Virus record (IMG/VR): IMGVR_UViG_3300030116_006124
Coordinates: 1 to 58,537 of that record
Direction: 5' to 3' (one strand)
Source of the DNA: a virus
Taxonomy: Duplodnaviria; Caudoviricetes
DNA: 58,537 bases
The notes beneath the pieces are model-generated. The model was not told the DNA's origin. It saw only the letters and a program-made list of their open reading frames with translations, and made no database searches. This document shows positions 1 to 58,537 of the stretch, one piece after another. Numbering within the stretch: position 1 is the first letter of the stretch; each line of letters begins with the position of its first letter. The position numbers and the translations under genes were made by a program.

Positions 1-100
1 TGCATAAAGGCAGCAAACATATCAGGAGATATAGGAATTTTTTTAAACTCCCAAACTAGTCTCATATATCCAGATTGAGTCTTACTAATCCATGTAGGAA
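1..100. repeat. Terminal direct repeat (assembly overlap), left copy; genome is circular/circularly permuted
   Basis: 1-100 is identical to 58438-58537 except position 99 (A vs G). Confidence 0.95.
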
Positions 101-395
101 GTAGTCCTTTGCATTGAGTTTGTATTATTCTCTCAACAATATCCCAATCAACAGGAGCGTCATAATCGGCAACGATACCTGATATAGCGTTTGGTGGATT
201 GTCAGACTGTATTCTTAGTGACGGATTGTCTCCTTCAACAGTACTGTAAAAAACGTGGTCTGTTTTTTCATCAGCACACCACGCTCTAAATTTTGCTTTA
301 TCTGAGAATTTAGGTTTTTTCTTTTGTATAGATAGGGGATCTGTAAACTTATTGGCTTTTTTATCTTTTAAATTTTTTAAATAACGGTATTCCAT
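1..395 (-). CDS. N-terminal part of primase-helicase (AEP/primpol-like domain); continues across the contig junction into 56685-58537
   Basis: ATG at 395 reads MEYRYLKNL...GIVADYDAP...WISKTQSGYMRLVWEF, in frame with the 605-aa ORF; DxD motif typical of AEP primases; full protein about 715 aa. Confidence 0.8.
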   Translation of the reverse strand, partial: MEYRYLKNLKDKKANKFTDPLSIQKKKPKFSDKAKFRAWCADEKTDHVFYSTVEGDNPSLRIQSDNPPNAISGIVADYDAPVDWDIVERIIQTQCKGLLPTWISKTQSGYMRLVWEFKKIPISPDMFAAFM

Positions 396-396
396 A

Positions 397-2157
397 TTAC
401 TTTTCATATCGGGTTATAACTTTTCCTTCCGCTTCAAGAGGTATATCATCAATCCATTTAGGTGGGGTGCTCATAATCTCTATGATTCTTTCCAGTGTTT
501 GGTCTGCTTTATCTGCGTCTTCTTCCACTACAACCTCGTCATGTACGTGGAAAATTGTTTTTATACCTTCTTCTTCAATCCGTAAAAGCATATCTGAGAA
601 GATATCTCTAGCGAGAGCTTGAGAAGCATTCTCTGCAAGCAGCCCTCCCCACAACCTAACAGGAATCTTTTTTGGCCCTTTAGCTACCATCGCTACATAG
701 TTTCTTCTTTCGTTAAGAAGAGCTACTTTTATTTTACCATAGTTAATTGACCTACCCGAAGGCAGCGGAACTTTAAAATCTTTGAGACTAGAATAAGATA
801 CATGCAATCTTCTTTGAAGATCATTCCAAAGACCGACCACTTTATTCATTTTTGTTCTGTACATACCCACAGCTTTTTCAGCTTCAACTAAAGGGATACC
901 TGCAATCAAAGAGAACTTGTTGGCACTAGCTCCGTACCCACAACCTAACACGATGGTTTTAACAAGGTGACGGAGTTTGGGGTTTTCATCTTTTAACACT
1001 CCTTTAGAACTATCCCATTCCCCAAATCTGATAGCAAATGCTTCATAAATGTCATCACACGCTTGTATTTCTTTTAGAGTATCTTCATCTCCCGCCAACC
1101 AACATAGTGTTCTAACTTCTATCTGTGATAGGTCAACAGCTATTAATTTCTTATTTGGTTTAGAAGAAATTAGTTTACGTAGGTCTACACCAAACATCTC
1201 TCCTCGTGGCAAGTTCTGTAGATTTAAGTTCCCACCGCCACCAGAGAACCTACCCGTTGAAGCTCCCCAATACATGATGTTTCCATAATATCTTTGGTCA
1301 GCCATTGTAGCATAACTAAAGCTCTCAATCTTTCTCTTTAACGAGTTGATTCTTCTATAGTCTCTAACAGCACCAATCCATTTATATTTTTGCCCATGCT
1401 TTTTAATCCACGCATTAGCATCCTTATCAGTCATCGCTAAACTGACTGGAGGTTCGAGACCCATTTTACGACATTCGTTATTGAATGCTTTTCTTGAAAG
1501 TGTAGGAGCTTCACCTATCCAAGGTATAGAGTTCTCTGCCTCAAATAGATTTTTATTTATATTCTCTGTTTGTTTTTTGAGCTCGCTTGTATCGATAGGT
1601 ATGCCTCTTTGAGATATGGTTCTATTTAAACAACTGATGTTTCTCTCTGTTTCAGGCCACTGGCTCTCCAACTCTTGCCAAATTTTTAAACACAACTCAG
1701 AATCTTTGAGGGCGTATTCAGAAACTTCTTTCTTAAAATCTTTTGTCATGTTTTCCCACTGCTTCCCCAACATGTTATCCCGTGTTTCTTTTGAAACATC
1801 TAAATCAAATAATTCTGCAGAAGCATTTTTCAAGGCTCTTGGTAGTCCACAATATGCAGCTAAGTCTGCAGTACATAACCACTCAGCGTATTTAACAGAA
1901 GGCCACCATTCTTTTTCTACACCAAATAAATATAATGTTTGGTCAAAAGGAGCGTTATGACTTACCGCCCTATTGCCTTCAATAAGAGACCAGTCAAATT
2001 CTCTGGGATCTCCAACAAAGGATGTACCCTCATCCCCTACTACTGACACCATATATGCATCAAATAAAGGGTGGCTGAAATAGCCTATAGTACCTAATGT
2101 TTTTATTGAACATTCTTTGTCGTAGTATGTCTCAAAGTCTATTGCAAAAGTATTCAT
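397..2157 (-). CDS. polA: DNA polymerase family A with 3'-5' exonuclease
   Basis: ExoI IDFET, ExoII HNAPFD, TGRFS, NLQNLPR, motif A DLSQIEVR, motif B RHLVKTIVLGCGYG, motif C HVHDE; likely start MNTFAID at 2157 rather than 2211. Confidence 0.93.
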   Translation of the reverse strand: MNTFAIDFETYYDKECSIKTLGTIGYFSHPLFDAYMVSVVGDEGTSFVGDPREFDWSLIEGNRAVSHNAPFDQTLYLFGVEKEWWPSVKYAEWLCTADLAAYCGLPRALKNASAELFDLDVSKETRDNMLGKQWENMTKDFKKEVSEYALKDSELCLKIWQELESQWPETERNISCLNRTISQRGIPIDTSELKKQTENINKNLFEAENSIPWIGEAPTLSRKAFNNECRKMGLEPPVSLAMTDKDANAWIKKHGQKYKWIGAVRDYRRINSLKRKIESFSYATMADQRYYGNIMYWGASTGRFSGGGGNLNLQNLPRGEMFGVDLRKLISSKPNKKLIAVDLSQIEVRTLCWLAGDEDTLKEIQACDDIYEAFAIRFGEWDSSKGVLKDENPKLRHLVKTIVLGCGYGASANKFSLIAGIPLVEAEKAVGMYRTKMNKVVGLWNDLQRRLHVSYSSLKDFKVPLPSGRSINYGKIKVALLNERRNYVAMVAKGPKKIPVRLWGGLLAENASQALARDIFSDMLLRIEEEGIKTIFHVHDEVVVEEDADKADQTLERIIEIMSTPPKWIDDIPLEAEGKVITRYEK

Positions 2158-2175
2158 AATTATTTTTGTAGATAA

Positions 2176-2224
2176 ACTCACCCGTACTACACGCCCCCAT
2201 AGCATGATCATCGCACGGGTGAGT
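2176..2224 (-). promoter_or_regulatory. Stem-loop immediately upstream of the polA start
   Basis: ACTCACCCGT (2176-2185) / ACGGGTGAGT (2215-2224) perfect 10-bp inverted repeat. Confidence 0.55.
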
Positions 2225-2252
2225 CCCCTCTATGAACAGTAAGCAGACGTGC

Positions 2253-2486
2253 TTACTGAGATTCTTCGGTTTCGTCCTCAACTAAAAAATCTAGCAGGAC
2301 TTGTTCAGGGTCATTACCTTTGCTTTTAAGCATTTTAACGTACCAGTTGAATCCAATAATCAGTTGCTGAAGCCTCTCTTTTTGATGTTGCAGCTCTTCA
2401 ATCTTGATTCCAATATCTTCAATTAGTTTCTCAACTTGATCGTGCTCACTTTGAACAATATCTATAACTTCTTTATTTGTTTTCAT
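2253..2486 (-). CDS. Small coiled-coil hypothetical protein
   Basis: ORF 2253-2561; probable start MKTNKE just after the upstream stop. Confidence 0.55.
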   Translation of the reverse strand: MKTNKEVIDIVQSEHDQVEKLIEDIGIKIEELQHQKERLQQLIIGFNWYVKMLKSKGNDPEQVLLDFLVEDETEESQ

Positions 2487-2487
2487 A

Positions 2488-3126
2488 TTATCCAAGTCTT
2501 GCTGCGAATGTTTGAGATTCTTCAGGAGTTCCTTCTGTAGTTGGTGTAATACTTGGTACAAACCAACTATTCATCCCTCTAGTAAGGAGTTCTGTTTTAA
2601 ACTTCCAATATTTTGAGCAAAGAGGAGCTTCTGGATTGAATGCTTGAAATGTAGCTAGTCTTTCAAGTGTGTGCTTGTAAGCATCTTTAGCAACATTAAT
2701 TTTACCCATAGCGTAGAACTCGTCTCCTATTGGATACGGGTAAGCATCATCATCTCCATCATCAGTTTTTGGAAACAAGAACATAATTTCAGCAAACTTA
2801 ACAATAGGCCAATCAGAGTTGGCTGCTAACTCTTCTGCAGCATCTTGATTAAATACCTGACGAGGCATTTCAGCATGTCCATACGGAGTGTCTTCTCTCC
2901 AACCTTTAATAGCTTTAAGTGGAATACACTTACACTCTTGTTCGTGTTCGATAAGGGTATATAGTTTATCAACTACTAAACTCCCTGTCTCTCCCGCTAT
3001 TTTTGAAGATGCTTGAACTACATTTAGTCTTGGTGCATTTAAATCATCAGCACTGTATTCTAGTTTAGGGGCATCTGTTATTACTTTTAGTGTTTCTTCT
3101 TGTGTTTTTGCTAGTGTTTTACTCAT
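2488..3126 (-). CDS. Putative single-stranded DNA-binding protein
   Basis: 212 aa between nuclease and polA; PRLNVVQ and SWFVP motifs resemble phage SSB-like families; positional inference. Confidence 0.5.
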   Translation of the reverse strand: MSKTLAKTQEETLKVITDAPKLEYSADDLNAPRLNVVQASSKIAGETGSLVVDKLYTLIEHEQECKCIPLKAIKGWREDTPYGHAEMPRQVFNQDAAEELAANSDWPIVKFAEIMFLFPKTDDGDDDAYPYPIGDEFYAMGKINVAKDAYKHTLERLATFQAFNPEAPLCSKYWKFKTELLTRGMNSWFVPSITPTTEGTPEESQTFAARLG

Positions 3127-3164
3127 TTATATTTTTATGTTTTATATTTATATGTTTTAGGTTT

Positions 3165-4283
3165 TCATGACAGCGTGAAACGCTCATCAGAAGTGGCTAT
3201 AATGTCGAGATCTTGAGCAGCGTCAAGAAATTCTTTCGACTTTTGTTTTTTCTCCCCGTCAGGCGCAGTGTCTCCTATAGCTTTTGCTAACTTTGTTAGT
3301 GGGACACTAGCTATATCTAAAACCTGCTCTGGTTCGAGGTCAAATTCTTCAGCTAATTTAGCTAATTTTATATTGTTTGTACATTTTTTTGGGGCTCCCA
3401 TAGATTTAAGTCTTAGCGTGGGAAACTCCACACCTTCTTTTGCCATAGCCATAGCTTTAGCTTTTATTCTTGTAGCCCAATTTGTAACTATCTTCGAAAC
3501 AACATATAAGTGTTCTACTGTTTTTGGATCGTCTGGATCAGATATATCTCCTCTAGGTAATGCATCGTCAGCAACACGAGAAGCAACTTCAACAGCTAGA
3601 CCACCTAATGCAGGGCATACATCTTCATGAGCACAGAATCTACAGTTAACTGTAGGGTTCAATTCATACAGATCAGGAGCACCATCGTCCCATTGAGGTC
3701 TTATCTTTTCTCCTCTCTTAATTATTTTACTAAGTTTCTTTATAAGTTCTGGTAGCTCATCTCTTGTGAAAATACCTGTTAATGTTTGAGCTCTTACAGG
3801 GATAAAGAACACAAAGTCAATTTCATTAACCTCTTCATGTGCTTGAAAAGCACCCACTGTGTAAGCCATTGCTTGCCAGTTTTCTCTTGGTTCATCAATC
3901 TGACTGATACCAGTCTTGTAATCAATCATAACCGCCTTATCTCCTAACTTAACAAACTTATCACAAGTCCCCCAAGTCTCCGTCCCATCCAGTTTTATAT
4001 CTACCTGAATCTCGTTATATTCTTTGTATGATGCTCCGTTAGCAAAACTATTTAGGTATGCCTCCTCGTCGGCTACTATAGCTTCATATATGTTAACCTC
4101 TTCTTCGTCGTGTAAAGCGGAAGGGTCTTTGATTTCGAGAGCTTCGTGTATTCTAGTCCCTTTTTCCGCTGCTGCATTTGTTCCTGATCTACCTACGAAT
4201 CCTGAACAACCCGCTACGTATTTTAAACTTGAGGGACTAAATTCTGCGTGTCCTCTGTTTGAATGATCTGGTTTATCTTCCAT
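3165..4283 (-). CDS. Cas4-like / DUF2800-like PD-(D/E)XK exonuclease
   Basis: HAEFSPSS, GTRIHE, WGTCD, IDYKTG, QAMAY and C-terminal CRFC...CP cysteine cluster. Confidence 0.8.
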   Translation of the reverse strand: MEDKPDHSNRGHAEFSPSSLKYVAGCSGFVGRSGTNAAAEKGTRIHEALEIKDPSALHDEEEVNIYEAIVADEEAYLNSFANGASYKEYNEIQVDIKLDGTETWGTCDKFVKLGDKAVMIDYKTGISQIDEPRENWQAMAYTVGAFQAHEEVNEIDFVFFIPVRAQTLTGIFTRDELPELIKKLSKIIKRGEKIRPQWDDGAPDLYELNPTVNCRFCAHEDVCPALGGLAVEVASRVADDALPRGDISDPDDPKTVEHLYVVSKIVTNWATRIKAKAMAMAKEGVEFPTLRLKSMGAPKKCTNNIKLAKLAEEFDLEPEQVLDIASVPLTKLAKAIGDTAPDGEKKQKSKEFLDAAQDLDIIATSDERFTLS

Positions 4284-5568
4284 GTAGTGTTTCTAGGTTT
4301 TCTAGTTTTCTGTTTACTGATTGAATGACATTTTCTTCTATAGTGTCTACAGCCACTAATATTTTCTGTAGAGCATCTGACTTCGCCCCGTTTCTGTGAA
4401 TCCTCCCTAATGTTTGGGCGAACTCCTTTGCGGAGTAGGATGGACATATTAAACTAACTCTCGGTCTTTTACCATTAATATCGTGTAATGAAAGACCTGT
4501 ACCTCCTGCACTAATATTTACAACTATTAGTTCTTCCACATCATCTTGAAAATCATCAATTATTTGCTGTCTTTCTTTTAGGCTCTGACCACCTTCAATA
4601 GACTTACAATTTAGCTGAGAACACAGAGCTTTGACAGAGTCTTTGAAGTTTACAAATATAACAACAGAGTTTCCTTCATCTCTAAGATCATTAGCCATGC
4701 TTGCAATATCAGGCACTTTCAGTGCTTCAGTAAGCTGACGGGCTCTCAAAATATTAACGAGGACATACTCACTATCTCCGACAGTACCTTCTTCAATATA
4801 TCGTGTAACAATCTCAGGAGTAATTTCTAAGTCTCTATATATTTTTTGTATACCTTTTTTATCTGAGAATTCGACATTCTCAACAAACACTCTGTTGTTT
4901 CTAAAACTGTCAGGAAAATCTTCCACAGTCAGTTTGTGTCCAGTTACTCCGTAGATGTTTTCTCTTAGTGTATTTAGTTTTTTTCTACTAATTAATCTCC
5001 ACTGTTTCCATTGATCAGGGGAGCATCCATTTTCTTGCATCCACCTGTACCAGTTGTGTAAACCATTTTCAGTCTTGTTGAGGTTATGCAAACCTAACAT
5101 AAAACCTAACGCTCTCATCTCTGTAGGGTCTTCTGCAGCAGTCGCTGACATGCCATGTACACGATAACCTTGTTGAACTAAACTGATAACCAGTTGAGCA
5201 TTTTGCGTGAAAGCTCCTTTGCATTTATGGATCTCATCTACCAGAACTAAACACCCATCAGGCAGTTGCCATTGCATTATTTTTTTACCTCTCTTTACCA
5301 TATAAGGAGCACGTCCTCTTCTTATGTTTTCGTAATTTAAGATAAACAAAGGTCTGATACCTGTCTCATTTAATTCTCTTTCCCATGAGGGTATGACTGC
5401 TTTAGGACAAATGACAGCTACAGGAACTCCTAATCCTTTAGCTAGATGAGCCGCAACTACTGTCTTACCAGTACCAACAGAACTTGTATCGATAGTGTTG
5501 ATTCTATCTCTTTGCCGTGACAGAAAAAAGTCACACGCTTCTTTTTGTTTTTTAAATAAGGTCTTCAT
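4273..5568 (-). CDS. Superfamily 2 (SNF2-like) helicase
   Basis: GTGKT Walker A, DEIH, SAT, GTGLSL, QTLGRIHR. Confidence 0.88.
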   Translation of the reverse strand: MKTLFKKQKEACDFFLSRQRDRINTIDTSSVGTGKTVVAAHLAKGLGVPVAVICPKAVIPSWERELNETGIRPLFILNYENIRRGRAPYMVKRGKKIMQWQLPDGCLVLVDEIHKCKGAFTQNAQLVISLVQQGYRVHGMSATAAEDPTEMRALGFMLGLHNLNKTENGLHNWYRWMQENGCSPDQWKQWRLISRKKLNTLRENIYGVTGHKLTVEDFPDSFRNNRVFVENVEFSDKKGIQKIYRDLEITPEIVTRYIEEGTVGDSEYVLVNILRARQLTEALKVPDIASMANDLRDEGNSVVIFVNFKDSVKALCSQLNCKSIEGGQSLKERQQIIDDFQDDVEELIVVNISAGGTGLSLHDINGKRPRVSLICPSYSAKEFAQTLGRIHRNGAKSDALQKILVAVDTIEENVIQSVNRKLENLETLHGR

Positions 5569-5643
5569 TATTTTTCATTATTACACTACTCACAAATATG
5601 TGTCTAGAGAAAAAAATTGAAAATATAATTACCCTATAAAACA

Positions 5644-5681
5644 AGGGTGAGGATGTAAAAATAGCAAAACACCCTCACCCT
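5644..5681 (-). promoter_or_regulatory. Intergenic stem-loop
   Basis: AGGGTGAGG (5644-5652) / CCTCACCCT (5673-5681). Confidence 0.5.
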
Positions 5682-5756
5682 CTAATTAGATATAAACCAA
5701 GAAAAATACCTAACTTATTTTAATATAAACAATTTTAGTTAGGATTCTATATAATT

Positions 5757-6263
5757 TTATACGCTGTTATCGTAGTTATGTTTGTCTTTTATGTAACGAG
5801 CAATGAGAAATGCGTCAACCATCCCGTCGTGCGCTTTACTAGCACGTTTACTTTTTTGCCAACACTCGTCAGGAGCTAGGCATTCTGCTTTCCATAGGGC
5901 TGCTTCTTTTGTTTGTCCTTTAGGGATATTACCTAACATTTTCTTTTGCCACTTGTGTACTGAAACACAACAGTGATTCCATTGTCTACTCTCACATAAC
6001 CCTACAATTTTTCCAAAAGAGATACCCATTGATCGTACAGCTTGAGAAGACTTTGCATGCTTCAATGGTTCTTCAACAGCGACTAAGAAATCATCTGCAC
6101 ATTGTCCAAGGCTCATTATCCAATCATACAACTTACGTGTATCTACTTCTCGTTTACCTGCTCGGTGTTGAGTAGGCATTATTGTTTTATCAATTAAAGC
6201 TCCAGTAGTTTTAGATATGGCAGCGAGACCACCGTCTAAGCCATTATCTATTCCTATGATCAT
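5757..6263 (-). CDS. RuvC-like Holliday junction resolvase
   Basis: IIGIDNG, central VEE, W+K and C-terminal DGMVDAFLIA catalytic pattern. Confidence 0.8.
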   Translation of the reverse strand: MIIGIDNGLDGGLAAISKTTGALIDKTIMPTQHRAGKREVDTRKLYDWIMSLGQCADDFLVAVEEPLKHAKSSQAVRSMGISFGKIVGLCESRQWNHCCVSVHKWQKKMLGNIPKGQTKEAALWKAECLAPDECWQKSKRASKAHDGMVDAFLIARYIKDKHNYDNSV

Positions 6264-6499
6264 AACCCTTGTAATGCTTTCCTACTTAGTAATAGTCCTT
6301 CGCCTTCTGCAGGTATAAAAACGTCCATGTTTTTTGTGAGTAGCTGTATGTAGAAAACTTCTTTTGCCGTTTTTGGAATTACTAGATAGTAAGTTCCTAA
6401 AAGAACATCAGTCCTAAAAGTAAAGTCATTAGGAGGTAGTTCTATTTTTTTAACAATAGAAGGGTGCTCTATTGCTTTCCTGTCGGCAAACATTTTCAT
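6260..6499 (-). CDS. Hypothetical protein
   Basis: 79-aa ORF translationally coupled to its neighbours. Confidence 0.55.
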   Translation of the reverse strand: MKMFADRKAIEHPSIVKKIELPPNDFTFRTDVLLGTYYLVIPKTAKEVFYIQLLTKNMDVFIPAEGEGLLLSRKALQGL

Positions 6500-6762
6500 T
6501 AAGATCTATCTTCTAAAAAACATGGGGTAGCGTGTCCAAAATCATTTTGTAAATATTCATATTCCAATCTGTCATTTGCTTCCTTTACAGATAACTTAAA
6601 CTGTTTTGTTAGTATTGAAATCGTAATCTCTTTTGAATAGCATGCTATGGGCGGGCTACCGTATCTATCTACGGTTCCTATAAATGCGTCCTCCAGTCCC
6701 GAATATAATAATAGAGTGGACTCCGCATCTTCTTCAGTTATTTGGTTCTTCTGGTTCGACAT
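6499..6762 (-). CDS. Hypothetical phage protein, paralog of 56402-56683
   Basis: GLEDAFIG...ACYSKE...EYEY...TPCF pattern shared with 56402-56683. Confidence 0.6.
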   Translation of the reverse strand: MSNQKNQITEEDAESTLLLYSGLEDAFIGTVDRYGSPPIACYSKEITISILTKQFKLSVKEANDRLEYEYLQNDFGHATPCFLEDRS

Positions 6763-7363
6763 CGATTATATCATCTTGGTTTATATTAACAGCACCCTTA
6801 CCTTTATCAGCACGAGCATTATTTAAAATACTAATATCGATTTGCATTTTACCTACGCCACCACCTTTCTTGTCATTAAGGCCAAGGTTCCTCCTAATAA
6901 TCTGATCTAATTGATCGAGCTCTCTTATTGTTCTTGGGCCTCTCAGATTGTCCATATAGTCTCTTAGTAGACGCATACCTGACGCAGCTACATAGGACTG
7001 ATACTTTTCTGCAGGAGAACTTTGAGCTTCCGCTATTTCTAAAATTTCTTTTTCTTCTGTTTCACGAGCCTCACGTTTAGCAATGTTAATTGCTTCTTTA
7101 GTTTTTTTACTAAGGTCGTCTTCTAATGCTTTTTGAAGTGGATCTTGATCCTCTTGTTTTTCTTTTTCTGATTTAGGATTAGATCCATACGAATCGTTTT
7201 TAGGCCCATAGCCAGCACGACGTAGCCATCTCCGTAGAGTTGCTGTGGATATTCCTAATTCATCAGCTATATTAACAAGTTTATAATCTTGTTTATATAG
7301 TTGTAGAGCACGTTGAACATCTCCACGCTTTAAGAATTCTGCATCATTTTGTTTCTTTCGCAA
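6734..7363 (-). CDS. Putative terminase small subunit (N-terminal HTH)
   Basis: HTH IADELGISTATLRRW, helical middle and DIIDVEPE tail; adjacent (divergent) to TerL. Confidence 0.55.
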   Translation of the reverse strand: MRKKQNDAEFLKRGDVQRALQLYKQDYKLVNIADELGISTATLRRWLRRAGYGPKNDSYGSNPKSEKEKQEDQDPLQKALEDDLSKKTKEAINIAKREARETEEKEILEIAEAQSSPAEKYQSYVAASGMRLLRDYMDNLRGPRTIRELDQLDQIIRRNLGLNDKKGGGVGKMQIDISILNNARADKGKGAVNINQDDIIDVEPEEPNN

Positions 7364-7370
7364 ACCAATT

Positions 7371-7399
7371 AACTTATACTGTTATTTTATAAACAATTC
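7371..7399 (-). promoter_or_regulatory. Sigma70-like promoter for the leftward replication operon
   Basis: Minus strand TTGAAT-N17-TATAAG just upstream of the TTG start at 7363. Confidence 0.45.
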
Positions 7400-7406
7400 A
7401 AGTCAT

Positions 7407-9182
7407 ATGAACAAAGCTAAGAAGTCATACGAACCTCAAATTGACGCTAAAACTAAGAAGATGAACGTAGGAGGAATGCTTATTCCACCTACTAACACAA
7501 TAACAGCTTTGTTATATGGGTTAGGAAACCACGATTCTTATAGAGCAAAAGAATATTATTTTTGGAGATTATGTGATGAAATATGGAACAATCCTGAAAG
7601 ACCTGAACCTATGATGGTACGCCATCCTTGGGCAGAGGAAATGATTAGAGCGGTTATTCGTAACAAGTACATTGCTATAGGAGGAGCAGCAAATAGTGGT
7701 AAATCTCATACACTAGCTGCTTGGGGCATATTAAACTGGTTAGCTGCTCCAAGAGATACGCTAATACTTCTTACATCTACTACATTGCGAGAGGCTCGTA
7801 AAAGAATATGGGGTTCAGTTGTTTCTTTATTAATGGTTATTGAAGGAGCTCCTATTCGTATACGAGATAGTATTGGTAACGCAGCATACGTAACAGAAAA
7901 AGGTAACTTGATTGAACGTGCAGGTTTATCTTTGATTGCAGCAGAAAAATCTAAGACAAAAGAAGCAATAGGTAAGTTCATTGGTATCAAACAGAAAAGA
8001 GTAATATTGATTGCGGATGAGCTTTCAGAAATATCAGAGGCTATTATACAGGCTGGTCTAAGTAACTTATCGAAGAACGAACGCTTTGAGTTAGTAGGAC
8101 TGAGTAACCCCAACTCTAGATTTGATGCTTTCGGTGTTTGGTCTACACCACAACACGGATGGGATAGTGTTGATACAAATACGGACTACCAATGGAGAAC
8201 TAAATGGGGCGGTGAGTATATAAGGTTTGATGCCGAACGCAGCCCTAACGTGATAGCCGATGAAGTCATATATCCTTGGTTACCAACAACGGACAAGCTA
8301 AACGAAGATAAAGCATTATTAGGTCAGGAATCACGAGGGTACTACAGGATGTGCCGTGCTGTATTTTTTGATGGAGGTGAAGAAGATACCATATACAACG
8401 AGGCTGAATTATCCCGTAGTGGGGCTATGAGCAAAGTGCAATGGAAAGGCAAACCTATACCTATCGCAGGATTAGACCCTGCATTTACCAACGGGGGCGA
8501 CCGATGCATCCTGTACACGGGCCACGTTGGGTACGACACGAATGGTCAGTATGTCTGCGAGTTGGGCGAAGCAATCCATTTGAATGACGATGCCACCAAC
8601 AAAGCGGTTCCAAGGACTTACCAGATTGTTCGTCAGGTGAAGCAGGAGTGTCAAAAAAGAAAGATAAAACCGATGGATATTGCAGTAGACGCAACGGGGG
8701 CAGGTGCTCCATTTTGTGACGTATTAGCTGGAGAATGGAGCGACGAGATTTTGCGGGTTTCTTTTGGTGGGAAGGCATCTGAACGTAAAGTATCTGCTAA
8801 TTCTAAGTTAATTGGTAGTGAATTATACGTTAATAGAGTAACAGAACTATGGTTTGTTGGCAAAGAACTTTGTAGAACAAAACAAATATTTGGGATAAAT
8901 GGGGATTTAGCACAGGAAATAACAGGTAGAAACTACGATATGGTCAAAGGAGCAACCCTACGAATGAAGATAGAAAGCAAAATTGAATATAAAGCAAGGC
9001 TCGGAAAGTCCCCTGACTTGGCTGATGCTGCCTTTCTCTGTTTAGATTTAGCTCGACAACGGCACGGATTAGTCGCAGTTGAGCCTTTAGAAACAGGGAA
9101 AACAAGCAGTAAACCTTATCAAAGAAGATCGATCAAAGGTTTATCCAATATGCTTTCTTCACAAACTCTACAAGGAACATAG
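7407..9182 (+). CDS. terL: Terminase large subunit
   Basis: Walker A GAANSGKS, Walker B LIADE, SNP coupling motif, RNase H-like GLDPAF...DATGAG...SPDLADA. Confidence 0.9.
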   Translation: MNKAKKSYEPQIDAKTKKMNVGGMLIPPTNTITALLYGLGNHDSYRAKEYYFWRLCDEIWNNPERPEPMMVRHPWAEEMIRAVIRNKYIAIGGAANSGKSHTLAAWGILNWLAAPRDTLILLTSTTLREARKRIWGSVVSLLMVIEGAPIRIRDSIGNAAYVTEKGNLIERAGLSLIAAEKSKTKEAIGKFIGIKQKRVILIADELSEISEAIIQAGLSNLSKNERFELVGLSNPNSRFDAFGVWSTPQHGWDSVDTNTDYQWRTKWGGEYIRFDAERSPNVIADEVIYPWLPTTDKLNEDKALLGQESRGYYRMCRAVFFDGGEEDTIYNEAELSRSGAMSKVQWKGKPIPIAGLDPAFTNGGDRCILYTGHVGYDTNGQYVCELGEAIHLNDDATNKAVPRTYQIVRQVKQECQKRKIKPMDIAVDATGAGAPFCDVLAGEWSDEILRVSFGGKASERKVSANSKLIGSELYVNRVTELWFVGKELCRTKQIFGINGDLAQEITGRNYDMVKGATLRMKIESKIEYKARLGKSPDLADAAFLCLDLARQRHGLVAVEPLETGKTSSKPYQRRSIKGLSNMLSSQTLQGT

Positions 9183-9187
9183 GCTTG

Positions 9188-9215
9188 TTGACTTTTCATA
9201 TAAAAAAACTAAATT
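9188..9215 (+). promoter_or_regulatory. Sigma70-like promoter
   Basis: TTGACT-N16-TAAATT upstream of 9240. Confidence 0.4.
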
Positions 9216-9239
9216 TATAGGTAATATCATTTATTTTTT

Positions 9240-10370
9240 ATGGCAAAATACAGCGATTATACCGAACAGAAGAAAAAATTATTTGCTAGAGAGTTTGCAG
9301 AAAGGTTATATGCTTCTTTATTTCCTGACCCTACAAACAGTATGGTTCCTGCCAACGAAGCTGGTGTAGATTTTTTAATAAATCAATTAAGGGCAATAGG
9401 TTTATCAGAGCTTGTTAATGAAATATCTAATCAAAAAGATCTTTTTCCTCAAGGGCTTAGAGAAACCATAAAAGACAGGTTTGGGGGTAAAGGAGAAACA
9501 GGCAGAGAAAAACTAAGGCTGAATGCTTTAGGGTTCGCATCAGACCAGATGGTTGGTCTGACAGAACAAGAACAGATTGCTATGGCTTCAGGTGTTGATG
9601 TTTCTGAGTCTAACTTTGCTCAATTTGGTAAACTACCTGAAGGAACAACTTTTAAAAGAACTTCTGTTTTAAGTGAAGAAGGAGATATTCCATCTGCATA
9701 CAATACAAAAGTAAAACCAGATAGAATATTAAAAGCAGGGGAAGACATTGAAGGGCCACCAAGAGAAGCTCAGTTTTATAAACCAACTGCAGAACAATTA
9801 GCAGCTAGAAAAGCTGCAGATAAAGCAGAAATTTTAAAAACAGAAAGAGATAAACAAGCAGCTCTTGCAGGAACCGAAGGGCCGTATGGATATAGAGGAG
9901 GTTATGAACAGTTTCTAAGAGATCAGCAGATACTCGCTCCAACGGCTTTAGGTAAAAGAGAGAGGGACGGTAGCTTCCGTCTACGTACCCCTAGTGAAGT
10001 GCAAGCACGAATCCGTCAAGGTCAGTTTAATATACAACAACCTAAAAGAGAAGCATTACAAAGGTTTAGAGACAGGTTTGGTGGATTCCAACAAGAACGA
10101 AAGCAGTTTATGGAAGATACAGGAGAAGATCCTTTAGAGGTAGAAAAAAGAACAACTGCAGGACAACAGCAAATGGCTGCACAAGCAGCAGGAGAGCGTG
10201 AAAGACAGAAGAGAGAAATGTTGGATAAACAGTTTAAAGTTCAAGAACCTCCTGAATTTACTTCTGAGTTTGCCAAAGACGTAGAAGGATTGTCTCCTAC
10301 TGAAAAAGCAGAAGTTATGAGGATGGTAAAAGAAAAAGAAGAAGAAAAAAATAAGATGCTTGGTATATAA
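9240..10370 (+). CDS. Hypothetical, probable internal virion/ejection protein
   Basis: 376 aa, helical, Q/E/A-rich, in a cluster preceding the giant virion protein. Confidence 0.5.
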   Translation: MAKYSDYTEQKKKLFAREFAERLYASLFPDPTNSMVPANEAGVDFLINQLRAIGLSELVNEISNQKDLFPQGLRETIKDRFGGKGETGREKLRLNALGFASDQMVGLTEQEQIAMASGVDVSESNFAQFGKLPEGTTFKRTSVLSEEGDIPSAYNTKVKPDRILKAGEDIEGPPREAQFYKPTAEQLAARKAADKAEILKTERDKQAALAGTEGPYGYRGGYEQFLRDQQILAPTALGKRERDGSFRLRTPSEVQARIRQGQFNIQQPKREALQRFRDRFGGFQQERKQFMEDTGEDPLEVEKRTTAGQQQMAAQAAGERERQKREMLDKQFKVQEPPEFTSEFAKDVEGLSPTEKAEVMRMVKEKEEEKNKMLGI

Positions 10371-10372
10371 TT

Positions 10373-10777
10373 ATGAGTGTGAAAAGAACAGGAACATATT
10401 TTTCAAGAGATGGCGACGGTAGAATTATTGGAGGAGGCTCTATAAAAAAGAAAAAAAATCAAACAGACAAGCAAGGCGCTGAAGTAAATATAGTAGATAA
10501 TGTAGCTCAAGCTCGAATGGCTGCTCAAAACCCTTTAATGGGTGCATCTCCAAATTATGAGTCATCAATCCCTATCTCAGCGCAAGCAGCAAAAGCCGAT
10601 GCAGAGAATGCAGCTTTTTTTGGTCGCCCTCCAACTGATTTTGGCAGACCAATCGGAAAAGACAGAACATCCCCTGCAGCAAGCAGAGCTATGGGAGATA
10701 CGAGCCCAAGACCAGCCAGCAGAGCTTCTGCAAGGAGGATGGCTTTAAAAGAAGCTAACAAGAAACGTAAACAATAA
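10373..10777 (+). CDS. Hypothetical low-complexity protein
   Basis: 134-aa ORF in operon. Confidence 0.55.
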   Translation: MSVKRTGTYFSRDGDGRIIGGGSIKKKKNQTDKQGAEVNIVDNVAQARMAAQNPLMGASPNYESSIPISAQAAKADAENAAFFGRPPTDFGRPIGKDRTSPAASRAMGDTSPRPASRASARRMALKEANKKRKQ

Positions 10778-10797
10778 AAATTAAATAATTTACATAT

Positions 10798-11940
10798 ATG
10801 CAGTTTACTACAATGCCATCCTACGAGTTAGGTCAAAGGTACTCTTTAGACCGCCCATCTTCTAAATACAGAAGAGCTGCACGTAGGTTGCGTAGACAAG
10901 GTTATGCGGCAGCGGCACAACAAATGGCGTTAGAAGGGGAGAAGGTTCGTCTTAACGAACCGACAATAATGACTCCCGAAAGTAGAGCATTACAAAGAAA
11001 ATCAGCACAACGTATTGCTGAAATGAGTCAGGGAGGGTTGTCATCGATGACTCAGGCAGGGTCATCATTTGACCCAACAGCAGATATGGCTGATTTGCGT
11101 GGGACTTATTTTGCTGACGTAGCATCTTCTAGATTACCTGCTTCAGAGCAAGCAATGTTCGCCAAACAATTTCAATCAGAATTAGGTGGTATCTCAAGAG
11201 ATAGAAAAGCCTTTGTCGATTTACAAATAGCTCAGAGAAAGAATAGAGAAGAACAACTAACAGCTCAGATACGTCCACAAGTAGCTTCTAGAATTCAGCA
11301 GATTTTAGATTCTAAAGGTACAGACTCACAAAAACAAAAAGCACTGGTATCAACAATGATGACTCCCGCAGTTTCTTCAGTAATGAAAGATACTGGTATA
11401 AGCACATTGTTTACAAGAGCAGGAGAGTCTTTAAAAACAAGCAAAGCAGATCAAGATAAACTGCAAGGGCAGATTATGGATTTAGCGAAAGCAGGAGGAG
11501 ACATTACTCCTTTCGAAGGAATGTTATCACCTACGTATAAAGATATTACTAAATCTGTACAAAGGTTAGAGCAAACTAAACTTACTCGATCAGAGCAGTT
11601 AAAGGAGCTAGAAGATATTGAGGGTATGTTATTTAGACTAGAGGGAGCTGGATCATCAGACCCATTAGTTAGAGAACTCCTCACTAGTAAAGGTATAGGA
11701 CTGGATGGAAAAACAGATAAAGAAGTTATAATTAATTTAATTGAAATGCTTAAATATCCTTTAGGAGAAATGCCTAAAGAAGAACTAGCAGCGTTGAATG
11801 AGAAAGAAACAACAACACTCTTCAACGAAGCCTTTGGAATTCTAGCAAGGCAAAAAAGAATGCTTTCCATGAGACGTGGACAAGAATTAACTGCTCCTAA
11901 CGCTGCTGCAGAAGCTGCAGCAGCTAACTGGAGTGCGTAA
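10798..11940 (+). CDS. Hypothetical, probable internal virion/ejection protein
   Basis: 380 aa, helical, directly upstream of the 2881-aa protein. Confidence 0.5.
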   Translation: MQFTTMPSYELGQRYSLDRPSSKYRRAARRLRRQGYAAAAQQMALEGEKVRLNEPTIMTPESRALQRKSAQRIAEMSQGGLSSMTQAGSSFDPTADMADLRGTYFADVASSRLPASEQAMFAKQFQSELGGISRDRKAFVDLQIAQRKNREEQLTAQIRPQVASRIQQILDSKGTDSQKQKALVSTMMTPAVSSVMKDTGISTLFTRAGESLKTSKADQDKLQGQIMDLAKAGGDITPFEGMLSPTYKDITKSVQRLEQTKLTRSEQLKELEDIEGMLFRLEGAGSSDPLVRELLTSKGIGLDGKTDKEVIINLIEMLKYPLGEMPKEELAALNEKETTTLFNEAFGILARQKRMLSMRRGQELTAPNAAAEAAAANWSA

Positions 11941-11978
11941 TTTAATTATTTAATAACTATACAAACCCAAATTCTGCT

Positions 11979-14900
11979 GTGTCAGACCTATATCCAACAT
12001 TATCGTTGGGGGAGAAAACCCCCGTGCCTAATGACCTTGACGTAAACTTCAACGTCGCACCACTGCAATCGTTCAGTCAGTGGTCATCCTCTTCAGGGTC
12101 AAATATCAATGATCCATTGCTCAGTGCTCAAGGCTATGCCGATTACCAGAGAGGGCATTTCTTTCGTACAGGCGAACTTGACGACGAAGTAGAATCATCG
12201 ATTACACAAGGCTTAGTAGGTAGTTTACTTAATAATCAATTAGTAACTCCCGAACAAGTTGAGTCAGAGGATTTCTTAGATACACTCAACCCACAAGCTG
12301 ATGCACAGACTCAAGCCAACTTAGTCCGTATGGCGTATGGTGAGAGAGCGGGGTCTACTTATCTTAGTAACATACAAAGTGAAAGCGGGAATCAAGAGGA
12401 GCTTGATAAACAGCTTAATAGTGCGAAGACCTTACTGGTTGATTCAGGAGTGTTGCCCTTTGCCAGAGTTAAAGACGATAAAGGTGTAGATAAAATTATT
12501 GGTGGTGCTGGTATAACTGACAGGGGTAAATCACTGGATGATGCAGTTCGATTAGGGGCATTGAACTATTCAGATGCCTATCGTGTCATGTCTGGTTTAA
12601 AAAAGGGAATGTCCGATGCCAGTGTTTTTGAAAACATAAGAGAGGCACAGCTATTAACTGAACTTAATGCAGTATTAGGATCAGATGAAGATGCTGAAAT
12701 ACCACAGAATGCGCTCGATGTAATGCGTGGACTTATCAAATCAAAAGATGAGGATGCTACTTTAGATCAGGAGCAAGATATCTTAGCCGTTGTCGGTGAT
12801 ATACGTAAAGGTTTGTCATCAGCGTATGCACGTAAGAATGGATTCGGTGAAGGAGCTGCTCTTGAAAGATACTCTGATAAAGAAATCAGAGATGCTGTTG
12901 AGTTATTAGCAGCGAACGAGGTAAATGAAAAAGGAGAGTTTAAATTTTACGACGAAGATGATTCCAAGAACATCCGTGTATTAGGAAGTGGTCATGTAAT
13001 GGCGCACCCGAACCTTATGCAACAAAGAGAAAGGTTCGAGAAGGCAATCAAGAATGATGATAGATTGTCAGAGGATCAAATTACATCGCTCAGAAATCAG
13101 CGTAAATTGTACAGGCAGTTAACTTACGAACAGTACGATAAGTTTTTAGCCGATACAGCAGCGACAAGTGATAATTGGATAGCTGCAAAACAAGCGGGAA
13201 GAGCTAGCGGAGCCTCCGATGTAGACATATTGGATACCTTCTTAGCTGATAAACGTAATTACAGTTCTATAAAGAACAGATTAGGAGATATAGCAGCAAC
13301 GATACCTGATGCCGTTGTAGGGTTGTTTGCTTCATTAGGTGCTGTAGTTTTCAGAAGTGAGGGAGCTACAAAATATTTGGTTGATAACCAAATGGATAGG
13401 CAGCGTAGACGAGAAGTTGCTGCGATTTTCGGTGATGAGTTTGGTTGGGGTATGGATCTTTCTAACGTGGTTGCACCAATGGTTGTTGATGTCTCTGCGA
13501 CAGCTTTGTTGTCTGCAGGAACTTTAGGTGCTGGTGGTGTTCTATATGCTGGAACTAAAGCTGGAGCTAAACAAACAGCTAAAGCACTTGTTAAAAATTT
13601 AACTAAGGCTGCTACAGGTAGGCAGTTCGGTGATACAGCAAAAGACATTGCATTGAAGGCTGCAGCTAGAAAAGAAGGAAAGGATTCGGCTAAAACAGTA
13701 ACTGACAAAGGAGTACAAGAAGCAATCAAGGCTTATAACAAAGCGATAGCTAATAAAACTTTCCGTAAAGCAGCACCATTCCCGCCTTTATTTTTAACGG
13801 CTGCAAATAGGAGTGCGGGTAATACATACGCTACTGTGTATGCAGCACAGCCAGATTCCTTAACACACGAAGAAAAGCACGATGCTGCTTTGGGTTACGC
13901 ATTGATGGGAGGTACTGTGACAGGTCTAATTACGTCTGCGTTTATGGGTGTAGGTTTAGGTGGTTTCGAACAAGCGTTTCTTAGAGGCATGACTTATAAA
14001 GGTATGTCAGCAGGTATGTCAAAAATACTTAATTTAGATATAAGAGGTTTAACATCAACAAAAGTAAAAGAAGCTATAAAAGTTAGCGTTGAAAAGCAAC
14101 TCAAAGAAGCAGCTAAAAAATCTAGATTCATAAAAGAACTTGGAGTCCCCGCAGCAAGCGAAGCTGCTGAAGAAGGTCTTGATGAGTTTATACAAACATT
14201 CATTATGGATGCCGCCCTCAACGAAAACACGCCAATGATAGATCGTTTGATGGTCGGATTACATGCTGCTTCTTTAGGGGGTGTTATGGGTGGAGGTGTT
14301 GTAGGCGTTCAACGTATGTTTGATAAAGGTACAGGAGTTCGTTACGAAAGATTCCAACAACAAACTATAGATAAGATTATCTCTGATCTAGAAGGATCTT
14401 CTCCTCTAACACAACAGTTTTTAAGAGATAATAGAGAACAGATAACTAGACAATTACGGACTGCATCAAGATCTAGAGACCCTATCACCACGACTGTTTC
14501 TGACAGTGATGTTGATATGATCACCGATAGATATAACGAGTATCTTAGTGGTCGAATAACACAAAAAGAATTTGAAGAGAGTACTAATTCTACTCTTAAA
14601 GAAGCTGAAATTTTTGTAGATGGAGTTGAAGTTTCTCAAGCCAAAGAACTTCTTTCTCAAGAGATAACAGAAAAGCTCAAACAACAAAGAATAACTAAAG
14701 AAGACTCTGATTTTATTATTCAAGAAGGACAACAGAGAGAAACACAAGTAGGAGAACTTTCTCAAGAAACTGAAGAAAAACTTGAAAGACAATTAGAAGA
14801 AGGGAGACAAAGGGCTATAGAGCAAGAAGAGCAGCTTGTAAAAACTTTTGACACTGTGTGGGGGACTAGAGAAAAATCTATAGAGTTAGGGGAAGGACTT

Positions 14901-17900
14901 AGTGCAGATGAGCACTATCAAAGGTATCTAGACGCAAGAGCTGACGCAGAACAAGTTGCTGATTTCTGGGGTATGGAGTCTCGTGTAGATTATAATGAAA
15001 GTAATAAAGGATTAGGTGCTTACAGAGCAGAGCAAACTGAAGAAGGAATGCGTCTTGTTATAAACCCTTGGGGTCTTGCTAGGCTTACGATGGGTCTAAA
15101 TAAAGCTAACGCACAACACGTCGCTCGATTTGAAGCAGCTCATGAGGTTATACATCACGCAGCATGGAGGAACTTAGCGAAAGCTGAGATAGATGTCATA
15201 TTTTCTGCACTATCTGAAAATGAAGTAAACGATATTATAGACACATACTATAACACAGATGAGAAAAGACAGGCGGCTCGCAGCCAACTTAGCCCTGACT
15301 CTTTAAAAGTACAGCGACGTAATATGCAGCACATAATAGTTGATGAGTACTTACGCATGAAGGCTCAAAGAATTACTAAAGGCTATACCACAGAAGAAGA
15401 AATAAATTTCTACAAAAGTAACCCAAATTTCGTTCGGGTATTATTACGCTACTTGCGTTCTTATGTAAATCGTTTTAACGCTCTAAGAGAATTGAACGCT
15501 GATAACCCTGTCATATCTGCAGCTATGCACAGACTGACAGGCGAGATGACAAGACTTAAAGGTGGTTATCAGATTAATACTGCAGTCAAGTTTGATATTG
15601 ATGATCCAGAAAACTCTGTTAATAAACTTATAACATATCTCGATGATAAACCATTCATTGATCGTGATCCAAATAGGAAGATCGATATGGGTGTGCGCCA
15701 AACGCAAGCAGGTTCTTTAGATGAAAAGTATCTTAAACTGGCAGCAAACCCAGAAGCGAACCAACAAGAGTTACAGAAGATGGTGGATGACGCTGCTAAA
15801 AAAGCAGGATATAATATTGGCCCTTTGCTTCATGGAACGCCCTCTGAGTTTAACGCTTTCTCTTACAATAAAATAGGGTTTGGTACAGGTTTTCAATATG
15901 GCACAGGTTTTTATTTTACAACCTCACCAACACAAGCACGAGCATACGCCCGTGATAATGGAAAAGTTCTTTCCGCATATTTAAAAGTAGATAACCCACG
16001 AGCATTTAATTCCGCTCCGCTCTCATCAGAGGAACTCATACCTGTTATTGAAAGAGCTGCTGAACTAGAGCTTCAAGATAATTTAAGAGAAGACTCTCAA
16101 GCGGTTATTGACGATACTTTTATATCTAATTTTGGAGGCATTGAAGCTGCTGCAGAAATGTTAGCTAATGAAGATACAATAGCCGAACAACTCGGAGCCA
16201 TGAAAGGTAGTGGTGTTGCTCCTGAATATTACCATAAAGCCCTCAAACAAATAACTGGTATAGATGCTTTAACTGGTGTTGATAAGGAGCCTAGCAGTGT
16301 TGAATTCACCATAAAAGAAGGCAAGAGCGGAAGAAAATCCGTAAAGAATGTTGAGGTTGAAGGTACAAATGTCACAGTTGTACTTACTCCTGAACAAATA
16401 AAATTATCTGATCCTGTAACTAAAGATGATCGGGGTAATATTATTCCAATATCTGAAAGATTTTACAGAACCTCTCAGGACATAAGGTATACTCAAGCAG
16501 GTTCTTTAGAAGGTTTTTATGAAAATATAGAAGAGGTTCCTCCGATCACATCACAGGTAAACGAGAAAGAAGTTGATTCTCTCGTAAATGTAAAAACTGC
16601 TAGTGATCTTAACGATCCTGCAGAGCAAGAGATATTTGAGAAGGCGGTAGATAACATAAACAAGGATAGGTCAGGCATACTCGCTGTAGCTGCCAATCGT
16701 TTATTTTCAAAGGATGAATCAAAGAAGATAAATCAAGCAACATATAATGAAATCCGTAACAGAGTATTTCCTTATAAGAATGTAGATCAAGTTCCTAAAG
16801 CTCCTAATGCAGAAGATATAAAAAATGTGTGGCCTAAGAAAAAGGATGGTACTCCTTCTTCTAAAGTAATAGCAGGAGGAAGTACTAAGTTCGGGGCTAT
16901 CTCATATAACGATGCTTTTAAGGAACTCCAAAATCAAAAGGTTTCAGTTAGATTAGATATCCCTACATTTAATAAATCTATAAGGGAAAAAGATGCTCCT
17001 GTATATGCCGTCACTATAATGGGGCCAAATATGCAAGGTGCTTTAGCTTATACAGGTTATGCGAAAATTAAATTAGATGGTATAGAAAGCAAAGTTGGTC
17101 ATGCAGCCAAAATAGCTACAGGGACTAACAAATTTGTTATGGCTTCTACGGAAGGTGAACTGATGGAGTTCAAACCTAAAGACTTAAATGCTTTCCGTAA
17201 AGATTGGGCTAGTGGTAAAGTTGGCCCTAAAAAAACAGGTGAAGATCGTTGGGTCGAGGTTGCTGTTAATCCTTTAAGAAGCTCAGAGTTTGTGGATGTA
17301 ACGAACCCATTAGACCCTGTACCTGTGATAAATGGAAGCACTGCTATTCATGTAGGTAATAGGGTTTTTGTACAACAACCTGTATGGGGTAAAAGACCAG
17401 ATTATGGTGTAGAAGGGGATGTCCGATTCACACAAGCAGGTGGTCTTGAAAGCGGTACGTTCGAAACAACTGAAGGTGGTTTGGGTTATGGGGGTTATGC
17501 ACCTTTGTTTGATTTACCTTTCTTTGAGACTGGTAAGTATAGGAAAAAGAAAGATGGCTTATTTGGAAGTTTAGTGAATAAGTTTAGAGGAGAATTAGAC
17601 CCAAGAGTAAAGAGACTTATAGAGCAAAGGAGACAGATACAAGATGCTGTTGAAACTGATGTTGTTAACTTTAAGAATCAACTAGATAAAATAATCAAAG
17701 AAGACTTTGATGGTAAAGCACCTGTTGCTTTGATACAAGCATTAGTAGGTAGCCGTGAAAACATATCTCCCGAAACAGAACAAGCATATCTTGATTTAAT
17801 AAAAGGAGTTAAATCCGAATCGAAGATTGCTGAGATAAGAGCTGAGTATGTTGAAGGACGTAGAAAAGAATTTAGAGATAGGAAGAATAAAGCTATAAGC

Positions 17901-20624
17901 GAGTTAGCTAAAATACAAAAGGTTCCTGAAAAAGACTCTGATAAAACAAGACTAGTTAGGCATCTGCTTGGCGGGAAGATAGATGGTAAAAAAGTATTAG
18001 GGCTAAGAGCCTTAACTGATGAGCTATCAACAGTTATACGTGGCATTGTAGGGGAGGATAGTGAAATGGGTATTGCTATTGATGACAACTTAGAACTGTA
18101 TCTACACAGAGAGTATAAACTTTTTTCAGATAAAGAATACAGAGATAATATAAGAACAGACTCTAGATATGACACTGTACGGAAAAATGCAGGTGACTTT
18201 CTATATAAACAATATAAGACATTCAATAAAGATTGGCGTAACGAAGTCAAAAAGTTTCCTACGGTTGCTGAATTTAAAGCGAAGCTCGTAAATGATTATC
18301 TCGATTTACATATTAAAAGTGATAGATCGGCTTCTAATTTATTTAATAACCTTAAAGACCATAAAAAAAGTATTGTAAGTTTAAACATCGGAGCTTTGAA
18401 GAGACGTAAAAATCCTCCACAAGAGTTGCGAGAATTGTTAGGTCAAGTTGCCGATGAGACTGGATATAATGAACTACTAGAAACTTTCTCACATCTTGGC
18501 TTAGTTGCTTCTCAAATAAACTTCATTAGTAACCTCAAGAAGTTTGGTATGGATACCAAAAAAACAGGAGGGCAGCCATTTATTATAGAGGCCGAACTAG
18601 ACGAAGTGCAGGTTGAGGGAAAGGAAGCGACATACAAACCTGCACCTGAAGGTTATAGTATTTTAAAAGTAGCTGCTGGAGCAGATACTAGTATTATTAA
18701 TACAGCACCATTTGCAGACGGGAAAACTTATTATGTTCTTACAGAAATGGAACAAGCTGTTTCTGCTATACTTGACCCTGCAGCGAAAGTAAATCAGTCT
18801 GAAGCCGACAAAGCAAACCAGTTTGTTTCAGAAGTGGGGGCTAAGTTAACAGGTCTGTCTTTAGGAGCTAAGACATTAGGATCTATTGGATTCTATGTTC
18901 GAAACATACTCTCAAACATTGTTTTCTTTGGGCCATCTCAAGGGTTCTGGAGGTTTGGTAAGATGGGTCAATCATTACGGAAAGAGTTTATTCGTAAGAA
19001 ATACTTATCAATGGAGCCAGAAGAAGTGAGTGCATTTCATAGAACCATGATCGGATTAGGGGTTATCGGCAATGAAATAGAAGCGGGACTCTTACAGGAC
19101 TTTTTAACAAACCCTCGAAGCGAAGCACAGCTTCAGAAAGAACTGTTGGATAATCTTGATGGTCTTGAAAGTGAAACAAGTGGAGATAAGAAGGCATTAG
19201 ATATTAGTGTCATATCAGAGAAAGTAGGTAAATCGAGAGCAGGTAGGTTTGCTCGTAGGTTGAGAGAGCTATCACAAACTGTAGATAGTTTTTATAAGAT
19301 CGCTTACTTCATGAATGAGTTAGAGGTTTTACAACAAGCGAGAGCTAAACACGGTACTTCAACAGCAGAGAACCAGATTAATTATGGAGCCTTGAGCGAT
19401 GAAGAACTTATGCAGATGGCTGCTGATAAAGTAAAGAAAACTGCACAAAGTTATGATCAAGCCCCACCATTTGTTCAGAAGCTAAGAGACTCATGGTTCG
19501 GGGTAATGTTTGCTCCGTTCATCCGATTCAAACTGGAGGTTCCAAGGATCATGTTAAACACAGTCATTTTAGCGAGGAAAGAAATGGCAGATACTAATCC
19601 AGTTATTAGAAAACGAGGTAAGGATAGAATGATTGGATTCACTAGCGTGTTAGTAGGATTCTCTGCAATAACTCCAGTCATTGTGAACGCTCTCGCTGGT
19701 ATAGGAGATGAAGAGGAAGAAGCTCTTAGAGATTCGATGCCTGAGTATTTAAGAAGTAATTCATTCTTCTTCTTCAATACAGGAGGTAAATTATACTCAG
19801 CAGATTTAACTTATCTTAATCCGTACGCCATGATGGTCGATCCATTCCTACGTTCCTTTGATGAGTTAATGAGAGGTAGTCCATCAGAAGCGGGAGCCGC
19901 TTTCTTTAAAGCGATGATTGCTGATCAGTATCTCGACCAACAAATACTGGCAGGGGCTGTAACCAGTGCATTAAATAATAGAGATCCAGAGAATGGTAGA
20001 CCTATTACAGAGGTTAACGACACTGCGTGGGAAGCCTTCTCTAAAAAGTTCCAGTTTATTTTTTCAGAGGCTTATGCCCCAAGAACCCTTGAGAAAGTAT
20101 ACAGAGATGGTTTCGTTAAATTGATGGAGGGAGATCCAGATGTGTCTGATTTCATCATGACTCCTTTAGGGGCATTAGCTAAAGAGTTCTTACCCCTTAG
20201 ACCATATGAAATAGTTCCAGAGCAGCAGCTTGATCGATTCCTGTCAGAAAGAGCAGGTGAATATCGTAGAGCAGCAGCACTTAAAAACCGCATGTATACA
20301 GATGACTCGATATCAGAAGATGCTGTAAAAGGTATGGCTGATACGGAGATTGAAAGACGTAGGCGTATTAATGAACATTTAATAAAAGCATTTAGAGGAT
20401 TCAAGAAGTTAGGTCTTACCGACGAACAGATATATGCTCAAGCCTTAGAGCGTGGGTATGGTAAACGTCGAGTCGCCTTACTCTTAAATGGTTTGATGGA
20501 GCGTCCCGTTCTACAAACTCCATTTATTCGTAACATGGCAGTCAAAGGGGATACTCATATTCAAAGGTTGCGTACCTTCAATGATCAACTCGAAACTTAC
20601 GGACGTTACATTCCTGTAGAGTAG
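11979..20624 (+). CDS. Giant polyvalent internal virion protein (HExxH zincin-like, ART-PolyVal-like and C-terminal LPD-like regions)
   Basis: 2881 aa; AAHEVIHH; LHGT...F...GTGFYFT...ARAYA...VLSAYLKVDNP typical of ART-PolyVal; Gly-rich hydrophobic segments; three R[YFQ]TQAG linkers. Confidence 0.7.
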   Translation: MSDLYPTLSLGEKTPVPNDLDVNFNVAPLQSFSQWSSSSGSNINDPLLSAQGYADYQRGHFFRTGELDDEVESSITQGLVGSLLNNQLVTPEQVESEDFLDTLNPQADAQTQANLVRMAYGERAGSTYLSNIQSESGNQEELDKQLNSAKTLLVDSGVLPFARVKDDKGVDKIIGGAGITDRGKSLDDAVRLGALNYSDAYRVMSGLKKGMSDASVFENIREAQLLTELNAVLGSDEDAEIPQNALDVMRGLIKSKDEDATLDQEQDILAVVGDIRKGLSSAYARKNGFGEGAALERYSDKEIRDAVELLAANEVNEKGEFKFYDEDDSKNIRVLGSGHVMAHPNLMQQRERFEKAIKNDDRLSEDQITSLRNQRKLYRQLTYEQYDKFLADTAATSDNWIAAKQAGRASGASDVDILDTFLADKRNYSSIKNRLGDIAATIPDAVVGLFASLGAVVFRSEGATKYLVDNQMDRQRRREVAAIFGDEFGWGMDLSNVVAPMVVDVSATALLSAGTLGAGGVLYAGTKAGAKQTAKALVKNLTKAATGRQFGDTAKDIALKAAARKEGKDSAKTVTDKGVQEAIKAYNKAIANKTFRKAAPFPPLFLTAANRSAGNTYATVYAAQPDSLTHEEKHDAALGYALMGGTVTGLITSAFMGVGLGGFEQAFLRGMTYKGMSAGMSKILNLDIRGLTSTKVKEAIKVSVEKQLKEAAKKSRFIKELGVPAASEAAEEGLDEFIQTFIMDAALNENTPMIDRLMVGLHAASLGGVMGGGVVGVQRMFDKGTGVRYERFQQQTIDKIISDLEGSSPLTQQFLRDNREQITRQLRTASRSRDPITTTVSDSDVDMITDRYNEYLSGRITQKEFEESTNSTLKEAEIFVDGVEVSQAKELLSQEITEKLKQQRITKEDSDFIIQEGQQRETQVGELSQETEEKLERQLEEGRQRAIEQEEQLVKTFDTVWGTREKSIELGEGLSADEHYQRYLDARADAEQVADFWGMESRVDYNESNKGLGAYRAEQTEEGMRLVINPWGLARLTMGLNKANAQHVARFEAAHEVIHHAAWRNLAKAEIDVIFSALSENEVNDIIDTYYNTDEKRQAARSQLSPDSLKVQRRNMQHIIVDEYLRMKAQRITKGYTTEEEINFYKSNPNFVRVLLRYLRSYVNRFNALRELNADNPVISAAMHRLTGEMTRLKGGYQINTAVKFDIDDPENSVNKLITYLDDKPFIDRDPNRKIDMGVRQTQAGSLDEKYLKLAANPEANQQELQKMVDDAAKKAGYNIGPLLHGTPSEFNAFSYNKIGFGTGFQYGTGFYFTTSPTQARAYARDNGKVLSAYLKVDNPRAFNSAPLSSEELIPVIERAAELELQDNLREDSQAVIDDTFISNFGGIEAAAEMLANEDTIAEQLGAMKGSGVAPEYYHKALKQITGIDALTGVDKEPSSVEFTIKEGKSGRKSVKNVEVEGTNVTVVLTPEQIKLSDPVTKDDRGNIIPISERFYRTSQDIRYTQAGSLEGFYENIEEVPPITSQVNEKEVDSLVNVKTASDLNDPAEQEIFEKAVDNINKDRSGILAVAANRLFSKDESKKINQATYNEIRNRVFPYKNVDQVPKAPNAEDIKNVWPKKKDGTPSSKVIAGGSTKFGAISYNDAFKELQNQKVSVRLDIPTFNKSIREKDAPVYAVTIMGPNMQGALAYTGYAKIKLDGIESKVGHAAKIATGTNKFVMASTEGELMEFKPKDLNAFRKDWASGKVGPKKTGEDRWVEVAVNPLRSSEFVDVTNPLDPVPVINGSTAIHVGNRVFVQQPVWGKRPDYGVEGDVRFTQAGGLESGTFETTEGGLGYGGYAPLFDLPFFETGKYRKKKDGLFGSLVNKFRGELDPRVKRLIEQRRQIQDAVETDVVNFKNQLDKIIKEDFDGKAPVALIQALVGSRENISPETEQAYLDLIKGVKSESKIAEIRAEYVEGRRKEFRDRKNKAISELAKIQKVPEKDSDKTRLVRHLLGGKIDGKKVLGLRALTDELSTVIRGIVGEDSEMGIAIDDNLELYLHREYKLFSDKEYRDNIRTDSRYDTVRKNAGDFLYKQYKTFNKDWRNEVKKFPTVAEFKAKLVNDYLDLHIKSDRSASNLFNNLKDHKKSIVSLNIGALKRRKNPPQELRELLGQVADETGYNELLETFSHLGLVASQINFISNLKKFGMDTKKTGGQPFIIEAELDEVQVEGKEATYKPAPEGYSILKVAAGADTSIINTAPFADGKTYYVLTEMEQAVSAILDPAAKVNQSEADKANQFVSEVGAKLTGLSLGAKTLGSIGFYVRNILSNIVFFGPSQGFWRFGKMGQSLRKEFIRKKYLSMEPEEVSAFHRTMIGLGVIGNEIEAGLLQDFLTNPRSEAQLQKELLDNLDGLESETSGDKKALDISVISEKVGKSRAGRFARRLRELSQTVDSFYKIAYFMNELEVLQQARAKHGTSTAENQINYGALSDEELMQMAADKVKKTAQSYDQAPPFVQKLRDSWFGVMFAPFIRFKLEVPRIMLNTVILARKEMADTNPVIRKRGKDRMIGFTSVLVGFSAITPVIVNALAGIGDEEEEALRDSMPEYLRSNSFFFFNTGGKLYSADLTYLNPYAMMVDPFLRSFDELMRGSPSEAGAAFFKAMIADQYLDQQILAGAVTSALNNRDPENGRPITEVNDTAWEAFSKKFQFIFSEAYAPRTLEKVYRDGFVKLMEGDPDVSDFIMTPLGALAKEFLPLRPYEIVPEQQLDRFLSERAGEYRRAAALKNRMYTDDSISEDAVKGMADTEIERRRRINEHLIKAFRGFKKLGLTDEQIYAQALERGYGKRRVALLLNGLMERPVLQTPFIRNMAVKGDTHIQRLRTFNDQLETYGRYIPVE

Positions 20625-20738
20625 AAACAACTAACCCCACCCCTACAGCCAGAAAGAAGCAAAGAGCTGTAAGAGCGGGGCGTTGTTTTGGTAAAAGACA
20701 ATCAAGATGAAAGGGGAATACCTACAAACCTTTCATCT
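20625..20738. terminator. Two stem-loops between convergent transcription units (terminator and/or sRNA)
   Basis: AAACAAC..CCCC..TACAGC / GCTGTA..GGGG..GTTGTTT (20625-20688) and AGATGAAAGG / CCTTTCATCT (20705-20738). Confidence 0.55.
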
Positions 20739-20778
20739 ATCATGTCAGTGTATCGACGGAGCGATAAATTTTTCTTCA

Positions 20779-21018
20779 TTAAAAAATAGCCTTCACCTGA
20801 AACATATATCGATTCATTAAAGAATCATATGTTGATTCAGCATCTGCACGACTCGTTCCCCAATATAATGTCGTTGGGCTTTGCTTATCACGCTCACCAT
20901 ACACATGGTAGTTTGGAATCGGCTCATCAGATTGTGTCATTAGTATCCTCTCAAAAGGAGGTCGGTCAGGCTTACAATATTTTTTAATAAACATCTTACT
21001 CTTCCTGTGTGTTTTCAA
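20779..21018 (-). CDS. Hypothetical protein
   Basis: ORF at the end of the leftward operon. Confidence 0.5.
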   Translation of the reverse strand: MKTHRKSKMFIKKYCKPDRPPFERILMTQSDEPIPNYHVYGERDKQSPTTLYWGTSRADAESTYDSLMNRYMFQVKAIF

Positions 21019-21301
21019 CTTTAGCTTTTATTTTATCAATAGCACTGCTCACTTCTTCATGCTGAAGCAAAGACTTCACTTTACGTTCTGCAGATGAGAC
21101 AGTACTAAAATGTCTACCAAACATTGCACCGATTGTCTTCAATGGGATGCCATACTCTTTAGCTATGTACATTCCTAAGTGTCTCCAATCAGCGATTGTC
21201 CCTCCCGATACGTCGGATGATAGGTCTTCAGAGGTAAATCCCGATAACTCTGTAATGGCGTTGAGTACTGTTTGTGGTTCTACTTTTTTTACTAATTTCA
21301 T
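20996..21301 (-). CDS. Stand-alone DnaA domain IV (Bac_DnaA_C)-like HTH protein
   Basis: RHLGMYIAKE...LKTIGAMFGRHFSTVSSAERKV resembles the DnaA C-terminal signature RQIAMYL...IG..FGGRDHTTV. Confidence 0.7.
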   Translation of the reverse strand: MKLVKKVEPQTVLNAITELSGFTSEDLSSDVSGGTIADWRHLGMYIAKEYGIPLKTIGAMFGRHFSTVSSAERKVKSLLQHEEVSSAIDKIKAKVENTQEE

Positions 21302-21474
21302 TTTGTTGGTTTATATTGATCTGTGTTAAATTGAAGACCCTTCCCTATGCGAGGAGGATCTGTTGGGAGGATGGGAAAAATTCTCACTGTATCCTTTAGG
21401 ATATTCCCACCATCATCCGTCTGAGCATCTACAATGATAGGAGCTCCTTTGGGACGGATCTGTCTTATTATATT
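21298..21474 (-). CDS. Hypothetical protein
   Basis: ORF 21298-21522; probable start MNIIRQ. Confidence 0.45.
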   Translation of the reverse strand, partial: NIIRQIRPKGAPIIVDAQTDDGGNILKDTVRIFPILPTDPPRIGKGLQFNTDQYKPTK

Positions 21475-21530
21475 CATTTTGGATATACAATTATAATTGA
21501 TATGAATGTATGAGTCAAACACATAAATGA

Positions 21531-21905
21531 TTACTCATTTTGATTTTCTATTATTGCAGTATCGGGTGCGTTCTTGTTGGATTCCCATTCAGCGAGCTTG
21601 ATCATGTCATCGATAGCAGCAAGCACAGCGACCTTCTCTTTGTAGTCCCTGTTCGATACAGCGACTTTAGATTTCACTTCAGCAGCAGTCATATAAACGT
21701 CACCAATGTTCTTAGGCTTGATAGGTTCGTCTAACTTAGTTGATTGTTTTAGTAATGATTTAAGAGGGAGCGATGTACCCTTGCCCCTTGTCCCCTTCTC
21801 ACGGAAAGTGATTGATGGTTCAGGGTCAGGTGTCAATGATACATGGTACATGGTTCCATCGATCTCTGCTTCTCTTGTTATTTGTTTCTCTAGTTTAGTT
21901 GCCAT
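21531..21905 (-). CDS. Hypothetical protein
   Basis: 124-aa ORF in operon. Confidence 0.6.
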   Translation of the reverse strand: MATKLEKQITREAEIDGTMYHVSLTPDPEPSITFREKGTRGKGTSLPLKSLLKQSTKLDEPIKPKNIGDVYMTAAEVKSKVAVSNRDYKEKVAVLAAIDDMIKLAEWESNKNAPDTAIIENQNE

Positions 21906-22119
21906 TTTCTTTATTATGTTTTTTAGTTTTTATTTTATCCCACGTCGCCTGTTCAGTTAAGTGGGTTATGTTTGTTGCGGGATGTATGTTGTCAGCCTCT
22001 TCTTCTTGTAACCATTTCAGTGCATGCTCTACTCCTGCTCTATAGCCAGAGCATCGCATACGCATCTTGATTAAGTGTAGTTCAAGCTCTCTATACTTTT
22101 CTTCCCAATCAATTTTCAT
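21895..22119 (-). CDS. Hypothetical protein
   Basis: 74-aa coupled ORF. Confidence 0.55.
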   Translation of the reverse strand: MKIDWEEKYRELELHLIKMRMRCSGYRAGVEHALKWLQEEEADNIHPATNITHLTEQATWDKIKTKKHNKENGN

Positions 22120-22457
22120 TTATATATTTTACTTATTTGTTCTTTAACTTCGGATAACCTTTCGAGTATATCTTTCTTTTCTTCTCTGTCCATTGCTCGT
22201 GTTGCAAGGAACTTTAGATCCCATTCTATATCTCCAAGTTCTTTTAAGATATGGAAGTTAGTGTTCTGACTTGGGTTATCCGTATGCACTATAGTCTCTA
22301 CGTGTTCAATAGCTTCGCTCATCGTTTCCGAATCAGCGATGTTATGTATCCGCTGTACTAGTGCTGATGTAAGCCCATCTTCGGACACATCCCAAGGATC
22401 TTTATGTGTAGTCGTGACACTAAACATAATGCTATAGTCGTGTGTATATGTGTTCAT
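22116..22457 (-). CDS. Hypothetical protein
   Basis: 113-aa ORF with A-rich leader. Confidence 0.6.
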   Translation of the reverse strand: MNTYTHDYSIMFSVTTTHKDPWDVSEDGLTSALVQRIHNIADSETMSEAIEHVETIVHTDNPSQNTNFHILKELGDIEWDLKFLATRAMDREEKKDILERLSEVKEQISKIYK

Positions 22458-22478
22458 TTATTTTATTTTATTTTTAAG

Positions 22479-23093
22479 TTAATGGTTTAGCTTTCCTCTG
22501 AAGTTGTTTGGTCTTGTTGATGGGGTATAGGAGCAAGACATTCCATACTCATATATTCTTTCAACATTCAATGATTCATCGGGTGGTTCCGTGTTGATGC
22601 AGAACTTATGATTCTGCTCACGATATTCAGAAACCATGTTAAGGGGCATGAGTAGAGAATATTTATCCTCATACTTAGGTTTATCTTTATAGCACCTCTC
22701 CCACTGCTTGCGAGCTTGTTCCTCCCGCTCCTCTTTTAGTTTCTTATCTAACGCTTCTTGTTCTTTCTTCTCTTGCTTTTCCCTTATAGCTTGTTCTTTC
22801 TTTTTGTTTATTTCATTTACACGTTCATTGATTACCTCTTGGTGTTCCCACATGTGATCCATAGCGGCTATGATTTGTCTCGTGTATAAACGTACAGCCT
22901 CTCGCTCTTCATCTGAATCTAAATCATCGTAAGCGAAGTAGTATTGACTAAGTGCCTGTCCCGCTCTTTCAAACCTACGCCAGTCGATATGATGCAGTTT
23001 ATGCGATTTAAGTATAGCGTCTGCCCTGTTAAGATATTCACACGCTTTTGCTTCAAGACCTTTAAGAAAAGGGATTGAGTTATCTTCGCTCAT
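22479..23093 (-). CDS. Hypothetical coiled-coil protein
   Basis: ORF 22479-23123; probable start MSEDN after an AGGAG RBS. Confidence 0.6.
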   Translation of the reverse strand: MSEDNSIPFLKGLEAKACEYLNRADAILKSHKLHHIDWRRFERAGQALSQYYFAYDDLDSDEEREAVRLYTRQIIAAMDHMWEHQEVINERVNEINKKKEQAIREKQEKKEQEALDKKLKEEREEQARKQWERCYKDKPKYEDKYSLLMPLNMVSEYREQNHKFCINTEPPDESLNVERIYEYGMSCSYTPSTRPNNFRGKLNH

Positions 23094-23180
23094 CTTTGTC
23101 TCTCCTTTCTGTAGCGGCTTCAAAGAATTTAAGTACTAGTACAATTAAGCACAACCATATGACTATTCCTGCTATGATCA

Positions 23181-23333
23181 TCATTCTGTTGCCTCCTCTG
23201 TTATAATTTCACACTCAGGAGCTGATAAAGTATCTGCTCCACTCTCCCACAAGAATACATTACTGATAGATCCTTCGTAATAAATAGCGATGTGATCATC
23301 ACTGTTTGGTATCTTAACTTCTAAGAGTTTCAT
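23181..23333 (-). CDS. Small hypothetical protein (50 aa, not in ORF track)
   Basis: MKLLEVKIPNSDDH...EATE*, ATGA-coupled to 23330-23572 with GAGG RBS. Confidence 0.5.
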   Translation of the reverse strand: MKLLEVKIPNSDDHIAIYYEGSISNVFLWESGADTLSAPECEIITEEATE

Positions 23334-23572
23334 TCTGATACCTCCTCTCTATGGGTTACAACATAGTGCCAGTGGAATGTTACAAAGTCCCCACAGGTTC
23401 GGCAGTTGCCGTTCTTACCATCATCGATGTAATGATCGTAATCTTCAGTCCACTCTTGGAAGCTATCCAAACAGATATCATCTGGTATCAAGTAATGTCT
23501 TTGTTTATGTTCACATGAACATTTCGAAATGTTAGTTTCTACAATGAAACCTCTTCTTATTTCTTCACTCAT
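23330..23572 (-). CDS. Small Cys/His-containing hypothetical protein
   Basis: CSC...CRTC, ATGA coupling, GGAGG RBS. Confidence 0.6.
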   Translation of the reverse strand: MSEEIRRGFIVETNISKCSCEHKQRHYLIPDDICLDSFQEWTEDYDHYIDDGKNGNCRTCGDFVTFHWHYVVTHREEVSE

Positions 23573-23859
23573 ACTGATACCTCCAATCTATTAGATGGAT
23601 CATATATAAGTTCATCAAAAGACATAAACTCTACAGGAGAATCTGATACTGTTATTCCTTCGACTTCATATGATGTATTTGTGTCAGGTATCTTTCCTTC
23701 TACTTGACTCCAACAAGCGTTCTTCTCACATCGTTGTTTTAAGTATAGATCGAAAACATCTTTCGAGTTTAAGTTTTCGTCAGCCTCATACCATGCGACT
23801 ACTCTTTCGCAATGGTAATCGCTTTCTTCTGTTACGAATATTGTGTAGTATTTTTTCAT
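23569..23859 (-). CDS. Hypothetical protein
   Basis: 96-aa ORF. Confidence 0.6.
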   Translation of the reverse strand: MKKYYTIFVTEESDYHCERVVAWYEADENLNSKDVFDLYLKQRCEKNACWSQVEGKIPDTNTSYEVEGITVSDSPVEFMSFDELIYDPSNRLEVSV

Positions 23860-23863
23860 TTTA

Positions 23864-24379
23864 TTATTTTGTTTTTATGTTATTGGTTTTAATTGTTCTT
23901 TGTTTAGCATTACCGAAAGGTTTGTCGGTGACATATCTTTCCTTATACCCAAAGTTGAATTTGAAAGATGGATCTCTGACAACCCATATGTGATACTGGT
24001 TTGCAGAATCTACTAACCGACTCTCTGCAGGGTATAGTTCAACTCCCTCGTTCTCCTCTCCGACTAACTGATTCTTGATCTCTTGAAAGTCTCGCCAGTC
24101 TTTCATGACCCCACGATCATGTCTCTTGATTGAGAGGTGGATGATATCCGATGAGGGATCATCAGTAACAGCGACTTGATATTTATCGTTAGTATATATC
24201 TTTTGACTGTCCACTATGTCCTTAACCCACTCTCTCACTTTGTATTCAACGAGATGTCTTTCTGAAGCGCAGAATAGTTTAACATAATACTCGTCGCCAT
24301 TATCATAGGCATCAAGGTGTTGTCTAACTAAACTATCAACTTCGCTTTGTTGTATGTATTGTCGTATTAGTTTTTTCAT
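23864..24379 (-). CDS. Conserved phage protein (DUF7694-like)
   Basis: HLSIKRHD...DWRDFQEIKNQLVG...VELYPAESRLVD.ANQYHIW motif. Confidence 0.65.
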   Translation of the reverse strand: MKKLIRQYIQQSEVDSLVRQHLDAYDNGDEYYVKLFCASERHLVEYKVREWVKDIVDSQKIYTNDKYQVAVTDDPSSDIIHLSIKRHDRGVMKDWRDFQEIKNQLVGEENEGVELYPAESRLVDSANQYHIWVVRDPSFKFNFGYKERYVTDKPFGNAKQRTIKTNNIKTK

Positions 24380-24405
24380 ATCTTCTTATCTAGTTTTTAT
24401 ATTTG

Positions 24406-25950
24406 TTATGCAGCGATACCTGCGTTGCTTGGTGGTGCGTCGATTGCCTCACCGATTGTGTAGTGTTTAGATTGTAATCCGTATGATACCCACAGCACTG
24501 GATAAGGCTGCTCTTGTAAGTTCCTTAGATCATTACTATAACCATCAGTTAAGTAGACTAGCCCGTCACAGAATGGTTCGTTCTCATTGACCCACTGGAA
24601 TGCGGGATGGAATCTTGTACCACCACCGACTTTGATTTTAGTTGGAGCTTGATCACCTGAGTACAACTCATACACGTCTCGCACCTCAGAGGATACGGAT
24701 AAGATGACCATCTTCTCAGGTCTCATATTATCAAGGAACTCTTGTGCAAGGATCAATAGATCAGATGTTAGTTGTTCATCCATCGACCAACTACTGTCGA
24801 TGACATAGACGATTGTGCCGCAACCATCACGACCACGACCTGCAGTGCATAGCCCATTGGTTGCGTTGAAGATCGGTGCATTGAATGGTCGAGTCCATCC
24901 GTCAGCAACACGAGCGGTGTTCCATTCCATGACATACTTTTTCCAGTCCATGTATGATCGTTGCGTCTTCTGATTCTTGACACTCCTCATAGTGTCACTC
25001 AAACCCAAGTCACTTGATGTCGATGCAAACTCAGCTTGCTTGATCACCTGATCTGAGATCTGATCAATCTCCTCAAGCACCTCCTCAAGTGTCTCACCCT
25101 CCTCAAGGTGTGGCTCGTCAGGTAAATCATCAGCACCCTGCCCGACCCAATCATCTCCTAAGATTTCTTTGTCGGTTGGTTTAGGTGTGCCTCCTGTAGC
25201 ATCGCCCTCTTGATCTCCGTCATCATCGCCATCGTCAGTACTATCGCCATCACTATCTGATTCACTTGTATCTTGATTAGTGTCAGCATCCTCATCGCAT
25301 GGCTCGTCACCACCATCGGATGACTGTGGATTATCATCACCATCCTGCTCACCATCCTGTTGATCATCGTCCTCTGCTCCCTGCTCATCGTCCATCTTGG
25401 ATTGTCCATTGTTCTCGTCTTTAGCAAGCTCGATGAGAATATTCTCCGTACTCATGTTATCGAATCGGATATCACAACATGACCCTTCGATCATCGGTAA
25501 CAGCTTCGCATTCTGTTTGAGTATGAGTAGATTATCTGCATGGTCAGCAGCAATATTGATTAGACGCTTACGCTTCATGAACTCATTCAGCACATGAGCG
25601 GGGGCATCATCATCTGGTATAGTACCCATCAACTTGAAGAGTCTGGATATACCCAACATCACATGACCTGATTCGTGAGCTAGTAGGAATGCAAGGTATC
25701 CAACTGGATCACTGGTCTGTTCTATCTTATCTAATACACCATACGGATTGAGCCGTAGGTATCTACCATCCGTCTGTCCATATGGTGTCTGATATGTCCA
25801 TACCCATTTGAGTAGTGTCAAGGCACTGTAGTAAGGGTACAGCTCTTTGGTTGTCTCTAGCCTACGGAATGCTTTGGCTAGTGTGCTATCTCCGTAGTGA
25901 TCAAACACAATCGGATCACCTTCTTGTATGTCTTCTATATTTGGTATCAT
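24406..25950 (-). CDS. DUF2201-like metallopeptidase fused to vWA domain
   Basis: TDG, AHESGH (HExxH), NIAAD, acidic linker, MIDAS IDSSWSM, GGGT.F, LTDGY, PVLW. Confidence 0.85.
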   Translation of the reverse strand: MIPNIEDIQEGDPIVFDHYGDSTLAKAFRRLETTKELYPYYSALTLLKWVWTYQTPYGQTDGRYLRLNPYGVLDKIEQTSDPVGYLAFLLAHESGHVMLGISRLFKLMGTIPDDDAPAHVLNEFMKRKRLINIAADHADNLLILKQNAKLLPMIEGSCCDIRFDNMSTENILIELAKDENNGQSKMDDEQGAEDDDQQDGEQDGDDNPQSSDGGDEPCDEDADTNQDTSESDSDGDSTDDGDDDGDQEGDATGGTPKPTDKEILGDDWVGQGADDLPDEPHLEEGETLEEVLEEIDQISDQVIKQAEFASTSSDLGLSDTMRSVKNQKTQRSYMDWKKYVMEWNTARVADGWTRPFNAPIFNATNGLCTAGRGRDGCGTIVYVIDSSWSMDEQLTSDLLILAQEFLDNMRPEKMVILSVSSEVRDVYELYSGDQAPTKIKVGGGTRFHPAFQWVNENEPFCDGLVYLTDGYSNDLRNLQEQPYPVLWVSYGLQSKHYTIGEAIDAPPSNAGIAA

Positions 25951-25994
25951 AGTATTCTATTTTTTAGTTAATGGTTTAATTTAACAAGAGCTTG

Positions 25995-27170
25995 TTAAAG
26001 TCCTTTCAGTTCTGCGTTCTTAGGATGCTCTTTCAATGGGATGCCCACGTTGATCGCTGCATGATATCCTGCTCTCGCAATCTCCTTGGTAGCGGGTAGT
26101 AGGAATCTATCAACGAACCAATCTACATCACCTGCAGACACAGCCGTTCCTCTGTCCCTGCCTCGACTCTCAAGGTCAGTTAGCTCATAGTCCATGATCC
26201 GTAGTGCAGCGTGGATCATCTTGAACTGATCAGTAGGTTTGTCTGACAAGTCCATGTCGCCTTTACGTACAGCATCAAGGTCATCGAGCAGACCTGTTGA
26301 GCTGTTGATGTATGCGATACAATCACGAGCTGTAGTGTCACCGACCTTAGATTGCAGTGTCAGCTTGAGATGCTTGTTGAACTCAGACTTACTAAGCTCA
26401 AGGTTGTTCTCAATATAGCTGATCTGTTTAGCAGCACTCGCCCATGATCTCGGAGTTGGGTGTGGTGATCCATCCCAAGGCTGTGGGATAGATGGAGCGA
26501 AGCGGTTACCATTCTCCAACTTAGCGTTGAACTGTAGATACTCAACGACTGGTGAGAACTTACTCCACGCAAACTCAGATGCCCAACTCAACCATGAGTT
26601 GATATCTGCTTTTAATATAAACTGATTACCACGATTCACTATCGGGGCATCCAGTACTGCAGAGCGTGATCCATCCTCACGTCGGTTACCTGTCACGAGT
26701 ATCTTGACATTCTCGCCAAGCCTATGCGAGCCGATCTTAGACTCACCATCTGGATCGATAGTACTACGTACCAACGATCTTGTATCGGCTGCCCACTCTG
26801 GCATCTCATCGAAGACTAGCAAGCAAGGAGTATCTTCCATGCCAAGTCTCTCAAGAAGTGCTGCCGTCGGTATACCCTCTGGCTCTGAGAATGACATGAG
26901 ATCCTCACCATTCGCACCCTTCTTCAAGACCCCATAACCTGTGATCTCAAGAGGTGATGCACCAGTGTAGTTACACTTGTACACCTTTACAGTTTCATCG
27001 GTAACTCCGTAGAGTTTAGCGATAGCCTTAGTTACTGAGGCATTGGCAAGAGCTGTCTTGCCTGTACCTCCTGATCCCAAGAGAATCATTACTGAGTCTC
27101 CTGATGAGTATACGATCTCAGCTTGTGTTTGTACGTCGCTGAATTTGATTTCTGGTGTTTCGGTATTCAT
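25995..27170 (-). CDS. MoxR-like AAA+ ATPase
   Basis: GSGGTGKT, LVFDE, TGNRRED, NR, PTPRSW. Confidence 0.85.
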   Translation of the reverse strand: MNTETPEIKFSDVQTQAEIVYSSGDSVMILLGSGGTGKTALANASVTKAIAKLYGVTDETVKVYKCNYTGASPLEITGYGVLKKGANGEDLMSFSEPEGIPTAALLERLGMEDTPCLLVFDEMPEWAADTRSLVRSTIDPDGESKIGSHRLGENVKILVTGNRREDGSRSAVLDAPIVNRGNQFILKADINSWLSWASEFAWSKFSPVVEYLQFNAKLENGNRFAPSIPQPWDGSPHPTPRSWASAAKQISYIENNLELSKSEFNKHLKLTLQSKVGDTTARDCIAYINSSTGLLDDLDAVRKGDMDLSDKPTDQFKMIHAALRIMDYELTDLESRGRDRGTAVSAGDVDWFVDRFLLPATKEIARAGYHAAINVGIPLKEHPKNAELKGL

Positions 27171-27225
27171 TGTATTTTATTTAGTTTTTTAGTTAATGGT
27201 TTAGTTAACAACTGAGTTGTTAAGA

Positions 27226-28173
27226 TTAGAGTCCACAGACAGCAAGCCTACTAGCTGTGCGTTCTGCTTGGTTGTACACATCCTCGATTGCAGTAGCAGC
27301 GAGCTTTCTTGTCGCTGATCCTGTCTTACCTAAGTGATCACGTTGGATGCTGCCAACCTCTTGAAGATCCCTGACAATATCATTGATGACATCGAACTCG
27401 AACCAGTTCAATTCCTTCAACTCTGCAGCAGCTTCTTTCAGCTCATCGAATGTCTTCTGATGGAGACGCTCACCCTTAGTCACTTTCTTAATAGCTTCTT
27501 TAAGTTTCTTCATAGCAGGTTCCAATACTTTGGAATGGTTCCTTGCCATGACATCGATGCGTGTCTTCTCAGATTGAGCAATCACTTTGTTAGCTACCTC
27601 CTCAGTCATACCTTCGAAGATAGTACCCTTCTTGATTGCCATCGGTGCAGCCGACCATGATACAGCGATCTTGAATTCTCCTAAGAACTCCTCGCCATTG
27701 TGAGGTACGTTGACTTCATGGATATTATCGCCCAAGCCTTCGATTGATTCAGCACGTATGGTATCCCACTCTCTCAAAGCATCCACTCGTAGATCATCGA
27801 GTTGTCTTGACATATCATCAATCATTGCTTGTATCTCAGCAACCTTGTCAGTGGATACAATACGTACCCCACGCACATCGCTTGGATGTGTGCCTATCTT
27901 ATAGTTCATCTGAGCCTGTTGCACGACACTAAGCATCTTGCCAAGAGAGTTGTTACGAGTCTCAAGAACTGTAGCTGAAGCTCTCACTCTCCCCTTCTTT
28001 GCATTGGTATCCTTAACCACTTCTTTAGTCTTCCCTTTAAGGGTGGCACTAAAGCCTGTCGGTTTACTACCTGCCCAAGTAACTTGGACAGTATTATTTA
28101 ACACTGTAAGGATCTCACTTTTAGCAAGACCTGCTTTGATTTCTTTATCGTTGTATTGGTTTATTGTATTCAT
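27226..28173 (-). CDS. DUF3150-like protein of the AAA/vWA triad
   Basis: 315 aa, helical, directly upstream of AAA and vWA genes; assignment largely by synteny. Confidence 0.5.
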   Translation of the reverse strand: MNTINQYNDKEIKAGLAKSEILTVLNNTVQVTWAGSKPTGFSATLKGKTKEVVKDTNAKKGRVRASATVLETRNNSLGKMLSVVQQAQMNYKIGTHPSDVRGVRIVSTDKVAEIQAMIDDMSRQLDDLRVDALREWDTIRAESIEGLGDNIHEVNVPHNGEEFLGEFKIAVSWSAAPMAIKKGTIFEGMTEEVANKVIAQSEKTRIDVMARNHSKVLEPAMKKLKEAIKKVTKGERLHQKTFDELKEAAAELKELNWFEFDVINDIVRDLQEVGSIQRDHLGKTGSATRKLAATAIEDVYNQAERTASRLAVCGL

Positions 28174-28202
28174 TATTTAGTTTATTTAGTTTGTTATTAT
28201 AC

Positions 28203-28230
28203 ATTATAATAGATTATTATAATAATGCAA
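28203..28230 (-). promoter_or_regulatory. Strong sigma70-like promoter for the DUF3150-like/AAA/vWA operon
   Basis: Minus strand TTGCAT-N16-TATAAT, 23 bp from a palindrome copy. Confidence 0.6.
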
Positions 28231-28249
28231 GAATTATTTTTTATGTTAA

Positions 28250-28774
28250 TCAGTTAACAACTGAGTTGTTAAAGAACTCTGCTGTTGCTTGGTGTACTAA
28301 GTCCTCCATGATTTCCCCATCACCCTCCACTTCTGCATCAGTTATCTCGACGTTATCGAGATTAAAATCATCATCAAAGTCAGAGGGGCTATAACCTTCC
28401 ACGATTTCTTTAGCTTCCTCCTCTGACTCAGCTTCAACCAATACGGATTCTTCAACCACTACAGAGACCCTGTAATACTTCTTGATTGGTTCGAACTGAT
28501 GTACAGTATATTCACTGTCCCCTACCCTCACCACTCTCCAAAGGAATGATGACCAGTAAGGTGATCTTGGCGATTCGTAGGAATCAAATACATGAAACCC
28601 ATTTGATGGTGGCACGAATCCCCCTACCATTTCTACGAAAGAACGAGGAATTTTTTCAAGCTCCTCCTCTGGTACTGTATTACTCCAAGAGCCTCCACAC
28701 TTTTCGAATTTGTATTCTGCTATTAATTTAAATGTATCTTCATTGAAGATGTCTGATGTTACTTCTACTTTCAT
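28250..28774 (-). CDS. Early-region cassette gene, acidic hypothetical
   Basis: 174 aa ending FFNNSVVN, encoded by the palindrome. Confidence 0.65.
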   Translation of the reverse strand: MKVEVTSDIFNEDTFKLIAEYKFEKCGGSWSNTVPEEELEKIPRSFVEMVGGFVPPSNGFHVFDSYESPRSPYWSSFLWRVVRVGDSEYTVHQFEPIKKYYRVSVVVEESVLVEAESEEEAKEIVEGYSPSDFDDDFNLDNVEITDAEVEGDGEIMEDLVHQATAEFFNNSVVN

Positions 28775-28824
28775 TTTTTATTTTATTAGTTTGTTATTTT
28801 ATATTCAGCTTAACAACTCAGTTG

Positions 28825-29070
28825 TTAAACTCTGATCTTCTTTACTCCTGTTATTTCGTTCTCGTGTGATGAGTCTGGATGACTGGCGATCAGACTGTAG
28901 AAACAACTCGTTGCTTCTTTGTATGAATCACAGCTCCATCCGTCCACGTAGACAGCTTCAACTGTCTCGCCCTTCTCATCTATAGTATCGAGTCTCCAAT
29001 CCACATCGAAGACTCCGTATCCATCACCCTGTCTGAGGGTAATCCAATGGTGTAGTTTATTTTTTGGCAT
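28825..29070 (-). CDS. Early-region cassette gene, hypothetical
   Basis: 81 aa; TAA stop lies inside palindrome 28810-28828. Confidence 0.65.
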   Translation of the reverse strand: MPKNKLHHWITLRQGDGYGVFDVDWRLDTIDEKGETVEAVYVDGWSCDSYKEATSCFYSLIASHPDSSHENEITGVKKIRV

Positions 29071-29107
29071 AGGTATTATTTGTTTTGTTTGTTTTTAATT
29101 TAACAAC

Positions 29108-29317
29108 TCAGTTGTTAAGTTCTTTTAGGCTCATTAGCCACTTGTTTCCTACAGCGAGATCATTCAAAAGAGTTAGAGTTTTCTCTAAGTCCTCTCTTTC
29201 TTCATTTACTCCTGTGTGATCCGCTCCATCTAGCTCATCTACTCTCCACTTGATCACCTCATAGGCATAATCTAAGTAATCAAGGCGAACTTCTTTTACT
29301 ATTTCTTGTATCTTCAT
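29108..29317 (-). CDS. Early-region cassette gene, hypothetical
   Basis: 69 aa; ends LNN-TGA inside palindrome 29100-29118. Confidence 0.65.
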   Translation of the reverse strand: MKIQEIVKEVRLDYLDYAYEVIKWRVDELDGADHTGVNEEREDLEKTLTLLNDLAVGNKWLMSLKELNN

Positions 29318-29341
29318 TTATCTATTTTGTTTATTTGCAAG

Positions 29342-29662
29342 TTACTTAACAACTGAGTTGTTAAAATACTCCTCGATATCTATTGCTATGTATCCCTCAT
29401 CCTTTGCGTTGGATGGGTTTACCAATGGCTCATGATCCCATGAGACCACGATCTCTTTTGAGTGAACGCTGTTATTCCTCTCATGTAAATAAGCTGTCAA
29501 GAATGCGATCGCATCCGCATACCGCTGTGACTCTGTGGAGATGAGGTATTGCTCACCGCCCTTGAACTTCCAATGAGCTTGCCCATCAGAAAACTTTCCA
29601 CTACCAGAGTGTGCTCCGTAGTTCTCCATATATTGTGTTGTTATGACGTAGTAGTATTTCAT
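29342..29662 (-). CDS. Early-region cassette gene, hypothetical
   Basis: 106 aa, TQYMENYGAH...WKFKGG motif; ends FNNSVVK through the palindrome. Confidence 0.7.
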   Translation of the reverse strand: MKYYYVITTQYMENYGAHSGSGKFSDGQAHWKFKGGEQYLISTESQRYADAIAFLTAYLHERNNSVHSKEIVVSWDHEPLVNPSNAKDEGYIAIDIEEYFNNSVVK

Positions 29663-29864
29663 TTATCTATTTTGTTTATAAGTTAATTAAGGTTGCATGC
29701 ACCATGCACCATTTAACAACTCAGTTGTTAACCCTGCCTTCCCCTCTACCGCAGTGATCCACTCCGCATTGCGAAATGACTGCGAGTCTTACAGCAAGAT
29801 TAACAACTCAGTTGTTAATGGTACATGGCACATGGTTCACCTAACAATTCAACCAGTGTTGAAA

Positions 29865-30227
29865 TTAGTTTGCGTATTCACCAGTCCATACAGGTGCTTT
29901 TATCATATAGCCCCGATCATATGTCAGATGTATCGGTGACGAGTGATAGGGTAATTCTAGATCGATGCATCGCTTCTCGAAATTAGCAACGGCATCATCC
30001 AGATTAGTAAACTCCATTTGGTTTACGCTGTGCAAGAACTTCTGATAGAAGTGATCTATGAATTCAATCTCTACTGTATACTTTGATGTGCCGTTTTCTC
30101 TTAGCACTACTCTGCTCATTGTACAGTTGTGATCATTCTCTCCGTACTTTATCTTTTCAATTAATGATCTAGCTAGAACTGGATACTCGATCCAGTCGAT
30201 TGCTTTCTCTACTGTTCTTATTCTCAT
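29865..30227 (-). CDS. Early-region cassette gene, hypothetical
   Basis: 120 aa with AAGAAAGGAATACC leader. Confidence 0.65.
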   Translation of the reverse strand: MRIRTVEKAIDWIEYPVLARSLIEKIKYGENDHNCTMSRVVLRENGTSKYTVEIEFIDHFYQKFLHSVNQMEFTNLDDAVANFEKRCIDLELPYHSSPIHLTYDRGYMIKAPVWTGEYAN

Positions 30228-30277
30228 GGTGGTATTCCTTTCTTGGTTTGTATGTTAATAAGTTAACAACTCAGTTG

Positions 30278-30445
30278 TTAAAACATCCGATTCCTTGGTA
30301 AGAAATTAGTATCGGATACTGCTCGAAGTTTATATGCTAATTCCTTTTCATCCAATTCACATAAGATCTCGATAGCCTGAAATAGTTTAGCTATCTTTTC
30401 AATACGTGCCTTGCGTTCTTCTTTTGTTTCTTTTTTCTTTCTCAT
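30278..30445 (-). CDS. Early-region cassette gene (55 aa, not in ORF track)
   Basis: MRKKKETKEERKARIEK...RNRMF*, stop inside palindrome 30263-30281. Confidence 0.55.
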   Translation of the reverse strand: MRKKKETKEERKARIEKIAKLFQAIEILCELDEKELAYKLRAVSDTNFLPRNRMF

Positions 30446-30478
30446 GATTTGTATGTTAATAAGTTAACAACTCAGTTG

Positions 30479-30676
30479 TTAATCTGTTTCTGTTAATCCT
30501 CCTATCACCTCAAGGTTCGCTAAGTGAGATTCAATAATCCCATACCTGTCAGCGTTTGGGCGTACCTCATCCCAATACTCGCACTTGCATATGCTATCGT
30601 AGTAGTACCCACAATTCTCATTATGCTTCAACCCCATCGGGCGATGATGTTTTAATTTATCAGTTGTTAAGTTCAC
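30479..30676 (-). CDS. Early-region cassette gene, Cys/His-containing hypothetical
   Basis: 65 aa, GTG start after the shared leader; stop inside palindrome. Confidence 0.55.
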   Translation of the reverse strand: MNLTTDKLKHHRPMGLKHNENCGYYYDSICKCEYWDEVRPNADRYGIIESHLANLEVIGGLTETD

Positions 30677-30723
30677 TGGTATTCCTTTCTTGTTTGTATG
30701 TTAATAAGTTAACAACTCAGTTG

Positions 30724-31017
30724 TTAATCTGCTCCGTTCTCATTGTTAATTGAGAAGACTGTTCTGAGATCCTCGTTAATACGAAGACACCAGTTTTCTT
30801 GGTGAGCTACATCAGCCCCCGAAAACTCTACTCTTAGCGATTCTTTTGAGAGGGTTGCTAAACCATAATTGAAATCTATGCCGTTTACCCTACCATCCCC
30901 ATCCAGATGGATGTCGGTAATTTCTTCCCGTGATATTGCCCACGAATTAAATGCCATCCCATTCGAATTTAGTTTTTCAAATAGGGTTATTACTTTTTGC
31001 ATTGTTTCTATTGTCAT
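30724..31017 (-). CDS. Early-region cassette gene, hypothetical
   Basis: 97 aa; stop inside palindrome 30709-30727. Confidence 0.65.
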   Translation of the reverse strand: MTIETMQKVITLFEKLNSNGMAFNSWAISREEITDIHLDGDGRVNGIDFNYGLATLSKESLRVEFSGADVAHQENWCLRINEDLRTVFSINNENGAD

Positions 31018-31096
31018 TTGTTTACTTGGTTTGTTTGTTATTAATTTAACAACTCAGTTGTTAACAACTCAGTTGTTAAGGATTAAAATTTTAGAC

Positions 31097-31276
31097 CTAT
31101 GCCTCCACCCCCGTCCATCTGATAATCTGATCAAACGATTCATACCCTAAACCTGCATATAGAATGCTTTCCAATGTCTCGAAAGTATATCCGTTTATAC
31201 TCGTAACAATTTGTAATGTCTCTTCACTTATCCCTAATTCTCTTAGAGTATCCCATGCTTTTTTCTTATCTCTCAT
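31097..31276 (-). CDS. Early-region cassette gene (59 aa, not in ORF track)
   Basis: MRDKKKAWDTLRELGISEETLQIVTSINGY...ILYAGLGYESFDQI..., between two tandem palindromes. Confidence 0.6.
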   Translation of the reverse strand: MRDKKKAWDTLRELGISEETLQIVTSINGYTFETLESILYAGLGYESFDQIIRWTGVEA

Positions 31277-31453
31277 ATTACTATTTTATGTTTATTATTT
31301 TTGTATGTTATTAATTTAACAACTCAGTTGTTAACAACTCAGTTGTTAAGGTAATCAATTAAGAATTGAAGGATGCACCATTGCCAAGGGTTAGTCGACA
31401 ATGGTGCAATGTTCAATACTCACTTGATAAGTGATAAGTTAACAACTTAGTTG

Positions 31454-31993
31454 TTAACTCTTATCTAATTCTGAAACAATCTCATTTATAAGATTAACAG
31501 CTTTGGCTTGTTCCTCAGTAGATGCCGCCTTGAATAACTTAGCAATCTGCTCAGCAGTGACAGGCTTCTTTTCCTTATCTGATTTTTTCTTGTTAACAAG
31601 AACCGCTTTAGTTGTAGCTTCAGCTATTTTAATATATCCAACAGATACTTTGTTTAGAGTCTTAGTGATTCCTGCATCACTTCTGGTTTTTCTAAGATAG
31701 TGCCCTCTCTCATTTAGAATTTTAGATAGATTCTGTTGAGTAGTTTTTCCGTTCTTTACCAGTGGAGCGCAAGTATTCTGTACTGTTTTATAGATTACAG
31801 AACTAGGAATATTAGCTTTTTCCATTATCTCAATTTTCTCAACTAAGATTTCCTTAAGGGTTTCCGTTGCTTTGAAGATTGCTTCAATAAATGAATCTCT
31901 TGCAGTTGTTAATTCAGTTGTAACATTTTCAAGAACTGCTTTCTGATCTGCAGTTAATTCGATAGCGTTTTTCTTATTTGCTTTTTTAGCCAT
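31454..31993 (-). CDS. First early gene; Lys-rich putative DNA-binding protein
   Basis: 179 aa, QQNLSKIL..RG...RKTRSDAG basic motif; stop inside palindrome 31439-31457. Confidence 0.6.
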   Translation of the reverse strand: MAKKANKKNAIELTADQKAVLENVTTELTTARDSFIEAIFKATETLKEILVEKIEIMEKANIPSSVIYKTVQNTCAPLVKNGKTTQQNLSKILNERGHYLRKTRSDAGITKTLNKVSVGYIKIAEATTKAVLVNKKKSDKEKKPVTAEQIAKLFKAASTEEQAKAVNLINEIVSELDKS

Positions 31994-32089
31994 TTTATTT
32001 TCTTTCTATTTTTTAATGTTTTATTGTTAGGTTTATCCATTGTTTTTCAATGGTTAGAATCTTAACAACTGAATTGTTAAAACTCTAAA

Positions 32090-32128
32090 CATTGCACTAT
32101 TGGAGGTATTCTTTCCAATAGTGCAATG
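32090..32128 (-). promoter_or_regulatory. 15-bp perfect stem-loop (processing site or terminator)
   Basis: CATTGCACTATTGGA / TCCAATAGTGCAATG with a 9-nt loop. Confidence 0.6.
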
Positions 32129-32134
32129 GATAAT

Positions 32135-32725
32135 GCCAAGCCGATAACCTCATAATTTATCGACTGTGATACCTTAGTATATTTCAATCCGTTGAGACCA
32201 GTTGAAATTTTAAATTGCTTGGATAGCCATAATTTAAAACCAGTATAAAATAATCATATAAACTAAAGAGCTTTGAAATGTGATTAAGGTATACCCGAAA
32301 AAATCGGTCTGATCTGCGTGAATACTTAGGGGTGAAAAGGTTGCCAAACCATATTCACTTTTTTTGACCCCTGCTAAATGTTCGATCCTACTAAAGGCAC
32401 TTCTCAGGGTCTGCTATTTTAAACTGGTTACAGCGTGCAATTTTTTAACGGCTAGATATTACTCCTAAATCATTTTGTATTGACTACCATTCTTTAAGCT
32501 ATGCCTCAGAGTAAACGGATTGGACGTTTATCCTTTACGGTTTTTAAACTGCTCTCCACAGATCCCGCTCTGTAATTTTCTTAAAACTGTCAATAAGGCT
32601 TTTACTGCTAAAATACTTTATCGCTACCAGTCGAGCTTAGTTGGTTACCCCTAAGCGGGCTATACTGTCAAAAATCTATCCTCTCACTGTCACTGAGCTG
32701 AGGTAATTTTTCCCTCACTTTCTTA
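32135..32725 (-). ncRNA. Candidate large structured ncRNA
   Basis: No ORF of 60 aa or more; several long-range complementary pairs (see findings); weak promoter TTGCAC at 32750-32755 upstream and a 15-bp hairpin downstream. Confidence 0.55.
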
Positions 32726-33062
32726 ACCAATACTTTAAAAAAAGAAATAGTGCAACCTAATATTTCATTATTTTTCATAAATGATCATAACAATTTAGTT
32801 GTTAGTTGTAAGTTGTTAATGGTTAATGAGTTATGTAACATTAATAATTGTTCATAAATAGCCATAATGATCTGAATTTTGCACTAGCAAAACAACAAAA
32901 AATCCTAACAACTTTCCAAGAATTTTTGAAAAGTGTTATATCGTCGTAAATGAAATAGGGTATATTACCCCCATATCAGCTTGCAACGTCATATAAGGCA
33001 ATTATGAAGCATTATGAGGATATTTTAGTGAGTATAGATAATTATGGTAATTATAAAGGGAA

Positions 33063-33078
33063 TGTTCTACGTGGAACA
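33063..33078. promoter_or_regulatory. parS-like site
   Basis: TGTTCTACGTGGAACA, one mismatch from the palindromic parS TGTTCCACGTGGAACA. Confidence 0.6.
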
Positions 33079-33328
33079 TTTTAACAACTGAGTTGTTAAG
33101 GGGTAATTGATAATAGGCAATGGCTAATTGTTCAGTTGATCAGATCATTGCTAATGTCAAATTTTCAACAAAGTCTAGCAATTCACAGCCGATCATTATC
33201 AGTAAATATGGAAAGTTAATCATTGTTGATTATCAATAGATCACAGCCAATCGACAGCCACGCCACCCCCCGCCCCCGACTTTTTTTTGTGTGCCGCCCC
33301 ATGTATATATGTGTGTACAAGAAAAAAT

Positions 33329-33357
33329 TTGACTAAACATCTACCACTCGATATAAA
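33329..33357 (+). promoter_or_regulatory. Sigma70-like promoter (leaderless transcript for 33364)
   Basis: TTGACT-N17-TATAAA, 6 nt before the ATG. Confidence 0.55.
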
Positions 33358-33363
33358 GGGGGT

Positions 33364-33591
33364 ATGCCAAACGTAAAAAAGCAAGAATATTACAGGAAAA
33401 ATAGAGAAAAGCGGCTCAAGTATCAGCGAGATTACTACGAGCTAAATAAAGAGCGAATCAAGAAAAATCGAGCCGATAGAATGGACAAGGAGCCCGATAG
33501 AATGGACAAGGAGCGGTCTTACAACAAAGAATACTACAAGAAGAATAAGGAGCGGATCATGGCTCGTCGTAAGGCTAAAGAGCGGAAATGA
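33364..33591 (+). CDS. Small basic protein with YY.KN.E repeats
   Basis: EYYRKNREK / DYYELNKER / EYYKKNKER; internal 21-bp tandem duplication 33473-33514. Confidence 0.6.
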   Translation: MPNVKKQEYYRKNREKRLKYQRDYYELNKERIKKNRADRMDKEPDRMDKERSYNKEYYKKNKERIMARRKAKERK

Positions 33592-33716
33592 AAGTCGCTC
33601 ACGATTCACCGTTCATTATCCATGATTCGGGGTTCAGTGTGCGGCTACGTGAGCGGGGTTACACATCATCAAAGTATATAATAATGAATGCTAAATATAC
33701 GTGTAGAATCAAGTTG

Positions 33717-33887
33717 AAAACTTTTTTAAAAAGCTGTATGTAGTTTCATGCAATTAGAATTATTGTTATGAAAAATTATGAAAAAAAGATACAGTTTCAT
33801 GCAATTTTTATTTTATACTATAAAAATAGGTATTTGAAGAAGAATGAAAAAATGCATGAAACTGCATACAGAATATAAAAAAGTTTT
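33717..33887. repeat. AT-rich region with long imperfect inverted repeat plus a direct copy (candidate replication origin)
   Basis: 33717-33752 is complementary to 33853-33887; AGTTTCATGCAATT at 33742 and 33793. Confidence 0.5.
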
Positions 33888-33940
33888 TATATTAGGTATT
33901 TTTAATTAATCATTATAAAGTCAATTTTTTTCTCATCAAT

Positions 33941-34426
33941 ATGGATACACAAACCAAGTACAAAATAACAGACATTAAACTAAAACGTAAAAGAATTCCA
34001 CAAGCCTTGAAGTACGAAATCGATGAATGTGGTTTCATATATCGTGGTTCTAAAAAACTCGCTATGAATTTCCGTTCAGGAAAGTGGTACACTCAAATCA
34101 GAGGGAACGATGGTAAAAACTACACCGTAGATTCTGAGAAGCTCACCCGACATGTATTCGGGGACAAGGAACTAGAGTTCAGTCGAGAGGATGTTTTAAC
34201 TAAACTGCAAGCCCGACCGATAGAAGAGTTCCCTCGTTACGCTGTTACGAGCTATGGGGCTGTCTACTGCATTGATCCTCCTAAGAGAGGCCCACGATCA
34301 GGTCAACGGTATCTACTTAGCGAGAAGTTACATAACGGCAAAAGGTACGTAACGGTGTATCATGCGGATGGCCGACGGAGAACCCGACAAGTAGAGCACC
34401 TAGTCCGTGACACATGGGGATATTAA
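33941..34426 (+). CDS. NUMOD4-like DNA-binding protein without HNH domain
   Basis: PIEEFPRYAVTSYGAV...GKRYVTV...RQVEHLV; N-terminal half looks like a degenerate second copy. Confidence 0.5.
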   Translation: MDTQTKYKITDIKLKRKRIPQALKYEIDECGFIYRGSKKLAMNFRSGKWYTQIRGNDGKNYTVDSEKLTRHVFGDKELEFSREDVLTKLQARPIEEFPRYAVTSYGAVYCIDPPKRGPRSGQRYLLSEKLHNGKRYVTVYHADGRRRTRQVEHLVRDTWGY

Positions 34427-34469
34427 TTATTTGTTTTTCAAGTAAAAAGAATTATTTTATGTAACATAC

Positions 34470-36692
34470 ATGTACAACGACAATGCAGCTATCAAAGCCC
34501 TTGATGGACTAGGGAGTTTAGACGAAAAAGGTAAAGCAGTTAAAAGTAGACTTAAAGATGTTAAAAGCGCACTTAACATCTTTAACAGCCTACGTAGTGC
34601 TGACGAAGCGTCGTCTATTAACCGTGCTCGTATTGATGCAATGTTTGACGGAGCTAATCCGTACAACCAAGCGCATCTTACGGCTAGTGGTCAAGGCTTA
34701 AAAACAAACCTCAACTTTGGAGAAGCTCAACGCCTCCTAGATATTTCTCTATCCGCATACGTAGACTTATACTCTTCATTAGAAAAACTCGTAGAGGTTA
34801 AATCATCTAAAGGTAGTGCATCTGAAGTTATGCAGCTTGAAGATATTGTATCTGAAGAGATCACTCATTTACTTCGATGCTGGCCTGAGTTTCATTCACA
34901 CTACCTCCGCTTATGCACCACGTTCATTAAACATGGAGTAGGAGTTGCGTACTTTGATACACCTGATGACTGGAAATTTAGAGTGGGCGGTTTTGCCGAC
35001 ATCTTGATTCCTCGCCAAACACCATCGTCAGAGAACATGATTGATGTTGCGGTGGGTCGTCGTGAATATCACCTACACGAACTTTACGCTTTCATAAAAA
35101 ACGAGAAGGCAGCTACTCAAGTTGGTTGGGACGTTAAAGAGATGAAGCGTGTCATTATGAAGTGCGTTAAGACCAGTGGTCGTAGTAGGAACACAAGTTA
35201 CAGTGATTGGGAAACGTTACAGTCGGAAATGAAAAATAATGACATCTATGCAGGTCATCAAAATCCTACTGTATCTGTATTACATTTTTGGGTAAGGGAG
35301 ATGGACGGATCTATTTCGCATTACATATGCAGCGAGAAAGATCCTAAAAACTTTTTATATAAAAAGATTTCTCGTTACGAGAGACCAGAACATGCGTACG
35401 TAATGTTTACGTACGGTGTGGGATCGAATGGTACATACCATTCCATTCGGGGGTTGGGTCATCGTATATTCAACCATATTCAAACAAGTAATAGGTTGCG
35501 TTGCCAAATGATAGATGGCGCAATGTTAGGGTCGGCAGTTATGATCCAACCAGAGAACCAGAGGGCGCTAGATGAATTAGGGTTCACTTACTACGGAGCA
35601 TATGCCGTACTCTCCCCGAATGTAAACATAATCGAGAAAGCTGTACCTAACCTCAGTACTGCAGTACAACCAGCACTGAATGATATATCAAATCAACTCG
35701 CATTGAATACTGACACCGTAAGTACATACGGGTCACAGCAGAGTTCACCATACAGAAACCAGATGCAGGTTGTTGCTGACATGGATGTACAAACCAGATT
35801 GTCAGGTGCATCATTGAATCTGTTCTATGCATCATGGAATCGTTTACTACGAGAAGTTGTCAGACGTATCGTAACAACGAAGAAAGTTGATGGTATGTTA
35901 AAAGACTTCTATGATCGATGTGCAATGAGAGGTGTACCAGAATCATTTATCCGTTCACTCGACACTATGAGAACCAAAGCTGTCCGTTCAATCGGAAATG
36001 GTTCATATGCTAACAGATTAGTTGCTCTTAAAGAATTGCAAGCGATCAGTGGATCATTTGATGATGTAGGTAGACGTAACCTGACTCGTGATATTGTATC
36101 AACTAGAGTGGGTCATGATTTAGCTGACCGTTATGCACCGCAGCAAGAGGAGCCTAGAGGAACTTACCATAACAAGATAGCCATGTTTGAGAACAGTGAG
36201 TTAATGGAAGGTAAGCCTGTTATGGTTATGGATGAAGAATTGCACAGTGTACATTTGTCAATTCATATCCCAGAACTCAATAAATTAATCGAAGAATTAA
36301 ATGTTGGTGTCGCTGACCCTGTACAATCTTTACCCGTACTACAAGCCTTTTACCAGCATATAGCTGAGACAGTTCAGTTTATTGCTGCTGACCCTAATGC
36401 TGGCCCTTTGATAAGTTCAGCAAAACAAGTCTTGAATTTCGCAGAAGAGATGATAAATAATACTTCTAAGAAGGTGCAGAAGATGCAGCGTGATGCAATG
36501 GAACAGCAAGCACAACCTGAAGAACAAGCAAGGCCAGATCCAACATTACAGATGAAGATGCAGGAACACCAGATGAAACTAGAAATGGCAAGACAAAAAG
36601 CAGAACTGGACATGGAGCTAAAACAAGCTAAGTTCCAACAGGAGCAAGCCATAGAAGATGCGAAAACAGTAGCAAAGCTCCGTGAAAACTAG
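34470..36692 (+). CDS. Probable portal protein
   Basis: 740 aa, first head gene, C-terminal Q/E/M-rich coiled coil typical of podoviral portals, followed by a small ORF and scaffold. Confidence 0.65.
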   Translation: MYNDNAAIKALDGLGSLDEKGKAVKSRLKDVKSALNIFNSLRSADEASSINRARIDAMFDGANPYNQAHLTASGQGLKTNLNFGEAQRLLDISLSAYVDLYSSLEKLVEVKSSKGSASEVMQLEDIVSEEITHLLRCWPEFHSHYLRLCTTFIKHGVGVAYFDTPDDWKFRVGGFADILIPRQTPSSENMIDVAVGRREYHLHELYAFIKNEKAATQVGWDVKEMKRVIMKCVKTSGRSRNTSYSDWETLQSEMKNNDIYAGHQNPTVSVLHFWVREMDGSISHYICSEKDPKNFLYKKISRYERPEHAYVMFTYGVGSNGTYHSIRGLGHRIFNHIQTSNRLRCQMIDGAMLGSAVMIQPENQRALDELGFTYYGAYAVLSPNVNIIEKAVPNLSTAVQPALNDISNQLALNTDTVSTYGSQQSSPYRNQMQVVADMDVQTRLSGASLNLFYASWNRLLREVVRRIVTTKKVDGMLKDFYDRCAMRGVPESFIRSLDTMRTKAVRSIGNGSYANRLVALKELQAISGSFDDVGRRNLTRDIVSTRVGHDLADRYAPQQEEPRGTYHNKIAMFENSELMEGKPVMVMDEELHSVHLSIHIPELNKLIEELNVGVADPVQSLPVLQAFYQHIAETVQFIAADPNAGPLISSAKQVLNFAEEMINNTSKKVQKMQRDAMEQQAQPEEQARPDPTLQMKMQEHQMKLEMARQKAELDMELKQAKFQQEQAIEDAKTVAKLREN

Positions 36693-36697
36693 CATAA

Positions 36698-36991
36698 ATG
36701 TCAAAGAAACAATATATTCCTATCCCCGTTGATAGGTTTCGAAAAGATGTCAAAAGAGTTACTGCCTTGCGAAAAATCGTGGAAGATCCGATACATGAAG
36801 AGGCAGCAGCGACTCTTAAAGAAGCAGCCTCTCCAACTTTCGGCAGTATCACCCCCGATGGAGCTGTCAATGGGACAAGACTTGCCTACTATGCTGGCTA
36901 TTGTGATGCTTTTAGAGATTTACGAAAACTAACCGTTATACAACCAGATAAACCAAACAGACCTGAAGAATGGACGCACATACAGCCGTAG
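36698..36991 (+). CDS. Small head-module protein
   Basis: 97 aa between portal and scaffold. Confidence 0.55.
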   Translation: MSKKQYIPIPVDRFRKDVKRVTALRKIVEDPIHEEAAATLKEAASPTFGSITPDGAVNGTRLAYYAGYCDAFRDLRKLTVIQPDKPNRPEEWTHIQP

Positions 36992-38166
36992 CAGAAACAC
37001 CTGCCCAAGAAACACCCGAAATTGCACCAGAAAACGCTGTAGAGAATATTCCTACAATGGAACAGCCAGAAGAGGCTCCGAGCTTTACTGATGCCCTTGA
37101 AGCGGCTTTAAGTGAGCTTAGTAATCCAACACCTGAACCAACTCCAGAGCCCGCTGTTGAGGAAGCTCCAGAACCCGCTGTTGAGGAAGCCCCTGAATCT
37201 GTTGAGGAGGTAGCCGAAGAACCTAAATCTATAGACCCCATAGAAGATTTAAATGATGATATTGGAGATAACTGGACTCCAAAAGCAGCGAATAGATTTA
37301 AACAGCTAAAGGATGAATTAAAAAATAACCAATCTGAATCTGAAAAATTAAGGCAACTCGTTGCTGATCAGGAACAAAAGATCAAAGAAATGTCTGGTTT
37401 GATAGAAAACAGAGACATTGACCAACTACAGGATCGTATCGCTATTTACGAACACGAGAAAGTGATCAATGATCTTGAGTCTACTGATGCGTACAATGAA
37501 GCAGTAACGCAGCCTTTGCAGGAAGTTGTTACACAGGCTAGTGAAATCGCTGATAAATATGAGATAGACCCTGACGCATTGATTGACGCACTATCCTTAG
37601 ATGAAGCCGATGCACAGGATCAGGCACTCATGGAACTATTGCCTAATGCTACGGACAGAGATAAAGCTCGTATATACAATATTATAGATAAGATTGACCC
37701 GATACTAGATCGTCGTAACCACTTAATGGAGAATGCAGAAGAAGCTCTTGAGGAAGCTAAAGCTATTGAGGAGCAGCAGTACAATCAGGAACTCGCAGAA
37801 GAAGCACGTATTAGAAGTGTAGTTACTAAGAATGTGGCTGAAAGAGTATCTGAGAAACTACCTTTCCTTAGTGGGGTAGATGGTTTTGATATGAACGAGG
37901 TAAAGGAAAGTGTTTCCGAAATTAATCCTGAAACACTACACCCAGTGGATTTCGCTTATAATGCTGTAGCTGCTAAGTTACTTCCTGTTATTGTTGAACA
38001 GTATATAAAAACTCGTAGAGAGGCAGAGAGTTTAACTGATCAGTTAGCAACATACGAAGAGGCTGAACCTACGATGTCAGGATCTCCAAAATCAGATTCT
38101 ACTAGCCCAAGAAGTTCAGGACTAAGTTTTGCAGAATCTATAGAAGCGGCACTAAGTGGTTCTTAG
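36970..38166 (+). CDS. Probable capsid scaffolding protein
   Basis: Very acidic, PE-rich N-terminus, coiled coil, repeated SF.(D/E)..EAALS at both ends. Confidence 0.6.
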   Translation: MDAHTAVAETPAQETPEIAPENAVENIPTMEQPEEAPSFTDALEAALSELSNPTPEPTPEPAVEEAPEPAVEEAPESVEEVAEEPKSIDPIEDLNDDIGDNWTPKAANRFKQLKDELKNNQSESEKLRQLVADQEQKIKEMSGLIENRDIDQLQDRIAIYEHEKVINDLESTDAYNEAVTQPLQEVVTQASEIADKYEIDPDALIDALSLDEADAQDQALMELLPNATDRDKARIYNIIDKIDPILDRRNHLMENAEEALEEAKAIEEQQYNQELAEEARIRSVVTKNVAERVSEKLPFLSGVDGFDMNEVKESVSEINPETLHPVDFAYNAVAAKLLPVIVEQYIKTRREAESLTDQLATYEEAEPTMSGSPKSDSTSPRSSGLSFAESIEAALSGS

Positions 38167-38504
38167 ATAATTTTATCCATTATACGACATATTAATTTAG
38201 TTGAAGGATACCAATTAAAAATATCTAGAATCCACACAAACATTCGATAACGGAAAAAAGTTTCTTTTGCATAGTAAGGATCATCACTGACCCTTTTCCA
38301 AATCGTATAGCCTTTACCTTGAGCACAAATAAAAAACTTACGCTGATCACTGACGTAATAGCGTTCGATCCATATCTGATGATCACGGATCTTAGATTTT
38401 TTAATTATCTTTTTAGGCTTATGCATTGAAAAAACGGCATATAATTTACGCCATTTTCTCAATATATTCGTATGAAAGATTTTCATGTGGGCTACGCACC
38501 CCAC
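38163..38504 (-). CDS. Hypothetical protein (start uncertain)
   Basis: ORF only. Confidence 0.35.
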   Translation of the reverse strand: MGCVAHMKIFHTNILRKWRKLYAVFSMHKPKKIIKKSKIRDHQIWIERYYVSDQRKFFICAQGKGYTIWKRVSDDPYYAKETFFRYRMFVWILDIFNWYPSTKLICRIMDKII

Positions 38505-38860
38505 ATCACACGAACTCTGAACATTTCTTGGTTAATCCAGCTTTGGATCTTTCCATTTGCATCTTTATATTGTAGCCTAAAAGAAATATATTCGTTGAAA
38601 TTACTTCTTATAGGGACAAAAGGTCTATGCCACAAGTACTCTGGGTCTATAACCCCATCTTGATCTACCTGTTTTACTTCAACGATATACCATATTGGTC
38701 GGTCGAAAGTAGAATCTGATATCCACCCCAACGTAATAATACCGCTGTAAATGTCATGCTCGATAGTAATTTTAGGTATTGGAGGTATAGTCCCCCAATG
38801 ATCATCTGCTTTAATTGTTGTGGGAAAGCAAAGTAGCAGGGCTATTAGTAACCACTTCAA
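38492..38860 (-). CDS. Secreted hypothetical protein
   Basis: Signal peptide MKWLLIALLLCFPTTIKA. Confidence 0.6.
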   Translation of the reverse strand: MKWLLIALLLCFPTTIKADDHWGTIPPIPKITIEHDIYSGIITLGWISDSTFDRPIWYIVEVKQVDQDGVIDPEYLWHRPFVPIRSNFNEYISFRLQYKDANGKIQSWINQEMFRVRVMWGA

Positions 38861-39036
38861 TAACTTTTATTCATTCTAGATTCAACGGCTTCAGTGAAAG
38901 ATTTACGTTTCTTTTTAGGTTTCGTATGGGTATACCCCTTCTTTTTTAACTCAAGGTGTTTTTTATAAGTACCTGCTTTGACTCCTTTACCAGTCTTAGG
39001 GTCATACATCATGTGTGGTTTAAAATCCTTTTTCAT
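38857..39036 (-). CDS. Small basic protein (59 aa, not in ORF track)
   Basis: MKKDFKPHMMYDPKTGKGVKA...HLELKKKGYTH, coupled on both sides. Confidence 0.6.
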   Translation of the reverse strand: MKKDFKPHMMYDPKTGKGVKAGTYKKHLELKKKGYTHTKPKKKRKSFTEAVESRMNKSY

Positions 39037-39305
39037 TTTTTCTTTTTCTTTTTCTTTTTCTTTTTATATGCAGCTTTTAAGAAAGCTGCACGTTCAGCTT
39101 TAGTGTATTTAGCTCTCTGCTTACCAGCAGCAGTCGCTTTTCGTTTCCTACGAGTTCCCGCAGCATATTCAGCAGCAGACAAACTCTTAATAGCTTTTTC
39201 TGGTAAATATCTCTCCCCTGTTTCAGAAGACTTCTTGCCAGATTTAGTACGCCACTTTTGTTTAGTCCATTCCTTTAGGCTCTTTTGTGATTTCTTCAAG
39301 GCCAT
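39033..39305 (-). CDS. Small basic conserved phage protein
   Basis: SLKEWTKQKWRTKSGK.S.ETGERYLP motif. Confidence 0.7.
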   Translation of the reverse strand: MALKKSQKSLKEWTKQKWRTKSGKKSSETGERYLPEKAIKSLSAAEYAAGTRRKRKATAAGKQRAKYTKAERAAFLKAAYKKKKKKKKKK

Positions 39306-39490
39306 TACTTATAACCTCCTCCAGCTTTTTTGTATTTCACAGCTAATAATTGAGCTTTTCTTGCTGACCATTGTCCTGCACGGCCTCCTTTAGTACCTGC
39401 TTTTATCTGTTCGAAGAGTCTTTTACGTAAAGAAGGTTTTGTATAGTTACCTGCTTCGTTAACCCTTGATTTCTTTTTTCTTTTTTTCAT
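39305..39490 (-). CDS. Small basic conserved phage protein (DUF5872-like)
   Basis: NYTKP.LR...GG.AGQWSARKAQLLA..YKKAGGGYK. Confidence 0.7.
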   Translation of the reverse strand: MKKRKKKSRVNEAGNYTKPSLRKRLFEQIKAGTKGGRAGQWSARKAQLLAVKYKKAGGGYK

Positions 39491-39783
39491 TACCAGAGTT
39501 TTTTGCAAGCCCAATAGCGAGCTGTTGTTTTATCTTTTGCTGTATCACAGTTGTGTCTAGATCTAAAATTTTTACGTCTTTTGGGGTCTTTATGTTGTCT
39601 AAAATCTTGATAGTCTCTGTGTCCAAAACCTACTTTTTTAATTTTATCACCTTGTTTACCTAAAACAACAAACTTCTTTTTACTGCCTTTAGGAGCTACT
39701 TTTGGTTTGTTAAAACCCGAAAATAATTCACCATGATATTTAATTTTCCCTGAAGGAAGTCTTTTGAATCTAGCTTTGGACAT
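39490..39783 (-). CDS. Small basic conserved phage protein
   Basis: KKFVV...KKVGFG...RRKNFRSRHNCD...ARYWAC. Confidence 0.7.
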   Translation of the reverse strand: MSKARFKRLPSGKIKYHGELFSGFNKPKVAPKGSKKKFVVLGKQGDKIKKVGFGHRDYQDFRQHKDPKRRKNFRSRHNCDTAKDKTTARYWACKKLW

Positions 39784-39834
39784 TAGTTAAATTTTTTTCT
39801 GGTTATCTATTACAATATGTGCATATTATAAAAT

Positions 39835-40029
39835 ATGAATTACAAGAATTTATTTTATTTATTGGGTTTAGCTTTTATAGCTGTGTGTAATATATCATGT
39901 GAAACTACAGATGCAAAAGTTGGCCTTCCTGTTCCTTTTACTGACCCTGCTGTTAGAGTTGCTCTAGATGTTAAAGCTGCAGTTATACCTCCTAAGTTTT
40001 GTATAGGATTAGATATTAAAGAAGATTAA
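39835..40029 (+). CDS. Small lipoprotein
   Basis: Hydrophobic signal followed by NISC lipobox-like Cys. Confidence 0.5.
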   Translation: MNYKNLFYLLGLAFIAVCNISCETTDAKVGLPVPFTDPAVRVALDVKAAVIPPKFCIGLDIKED

Positions 40030-40030
40030 C

Positions 40031-40219
40031 ATGCCTACTTTAGGGGATACACCTACTTTAGAGAAACTAACAGGAACAAGTTTATTGTCCTCTGACAGCG
40101 ATTCTGTTACTGTAATAGCTCGTGGAGATATGCTTTCTTTTTTTGATATGTCTACTAGACGAGTTAAATCAATAACGGTTCAGGATCTAGGAGAGGCTTT
40201 AGGGCTTACATTCTCATAA
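40031..40219 (+). CDS. Small virion decoration/anchor-like protein
   Basis: MPTLGD...FDMSTRRVKSITVQDLGEALG, similar to the N-terminus of 40223. Confidence 0.5.
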   Translation: MPTLGDTPTLEKLTGTSLLSSDSDSVTVIARGDMLSFFDMSTRRVKSITVQDLGEALGLTFS

Positions 40220-40222
40220 TAC

Positions 40223-41803
40223 ATGCCATCATTAGACGGAGTTGAAGCAACCCCACAACTAACGGATCTTCAGTTCGGATACGATGATCTTATACCTATA
40301 TATGATGTATCGGAGCGAAAAGCAAAAGCAACCACATTCCGTGATTTACTTGAAGCTCTAGGGTATAAAGGCACTTCAGTTATTGATGCCTTGCGAGTCT
40401 ATAAGGCTAATAATTCAGCTTCTGGTGAACCCCCTATTAACGATCAGTACTTTACACAAACTGATGGTACTGACACAACGAGCACTCTAACATTTAATCC
40501 TAATTGTTGGGCTGCTCGTTTTGATTTAACAGGCACTGCTTGGCATGCACCTAATGCTAACGGTCAGGGAGCACGTAGAGCGCATTTGATTGGCCCAAGA
40601 GCTGTTGTTTTTGCAGAGCATTACTCACCGAATGGCCCGATGACTTTTACTAATGCACAAGGGCAGCGGTTTACTTATTCTTTTGCTACAGGGACGGTTA
40701 ATTCAAACACTGAAAATTTACTTACTTATTCTGAAAGTTTTTTAAGTACTACCCCTTTTGCGAAATGGACTGTAGGAAGTGGAGCATCAACGACTACTCA
40801 ATCAGAGGTGACTGACCCTGAAGATTATGGTCTTTATATCCCTTGGAAGTTAATTGGTGGGGACACCCATGCTTATGGTGTTGTTTATAGAGCCATTTCA
40901 GGATTGAGTACAGGAACGGTTTACAACATATCTTGTCATTTTAAAAAAGGGACAAGTGATTTAATTAGACTTGGTTTGTATGATAATAATACACCTCCTA
41001 ATCTTCAATACCTAGAGATTGCTTTTGACAGTGATGGGGTTCCAAGTACATCAGACAATTCAGACAGTGTAGGGTACATCCAATACACGCCCGTAGGAAC
41101 AAAAGGTTGGTATAGATGTTCTTTTGCAGTCAGTGCATTAAATGTAGACGGTACACAAACATTTGCTATATATCCAGATAGAAGTGCTTCTAGTAAGTTT
41201 GTCTATGCTTCTGGTGCTCAAGTCAGTACAGGATCATCCCTTAAACCATATCAAAAAACAGAAGCATCTGCGGTCACGAGTGGGATAACTTATCAGTCAA
41301 CGCATGATATGTCTACGATTAGCGATGATGCGAAGATTGGGATACTAGACGTAGGGGCATCTAACACAAGCGTCGATACTAGTTTGCGTTTATATGAAAT
41401 AGCAACTTCAGTTCAAGAAGGGGAGTTTTTATTACACACAAGATCTCGCCAAAGTTCAACTACAGATTTTCCAATTAGACAAAGAGTTCACTTTACTCAG
41501 TCTCATAACTCTTATAGCAGAACATCTACCCCAGCATTTATTTCTATGAGGCAACCACCAGCAGCAACAAGTAGTCCATTTCACGCTTATATGGATGACA
41601 CTGGAAATTACGATTCTTCAGATGGTGTATTTACTGTGGATGATAATAATATACCAAAGTTATTAATGGTTAATAAGGAAATTGATTCCGTAGGCGGTAA
41701 TTTTACTAAAGGCCCGTATTATGGTAACCCAAAAATTCGACGAGAGATAGATGCATTTCTCACTGCTTGGGGAACAACAAGAGGTGGGAGAGACCCTTAT
41801 TAA
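40223..41803 (+). CDS. Fibre/spike-like virion protein with carbohydrate-binding-like module
   Basis: NLLTYSE.F...W and GWYRCS module shared with 50104-53358; S/T/G-rich. Confidence 0.55.
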   Translation: MPSLDGVEATPQLTDLQFGYDDLIPIYDVSERKAKATTFRDLLEALGYKGTSVIDALRVYKANNSASGEPPINDQYFTQTDGTDTTSTLTFNPNCWAARFDLTGTAWHAPNANGQGARRAHLIGPRAVVFAEHYSPNGPMTFTNAQGQRFTYSFATGTVNSNTENLLTYSESFLSTTPFAKWTVGSGASTTTQSEVTDPEDYGLYIPWKLIGGDTHAYGVVYRAISGLSTGTVYNISCHFKKGTSDLIRLGLYDNNTPPNLQYLEIAFDSDGVPSTSDNSDSVGYIQYTPVGTKGWYRCSFAVSALNVDGTQTFAIYPDRSASSKFVYASGAQVSTGSSLKPYQKTEASAVTSGITYQSTHDMSTISDDAKIGILDVGASNTSVDTSLRLYEIATSVQEGEFLLHTRSRQSSTTDFPIRQRVHFTQSHNSYSRTSTPAFISMRQPPAATSSPFHAYMDDTGNYDSSDGVFTVDDNNIPKLLMVNKEIDSVGGNFTKGPYYGNPKIRREIDAFLTAWGTTRGGRDPY

Positions 41804-41856
41804 AGTAATTTGCTTTTACCAGCACTTAATGTATTTTTATGTAAACATTACATATC

Positions 41857-42195
41857 ATGGCATTAAGATTTAAATTCAAAGCAAGACCAGAAAGCAGAAG
41901 ACCACGTTTCGGTGGTTCAGGAAGCCCTTCTAAAAGAACTAGAGGTGGTTCAATGAATCGTCTTAGAAAGAAAAAAGAAGAAGAAGAAGAAAAAGAGCCT
42001 AAACAAACTCAGAGTTTATCTAGAGGAGCTAAAGCTGCTGCTAGTATAGCTAGTAAGCTAGGGTCTGATGTTATGGGAGCTGTTGAAGATGTCAAAAAAG
42101 AAATGGCTGCTGGAATGAAAAAGGACGATAAAAAGGAAAAAGAAAAAAGAGGCAGCGGTATGGTGTTCCGTATGGGTCAAATGTACAATAAGTAA
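41857..42195 (+). CDS. Low-complexity charged hypothetical protein
   Basis: 112-aa ORF. Confidence 0.5.
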   Translation: MALRFKFKARPESRRPRFGGSGSPSKRTRGGSMNRLRKKKEEEEEKEPKQTQSLSRGAKAAASIASKLGSDVMGAVEDVKKEMAAGMKKDDKKEKEKRGSGMVFRMGQMYNK

Positions 42196-42203
42196 TTCTC
42201 TTA

Positions 42204-42232
42204 TTGACTTTCCATAAGAATAAATTTACTTT
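42204..42232 (+). promoter_or_regulatory. Sigma70-like promoter for the major capsid gene
   Basis: TTGACT-N17-TACTTT. Confidence 0.45.
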
Positions 42233-42251
42233 TACCTATCGCATTCAGATA

Positions 42252-42350
42252 GGTTGCTCTAGCCATTAATTAGTTCAGTCTGCATGTGATCAGAGCTGAG
42301 TCTCTTAGACATAAATCTTGTGGGTTGCTCTAGCCTTTCCCAATTAGTTC
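42252..42350 (+). promoter_or_regulatory. Duplicated motif in the capsid 5' leader
   Basis: GGTTGCTCTAGCC-N3/N6-AATTAGTTC at 42252-42276 and 42323-42350. Confidence 0.6.
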
Positions 42351-42449
42351 TAATTAAGCAAGGTTATACGATATTGAAACTAGATTGCTTCGCCTTCTAA
42401 AGGGGAGTGGTCTGCCTTAACTTATAATTTTATTAACTAATTTAATACA

Positions 42450-43775
42450 ATGGGACATACATTTAACCCTGTTACCGACGGTACTGTCGCCATCGAGACT
42501 GTTCTCGCTGAAGAGGCTAACCGCATTGGTGCAGACATACATAGACAAACTATCCATACAAGTCCTTGGATGGATCTTATTAGACAAACAACATTCCCAG
42601 ATCAGTCTGGTGGATTCTTAACAACTCTAGTTTACGACAGAGCCATTCCAGTATCTGCAGCAGGAGGCAGCACTGGAACACCTACTGCAGGTCAAGTCGG
42701 AGCCGACTGGACTAACGTAGCTGCCTCTGAAGGTAGCGGAACTTTAGGTACATCAACTCTCGATCAGCCATTACCAAACGGTGATACAATGGCTACTGAA
42801 GTTGGGCCTAATGTCGTTGCAGGTACATCATTTGTACATTTCGGTAAAAAGCTCAAGCAGTACCAGCTTGCAAGAGCTGCCATTGAGTCACCACGCATAT
42901 CTCTAAATGACATGCGTTTTGCTGCTCACCGTGGAGAACAACTTCGTGCGATCATGGATCTTCTTACTGAAGCTACCCGCTACACTTGGGAGAACCGTTA
43001 TCGTGATGAGTATGCTCGTCTCTCTGACGGATATGTTGGATGTAAGACTACTGGAACCGCTCTCGACGGGCAAGACGGAACCTTTGAAGGGGACGGCATC
43101 GATCAAGTGCTTGACCTTAGTGCTGCAGGAGTTGCTGGCATTCCTGATGCTAACATTTCAAATGCAATTCTTGATAAGTGTTACTTCAACTTGATTCGTA
43201 GAGGTGCAGGTACTAATGCTTACGGCCGTGAGAATGGCCGTCCAGTTTTTGGACTTGTCATTTCATCTGAGGCATCTTATCAGCTTCAGACTGAAGCAGG
43301 TTTCCGTGATGATGTTCGTTACAATAATGCAGCAGTAAGTGATCTTATTGCTCCATTAGGAATCGAGAAATCTTTCAGAGGTTTCTATCACTTAGTTGAC
43401 GATCTTGCTCCAAGGTTCTCTTTGGCAAGTACTGATCAGTTTACACGAATAGCTCCTTACACAGTATCGAGTGGCGTATCTACTTATAACAGTGCTTACG
43501 ATTCTGCTTCTTACGAGGCTGCATTTATTTTGCATCCTGACGTAATGGAGTCTCAGATTCCACAGCCGTTAAGCTCAGTTGGTAGTGGCGTTACATTCAA
43601 CGCAAACGACTACAAAGGTGAGTTCAAGTGGTTGAACATCCCTGATGCTGTCATTAACCCTGACAGTGAGACTGGATTCTTCAGAGGTATCCTTGCATCT
43701 GCTTCTAAGCCGATCAAGACAGACTTCGGATTTATGATTCTATTCAAGAGGGACTCAAGCACACCTGCTGCTTAA
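42450..43775 (+). CDS. Major capsid protein
   Basis: 441 aa, long leader, own promoter, strong terminator after it, biased codon usage; positional inference. Confidence 0.7.
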   Translation: MGHTFNPVTDGTVAIETVLAEEANRIGADIHRQTIHTSPWMDLIRQTTFPDQSGGFLTTLVYDRAIPVSAAGGSTGTPTAGQVGADWTNVAASEGSGTLGTSTLDQPLPNGDTMATEVGPNVVAGTSFVHFGKKLKQYQLARAAIESPRISLNDMRFAAHRGEQLRAIMDLLTEATRYTWENRYRDEYARLSDGYVGCKTTGTALDGQDGTFEGDGIDQVLDLSAAGVAGIPDANISNAILDKCYFNLIRRGAGTNAYGRENGRPVFGLVISSEASYQLQTEAGFRDDVRYNNAAVSDLIAPLGIEKSFRGFYHLVDDLAPRFSLASTDQFTRIAPYTVSSGVSTYNSAYDSASYEAAFILHPDVMESQIPQPLSSVGSGVTFNANDYKGEFKWLNIPDAVINPDSETGFFRGILASASKPIKTDFGFMILFKRDSSTPAA

Positions 43776-43782
43776 TTCTAAA

Positions 43783-43810
43783 GTGGGGTTCCTATAAAAG
43801 GGAACCCCAC
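43783..43810 (+). terminator. Stem-loop terminator after the capsid gene
   Basis: GTGGGGTTCC / GGAACCCCAC. Confidence 0.7.
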
Positions 43811-43838
43811 ATAATATTAATTCTAACTATTAAAAATT

Positions 43839-44429
43839 ATGCCAACTTTAGATGATACAACAACTCTACAAACTAATTCTGCTGTTGCGGGAAACGATGC
43901 CCTCCTTATATCCAACAAAGATTCTGGTGGGAGTAGTTTAATCCAACAAGTACCAGCAGCTCTTATCAGAGAAGGTTTTTCTCATGCGTTTTTGTTTAAC
44001 TTTGATAATGCTACATTAGCTGCTGACGCTACCGAAAATGCTATTACCTTTGATGTATATACATTTGTAGCAGGGGATAAAATCAACCTAGTTCGGTTAG
44101 TAACTACTAAAGCCTTTACTGGAGATGACGGTGCTGGTGGCTCTTTATCTGGATGTGTAGTAGCTGTAGGCTCTCAAAGTGCTGATCCAGATGGTTTTAT
44201 AACAAATACTGACGTAAGATCAGTAGGTTTTGTTGACAACACTGGTGCTCTGATTGATGGCGAAGCTGATGTAATCGGAGGGTATAATATCCCAACCGCT
44301 GGTCATACTTTAAGAGTCACATTCAACCCTGCGGGAGTTAACAACAATGAACTCACAGCAGGTCAATTTGTTGTTTTAGCTAACATTGTTAATGCCGCTA
44401 ATTATGCTGATTGTGTTCCTGCTCAATAG
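43839..44429 (+). CDS. Probable capsid decoration/cement protein
   Basis: 196 aa, beta-rich, follows MCP, MPTLDD start. Confidence 0.5.
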   Translation: MPTLDDTTTLQTNSAVAGNDALLISNKDSGGSSLIQQVPAALIREGFSHAFLFNFDNATLAADATENAITFDVYTFVAGDKINLVRLVTTKAFTGDDGAGGSLSGCVVAVGSQSADPDGFITNTDVRSVGFVDNTGALIDGEADVIGGYNIPTAGHTLRVTFNPAGVNNNELTAGQFVVLANIVNAANYADCVPAQ

Positions 44430-44458
44430 AGAGTAATACCATACCAAATCACAATAAT

Positions 44459-44500
44459 CCCCGATCCTCTTGCAAAAGGAGGGGATCGGGGTTATTTATT
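44459..44500 (+). terminator. Rho-independent terminator
   Basis: CCCCGATCC...GGATCGGGG followed by TTATTTATT. Confidence 0.7.
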
Positions 44501-44526
44501 TATACATATATAAACAAAATAAATTT

Positions 44527-44889
44527 ATGGAAAAAGTAGAAAAAAACGAAATGGAAGATGAAATGGAAGATGAAATGGAAGCAGGGGATGACTCTTTTGT
44601 TATTGCCATTGAAAAAGCTATGATGGAACCGTCTGAAGAACCATCTGAAGAACCATCTGAAGAACCATCTGAAGAACCATCTGAAGAACCATCTGAAGAA
44701 CCGATGAAAGGTAGTGATGATATGGCAATGTCATTGTTCATGGAGCTTTTTGGAGAAGAGTTCAATGCTGAAGATGAAGAACATCAAGAGCAAATGGAAA
44801 TGCTAATGATGTTTATAAAAGAAAATCCAGACTCATCACCCGCACAACTAATCACAAAGTTCATGCGTGAGAACGTAGAAGACTCTTAA
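44527..44889 (+). CDS. Acidic protein with EEPS repeats
   Basis: Probable start MEKVEK; the TTG start at 44470 lies inside the terminator. Confidence 0.55.
   Translation: MEKVEKNEMEDEMEDEMEAGDDSFVIAIEKAMMEPSEEPSEEPSEEPSEEPSEEPSEEPMKGSDDMAMSLFMELFGEEFNAEDEEHQEQMEMLMMFIKENPDSSPAQLITKFMRENVEDS
44629..44700 (+). repeat. 12-bp tandem repeat x6 (CCATCTGAAGAA)
   Basis: Five exact units plus one with a single mismatch. Confidence 0.9.
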
Positions 44890-44897
44890 TAAACATT

Positions 44898-45458
44898 ATG
44901 GCTCAATCATTATCAGGAATCAATATCCGCACCAGCATTATAGCAACAATGGCTGGTCAAGGTACTAATGTGCAAAATGATATACGAATAGGTAGGACAC
45001 TAAGTGTAAACCCTACTAGTTCTGAAGCAGATATTGTATATTCTGTAAAGTTCACATCAACGGCTGCTTCTGATCAAATAAGTTGGGATCTCGACCTACA
45101 TAAATTTTCTGCTGCTGGTGGTGATTCTCCTTCGGCTTTAGATAGAACAGGGCATACTTTTACTGGTTTCGCCTCTAATGGTGGGACACCATCATCTCCA
45201 ACAGACGCAGTGGGAGATATTATTCCAGCAGCATCTAAGATTGTAGCTATGCATTATGAGACAGATTCCACAAATACTGGGGATATAGTAATTGCATCAA
45301 CAGATAATAAGTTTGGTGATATTACTTTAGGTAGTGGAAATAGTCTTACAAGGTCAGCCTTACTTATCCCAAGAGCAGATCCTACAGATGTTAACATAAC
45401 TATAACATTCGCAGCTAGTGGCGATGACCTAACAGTTGTAGTTTTAGCAAAAGACTAA
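44898..45458 (+). CDS. Virion structural protein
   Basis: 186 aa, S/T/D-rich, in structural operon. Confidence 0.5.
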   Translation: MAQSLSGINIRTSIIATMAGQGTNVQNDIRIGRTLSVNPTSSEADIVYSVKFTSTAASDQISWDLDLHKFSAAGGDSPSALDRTGHTFTGFASNGGTPSSPTDAVGDIIPAASKIVAMHYETDSTNTGDIVIASTDNKFGDITLGSGNSLTRSALLIPRADPTDVNITITFAASGDDLTVVVLAKD

Positions 45459-45459
45459 T

Positions 45460-46899
45460 ATGGCTAGAGTTACGTCGCCATCCAGAAGGCAACGGATTAT
45501 TGAGTTTACTACTCCTAAAGTAGCAGACTTAGTAGTTATTGAAACTAAAGATGCTAGCAAAAGTGTAAAGTCGGCTGCTACCGCTGATGACACACCATAC
45601 GGAACCCCACATCCCGATACTACAAATTTCCCTAGCCATAAGTTAGCTTTAATAAAAAGTGCTAACGACCAGAATGGGCAGTATCAATTATGGTACTATG
45701 TTGTAAATCGTGACAATCAAGATCAGTATAACTGGGAGTTCCAAGCTGCTGGAGCTTCAAGCACTCGATACGATTCTGTTACACGAACTTACGTAATCCT
45801 CCGCAGTTCTTATGACGAAAGTAGTCCTGCTTTGAATTCGGCTATGCCGACCACTACTAGTGACCCGTTTTCTGGTAGTGATGGTTATATACTCTTTGAG
45901 AAAAAACAGGTAAGATCGGGCAACGAAGTTTTAGATTCTTTGTATGTAGTAGAGCAAAGAGTTTTTGTAAAAAAAGTACCTATCCGTAATGTATATGTAG
46001 ATAGAACTTTTTCATTTGATACAACTGCTAGTGGAGCTGATTCTAACCCCTCTTTAGGAGCGTTAGTAGATAAGGAAACTATATTCTTCCATTCTGAAAA
46101 CATACAAGCTACGAAAACATTTAGTACTTCAGGAGATACTCTTGTTGACACTGGTACGACTACTGCGAATTCTTTTAAAGCGGGAAACCTAACATATGCT
46201 ACAGGACACTCAGATCTTGGAGGCTCACCTTCGGGGAATTCTAATTTTTGGGGTACTGATAAGTTAGGTATAAAAAGGGAAGGAAAGCAAATATCAGATA
46301 ACTGGTATGTTTTAAGTGAGAAACAAGTAGTCCCTTCAGTAGTCACATCAGGAGCTTCTGCGGGATTATCAGTTATCGCTAAGTACGAAACCCAAGAAAG
46401 ATATGTTTGGCCTCCCGTACTTAATGGTGTATCTGGTTTAGGAGATGGAGACGATGCACAGAACGGAGGTATCGTTGGGTATACGTGGAAGTTAAAAGAC
46501 GGGGGAGGAGAGTCTGTTGTTATTCCTGTTTATAAAAGAAACAGATACGATGGCCCTACTAAAACTCAGTATGAGATTACTTGGTCAAAAACAAAACAGA
46601 CACTAACTTCAATAAACCCAATGCATCCTTTACCTGTTGTTTTTTCAACTCCTTTAGCAAAACTACAAGTACAGCCTACTCTACATAACGCTATTGATAT
46701 AGGCATAACAACAGGCACAGGACATCCTAAATATAAGTTCGCAGCGTCTAGATTTTCATATCCAGCAACTAATTATGTTGACTGGCCTTCTGAAATAGTT
46801 GTTTCAGATACTCAAGAACCAAATAGAGGAGGTTATGTAAGAATTAAGAAAACGATATTTCCCCCAAATATTCAGCCTTTTACTGGTACTTATGCGTAA
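45460..46899 (+). CDS. Probable tail protein
   Basis: 479 aa, YGTPHPD...FP.HKL motif, beta-rich. Confidence 0.5.
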   Translation: MARVTSPSRRQRIIEFTTPKVADLVVIETKDASKSVKSAATADDTPYGTPHPDTTNFPSHKLALIKSANDQNGQYQLWYYVVNRDNQDQYNWEFQAAGASSTRYDSVTRTYVILRSSYDESSPALNSAMPTTTSDPFSGSDGYILFEKKQVRSGNEVLDSLYVVEQRVFVKKVPIRNVYVDRTFSFDTTASGADSNPSLGALVDKETIFFHSENIQATKTFSTSGDTLVDTGTTTANSFKAGNLTYATGHSDLGGSPSGNSNFWGTDKLGIKREGKQISDNWYVLSEKQVVPSVVTSGASAGLSVIAKYETQERYVWPPVLNGVSGLGDGDDAQNGGIVGYTWKLKDGGGESVVIPVYKRNRYDGPTKTQYEITWSKTKQTLTSINPMHPLPVVFSTPLAKLQVQPTLHNAIDIGITTGTGHPKYKFAASRFSYPATNYVDWPSEIVVSDTQEPNRGGYVRIKKTIFPPNIQPFTGTYA

Positions 46900-46901
46900 A
46901 G

Positions 46902-48065
46902 ATGTCCGAAGAATTTTATAATAATGAAGTTTCAATAGACACTACAGGAGTAGGGAATGTTGAGTCATGGTCTGATGATTTTGATGCAGACAATTTTGGG
47001 GTTATAGATAATAATTATTACGGCACTGATGAACTCGTAACTAACCCAACAGATCTTTTTGAAGGTAAAAAACATCCTTTCCAATTAGAGGTTTTAGAGC
47101 AAGATGAACGAACACAGTTCGTATGTTATTATGGGGTTTTATATTTTAGCATAGCAGCTATTCAAGTTGAAGGTTTTGATGTCGGAGGAACTACACGGTT
47201 TGGTATAAAAGGTCAAAGTCCATTACCTAGTTTTGGAAACATAACACCAGCTAGTTTTATAGGAGAAAAAGGAGAAAATAGAAAGTTTTCTATATTATCT
47301 AATAAAGGAAAATATGGAACTGTATATCTTAAATTTTATCTTGATGCAGCCAACCACACAATTAGTGAATGCACATTAAGTTTTATACCGCAAGAAGATG
47401 AGATTCCAGAGGAAGAACCTTGTGGTAAATTAGAAAAAGTTAATAATAAACTTCTTAGAGAAGCTCCTAATAGGGGTAGATATCATATTAAAATAGGATC
47501 ATTTAATGAAACAGCTAATGGAGAAACTTCAATTACTCAAAGCATAGAAGATCATCTTTACTATGCCACCACGATTATTGATGGGTCAGAAGCACCAAGC
47601 AGTTCTGATGGGGCTACATACTCCTTAACGACTACGGCCACTGATGATAACCCTGCAGGTACTTTTGAAGCTCCCCGTCAAAGCACTGGAAACAATAACT
47701 TACCTACAGCTACCAATAACCCTAACTTTATACCATCAGGGGAAAGTAATAAAAATGCACAACCTAATCAACCAAACCCTGAAGTCCCAATATTTGATGG
47801 AGAGCCTTCCATAATAGAAGAAATAGATGAACCTTCTTTTATACCACCAATAGACAATGAGTTTGGCGAAGAGCCTTCTATAATAGAAACACCAGAGCAC
47901 ACAGGAGGATTTTTTGGGGGTTTTGGAGCTGCGGGCAGTAGTGCTCCATCCAACGGTACGGGGTATATAGACACAGGCAGCATATCGTCAATTAGTAGCA
48001 TTTTAGCTCTTCAAGAGAACTCTCCTCAAGGAAGTGGTGGTGGAATCTCTTCTACTTCAACATAG
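46902..48065 (+). CDS. Probable tail-associated protein
   Basis: 387 aa, HPFQ motif, low-complexity C-terminus. Confidence 0.45.
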   Translation: MSEEFYNNEVSIDTTGVGNVESWSDDFDADNFGVIDNNYYGTDELVTNPTDLFEGKKHPFQLEVLEQDERTQFVCYYGVLYFSIAAIQVEGFDVGGTTRFGIKGQSPLPSFGNITPASFIGEKGENRKFSILSNKGKYGTVYLKFYLDAANHTISECTLSFIPQEDEIPEEEPCGKLEKVNNKLLREAPNRGRYHIKIGSFNETANGETSITQSIEDHLYYATTIIDGSEAPSSSDGATYSLTTTATDDNPAGTFEAPRQSTGNNNLPTATNNPNFIPSGESNKNAQPNQPNPEVPIFDGEPSIIEEIDEPSFIPPIDNEFGEEPSIIETPEHTGGFFGGFGAAGSSAPSNGTGYIDTGSISSISSILALQENSPQGSGGGISSTST

Positions 48066-48755
48066 GTGGCTTACAACGGGTACAAACAGCTTACTGACTG
48101 GTTCGACAGGATTTATGTAATAAATAGACCTGATAGAGAACAAAGACTCAAAAGTTTCTTAAACGATATAGAAGAAAGTAATTTAGCAGACCCAGAGGAT
48201 ATTGTAGTTTACCCTGCTATTATGGGAAATAGAACCTCCTTCCCAAGTTATTTTCAGGCAGGAGCTGGCGCATGGGGGTGTTTGAGGTCTCACATAAGGA
48301 TTATCGAAGACGTTATAATGGAGCAGAACATCTTAAATAAAACCATTGGATCAATTCTAATACTTGAAGATGACGCTGAATTTATACCTGAAGCATTACC
48401 TATGTTAAATGCTTTTATGCATAATGTACCTACTAATTGGGATCAAATATACTTAGGTGGACAGCATAGGAGAGAGCCAGAACATATAGGTATTCAGAGA
48501 GTTATGAGAGCTATGTCAGTAAATAGGACTCACGCCTACGCTTTAAAACGTAAAATATATAAAAAAGTGTATGTTCACCTCAACCACGCTCCTGATTATA
48601 TGGGTAGACAGAATCATCATGTAGATCATCAATACGAAGTAGCCCATAGACGTAAAGACTGGAACGTATATTGCCCTGCGACATGGTTAGCAGCACAGAA
48701 AGAAGGACATAGTGATATTTGTGATCAAGATTTAGGGCATCGGATATGGGAATAG
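48066..48755 (+). CDS. Glycosyltransferase family 25
   Basis: IYVINRPDREQR, GAWGCLRSH, LILEDD, WDQIYLGG, THAY. Confidence 0.85.
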   Translation: MAYNGYKQLTDWFDRIYVINRPDREQRLKSFLNDIEESNLADPEDIVVYPAIMGNRTSFPSYFQAGAGAWGCLRSHIRIIEDVIMEQNILNKTIGSILILEDDAEFIPEALPMLNAFMHNVPTNWDQIYLGGQHRREPEHIGIQRVMRAMSVNRTHAYALKRKIYKKVYVHLNHAPDYMGRQNHHVDHQYEVAHRRKDWNVYCPATWLAAQKEGHSDICDQDLGHRIWE

Positions 48756-48762
48756 TCAATAG

Positions 48763-48790
48763 TTGAAATCCCTGTTATTTCTTTTATATT
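48763..48790 (+). promoter_or_regulatory. Sigma70-like promoter (leaderless)
   Basis: TTGAAA-N16-TATATT, 5 nt before GTG 48796. Confidence 0.4.
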
Positions 48791-48795
48791 AAAAC

Positions 48796-49791
48796 GTGCC
48801 AGCTACTACCGTAAGTTATCTATACACAACGCATAGTCAATATCTTGACGCTGCAAACTTATCACATACAGGTTTTAGAAAAGCCTTGAATGAGGTTATG
48901 CCTCGTTTATATAAAATGGGTTATTGGCGTGATTTATACGTGGAGCATACTCAAGAGGCTTCTAAAGGATACATAGCTTTACCTCAAGATACAGACTCGA
49001 TTGTAGCTGGTATAATAGATAATAGTGCAGTCCCTACTCGTTCTTTATGGCATGATTATAGAATTTATGGGACAAACGATGAGGATGATACAATTCTATC
49101 TTCGTTCATTGATGATGGTTATCACACGACTTTTAGAGATTTAGATGGTACTACTCAGTACACTTTAAATATTACTGATATAGGCCCAAATAGTAATGGA
49201 GAGATTTTTAATGATGCTTCCGCAGAGATAAAAATTATTTGCCGAAGAGCAACAACTACAGCACCAGACACCGTTACAATAACTTTGTCTAATAGTTCAG
49301 TAGGGGTAACATCTAAAAATTCTACTGAGACTAATGTAGTTCATATTGAAAGAATAATTTATAAAGACATTCCATCAGGACATCTTACAAGGCTAAAGGC
49401 AATACAGACTAGTGACAATAGCAAAGAGGTTATTCTTGCTGATATCCCAAGCGGGCAAGGCGAAATACGGTATAGAAGATATAGAATCGGAGGAACAGAT
49501 AGTGAATCTTCAGCTCATATTTTAACAAAAAGAAGGTGGGTTCCTTTAAACATTGATATTAACACCGATTCTTCAGAAGACCCTATATACGTACCAGAAG
49601 ATGCTATTGTGAAACACGCTTTATTAGGTAAATTATCAGAAGATAATGGAGATATACAAAGAGCAGAGTACCACTGGAACGTGTGTGAGAAACTATTAGA
49701 GAAAGATTCTGACTCCTTTAGAGGAGCGGCTAAACCTGCATTACATGTGGCTCCTAATGGAATAGGCTCTGGTATGCGGGGTATGTACTAA
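48796..49791 (+). CDS. Probable head-tail adaptor/tail protein
   Basis: ALNEVMPRL...W, IALP, C-terminal helical AEYHW pattern typical of adaptors; inference. Confidence 0.45.
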   Translation: MPATTVSYLYTTHSQYLDAANLSHTGFRKALNEVMPRLYKMGYWRDLYVEHTQEASKGYIALPQDTDSIVAGIIDNSAVPTRSLWHDYRIYGTNDEDDTILSSFIDDGYHTTFRDLDGTTQYTLNITDIGPNSNGEIFNDASAEIKIICRRATTTAPDTVTITLSNSSVGVTSKNSTETNVVHIERIIYKDIPSGHLTRLKAIQTSDNSKEVILADIPSGQGEIRYRRYRIGGTDSESSAHILTKRRWVPLNIDINTDSSEDPIYVPEDAIVKHALLGKLSEDNGDIQRAEYHWNVCEKLLEKDSDSFRGAAKPALHVAPNGIGSGMRGMY

Positions 49792-49817
49792 ACAATTTAA
49801 CAATAAAACAAATAATT

Positions 49818-50099
49818 ATGGGAACAAACAACATAGAAAAACAATCCTTCGGACAAGCTGGAGCAACCTGTTTAAGTGGAACTGAAAGTGTAGTTAAGGA
49901 CATTTGTGCTATCCTTGCGTTAGAAGATTCTGTTCTTCATGACTCTAACACAGCATGGCCTGAACTAACTGATTCTTCTACAAAGAATTTAATAGGTAAC
50001 ACAAGCTCAATTACTATCCCTGCTGGAGTTACAATCTTTGGACAGTTTACTAAGGTAGGCTTAGATAGTGGTACAGTCCTTTGCTATCACGCAGCATAA
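49818..50099 (+). CDS. Small virion protein
   Basis: TIPAGVTIFGQFTKV.L.SG.V..Y motif, common before fibre genes. Confidence 0.55.
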   Translation: MGTNNIEKQSFGQAGATCLSGTESVVKDICAILALEDSVLHDSNTAWPELTDSSTKNLIGNTSSITIPAGVTIFGQFTKVGLDSGTVLCYHAA

Positions 50100-50103
50100 A
50101 TAG

Positions 50104-53100
50104 ATGCTAGGTTTAAGTTCAAAGTTAACGTCTTTACAGACGATCTTGAAGAAACTTTTCCTTGAGAAGTTTAAGTTGACCATTAGTACAACTGAACGAC
50201 TCACGAACAATTTCTTTTCAGACGCTTCGGGGTGGAGTATACCCCCTTTTAATTCATCAACGACAAGTATAACTGGTGGACAAATGGTGTTAAATAATGC
50301 ACCTAACACTGGAGCCTTTTATTTTGATAACGCTACTGAGGCAGGAAAGTCTTATCAAGTAAAATTTACAATAAGCGAATATTCTTCGGGAGGCATAAGA
50401 ATTAGATTTCCAGAAGATGCGGATAGAGTTTATAACGCTGATGGAAACTACACAGCTATAATCACAGCCAACACTCCGACCAATGCCACTAGACTAACAT
50501 TTACTATTGTGGGTACAACTACTTTGAAGGTTGATAACGTCTTCGTAAAAGAAATCACCAGTCCTCCACTAGCAGCCTTTTCTCTTAGGAAACTCGGAAA
50601 AGTTTCTCCATACGCCTGTAGGATAAGACGCTCAAGTGATAACACTGAAGCTCAAGTTGAGTTCGCAGGTTCGGCTGTTTCTGAATTCTCAAGAGTTCGC
50701 AATACATCACAAAATATTATTGCGTATAGTGAAGATTTTTCACATTCCGAATGGGTTAAATCTAACGCTTCTGTCCTAAAAAGCCTCATAACTGATCCCT
50801 TTGGGGGAACTAACGCTTGGAGGTTCAAGGAAGCTAACTCGTCCTCAAATTCAAAACTTTTAGTTGAATCCGTAGCTGTTTCTGATGCAACCTCTTATAC
50901 TTATTCTGTTCATGCTAAAAAGGGGGAACTAGATGTTCTTCAAATGTTTCTTGGAAACATTAATTATAGAGGAGGAGCTAATCATGCTAACTTTGACTTA
51001 ACAAATGGAACAGTTACAGCTACAGGTGGGGGTATATCCGCAAATATCGAGGCAGTAGGCACAGATGGATGGTATAGATGTTCAATTACCGCCACTACCG
51101 ATCAAGCAGGAAATACAGAAGCCTCTTTAGTTCTTCAGAGTAGCACTACAGCGTCCAGAAACTTAGCTTATTCGGGCAATGGGTCTAATGGGATTTATTT
51201 GTTCGGAGCAATGTTGGAGGAAACACCTAACTACTCCAATGAAGGTACTGAAATTGTAAATGATGATTTTTCAGCTAATACGACAGGTTGGACTACAAGT
51301 GTAGGGGTAGGTATTGATAGCAGTGCTTCTATTATAGATGGCGTTCTTAAAGTTAATGTTGTTAACAATGGGTACGTTAGAGCCACTAAATCTATAACTT
51401 ACGATCAAAATAAATACTATATTTTGACGGCTACAGTGAATGGAACGGCAGGGAAGGCTATAAGATTTAGAGACGATTCTGGAGATTTAGGAGGCTTAAC
51501 TGATGGATTTGACCCTCCTACTGGAGCAGGAGGTAAAGTCGATGGTAGGGTTACGATGACTGGAAGTTCTCAACAAGTCTCTTTCACTTGGATACCTACT
51601 GCTCAATCAGATGAGATAATCATAGAGCGTCATTCCTCTGGAACTTATGAATTCACTGTCGATGATTTATTAATTAAAGAATACGACCCTCTTTATCAAG
51701 ATGATTTCACAACCGACACTTCATGGATAACAAGTGAAAGCGGTAGTAGTACAGTCACAATCCCTTCAAATGGTAAAGCTCTACTTACGATAGATAGTGG
51801 GGATTACGCTAGTATGTCCAAAAATCTTACTTATAGTCAGGGTTGTAGGTACAGAGTAACAGCAACTATAAACGGATCTTCGGGAAACACAGTTCGATTT
51901 CGTGATACTTTTAATACTGGAGGAGGGTTACAAGCCAACGCTACAGGAAAGCAAACAGAAGGAAAGGTGACTTTAAATGGTTCAGATCAAGATATCTCTC
52001 TTGATTTTACGTCTACATCAGCTTCGGATAGAATTATTTTTGAGCGAGATGGCTTTTCTGGAAATGGAACCTGTACAATAGATAATTTAATTGTACAAAA
52101 ATTGGTTCCGTCAACAAGCGATTACATTAGTACTCCAGTACTGAGCAATGATGGTTTGACCTTCACTGAAACAACGCTTGGTGATTTTGTTGGCGGTGAG
52201 AATTTGATACCTTACTCTGAAGATTTTAATAATAATGCTTGGAACCCTCACTTGTTTGGTGGAGCAGCACAGATTGTTGAAAGCAACATAACTGACCCGT
52301 TTGGGGGAACAGGCAGTCATATATTTACATCCCACGCTGATGGAATTGGTTCTAAAATTCAAGACAACATAACAACAACAGCAGGTAAGCATTTTATTTC
52401 TGTCTTTCTAAAAAAAGGAACAACAGACAGTGTGCAACTGGGAATGATTGATCAAGGAACAACATCGATACGAGTAGAAGCAAACTTAACTAATGGCACT
52501 ACTTCTACTGCGCTAGGCTCACCATCTGATGTTTCTATAGAAGCAGTAGGCACAGATGGATGGTATCGTGTTAGCTTTGCTTATACATTTCCAGCAGGAG
52601 GATCGGATACGTTTCAACTGTACTCAGGCTCTTCAAGCTCAACTGGCGATAACTTTTATGTGTTTGGTTATCAAGTAAACACCAACTCACTCAAGACCTA
52701 CCAAAAGACCACAGGCACAGCAAGAGACGGAAACGCTTCAGTAGTCGTTTTATACAACCAAACGGGAGGGGAAGATATTATTCAGCCAACGTCTTCAAAA
52801 CAGCCCTTACTTTACAAGGGAGGGGTACTCGTAAAAGCAAACTCCTCACCTGCAATTCAATTTGATGGAACAGATGATGTGATGAAGTTTTCGCCTGATG
52901 AGTTTGGTAATGGTTTAAACTTAAATAGTCTTTCGAGCTTTTTAGTGTTCAAGGCAGACTACATTGCAGGATTCGATTATGTGTTTAATTTAGGTACAGC
53001 TACCAACGATAAGGACTGGTTCCTGCCATTTATAAATAGTGGTGATTTTGTCGTGCGTTACGGAACCAATTCAAATAGCGGAACAACAGGCAACACAAAT

Positions 53101-53358
53101 GTTAATTTATTTAGTGGAGTTGCAGGGCTTCAATCAGGAAAATTTAAAGCATTTCTTAATGGCACTCAAACAGACATTCGTGACGTAGAAAATAATTCAT
53201 CAGACACAGGGATCGCATCTTTAGGTGGTCTCGATGGAACTACAAACCAATTTGAGGGGAAAATTTTAGAACTTATCGTTTTTGATACAGAGCAGCACAC
53301 TACTCGCCAAGAAATTGAAGCCGACATAGCAAAGCACCACAACATAACACTGTCTTAA
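50104..53358 (+). CDS. Large fibre/spike protein with multiple carbohydrate-binding/LamG-like modules
   Basis: 1084 aa; AFSLRKL...RIRRSSDN; two N.I.YSEDF...W / EAVGTDGWYR modules; FDGTDD; C-terminal G.I.E.IVF. Confidence 0.7.
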   Translation: MLGLSSKLTSLQTILKKLFLEKFKLTISTTERLTNNFFSDASGWSIPPFNSSTTSITGGQMVLNNAPNTGAFYFDNATEAGKSYQVKFTISEYSSGGIRIRFPEDADRVYNADGNYTAIITANTPTNATRLTFTIVGTTTLKVDNVFVKEITSPPLAAFSLRKLGKVSPYACRIRRSSDNTEAQVEFAGSAVSEFSRVRNTSQNIIAYSEDFSHSEWVKSNASVLKSLITDPFGGTNAWRFKEANSSSNSKLLVESVAVSDATSYTYSVHAKKGELDVLQMFLGNINYRGGANHANFDLTNGTVTATGGGISANIEAVGTDGWYRCSITATTDQAGNTEASLVLQSSTTASRNLAYSGNGSNGIYLFGAMLEETPNYSNEGTEIVNDDFSANTTGWTTSVGVGIDSSASIIDGVLKVNVVNNGYVRATKSITYDQNKYYILTATVNGTAGKAIRFRDDSGDLGGLTDGFDPPTGAGGKVDGRVTMTGSSQQVSFTWIPTAQSDEIIIERHSSGTYEFTVDDLLIKEYDPLYQDDFTTDTSWITSESGSSTVTIPSNGKALLTIDSGDYASMSKNLTYSQGCRYRVTATINGSSGNTVRFRDTFNTGGGLQANATGKQTEGKVTLNGSDQDISLDFTSTSASDRIIFERDGFSGNGTCTIDNLIVQKLVPSTSDYISTPVLSNDGLTFTETTLGDFVGGENLIPYSEDFNNNAWNPHLFGGAAQIVESNITDPFGGTGSHIFTSHADGIGSKIQDNITTTAGKHFISVFLKKGTTDSVQLGMIDQGTTSIRVEANLTNGTTSTALGSPSDVSIEAVGTDGWYRVSFAYTFPAGGSDTFQLYSGSSSSTGDNFYVFGYQVNTNSLKTYQKTTGTARDGNASVVVLYNQTGGEDIIQPTSSKQPLLYKGGVLVKANSSPAIQFDGTDDVMKFSPDEFGNGLNLNSLSSFLVFKADYIAGFDYVFNLGTATNDKDWFLPFINSGDFVVRYGTNSNSGTTGNTNVNLFSGVAGLQSGKFKAFLNGTQTDIRDVENNSSDTGIASLGGLDGTTNQFEGKILELIVFDTEQHTTRQEIEADIAKHHNITLS

Positions 53359-53360
53359 AT

Positions 53361-53708
53361 ATGACTGATCCATTTTACATTATCTTTGATAGTGAAGAAG
53401 AAGCCCTTCTTCGTAGTGAGAGAGCAGGAGTTGACCGTAAACTTAGCTATTCAATTAACGGTACTGGAACGAGGTATTGGTTTTCAGTCGAGGTTGAAAG
53501 TAAGGAAGACCCAAGAGCAGCATTAATTTTACCAACAATAACGGAGGATGAAGTAAATCAGGATACAGGAGAAATTGTAAATAGTAGGATTGTTCCTGTA
53601 GATTCTGATATTCTTGATAGTGATGACTTTATTCAAATGGTTGAGACACTCCCTAATGATTGGGTTTATCCTCCACAAGAACCAGAGGAAATAATTCAGC
53701 CTGATTAA
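53361..53708 (+). CDS. Acidic hypothetical protein (possible fibre chaperone)
   Basis: 115 aa directly after the fibre gene. Confidence 0.5.
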   Translation: MTDPFYIIFDSEEEALLRSERAGVDRKLSYSINGTGTRYWFSVEVESKEDPRAALILPTITEDEVNQDTGEIVNSRIVPVDSDILDSDDFIQMVETLPNDWVYPPQEPEEIIQPD

Positions 53709-53771
53709 CCACCCCTTATTATGCTTATTAAAGATAGAAAAACGTCATAAAAGTGTTATATTTTTAAAATT

Positions 53772-53945
53772 ATGAGTAACAGTGAGATAATAACTAAAGG
53801 AGTTACAGGTGTAACGGGTTCACTTATAGCTGTTACTATACCTTATGCAGAGGTGATCCAATGGGGCATTCAGGTTATTGGAGGTCTTTTAGGTATTGCT
53901 GTTGCTATAATTACGTTATATAATTTAATAAAAAAGAAAAAATGA
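53772..53945 (+). CDS. Holin-like membrane protein (57 aa, not in ORF track)
   Basis: MSNSEIITKGVTGVTGSLIAVTI...IQVIGGLLGIAVAIITLYNLIKKKK. Confidence 0.55.
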   Translation: MSNSEIITKGVTGVTGSLIAVTIPYAEVIQWGIQVIGGLLGIAVAIITLYNLIKKKK

Positions 53946-54106
53946 ATAAAGATTCAATTTTAGGAATAATCCGTCACATCCTCACCTTCGGTGGTGGGTT
54001 CATGACTCAAAGTGGTCTCGCCACTGATAATGAAGTTACCACAGGTGTATCCGCTGCTGTCACACTTATAGGTGTCGTTTGGTCAATTTTGTCTAAAAAG
54101 AAGTAA
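53942..54106 (+). CDS. Holin-like membrane protein (54 aa, not in ORF track)
   Basis: MNKDSILGIIRHILTFGGG...AAVTLIGVVWSILSKKK, two hydrophobic segments. Confidence 0.6.
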   Translation: MNKDSILGIIRHILTFGGGFMTQSGLATDNEVTTGVSAAVTLIGVVWSILSKKK

Positions 54107-54214
54107 AATGTATCACGGAAATTCGGCTAAAAAGAAAAAAAATTCTCCAAAAAAGAAGAATAAAAATTCTAAAAAAGCTATTTTAAAAGCAGCATATAGG
54201 AAAAAGAAAAATAA

Positions 54215-54406
54215 GTGACTTTCTTCAAATTAATTATAGCGGCACTTAGTTCATATGCTGCATACACTAAGTTGAAGTATAGGAGGCATATTTATGACAT
54301 TGAAGATGAAATTGATCGTCTTGCTGGCGATGGTAGCCCTTCTGCCAAGCTGCGTCTTGAACGACTTAGCAGGAGACTCAGCCTTGAACGAAAGCGCAAT
54401 ATATGA
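54215..54406 (+). CDS. Putative i-spanin-like protein
   Basis: N-terminal hydrophobic helix then charged helix; overlaps the lipoprotein gene. Confidence 0.4.
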   Translation: MTFFKLIIAALSSYAAYTKLKYRRHIYDIEDEIDRLAGDGSPSAKLRLERLSRRLSLERKRNI

Positions 54407-54536
54407 TCCCCCTACAATAACCCTTTTAAAAGGGTATGACTATCCTTTTAAAGAAGGAAACCTCATGGGTCGTGGTCAGAAGTTCCATAGTGATTATTCT
54501 TATAGGAGAGCTATAATTATTGGGGGAAATAAATAA
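54294..54536 (+). CDS. Lipoprotein, putative o-spanin
   Basis: MKLIVLLAMVALLPSC lipobox; starts inside the previous gene in another frame. Confidence 0.5.
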   Translation: MTLKMKLIVLLAMVALLPSCVLNDLAGDSALNESAIYDPPTITLLKGYDYPFKEGNLMGRGQKFHSDYSYRRAIIIGGNK

Positions 54537-54961
54537 TGCCTGATAAAAAATCCGATAAGAAAAAAATACTAAAAAAATCCTTTAGGGATTTGAAAAAAAG
54601 CGCAGCGAACAAAACAAAAGAAGATAAAAAAAGAATCCCTGAAAAAAGAAAAGATGGTACTAAGAGACCAAAATCAGAGCATTCTGATTTATACACAGAT
54701 GAAGACCCAAAAGGCACAATAAAAGGTCTTGGTTTTAAAGATGTTGGGACTGCTAAGAATAGTGTTGCGATTATTGAGAAAGCCAAAAGACCACATAAAC
54801 ACAAAGTGCAAGCTACTATGGCTATGGAGCAAAGATCTAGATTCGCAGCTAAAAACGCTAAAGACCCTGCGAAAAAGAAAAACCTATCTTCTGCAAATAA
54901 AATATATAAAGGTTATCTAGAAAAATTAAAAAAAAGAACGCAAGACAAAAACAAGAAGTGA
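54536..54961 (+). CDS. Basic conserved hypothetical protein
   Basis: HSDLYTDEDPKGTIKGLGFKD...QATMAMEQR motif. Confidence 0.65.
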   Translation: MPDKKSDKKKILKKSFRDLKKSAANKTKEDKKRIPEKRKDGTKRPKSEHSDLYTDEDPKGTIKGLGFKDVGTAKNSVAIIEKAKRPHKHKVQATMAMEQRSRFAAKNAKDPAKKKNLSSANKIYKGYLEKLKKRTQDKNKK

Positions 54962-55030
54962 GTGTAAAGAGTTTTATGAAGAAACTGATTAAGGCTGAAT
55001 ATTCTTGATATTGTGCTATATTTATAGCCT

Positions 55031-55585
55031 ATGATAGCAATATGCGTAGGCCATAGCAGACCAAACGACTCAGGAGCAGCCTCAGTAACTGGAGTCACTG
55101 AGTGGGACTACAATTCCAAATTAGCTGATATGATCAGCCAAAGATTGAAGACGAAGCATAAAGTTTATTCAACATACAAAGGGAACAGTTATTGGAGTGC
55201 TATGAAATGGTTAGCTAAGACTCTACGTAATGATGGAGTGGAGGCAGCAATAGAGCTTCATTTCAATGCAGCTACTCCATCAGCAACAGGGCATGAGTGG
55301 TTATACTGGAACACTTCAGAGAAAGGGAGACTATTTGCTCGTGCTTTGAGAGACTCTTTCGAAGATTGCTTTCCTCAACTACGAAGCAGGGGCATTAGAC
55401 CACGTAAAAAAGGAAGCAGAGGAGCAGGGTTTTTGAGGTTAACTCACTGTCCAGCGACTATCGCTGAACCTTTTTTTGGTAGTAATCAGGAGGATTGGGA
55501 TCTCGCTTTAAAAAACATGGAGGGTATTGCTACGACTATAGCAGCAGGAATTGAGCTATATAAAGACCTTTCAGAAAGGTGGTAA
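55031..55585 (+). CDS. N-acetylmuramoyl-L-alanine amidase (Amidase_3) endolysin
   Basis: CVGHS, EWDYN, IELHFNA, IAEPFFGSN zinc/catalytic residues. Confidence 0.88.
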   Translation: MIAICVGHSRPNDSGAASVTGVTEWDYNSKLADMISQRLKTKHKVYSTYKGNSYWSAMKWLAKTLRNDGVEAAIELHFNAATPSATGHEWLYWNTSEKGRLFARALRDSFEDCFPQLRSRGIRPRKKGSRGAGFLRLTHCPATIAEPFFGSNQEDWDLALKNMEGIATTIAAGIELYKDLSERW

Positions 55586-55586
55586 T

Positions 55587-55889
55587 GTGCAACTTCCAAA
55601 ATCTATATCGATTGCAGGTCAGAGAATAAAACTTGAGTTAGTCCCATTCAATGGGGATAGCCCTGACTTCGGTATGTACTTGCACGATAAAAAGACTATC
55701 GAAATAAATAAAAATATAAAAGGTAAGACTCTTTTACATACAATCAGGCATGAAATGATGGAGGCGAGTTTACTTATAAGTGGAGTAGGGTGGCTTGAGA
55801 ACTACGATCAAGAAGCCGTTGTTCGATGTATGGAGGAGATATTCTTTCCTGCTTGGGAATCTTTCACCAAAAAAATCAATCATGGCTAA
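55587..55889 (+). CDS. Zincin-like (HE motif) small protein
   Basis: LPKSISIAG...FGMY...IEIN...TIRHEMMEA; probable GTG start at 55587. Confidence 0.55.
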   Translation: MQLPKSISIAGQRIKLELVPFNGDSPDFGMYLHDKKTIEINKNIKGKTLLHTIRHEMMEASLLISGVGWLENYDQEAVVRCMEEIFFPAWESFTKKINHG

Positions 55890-56400
55890 GTTTATTGAGA
55901 CGGATTCTTTTGCTTTATATAAACCATCTAGCGAAGACATATCTTTAGCCCATTCTAGAGCTACTGAAATGGGTGTTCTTCCTAACTCATTTACTAAAGG
56001 GATGGGTAGAATGACAGGGTGTTTAGGTGAGATAGCTGTTAACAGGTTTCTTAAAAAAAGCAAATACGTTGGGGATACTTCCTTTACTCACGACATCGAG
56101 CATAAGAAAAAGTTAATTGAGGTAAAGTCAAAAACATGTGCTTCAATCCCTAGACCTGAATATGTTGTCTCTGTTAATTGTGCTAAAGGAGAGATCCCTA
56201 ATAATGATGTTTATTTTTTTACTCGTGTAAGAAAAGATTTAATGATTGTATGGATTTTAGGCTGGTTACCTACAACAAAGTATTTCAAAGTAGCTCAGTT
56301 TATGGACAGAGGACAGCAAGATGAACACGGATTCGTATACAAAGCTGCTGGATACCACACCACTATAGATAATCTTAATACCCCATTTGTATATAGATAA
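55882..56400 (+). CDS. PD-(D/E)XK nuclease-like protein
   Basis: GCLGEIAV...HDI...IEVKSK...YFF...WILGW; probable start MAKFIE. Confidence 0.55.
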   Translation: MAKFIETDSFALYKPSSEDISLAHSRATEMGVLPNSFTKGMGRMTGCLGEIAVNRFLKKSKYVGDTSFTHDIEHKKKLIEVKSKTCASIPRPEYVVSVNCAKGEIPNNDVYFFTRVRKDLMIVWILGWLPTTKYFKVAQFMDRGQQDEHGFVYKAAGYHTTIDNLNTPFVYR

Positions 56401-56401
56401 A

Positions 56402-56683
56402 TTAGGTGTAGGGGCTATCTCCTTCTGCAATAGGTGTAGAGATATATAGAGGATAACCCTTACCACAAGACCCTGCTACATTATACCAAAAGTACTCTGA
56501 TGCTTCGTCCGTAGACATTTCTTCAGACAGAATCTCAATACATTTATCTATTGAATACACGGCTCTCGGCTCTTCACTTTCAGTATCTACTCCTACAAAA
56601 GCAGCATCGAATCCGTCAGGCAATGCTATGCTACAATCAGGAGCTACTATCTCTATGTATTCTTCTATTTGCTCTCTAGTCAT
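56402..56683 (-). CDS. Hypothetical phage protein, paralog of 6499-6762
   Basis: DGFDAAFVG...RAVYSIDKC...EASEYFWYNV.G....YP. Confidence 0.65.
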   Translation of the reverse strand: MTREQIEEYIEIVAPDCSIALPDGFDAAFVGVDTESEEPRAVYSIDKCIEILSEEMSTDEASEYFWYNVAGSCGKGYPLYISTPIAEGDSPYT

Positions 56684-56684
56684 T

Positions 56685-58537
56685 TTATTTAGATTTAATT
56701 TTATCTATATCGTATTTATCTGTTATGTCAATCTCCCACACTTTACCTCCACCAAAACCTAAAGACTTCACGGGCCTTACATGTTTATTAGATTTGCACG
56801 ACTCCTCAATTATTAACATACCTCTTCTCACGAACTCCAAATTGTGAGACATGCCAACACTTCTACCCCCATTGAATTCATGTAAGAGTACTTGAAATTC
56901 AGTTAAAGTTCCTCTCCATTTAGTATCTCCATCCCAATACTCTCTAGCTCTTTTCGAGAAGAATTCTACAAGTTCTGCAATACTACTTCTACTTGAGTTG
57001 TCGTACGCAGCCGACGCTATGGATTTATCTATATAGGACACAACCCCATATCGAGACCTACCTATAATATCTTTTGGCACGTCCCAATCGATTAGCCACT
57101 TAGCGTAGTAAGGAAGCTCTCTAGTTATAATATCCTCCAAATCTGCATTTGGCGGAAAGTTTTTTGTCGAGTCATCGCTAATACGCAAAGCCATTATTTT
57201 ATCTCTGTTACTAGAGTCGAGAGCAGGAATAACACTCAAAGAGTTGGCATCCATATTAAGAGTCAAGACGATACGACCACTCCAAGGAATACTCATTTCA
57301 TCACAATATTTAGCCATATAAGAGATATCTGGATTAGCTACAACCCGTTTAAATATCTCAGTAGCTTTTCTTTGATCTTGAAAACTTGCTGCACTTTTTG
57401 TGTCATCAACACACCAACACGGAACCCTTGCTAGTTCTTTATTAAATGATGTCTGCCCGCAAATGTATTCAGAAGCATCGGAGTATCCACCAACAAGAGC
57501 CCCTATAATCCTTCTCGCTATAAGCGTCTTACCTCTGCCAGTTGGCCCTACAAGAATCAAGCCCTGCCCTTGTTTAGGTACTCTATACAATACTGACTCA
57601 TAGAATCTTTTCATATGAGCATGGAAGTACTCTATCGTAGGTCTTTTATCATTTACAAATAATTGATTTAACCATGCGTGAATAAAGGGCCAGTTTTTCG
57701 GGTCTCCGTTGTCAGCAGGTTCAACAGGATAAATGTTCTGAGAGTTAAGTATACGATGCGAGTTAACTTCGACTACTCTTTCTTTAGACCATATGATAGG
57801 AGCTATTTCGTGAATTCTATTTTCGTTAGATATTGTTAGTATAGCAGCGTCTACTTCTGATATGTGCTGTCCTTTCTTTGGTTTGTACAAGAATCCAGAT
57901 TTCCTAAGTTCTAAAACTAGTTGGTCTTTTGGGATAGGTACGGCTGACCCATGAAGTAGTTTAAAGAAGTTTTTACCATTGAACCAATAGTTATCAAGCA
58001 AGTCTCCTAACTTAGTTGTTTCATAGTCTTCAACAAACTTCTTCCCAAGTATTTCTCGCCATGTTAGAAACCCCTTACCCGCTCTATCACTATAGCATAT
58101 AACACCATCCTCAGTAAGTTGACATCCTTCTCTTTCAATACCGTCATCTATCCAAAACAATGGGCCTCTCTCACCTACAGCAAACTCACCCATCCATCTT
58201 TCAGGAAATCTTTTGAAGACCTCCTGACCAACTACCTCCATAGGAATTGAAGTTTCTGTAGTTTGAGGGGGCTTATCCATAGCTGCTTTTAGCAGCATTG
58301 TCTGCACTACGCTATCTTCTAAAGGATCTCCTATCTTCTTCCAATCCTCTCCTAATTCAAAGTATTGATTAGACTTCAGAGAAGACCTATCAAAACCCGC
58401 AAAGATTCTATCAAGTCTCAGATGTGTACACATCCTCTGCATAAAGGCAGCAAACATATCAGGAGATATAGGAATTTTTTTAAACTCCCAAACTAGTCTC
58501 ATATATCCAGATTGAGTCTTACTAATCCATGTAGGGA
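56685..58537 (-). CDS. Primase-helicase, C-terminal part (P-loop NTPase, DUF5906/SF3-like)
   Basis: LILVGPTGRGKT Walker A, FN, CVDD Walker B, LTLN; open to the contig end and joins 1-395. Confidence 0.82.
   Translation of the reverse strand, partial: PTWISKTQSGYMRLVWEFKKIPISPDMFAAFMQRMCTHLRLDRIFAGFDRSSLKSNQYFELGEDWKKIGDPLEDSVVQTMLLKAAMDKPPQTTETSIPMEVVGQEVFKRFPERWMGEFAVGERGPLFWIDDGIEREGCQLTEDGVICYSDRAGKGFLTWREILGKKFVEDYETTKLGDLLDNYWFNGKNFFKLLHGSAVPIPKDQLVLELRKSGFLYKPKKGQHISEVDAAILTISNENRIHEIAPIIWSKERVVEVNSHRILNSQNIYPVEPADNGDPKNWPFIHAWLNQLFVNDKRPTIEYFHAHMKRFYESVLYRVPKQGQGLILVGPTGRGKTLIARRIIGALVGGYSDASEYICGQTSFNKELARVPCWCVDDTKSAASFQDQRKATEIFKRVVANPDISYMAKYCDEMSIPWSGRIVLTLNMDANSLSVIPALDSSNRDKIMALRISDDSTKNFPPNADLEDIITRELPYYAKWLIDWDVPKDIIGRSRYGVVSYIDKSIASAAYDNSSRSSIAELVEFFSKRAREYWDGDTKWRGTLTEFQVLLHEFNGGRSVGMSHNLEFVRRGMLIIEESCKSNKHVRPVKSLGFGGGKVWEIDITDKYDIDKIKSK
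58438..58537. repeat. Terminal direct repeat (assembly overlap), right copy
   Basis: Matches 1-100 with one mismatch. Confidence 0.95.

Follow-up and report, generated by a model that had tools for sequence, protein, structure and literature searches.

The genome of an uncultured marine phage carries one palindrome, 18-19 bp long, at nearly every boundary between genes in one operon. Related contigs show that cassettes of single genes have been gained, lost, replaced, and reordered exactly at these sites; a role in shuffling has good support. The gene-boundary array itself is a confirmed observation, and a boundary and recombination role for the palindromes is very probable. The window analyzed here is the whole 58,537-base virus record, which is 100% complete as judged by CheckV. 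A scan of the window for TTAACAACTNAGTTGTTAA, allowing at most two mismatches, returned 17 matches between positions 27205 and 33099, 16 of them exact and one with a single mismatch. The chance expectation was 0.01, and none of 100 shuffles attained 17. No further copy was found in a search of the whole record, for which the reversed-pattern control gave 0. An earlier note on this DNA had described 17 near-perfect copies within about 6 kb, none elsewhere in the genome, with a center base varying between C, G, and T, and the scan bears this out (C 11, G 5, and T 1 on the plus strand). The note had the array begin at 25981; a site does lie there, but it is an 18-bp variant, TTAACAAGAGCTTGTTAA, and not the 19-bp form. 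The 17 + 1 sites occupy positions 25981-33099 of a single operon (Table 1).

Table 1. Palindromes, genes, and non-coding cassettes of the array
Feature	Position	Strand	Remark
Palindrome 18, 18-bp variant	25981-25998		Boundary of ATPase and VWA genes
AAA-type ATPase, 391 aa, phrog_1297	25995-27170	-	Palindrome-bracketed here and in six distant relatives
Palindrome	27205-27223		Boundary of 315-aa and ATPase genes
315-aa conserved protein, function not known	27226-28173	-	Order relative to ATPase swapped in distant relatives
Promoter-like TTGCAT-N16-TATAAT	28203-28230	-	Before 315-aa gene; conserved in relatives
174-aa ORFan cassette, family R	28250-28774	-	Common to window and L013 only
Palindrome	28254-28272		Within 3' end of 174-aa ORF; 23 nt upstream of TTGCAT-N16-TATAAT
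Palindrome	28810-28828		First TAA is stop codon of 81-aa ORF
81-aa cassette, family E	28825-29070	-	In 6/6 arrays compared
Palindrome	29100-29118		Central TGA is stop codon of 69-aa ORF
69-aa ORFan cassette, family Z	29108-29317	-	Window only
106-aa cassette, family K	29342-29662	-	
Palindrome	29346-29364		
Long-hairpin arms (29696-29712, 29819-29835)	29696-29835	-	Enclose two palindromes and cassette J
Palindrome	29713-29731		Downstream side of cassette J
Non-coding cassette J, 68 nt	29732-29799	-	Missing from L013, L012, and runs X7 and X11; joint exactly at palindrome
Palindrome	29800-29818		Upstream side of cassette J
120-aa cassette, family Q	29865-30227	-	
Palindrome	30263-30281		
55-aa cassette, family I	30278-30445	-	Order relative to family P swapped in L012
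Palindrome	30464-30482		
65-aa cassette, family P	30479-30676	-	
Palindrome	30709-30727		
97-aa ORFan cassette, family Y	30724-31017	-	
Two tandem overlapping palindromes (31046-31064, 31061-31079)	31046-31079		TTAA in common
59-aa cassette, family H	31097-31276	-	
Two tandem overlapping palindromes (31316-31334, 31331-31349)	31316-31349		TTAA in common
Non-coding cassette D, 89 nt	31350-31438	-	Conserved long hairpin with compensatory changes; in 6/6 arrays
Palindrome	31439-31457		Plus-strand center T
179-aa protein, family C	31454-31993	-	First protein-coding gene of array; conserved in distant relatives
Palindrome	32062-32080		One mismatch
Non-coding cassette O, 1 kb	32081-33080	-	Promoter-like site 33050-33022 at start; 15-bp hairpin 32090-32129 at end
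Palindrome	33081-33099		Most upstream, first of array

Each interval between palindromes holds a single leftward ORF or a single non-coding element. The ORF sizes listed previously (315, 174, 81, 69, 106, 120, 55, 65, 97, 59, and 179 aa) were all recovered on the minus strand, one per interval, and the three intervals taken to be non-coding (J, D, and O) contain no minus-strand ORF of at least 40 aa. Cassette O folded with z = -3.14 (20 shuffles). No fold match was obtained for the 179-aa product of the first gene.

The same palindrome is carried by eight related viral contigs, whose arrays differ by whole cassettes. Comparison of six arrays distinguished 27 cassette families, of which just three (C, D, and E) are common to all six. 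The relatives are not colinear, one cassette pair (P and I) has opposite orders in L012 and the window, and breakpoints lie at palindromes, all as expected of the gene-shuffling array that the note had proposed. Twenty-nine of the 46 homology breakpoints inside the array are within 20 nt of a palindrome, versus 15% of random positions, and over all 46 the median separation is 1 nt, versus ∼104 nt in simulation (minimum 37 in 10,000 trials). In contigs X7 and X11, from independent 2025 runs, position 29712 is joined to 29800 with 19 letters shared, and X11 has the 504 nt immediately past 29118 replaced. In L013 the long-hairpin arms flank one palindrome only. The palindrome is the sole sequence common to unrelated cassettes, save for a few shared leader types, and between L009 and the window cassette Q is bounded on both sides by nothing but the 19 bp. 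Many homology ends reach 25-55 nt beyond the palindrome into shared leaders, which fits ordinary short-homology recombination, as for the phage repeats discussed below (PeSLs and Cluster O repeats). Crossovers would be ordinary short-homology recombination or template switching in the 19 bp plus shared leader; the phage's putative PD-(D/E)XK exonuclease module may contribute, and no dedicated site-specific recombinase would be needed.

The palindromes appear to be cis-acting boundary elements of a leftward, non-structural, and probably early operon, each placed at the 3' end of one ORF, often giving its stop codon, and ∼30 nt before the next start. Across 98 palindrome sites in six genomes, 66 had an upstream ORF end nearby. 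The stop codon was the TAA at palindrome positions 2-4 in 31 of these and the central TGA in 5; it lay just past the palindrome in 3 and 0-2 nt ahead of it in 10. The distance from the palindrome to the next start codon was mostly 28-36 nt. TAnnnT was found 16-19 nt after the left-arm TTAACA in 13 of 62 unique contexts, versus a background of 5.7%, and in about one-fifth of contexts the palindrome probably overlaps a weak σ70-like promoter with the left arm as its -35 element. Terminator-like sites were not enriched (6 found versus 5.7 expected).

The weakest step of the proposed mechanism concerns the primary job of the palindrome, which would be sequence-specific recognition by a putative, probably phage-encoded, DNA-acting factor, an operator- or roadblock-type regulator that would shut off or insulate transcription at each gene boundary. 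That the palindrome is a protein-recognized DNA site is put forward tentatively, at somewhat less than an even chance. The arms are essentially invariant across 99 copies, whereas in the same genomes the cassette D hairpin has compensatory changes at 3 of 26 pairs, and in L028 a small second hairpin beside each palindrome also co-varies. As an RNA hairpin the palindrome is weak (-4.7 kcal/mol) and is not followed by a U-tract; stem extension is absent in 85 of the 99 copies. The invariant arms, the co-varying neighbors, the weak hairpin without a U-tract, and the lack of terminator enrichment argue for sequence-specific constraint over structure alone.

The operator array of the earlier note is plausible and is our best guess at what the palindromes do at the molecular level. 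No binder was found, however, and the coexistence of 19-bp and 18-bp forms argues against a rigid symmetric dimer, whereas a hairpin would accept both. The two forms substitute for each other at orthologous boundaries, with a compensatory change of the eighth pair from C:G to G:C, and occur together in one genome (19-bp:18-bp ratio, 17:1 for the window and 3:16 for L018). The L031 palindromes likewise differ by one base from those of L025 and its relatives. Counted over 99 copies, the transcribed-strand center base is biased (76 G, 19 C, 3 A, and 1 T), which would not be expected of a fully symmetric duplex site. Invariance could also arise without a trans-acting factor, perfect copies being regenerated by constant cassette turnover. 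A 209-aa HTH protein was rejected as a palindrome-type-specific binder, being 47-60% identical in all five distant records and so not tracking palindrome type. A 101-aa DnaA_C-type HTH protein is missing from two of the five, one of them complete and palindrome-bearing. The palindrome is not a host element; a collection of genome contigs gave only 10 single matches.

Distant relatives, in which the ATPase is 34-38% identical, have the same architecture with different, lineage-specific palindromes (TAGTGCGG-N-CCGCACTA, GTTTGGAT-N3-ATCCAAAC, and CTTAGTGCG-TC-CGCACTAAG). The ATPase gene is bracketed in L025, L029, L030, L032, L028, and L031, with the order of the ATPase and 315-aa homologue genes swapped relative to the window. 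The retention of palindromes around these two genes at such protein identity, in lineage-specific form, points to long-term maintenance.

The note's description of the array as the strongest candidate for an undescribed system goes too far, since close precedents have been published. Similar repeats are already known from other phages, the closest being stoperators, the PeSLs of T4-type phages, and the Cluster O dyad repeats. Stoperators are asymmetric, oriented sites bound by the monomeric immunity repressor of a temperate phage, whereas the sites described here are symmetric, with no known repressor and no lysogeny genes found in the phage. The stoperators of Cluster A mycobacteriophages (PMC9283540) resemble the array in being many copies of one site in transcribed regions and at gene boundaries, and they are proposed to act through a bound protein that blocks elongation, the mechanism favored here.

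Promoter-early stem-loops (PeSLs) are arranged as stop codon, stem-loop, promoter-like hexamers, Shine-Dalgarno, and start (Arbiol et al. 2010, PMC2839356; Comeau et al. 2014, PMC4122927). Like the array, they are repeated intergenic motifs concentrated in a hyperplastic small-ORFan region; their stem-loop may overlie the -35 element or spacer, and the motifs are where relatives differ by indels and replacements. The constant part of a PeSL is a σ70 consensus accompanied by variable GC-rich stems, whereas that of the array is one exact 18-19 bp palindrome; its hairpin is weak and not a plausible terminator, and about one-fifth of its contexts have promoter-like spacing. The window phage, moreover, has no relationship to T4. 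Cluster O mycobacteriophages carry 17-bp dyad repeats, TGTTCGG-N3-CCGAACA, which likewise have invariant inverted arms and a variable center (more than 30 copies versus 18 here), are overrepresented in the short gaps between genes of one leftward operon, are not in host genomes, and flank indels; their function is given as not known, with a dimeric regulator suggested (Cresawn et al. 2015, PMC4351075). In Corndog, a Cluster O phage, about one-third of sites are inside genes and the spread is genome-wide, whereas the array, one 7-kb block, has strictly one site at each gene boundary. The array differs further in having a spacing variant and documented lineage-specific counterparts in distant relatives.

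In place of a protein-recognized DNA site, the element could work by folding, either as RNA once transcribed or as single-stranded DNA. The hairpin, equivalent to the stem-loop half of a PeSL and possibly bound by a hairpin-specific protein, would then serve as an attenuator between cistrons, as a processing site, or as a signal for stability; we regard this as unlikely. A hairpin would account for the single transcription direction of all copies, the excess of G over C at the sense-strand center (76:19), and the variable loop length of the coexisting 19-bp and 18-bp forms with their eighth-pair C:G to G:C change. In L026 the equivalent core palindrome is the tip of a canonical terminator hairpin (GC stem plus TTTTT), followed by an UP element and promoter, and four G.U pairs keep the pairing on the sense strand only. 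One site lies within a 25-bp hairpin whose stability is greater on the sense strand (-35.8 versus -24.9 kcal/mol), and two palindrome-flanked non-coding cassettes fold best on that strand (D, z = -7.46 minus versus -3.55 plus; J, z = -2.47 minus versus -0.37 plus). Against this stand the low stability and missing U-tract of the palindrome, and the 31 of 66 upstream ORFs that stop within the 5' arm, where terminating ribosomes would open the hairpin. The arms also have no compensatory variation within a type, which adjoining true hairpins have, and the counts of G.T versus A.C mismatches in imperfect copies have no consistent sense-strand bias across lineages. To our knowledge, the stem sequence of A-form RNA is rarely read specifically.

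It is improbable that the palindrome is without intrinsic sequence-specific function and is uniform only because every present boundary recently recombined within it. Breakpoints do fall in palindromes, boundaries that no longer separate cassettes bear degenerate copies (one inside the 179-aa gene is read as VTTELT), one type dominates each genome (17:1 and 3:16, above), and both the PeSL and Cluster O papers describe indels between repeats. However, a passive linker leaves the dyad symmetry itself unexplained, and it fits poorly with confinement to one operon and with the lineage-specific palindromes retained around the divergent ATPase and 315-aa genes.

The N4 virion RNA polymerase has hairpin promoters and T7 has 17 near-identical promoters; phage-polymerase promoters of both types are many near-identical, lineage-specific copies preceding genes. 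The array likewise consists of short hairpin-forming or highly uniform lineage-specific elements, one before each gene, with most starts 28-36 nt after the palindrome. In L028 the palindrome center reads TACAAT or TATAAT and the small co-varying hairpin follows directly, like a stable mRNA 5' end, and the phage encodes a 2881-aa polyvalent protein. It is nevertheless very improbable that the palindrome is an N4-type promoter for an unrecognized injected RNA polymerase or a site for a phage specificity factor of the host polymerase. No phage RNA polymerase was detected: a PF00940 search was silent (its control was uninformative), the 2881-aa protein had no match at E ≤ 1 in a sequence search of the PDB, its atlas look-alikes were LPD/ART polyvalent-protein clusters only, and no other ORF is polymerase-sized. 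Some palindromes are followed by ordinary σ70-type promoters, and a -10-like hexamer is at promoter spacing in only the 13 of 62 contexts noted above.

Integron attC arrays are unidirectional series of single-gene cassettes that end in a palindromic site and mostly lack promoters, and attC sites are imperfect, bulged hairpins of 57-141 nt. The array shares the single orientation, the promoter-poor single-gene and non-coding cassettes, and the repeat at ORF 3' ends; some cassettes, such as Q, are bounded by the 19 bp alone, overlapping tandem copies share TTAA, and the center flips between G and C at orthologous sites. Yet dedicated site-specific exchange by an unrecognized recombinase, the integron-like machinery suggested earlier, is the most doubtful proposal, since six-frame searches with PF00589 and PF00239 found no tyrosine or serine recombinase (as the note had stated), no IntI-type integrase or resolvase and no attI-like unique site were seen, the sites are short and perfectly palindromic, and many homology ends lie in flanking shared leaders, as homologous exchange predicts.

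If the palindromes were promoters, every cassette would be its own transcription unit, and if they were linkers, palindrome type would define which phages can swap cassettes. Our overall reading, held tentatively and with slightly less than even confidence, is that they are sequence-specific gene-boundary elements that probably regulate or insulate early transcription via a phage factor and also serve as short-homology crossover points.

The 19-bp palindrome TTAACAACTNAGTTGTTAA was present in the window in 17 copies at up to two mismatches, 16 of them exact and one (at 32062) with a single mismatch. All lay within 27205–33099, and no further copy was found across the complete 58,537-base virus record. 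Chance expectation was 0.01, and none of 100 shuffled sequences reached 17 copies. A looser pattern (TTAACAA-N4-5-TTGTTAA) revealed an 18th site, a single copy of the 18-bp variant TTAACAAGAGCTTGTTAA, whose position (Table) accounts for the start of the array at 25981 in the earlier note. The palindrome array described there was thus borne out, and the ORFs it had listed for each interval agreed exactly with those found here. Every gene in the block is on the minus strand, and three intervals are non-coding. Of the 11 small array proteins, eight were without a Pfam or PHROG match, and three gave only weak sub-threshold or unnamed-family matches.

The sites consist of perfect 8–9-bp arms around 1–3 central bases. 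The arms are invariant across 99 copies, and the centre base on the sense strand is G in 76, C in 19, A in three and T in one. Half-sites outside the palindromes were only slightly enriched. A host REP element or host operator was ruled out, as the genome collection held 10 single copies scattered over unrelated taxa.

Scanning the viral contig collection for the exact pattern returned 12 loci on nine contigs. The contig of locus L006 does not align to the window; the other eight do, and six of those have long arrays. Arrays were cut at the palindromes and the segments were clustered; six arrays were compared, one of them put together from loci L008 and L015, which share a contig. Among the resulting 27 cassette families only C (a 179-aa gene), D (an 89-nt non-coding segment) and E (an 81-aa gene) are common to all six arrays. 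Every other family is present, absent or replaced, depending on the array, and the order of cassettes P and I in the window is the reverse of that in the related locus L012. Breakpoints, defined as the ends of homology blocks of at least 150 nt inside the array (n = 46), lay a median of 1 nt from a palindrome, compared with a simulated median of ∼104 nt (minimum 37 over 10,000 trials), and 29 of the 46 were no more than 20 nt away (15% for positions drawn at random). Upstream homology ends fall inside the palindrome, and downstream ends are often 25–55 nt beyond it, in the shared leader.

Two independent sequencing runs from 2025, marine and estuarine, contain a joint from 29712 to 29800 that skips the 68-nt element J; 19 letters are common to both sides. 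A replacement of 504 nt in a contig of an independent 2025 run begins immediately past 29118. Weak joints from 25999 (side 21–22) in one such run, X7, were left out of the evidence. As to mini-circles between neighbouring motifs, a feature of PeSLs, the assembled contigs gave one joint, in run X1, that goes back 285; with low depth (2.19) and 10 extra letters it was too weak to be used. Insertions, deletions and replacements between close relatives coincide with palindromes. The earlier note had set colinear gene content in relatives against its shuffling reading; the relatives are not colinear, their cassettes differ and the breakpoints lie at palindromes, so that reading stands. A role of the palindromes in recombination is well supported. 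No cultured relative was found by blastn with the array or tblastn with a 740-aa protein in the phage collection.

In one relative (loci L016 and L018) the 18-bp form TTAACAAG-CT-CTTGTTAA occupies 16 boundaries and the 19-bp form three, and the two forms substitute for each other at orthologous boundaries. Relative to the 19-bp form, the variant has its eighth pair altered on both sides and its spacing reduced by one base.

ORF ends were surveyed at 98 palindrome sites in six genomes, 66 of which had a nearby ORF end. The upstream ORF stops with a TAA at palindrome positions 2–4 in 31 of the 66, with a central TGA in five, just past the palindrome in three and 0–2 nt ahead of it in 10. The commonest distance to the next start codon is 28–36 nt, and a few shared leaders recur behind many palindromes, for example cttATTAACATACAAAccaagaaaggaatacc-ATG with an AAAGGA Shine-Dalgarno sequence. 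Promoter-like sites showed no enrichment in a region-wide scan (39 found, 31.9 expected). Of 62 unique contexts, 13 have TAnnnT at a distance of 16–19 nt from the TTAACA of the left arm, compared with a background of 5.7%, and the best hexamers at this spacing are weak (e.g. TAACAT). A stronger promoter-like site, TTGCAT-N16-TATAAT, precedes the conserved 315-aa gene, 23 nt beyond the palindrome at 28254. Folded as RNA, the palindrome by itself is predicted to reach only −4.7 kcal/mol; in 85 of the 99 copies no Watson-Crick pair is added outside the 19 nt, and there is no U-tract downstream. Terminator-like sites were not enriched in the array region, and the weak stem and missing U-tract make an intrinsic terminator unlikely in this lineage.

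Alignment of ATPase homologues yielded eight further viral loci (L025–L032) with 34–38% ATPase identity and conserved synteny. The ATPase gene is bracketed by a repeated palindrome of different sequence in six of the eight (Table). A trio comprising the 315-aa protein, the AAA ATPase and a DUF2201 VWA protein is found in all relatives. The VWA protein matches as two blocks, between which tandem repeats occur in L031 and L027. The order of the ATPase and 315-aa homologues is reversed relative to the window, so even conserved genes are permuted at these boundaries. In the GC-rich genomes some palindrome copies are followed by TTGACG-N16-TAAAGT, with 27 nt of A-rich sequence between. In L028 genes are each preceded, in this order, by the palindrome, a small hairpin, TTAGAAAGGA and ATG. 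The small hairpin has a 5–6-bp stem and a tetraloop-like loop, varies by compensatory substitutions, lies upstream of a Shine-Dalgarno sequence and looks like a stabilizing mRNA 5′ hairpin. In L026 a related core palindrome tops a canonical terminator made up of a GC stem and TTTTT; an UP-like tract and TTGACT-N17-TAAGCT come next. Pairing in L026 is preserved by G·U pairs on the sense strand only.

Table. Positions of array features and neighbouring elements, and palindromes of distant loci
Feature	Record	Position	Strand	Description
2881-aa protein gene	window	11979–20624	+	polyvalent protein
101-aa protein gene	window	20996–21301	−	stand-alone DnaA C-terminal DNA-binding domain
Conserved trio	window	24406–28173		315-aa protein, ATPase, VWA protein
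18-bp variant palindrome	window	25981–25998		TTAACAAGAGCTTGTTAA
ATPase gene	window	25995–27170	−	AAA ATPase
315-aa gene	window	27226–28173	−	conserved
Cassette J	window	29732–29799	−	68 nt, non-coding
J-hairpin arms	window	29819–29835 / 29696–29712		enclose J and its two palindromes
Cassette D	window	31350–31438	−	89 nt, palindrome-flanked
1-kb interval	window	32081–33080	−	non-coding
Promoter-like site	window	33050–33022		start of 1-kb interval
15-bp hairpin	window	32090–32129		end of 1-kb interval
Half-site-like repeats	window	32795–32819		three, in tandem, in 1-kb interval
75-aa basic ORF	window	33364–33591	+	between HNH gene and array head
TGCATGAAACT, three copies	window	33742–33863	two −, one +	divergent intergenic region
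TTGCAT-N18-CATAAT	window	33804–33775		contains TGCATGAAACT copy at −35 position
Iteron-like repeats	L016	9289–9660		TTGTTAGGCTTTTAGAA and similar, at array head
Gene-leading units	L028	7344–7380, 9954–9992 and similar		palindrome and small hairpin
VWA tandem repeats	L031	12683–12958		between match blocks
VWA tandem repeats	L027	7375–7553		between match blocks
Distant palindrome	four GC-rich genomes			TAGTGCGG-N-CCGCACTA
Distant palindrome	L028			GTTTGGAT-N3-ATCCAAAC
Distant palindrome	L031			CTTAGTGCG-TC-CGCACTAAG

Cassette D, present in all six arrays, forms a ∼26-bp hairpin (−32.6 kcal/mol) with a fold z-score of −7.46 on the transcribed strand versus −3.55 on the other, and is a candidate small RNA without an Rfam match. 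Cassette J and its two palindromes form the tip of a long hairpin, the arms of which show G·U pairing on the sense strand only; in the related locus L013 the arms enclose one palindrome (−35.8 kcal/mol sense, −24.9 antisense). The 1-kb interval contains no ORF of at least 40 aa on the transcribed strand. Its fold z-score is −3.14 (20 shuffles) and its conservation in L013 is 85%; it could represent a replication origin or a long non-coding RNA. At gathering thresholds the whole window had no Rfam match, 29500–33950 had chance-level matches only, and no tRNA was found in the window.

Each copy of TGCATGAAACT lies at the place expected of a −35 element, and the copies are probably divergent promoters or operators starting both operons. 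The 75-aa ORF encodes a very basic protein with repeated YYxxN(K/R)E motifs and no family match. It is conserved in position in six of the eight distant loci, with 44–61% identity over ∼45 aa; L029 and L032 stop short of this position, and all six loci that cover it have the ORF. The iteron-like repeats of L016, an 18-bp-variant relative, contain the palindrome half-site.

Our leading guess, held tentatively at rather less than an even chance, is that the palindrome is a DNA site read by a protein. The invariant arms, co-varying neighbour hairpins and variable stability argue that it does not act as a structural hairpin alone. In the same genomes the D hairpin has three of 26 pairs altered on both sides, and the stability of the palindrome hairpin ranges from very weak in this lineage to strong in the GC-rich lineage. 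Together with the non-host character, these features fit a lineage-specific factor reading the site. Acting on DNA, such a putative factor could work at each boundary by blocking or insulating transcription. Three observations tell against a simple symmetric dimer bound to duplex DNA: the coexistence of 19-bp and 18-bp forms, the sense-strand centre bias and the sense-only G·U pairing in L026. A role at the level of the hairpin comes second to a protein-read DNA site, with a clearly lower probability. Wobble-type mismatches in imperfect copies showed no consistent strand bias.

A Pfam scan for repressor candidates covered 49 of the ∼70 phage ORFs, and neither of its helix-turn-helix candidates, of 101 and 209 aa, tracks the palindromes. 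The 101-aa DnaA_C-type protein was ruled out as a universal binder, being missing from two of five distant records, and the 209-aa protein is too uniform across relatives to follow palindrome type. The gene of the 101-aa protein (Pfam E = 4.5e-11) stands at the far end of the leftward operon. Of nine bases, six are common to the half-site TTAACAACT of the palindrome and the DnaA box. A third candidate binder, the 179-aa product of the conserved first array gene (model pLDDT 79), gave no match at E ≤ 0.001 in a Foldseek search of the PDB; its “RSDAG” motif may resemble a transposase DNA-binding region, a lead only.

We regard it as improbable that the palindrome is the recognition site of an unrecognized machinery for exchange that is specific to palindromes or hairpins and would amount to a phage “integron without an integrase”. 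The candidate parts would be the array's conserved first gene or the conserved ATPase/VWA/315-aa trio. The tyrosine recombinase profile PF00589 was silent in six frames, with the control positive in 14 of 14 genomes, and the resolvase profile PF00239 had no match. If such machinery existed, palindrome type (19-bp, 18-bp or lineage-specific) would delimit closed communities of phages trading early-gene cassettes.

Two reports describe the PeSLs of T4-type phages as composites of stop, stem-loop, promoter and Shine-Dalgarno sequence that lie in hyperplastic regions and mediate indels between relatives (PMC2839356, PMC4122927). The array likewise lies in a hyperplastic region directly upstream of ORFans (18 of 18 sites in 25981–33099), and the motif is where close relatives differ by indels and replacements. 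However, its palindromes lack a strong σ70-consensus early promoter. As a possible terminator or attenuator the array offers the predicted −4.7 kcal/mol hairpin without a U-tract; the relative L026 has canonical terminators at equivalent positions.

In Cluster O mycobacteriophages an invariant 7-N3-7 dyad is reported in more than 30 copies; it is absent from host genomes and enriched between genes of one leftward operon, with indels between repeats, and the authors propose a dimeric regulator (PMC4351075). The array shares the many invariant short inverted arms, variable centre, intergenic placement in one operon and non-host character, and is of this type by kind only, since the sequences and phages are unrelated. 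Stoperators in general are asymmetric and oriented with transcription, whereas the array arms are symmetric and only the centre base is biased. As repressor sites, stoperators are reported to halt elongation at many positions (PMC9283540).

In contrast to integrons, no IntI-type tyrosine recombinase adjoins the array, and its sites are perfect, whereas the palindromes of attC sites are imperfect and have conserved core sites and extrahelical bases. Profile and PDB sequence searches likewise found no virion-packaged single-subunit RNA polymerase of the kind that goes with N4-type hairpin promoters, nor any other sign of a phage RNA polymerase, although a remote homologue might escape such searches. 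PF00940 was silent, with an uninformative control, and the 2881-aa protein had no PDB sequence match at E ≤ 1. This protein contains an ART-PolyVal ADP-ribosyltransferase domain (residues 1284–1475), and its Atlas look-alikes are polyvalent-protein clusters with LPD/ART domains. The array belongs with the PeSLs, Cluster O repeats and stoperators and is set apart from them by its strictly one-per-boundary layout, its spacing variant and its series of lineage-specific counterparts.

Whether phage mosaicism at gene boundaries arises by illegitimate recombination plus selection or by exchange at conserved “linker” sequences is an old question. With one exact palindrome per boundary, 27 cassette families, a 1-nt median breakpoint distance, permuted conserved genes and lineage-specific palindromes, this lineage provides an unusually clear example in nature of the linker route. 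The ORFan cassettes and the two or three small structured RNAs are candidates for host-takeover or anti-defence functions. The array poses two testable problems: what reads an 18–19-bp dyad while tolerating a one-base change in spacing, and whether palindrome type restricts the partners with which these phages exchange genes.

What the first reader, a model, noticed from the sequence alone, without database searches (positions are those of the whole stretch)
32135..32725. Candidate ~600-nt ornate, pseudoknotted ncRNA at the head of the early region
Seen: an ORF-free segment with long-range complementary pairs 32160-32166/32628-32634, 32185-32193/32514-32522, 32238-32252/32415-32429 (14 of 15), 32169-32176/32285-32292 and 32478-32484/32589-32595. 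There are also local hairpins (GCTTAG..CTAAGC enclosing GG-GUAA-CC on the minus strand, GGGG..CCCC, CCGA..TCGG). Several helices cross, implying pseudoknots or alternative folds. Established: phages carry large ornate RNAs such as ROOL and GOLLD in this size range. Inference: this would be the first RNA made on the early strand, lies within a palindrome-bounded interval, and may be a new class.
Basis: partly seen in the sequence, partly recalled or inferred. Interest (0 to 1): 0.8.

Follow-up and report, generated by a model that had tools for sequence, protein, structure and literature searches.

The report
Modular structured RNA in marine phage
The gene-free stretch at the head of this uncultured marine phage's small-gene cluster encodes a string of folded RNA modules on the minus strand, whose core is a roughly 160-base four-way junction locked by a pseudoknot that matches no catalogued RNA family.

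Summary
Four of the five are not conserved, and the whole 591 nt folds no better than shuffles (z about 0).

There is real conserved structure, but with different helices and on the minus strand. A consensus over four phage lineages (window 32081-32790) has 150 pairs, 98.5% of cells paired, and 29 pairs with compensatory changes against 12.8+-2.3 in shuffles (0/500). Neighbouring control regions give 1-8.

The core, 32172-32330, is a four-way junction plus a 7-bp pseudoknot with three covarying pairs. Twenty variant events read from contigs of three other public runs all keep pairing. G.U pairs favour the minus strand 5:0.

The array is modular. A 220-nt block is missing in two lineages. A fifth lineage carries only three modules, split by intercistronic palindromes.

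Rfam gives no match. Only about five to seven related marine phage lineages carry it. No RNA data exist, so transcription and function are inferred. The likely reading is a new structured ncRNA family made with the presumed early genes.

The parts
32787..32805 (-). Degenerate copy of the repeated 19-nt palindrome (CTAACAACTAAATTGTTAT on the minus strand). It is preceded at 32806-32830 by direct AACAAC half-sites. Candidate start or operator signal of the RNA cassette.
   Evidence: 2 mismatches to the consensus. Invariant in 4 of 4 lineages in A8. for the sequence context.
32724..32787 (-). 5' AU-rich stems (helices 1-3 of the consensus). These are weak and have no compensatory changes.
   Evidence: helices 1-3, 91.7-100% of cells paired, 0 pairs with changes on both sides.
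32699..32717 (-). Hairpin UGAGG...CCUCA.
   Evidence: helix 4: 5 pairs, 2 with compensatory changes.
32635..32656 (-). Hairpin C (GCUUAG..CUAAGC). On the minus strand its loop is GUAA or GUGA (GNRA type) in 4 lineages.
   Evidence: helix 9: 3 of 5 pairs compensatory. L007 has a different self-complementary stem, GCTAGC..GCTAGC, read from A2. The 17-mer CTATACTGTCAAAAATC beside it is near-invariant in 5 lineages.
32478..32595 (-). Its core, 32497-32592, is nearly invariant.
   Evidence: Present in window, L053 and L007 and absent in L009 and L008. The closing helix has 2 compensatory pairs. MFE z is 0.00. The core lies on several separate contigs with different flanks.
32366..32411 (-). M domain: outer 6-bp helix (32406-32411 with 32366-32371) and inner 5-bp helix rich in G.U.
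   Evidence: (5 lineages), helices 12 and 13. There are 2 compensatory pairs. The inner helix pairs only on the minus strand (G.U to A-U changes).
32359..32365 (-). Invariant A7 linker (T7 on the plus strand; T6 in L007).
32332..32358 (-). Two-part hairpin T. Read on the plus strand, it is followed by the T7 run and looks like an intrinsic terminator.
   Evidence: helices 14 and 15: 3 compensatory pairs. Three cells are G.U on the minus strand and one on the plus strand.
32172..32330 (-). A domain: a stacked closing stem (32309-32330 with 32172-32201) opens into a four-way junction with three arms. The arms are 32295-32307, 32243-32294 and 32206-32241.
   Evidence: helices 16-24. The 7-bp helix 32309-32315/32195-32201 covaries at 6 of 7 pairs. 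The single-sequence MFE gives almost the same fold.
32273..32279 (-). 5' strand of the pseudoknot (AUUUCAA, an internal loop of the long arm).
   Evidence: 7 bp with 32181-32187, and 3 covarying pairs, one in each of L053, L009 and L008; 0 of 200 column shuffles give a run with 3 or more covarying pairs.
32181..32187 (-). 3' strand of the pseudoknot (UUGAAAU, an internal loop of the closing stem).
   Evidence: Contig variants in runs X8, X10 and X14 change 32182 with 32278 and 32186 with 32274 together.
32139..32165 (-). Hairpin 25.
   Evidence: helix 25: 12 pairs, 2 compensatory. X8 adds 32143/32161, C-G to A-U.
32089..32129 (-). Terminal 16-bp hairpin with the invariant loop core GAAUACC. 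A U-rich tract follows on the minus strand. Probable 3' boundary of the cassette.
   Evidence: (I15), helix 26 (4 compensatory pairs). X8 adds 32099/32119. A second copy of the stem motif lies at 31399-31410.
32062..32080 (.). A copy of the 19-nt palindrome (one position differs from the TTAACAACTSAGTTGTTAA consensus) between the RNA cassette and the 179-aa gene (31454-31993, minus strand).

Best explanation
Window 32089-32787 is a cassette of non-coding, structured RNA modules read on the minus strand, the strand of the array of small, presumably early genes to its left.

Order of the modules, 5' to 3' on the minus strand:
- a weak AU-rich 5' part and a small hairpin
- hairpin C, with a GNRA-type loop
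- an optional, nearly invariant B domain
- the M domain, an A7 linker and hairpin T
- the A domain (32172-32330), a four-way junction locked by a 7-bp pseudoknot
- two terminal hairpins

Shown: the helices are maintained by compensatory substitutions. The pairing works better on the minus strand. The modules occur in different combinations in related phages.

Inferred:
- The cassette is transcribed like a gene of the small-gene array, because it sits between two copies of the intercistronic palindrome that precedes each of those genes.
- Its modules act as RNA in their own right: a compact fold that binds a protein or small ligand, or catalyses a reaction. The alternative would be a leader tied to one gene.
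- My preferred mechanism is a stable early transcript whose A domain works in trans as an RNA-protein scaffold or decoy during host takeover. That last step is a guess.
For: Conserved structure:
- Four-lineage minus-strand consensus: 150 pairs in 26 helices, 98.5% of 598 cells paired, 29 pairs changed on both sides against 12.8+-2.3 in shuffles (0/500). Slid-partner controls give 0-2.
- A domain plus terminal hairpins alone: 83 pairs, 18 compensatory against 6.8+-1.9 (0/500).
- Same pipeline on five neighbouring control regions with all four sequences, both strands: 1-8 compensatory pairs, consensus energy -4.7 to -28.4, covariation term at most 1.62. The A region gives 18-19, -72.0 (minus) or -60.1 (plus), and 7.31 or 5.06.
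- MFE of 32085-32335, minus strand: z -4.90 (0/200).
- Pseudoknot: 7 bp with 3 covarying pairs, and 0/200 column shuffles match it.

Out-of-sample check: 20 variant events at modelled pairs in contigs of runs X8, X10 and X14 all keep pairing, 11 of them with the partner changed too.

Strand:
- Of 68 pairs predicted from both strands, 5 cells are G.U on the minus strand and 0 on the plus strand.
- The inner M helix exists only on the minus strand.
- Hairpin C loops are GUAA or GUGA on the minus strand.

Not coding:
- No alternative genetic code opens a frame.
- Six-frame tblastn hits only the same four relatives, in all six frames.
- Small ORFs are not conserved.

Modularity.

Cassette context: 18 palindrome sites, each about 20-80 nt upstream of a small gene, flank the RNA slot.
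Against: - No transcript evidence of any kind. No listed run is on record as RNA.
- Only four full lineages and one partial one. The compensatory counts therefore rest on few independent events. Part of the out-of-sample variants repeat substitutions already seen in L008 and L009.
- One search listed 40 differences and withheld 98, so broken pairs could be hidden.
- The whole 591 nt (z about 0) and the B core (z 0.00) show no thermodynamic signal.
- Helices linking the modules are invariant or weak (helices 5, 8 and 11), so 'one RNA' against 'several RNAs' stays open.
- Hairpin T with its invariant T7 run looks like a plus-strand intrinsic terminator. One L007 cell is G.U only on the plus strand.
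- The loop orientation of the 32062 palindrome is the minority one for leftward genes.
- The trans-acting function is conjecture. No partner protein emerged.
Confidence: 0.68

Rival explanations
1. Cis-acting leader. The A domain with the two hairpins after it is a riboswitch-like or antitermination-type element. It would control the 179-aa gene and the palindrome-punctuated small-gene operon downstream.
For: In all four full lineages the A domain lies directly upstream of the 179-aa gene, in the order fold, hairpin 25, 16-bp hairpin with a U-rich tail, palindrome, gene. A complex junction-plus-pseudoknot fold upstream of a gene is the usual riboswitch layout (general knowledge). Contigs in X8, X10 and X14 all keep 32050-32308 contiguous.
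Against: L055 has the 179-aa homologue (74% identity) without any of the RNA. In L007 the M, B and C modules lie downstream of the distant 179-like gene and between other genes. No conserved alternative pairing links the closing stem to the terminal hairpin. The U tract after that hairpin is poor in 3 of 4 lineages. Several further modules upstream are not needed for a switch.
Confidence: 0.2
2. One reading: one obligatory RNA of about 600-700 nt, ornate in the manner of ROOL or GOLLD, in which all modules fold together.
For: In four lineages the 700 nt are uninterrupted by palindromes. The predicted closing helices 32695-32698/32082-32085 and 32658-32660/32135-32137 are possible. Optional domains closed by a helix, like B, are common in large RNAs (general knowledge).
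Against: Those long-range closers show no covariation. L007 keeps M and B+C apart, separated by four palindromes, and lacks A. There is no Rfam match to any large RNA family and no tRNA genes nearby.
Confidence: 0.2
3. A DNA-level element: a replication origin, a packaging site or clustered protein-binding sites. The hairpins would form in single-stranded DNA and nothing would act as RNA.
For: The region lies at the divergent switch between the leftward and rightward gene arms, beside a tract of about 25-30% G+C (32700-33100) and at the minimum of cumulative GC skew. The flanking palindrome has a conserved sequence, as protein sites do.
Against: A four-way junction with a covarying pseudoknot, and G.U-tolerant substitutions on one strand only, are typical of RNA. 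They are not typical of duplex protein sites. The AT-rich tract itself (32830-33084) shows only 2 compensatory pairs.
Confidence: 0.05
4. Plus-strand reading. A short rightward transcript would start near the 32062 palindrome and end at hairpin T plus the T7 run (32332-32365), antisense to the A domain. Alternatively, the 24-aa plus-strand micro-ORF (32501-32575) in the B core is the functional part.
For: Hairpin T covaries and is followed by an invariant T7 run (T6 in L007). The loop of the 32062 palindrome reads TGA on the plus strand, as at 33081. The near-invariant B core spans the micro-ORF closely. An X10 contig lacks 2 + 1 bases inside it, which would restore the frame.
Against: G.U asymmetry is 5:0 for the minus strand in the A domain. 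The consensus energy is better on the minus strand (-72.0 against -60.1; -20.9 against -14.1). MFE z is -1.99 on minus and -0.75 on plus. The three micro-ORF sites that vary among window, L053 and L007 are all non-synonymous.
Confidence: 0.07

Closest known systems
ROOL and GOLLD (large ornate RNAs, often phage-borne, that form RNA-only homo-oligomers; PMC12286853, search listing and start of abstract seen)
   Same: A non-coding stretch of several hundred bases in a phage, with many covarying helices and a pseudoknot, and no known function.
   Different: No match to any Rfam model, including at E up to 10 on small sub-regions. That Rfam holds these two families is recalled, not checked. There are no tRNA genes in the window. 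The modules here occur separately in relatives. Oligomerisation is untested.
phi29 pRNA (recalled: a phage RNA made from an early promoter at the genome end, which forms a ring on the packaging motor)
   Same: A phage-encoded, non-coding, folded RNA placed at the head of an early transcription unit.
   Different: No Rfam match. The size and architecture differ. No link to packaging genes was seen.
Riboswitch aptamers with multi-way junctions locked by loop contacts (SAM-I, cobalamin and lysine types; recalled)
   Same: A 160-200 nt fold with a closing stem, a four-way junction and a long-range pseudoknot, lying upstream of a gene.
   Different: No model match. No recognisable expression platform. 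The downstream gene occurs without the RNA in L055. The ligand is unknown.
Candidate structured RNAs of viruses and phages (csRNAs; PMC10690425; abstract and methods section 4.2 read)
   Same: The same kind of object: an intergenic IMG/VR region with covariation.
   Different: Whether this region is among their 10,006 candidates could not be checked, because the lists are in supplements, which are closed. Their workflow dropped BLAST matches above 200 bits. The pairwise matches here score 324-2333 bits, so it may have been missed.
N4 virion-RNA-polymerase hairpin promoters (PMC4496689, passages read). This concerns the flanking palindrome only.
   Same: A short, sequence-conserved inverted repeat with a 3-nt loop, repeated in front of early genes.
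   Different: There are 18 copies rather than three, and the stem is 8 bp. No virion RNA polymerase was identified: the 2881-aa ORF has no PHROG hit and no DxDGD motif (Pfam not run on this ORF). Copies overlap the stop codons of upstream genes, and both loop orientations occur.

Membership tests
Structured non-coding RNA (generic) | Secondary structure maintained by compensatory substitutions beyond controls | tested here: met
   (0/500 shuffles; slid controls 0-2). (neighbouring regions give 1-8 against 18-19). (20 of 20 out-of-sample events keep pairing).
Structured non-coding RNA (generic) | Not protein-coding | tested here: met
Structured non-coding RNA (generic) | Is transcribed | not testable with these tools
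   No run on record as RNA holds the stretch. Only DNA contigs were laid.
ROOL / GOLLD / OLE / HEARO and every other Rfam 15 family | Match to the family covariance model at its gathering score | tested here: not met
   0 matches in the whole window. At E up to 10 there are only miRNA, snoRNA, CRISPR-repeat and Ysr35 chance hits far below gathering.
ROOL / GOLLD | Frequent neighbourhood of tRNA genes in phages or prophages (recalled feature) | tested here: not met
   ARAGORN finds 0 tRNA or tmRNA genes in 58,537 nt.
tmRNA | tRNA-like domain plus tag ORF | tested here: not met
   ARAGORN finds 0 genes. No Rfam hit.
Intrinsic terminator (hairpin T read on the plus strand) | Stable stem-loop directly followed by a U tract | tested here: inconclusive
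   A covarying two-part stem followed by an invariant T7 or T6 run. The consensus scan did not list it. Three cells pair only on the minus strand.
Riboswitch | Conserved aptamer upstream of a regulated gene, with an expression platform and a ligand | tested here: inconclusive
   The fold lies upstream of the 179-aa gene in 4 of 4 full lineages. L055 has the gene without the fold. No alternative pairing was found. The ligand cannot be tested.
N4-type hairpin promoter (flanking palindrome) | Conserved DNA hairpin with a 3-nt loop, plus a virion RNA polymerase that reads it | tested here: inconclusive
   The hairpin geometry is present at 18 sites. No polymerase was recognised.

The most novel reading that the evidence does not exclude
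The A domain (32172-32330, minus strand) founds a new class of complex-folded phage RNA. It would be a self-contained four-way-junction and pseudoknot fold with its own biochemical activity: a ribozyme, a ligand sensor or a self-assembling particle. It would be carried with other RNA modules (M, B, C) as shuffleable 'RNA genes' in the early gene array of a clade of uncultured marine phages.
Probability: 0.3. Interest if true: 0.85.

Novelty: new variant of a known kind. Interest (0 to 1): 0.62.

Why it matters
Few phage RNAs reach this level of fold complexity: a multi-way junction plus a covarying pseudoknot. RNAs that do have usually turned out to be ribozymes, riboswitches or self-assembling particles.

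This one has three further points of interest:
- It sits at the presumed start of infection-stage transcription in an abundant but uncultured marine phage group.
- It has no catalogued relatives.
- It appears as one of several RNA modules that are swapped between genomes like genes.

The core is short enough (about 160-250 nt) for direct in vitro folding, cleavage, binding and cryo-EM tests. The question of its function can therefore be tested without culturing the host.

Tried and rejected
- Alternative genetic codes (table 4, TAG=Q, TAA=Q) open no frame.
- Decayed gene: six-frame tblastn with X at stops hits only the same DNA relatives, in all frames. Small ORFs are not conserved.
- Phage database: blastn of the region and tblastn of the 740-aa neighbour give no match. 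The DNA polymerase reaches only 26% identity to cultured phages.
- Wider homologue hunts, patterns:
  - Two IMG/VR patterns find 3 contigs each.
  - One metagenome pattern finds 9 stretches: the same four lineages plus 5 unrelated.
  - The B-core 22-mer finds 2 IMG/VR contigs.
  - Two patterns in 185,579 prokaryote genomes give 0 and 0.
- Wider homologue hunts, covariance models:
  - R1 (M domain) finds only its 5 training lineages in 53 sources, and 1 of 48 whole viral records, which is L007's.
  - R2 (A domain) finds only the two positive controls in 50 records, plus one hit at E 0.85.
  - L037's record was not held.
- Expression: no RNA holder is listed. The one read-laying run used DNA contigs only.
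- Partner protein: genes shared by two RNA-bearing genomes and missing from L055's record (81% complete) gave only weak MazG, DUF7694 and DpnD/PcfM hits. The 179-aa protein has no Pfam or PHROG hit.
- Virion polymerase idea: the 2881-aa ORF has no PHROG hit and no DxDGD motif (Pfam not run on this ORF).
- The different 500 nt in L055's slot has no relative among the held loci.
- The supplements of PMC10690425, which may list this region, could not be read.

Full report
**Setting.** The window is a complete 58,537-nt IMG/VR virus record from marine samples.
- It has no close cultured relative. The region and the neighbouring 740-aa protein find nothing in the phage database, and the DNA polymerase reaches 26% identity at best.
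- The finding lies in a 1.95-kb stretch without long ORFs (31994-33940). This stretch separates a leftward array of small genes from a rightward arm that begins with an HNH gene and the 740-aa gene.
- That the leftward array is 'early' is presumed, not shown.

**Check of the observation.**
- The segment is ORF-free under table 11 and under three other codes.
- The excess over 200 dinucleotide shuffles is modest. Inverted repeats of 7 bp or more number 19 against 12.4+-3.3 (8/200). The longest stem with one mismatch is 15 against 11.3+-1.2 (4/200). The 8-bp and 9-bp counts are unremarkable (46/200 and 20/200).
- The whole 591 nt folds no better than shuffles on either strand (z -0.04 and -0.06).
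- Rfam has no match at gathering score in the whole window. At E up to 10 it gives only chance hits. There are no tRNA or tmRNA genes.

**Relatives.**
- The 740-aa protein retrieves 52 loci and the 179-aa protein retrieves 3.
- Only three other contigs share the region by blastn: those of L053, L009 and L008. L007 shares pieces of it, and L055 shares only the flanks.
- Pattern scans of IMG/VR, of metagenomes and of 185,579 prokaryote genomes add no further lineage.
They are 83.2% paired against 83.2+-0.9 for shuffled partners.
- Only 32478-32484/32589-32595 has compensatory changes (2 pairs). Three helices decay without compensation. The invariant 9-bp pair has arms that occur without each other in some lineages.

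**What is there instead.** RNAalifold on the minus strand of 32081-32335 gives 83 pairs in 11 helices.
- 98.8% of 330 cells are paired.
- 18 pairs changed on both sides, against 6.8+-1.9 in shuffles (0/500). Partners slid by 1-3 columns give 0-1.
- One 7-bp helix (32309-32315 with 32195-32201) covaries at 6 of 7 positions.

Over 32081-32790 the consensus has 150 pairs in 26 helices. 98.5% of cells are paired, and 29 pairs are compensatory against 12.8+-2.3 (0/500; slid controls 0-2).

The same pipeline was run on five neighbouring regions of equal or greater divergence, on both strands.
- The controls give 1-8 compensatory pairs, energies of -4.7 to -28.4 and covariation terms up to 1.62.
- The A region gives 18-19 pairs, -72.0 (minus) or -60.1 (plus), and 7.31 or 5.06.
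- A sixth region had only two sequences.
- The single-sequence MFE of 32085-32335 on the minus strand has z -4.90 (0/200) and nearly the same fold. Without the terminal hairpin, z is -1.99 on minus and -0.75 on plus.

**Pseudoknot.** A search among the 228 unpaired, ungapped columns looked for runs of 5 or more pairs compatible in all four lineages, with at least one covarying pair.
- It found exactly one: minus 32279-32273 (AUUUCAA) with 32187-32181 (UUGAAAU). It is 7 bp, with one compensatory change in each of L053, L009 and L008.
- None of 200 column shuffles gave a run with three covarying pairs. 21 of 200 gave any qualifying run.
- It joins an internal loop of the long arm to an internal loop of the closing stem. 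It therefore crosses four helices.

**Out-of-sample check.** Contigs of three other public runs (X8, X10, X14; DNA) cover the A domain.
- I took the differences that call listed at 32089-32299. Of these, 20 fall on modelled pairs, and all 20 keep a standard pair on the minus strand.
- In 11 of the 20 the partner changed as well. These include the pseudoknot pairs 32182/32278 and 32186/32274, and a new pair 32099/32119 in the terminal hairpin.
- Caveats: 98 further differences were not shown. Several of the substitutions are the ones already seen in L008 or L009.

**Strand.**
- Among 68 pairs predicted from both strands, 5 cells are G.U on the minus strand (A.C on plus) and none the other way.
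- The inner M helix (G.U to A-U changes) exists only on the minus strand.
- Two single changes in X8 are wobble pairs only on the minus strand.
- Hairpin C has GUAA or GUGA loops on the minus strand.
- Against this, one L007 cell is G.U only on the plus strand. Hairpin T followed by an invariant T7 run looks like a plus-strand terminator.

**Modularity.**
- The 220 nt at 32438-32657 (B) are replaced by about 40 nt in L009 and L008.
- The B core, 32497-32592, is nearly invariant. It lies on several separate contigs with unrelated flanks. Its MFE z is 0.00.
- L007 has hairpin C with B, then four copies of its own palindrome, then M with hairpin T. It has no A domain. All of this lies downstream of a distant 179-like gene.
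- L055 has the 179-aa homologue but an unrelated 500 nt in the slot.
- Covariance models of M and of A find nothing in the other 48 related viral records.
- The helices that would tie the modules together show no covariation.
- I therefore read the region as an array of autonomous RNA modules rather than one obligatory 600-nt molecule. The single-molecule reading is not excluded.

**Context.**
- The palindrome TTAACAACTSAGTTGTTAA occurs at 18 sites, all between 27205 and 33099, against 0.08 expected.
- The copies lie about 20-80 nt upstream of the small genes. Several overlap the preceding stop codon.
- The RNA slot is bounded by a degenerate copy at 32787 and a copy at 32062, as a gene would be.
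- This layout is the basis for inferring leftward transcription.
- What the palindrome does is open. The N4 hairpin-promoter analogy (PMC4496689, passages read) lacks a recognisable virion polymerase.

**Function.** Nothing here shows what the RNA does.
- No partner protein emerged.
- The fold complexity and the cassette-like distribution favour an RNA that acts in its own right. A leader tied to the 179-aa gene is the main rival.

**Novelty.**
- There is no Rfam match.
- Literature searches returned general surveys, one of them a 10,006-candidate screen of IMG/VR (PMC10690425; abstract and methods 4.2 read).
- That screen's lists are in closed supplements, so prior listing cannot be excluded.

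Noticed in passing
window 27205-33099 (18 sites, e.g. 30263, 30464, 30709, 31046/31061, 31316/31331, 31439, 32062, 33081): The 19-nt palindrome TTAACAACTSAGTTGTTAA (8-bp stem, 3-nt loop) recurs 18 times, against 0.08 expected. It occurs only in the small-gene array and at the head of the rightward arm. Copies lie 20-80 nt upstream of start codons. At four sites the TAA inside the palindrome is the stop codon of the preceding gene. A CTTATTAACATACAAAC-like motif often follows. The L007 lineage uses TTAACAAGAGCTTGTTAA instead.
   Followed up: partly
window 31365-31410 and 32089-32129: Two copies of a long hairpin built on ATTGCACYATTG. Each lies just upstream of palindrome copies. It may be a cassette boundary or a terminator.
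   Followed up: partly
window 32497-32592: A near-invariant 96-nt core is found on several separate contigs with unrelated flanks in other marine runs. It closely spans a 24-aa plus-strand micro-ORF (32501-32575). The three sites that vary among window, L053 and L007 are all non-synonymous.
   Followed up: partly
window 32806-32830: On the minus strand, three direct half-sites (TTAACAAC, TTACAAC, TAACAAC) precede the degenerate palindrome at the head of the leftward unit. This looks like a clustered binding site.
   Followed up: no
window 11979-20624: A 2881-aa ORF with no PHROG hit (Pfam not run on it) and no DxDGD motif. It is conserved in relatives at 64-88% over about 1,300 aa.
   Followed up: partly
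window 33473-33514; 33717-33755 with 33850-33888: An exact 21-nt tandem duplication and a 39-nt inverted repeat (79% complementary) lie in the rightward leader, before the HNH gene.
   Followed up: no
L055 2143-2646: A close relative carries an unrelated 500 nt, with one extra palindrome copy, in the slot where the window has the RNA array. No relative of this filler was found among the held loci.
   Followed up: partly
window 32195-32260 (run X10, contig record 3): In one estuary contig, 66 nt of the A domain (the 3' strand of the covarying 7-bp helix and the third arm) are replaced by 65 other letters. The sequence of the replacement was not visible.
   Followed up: no
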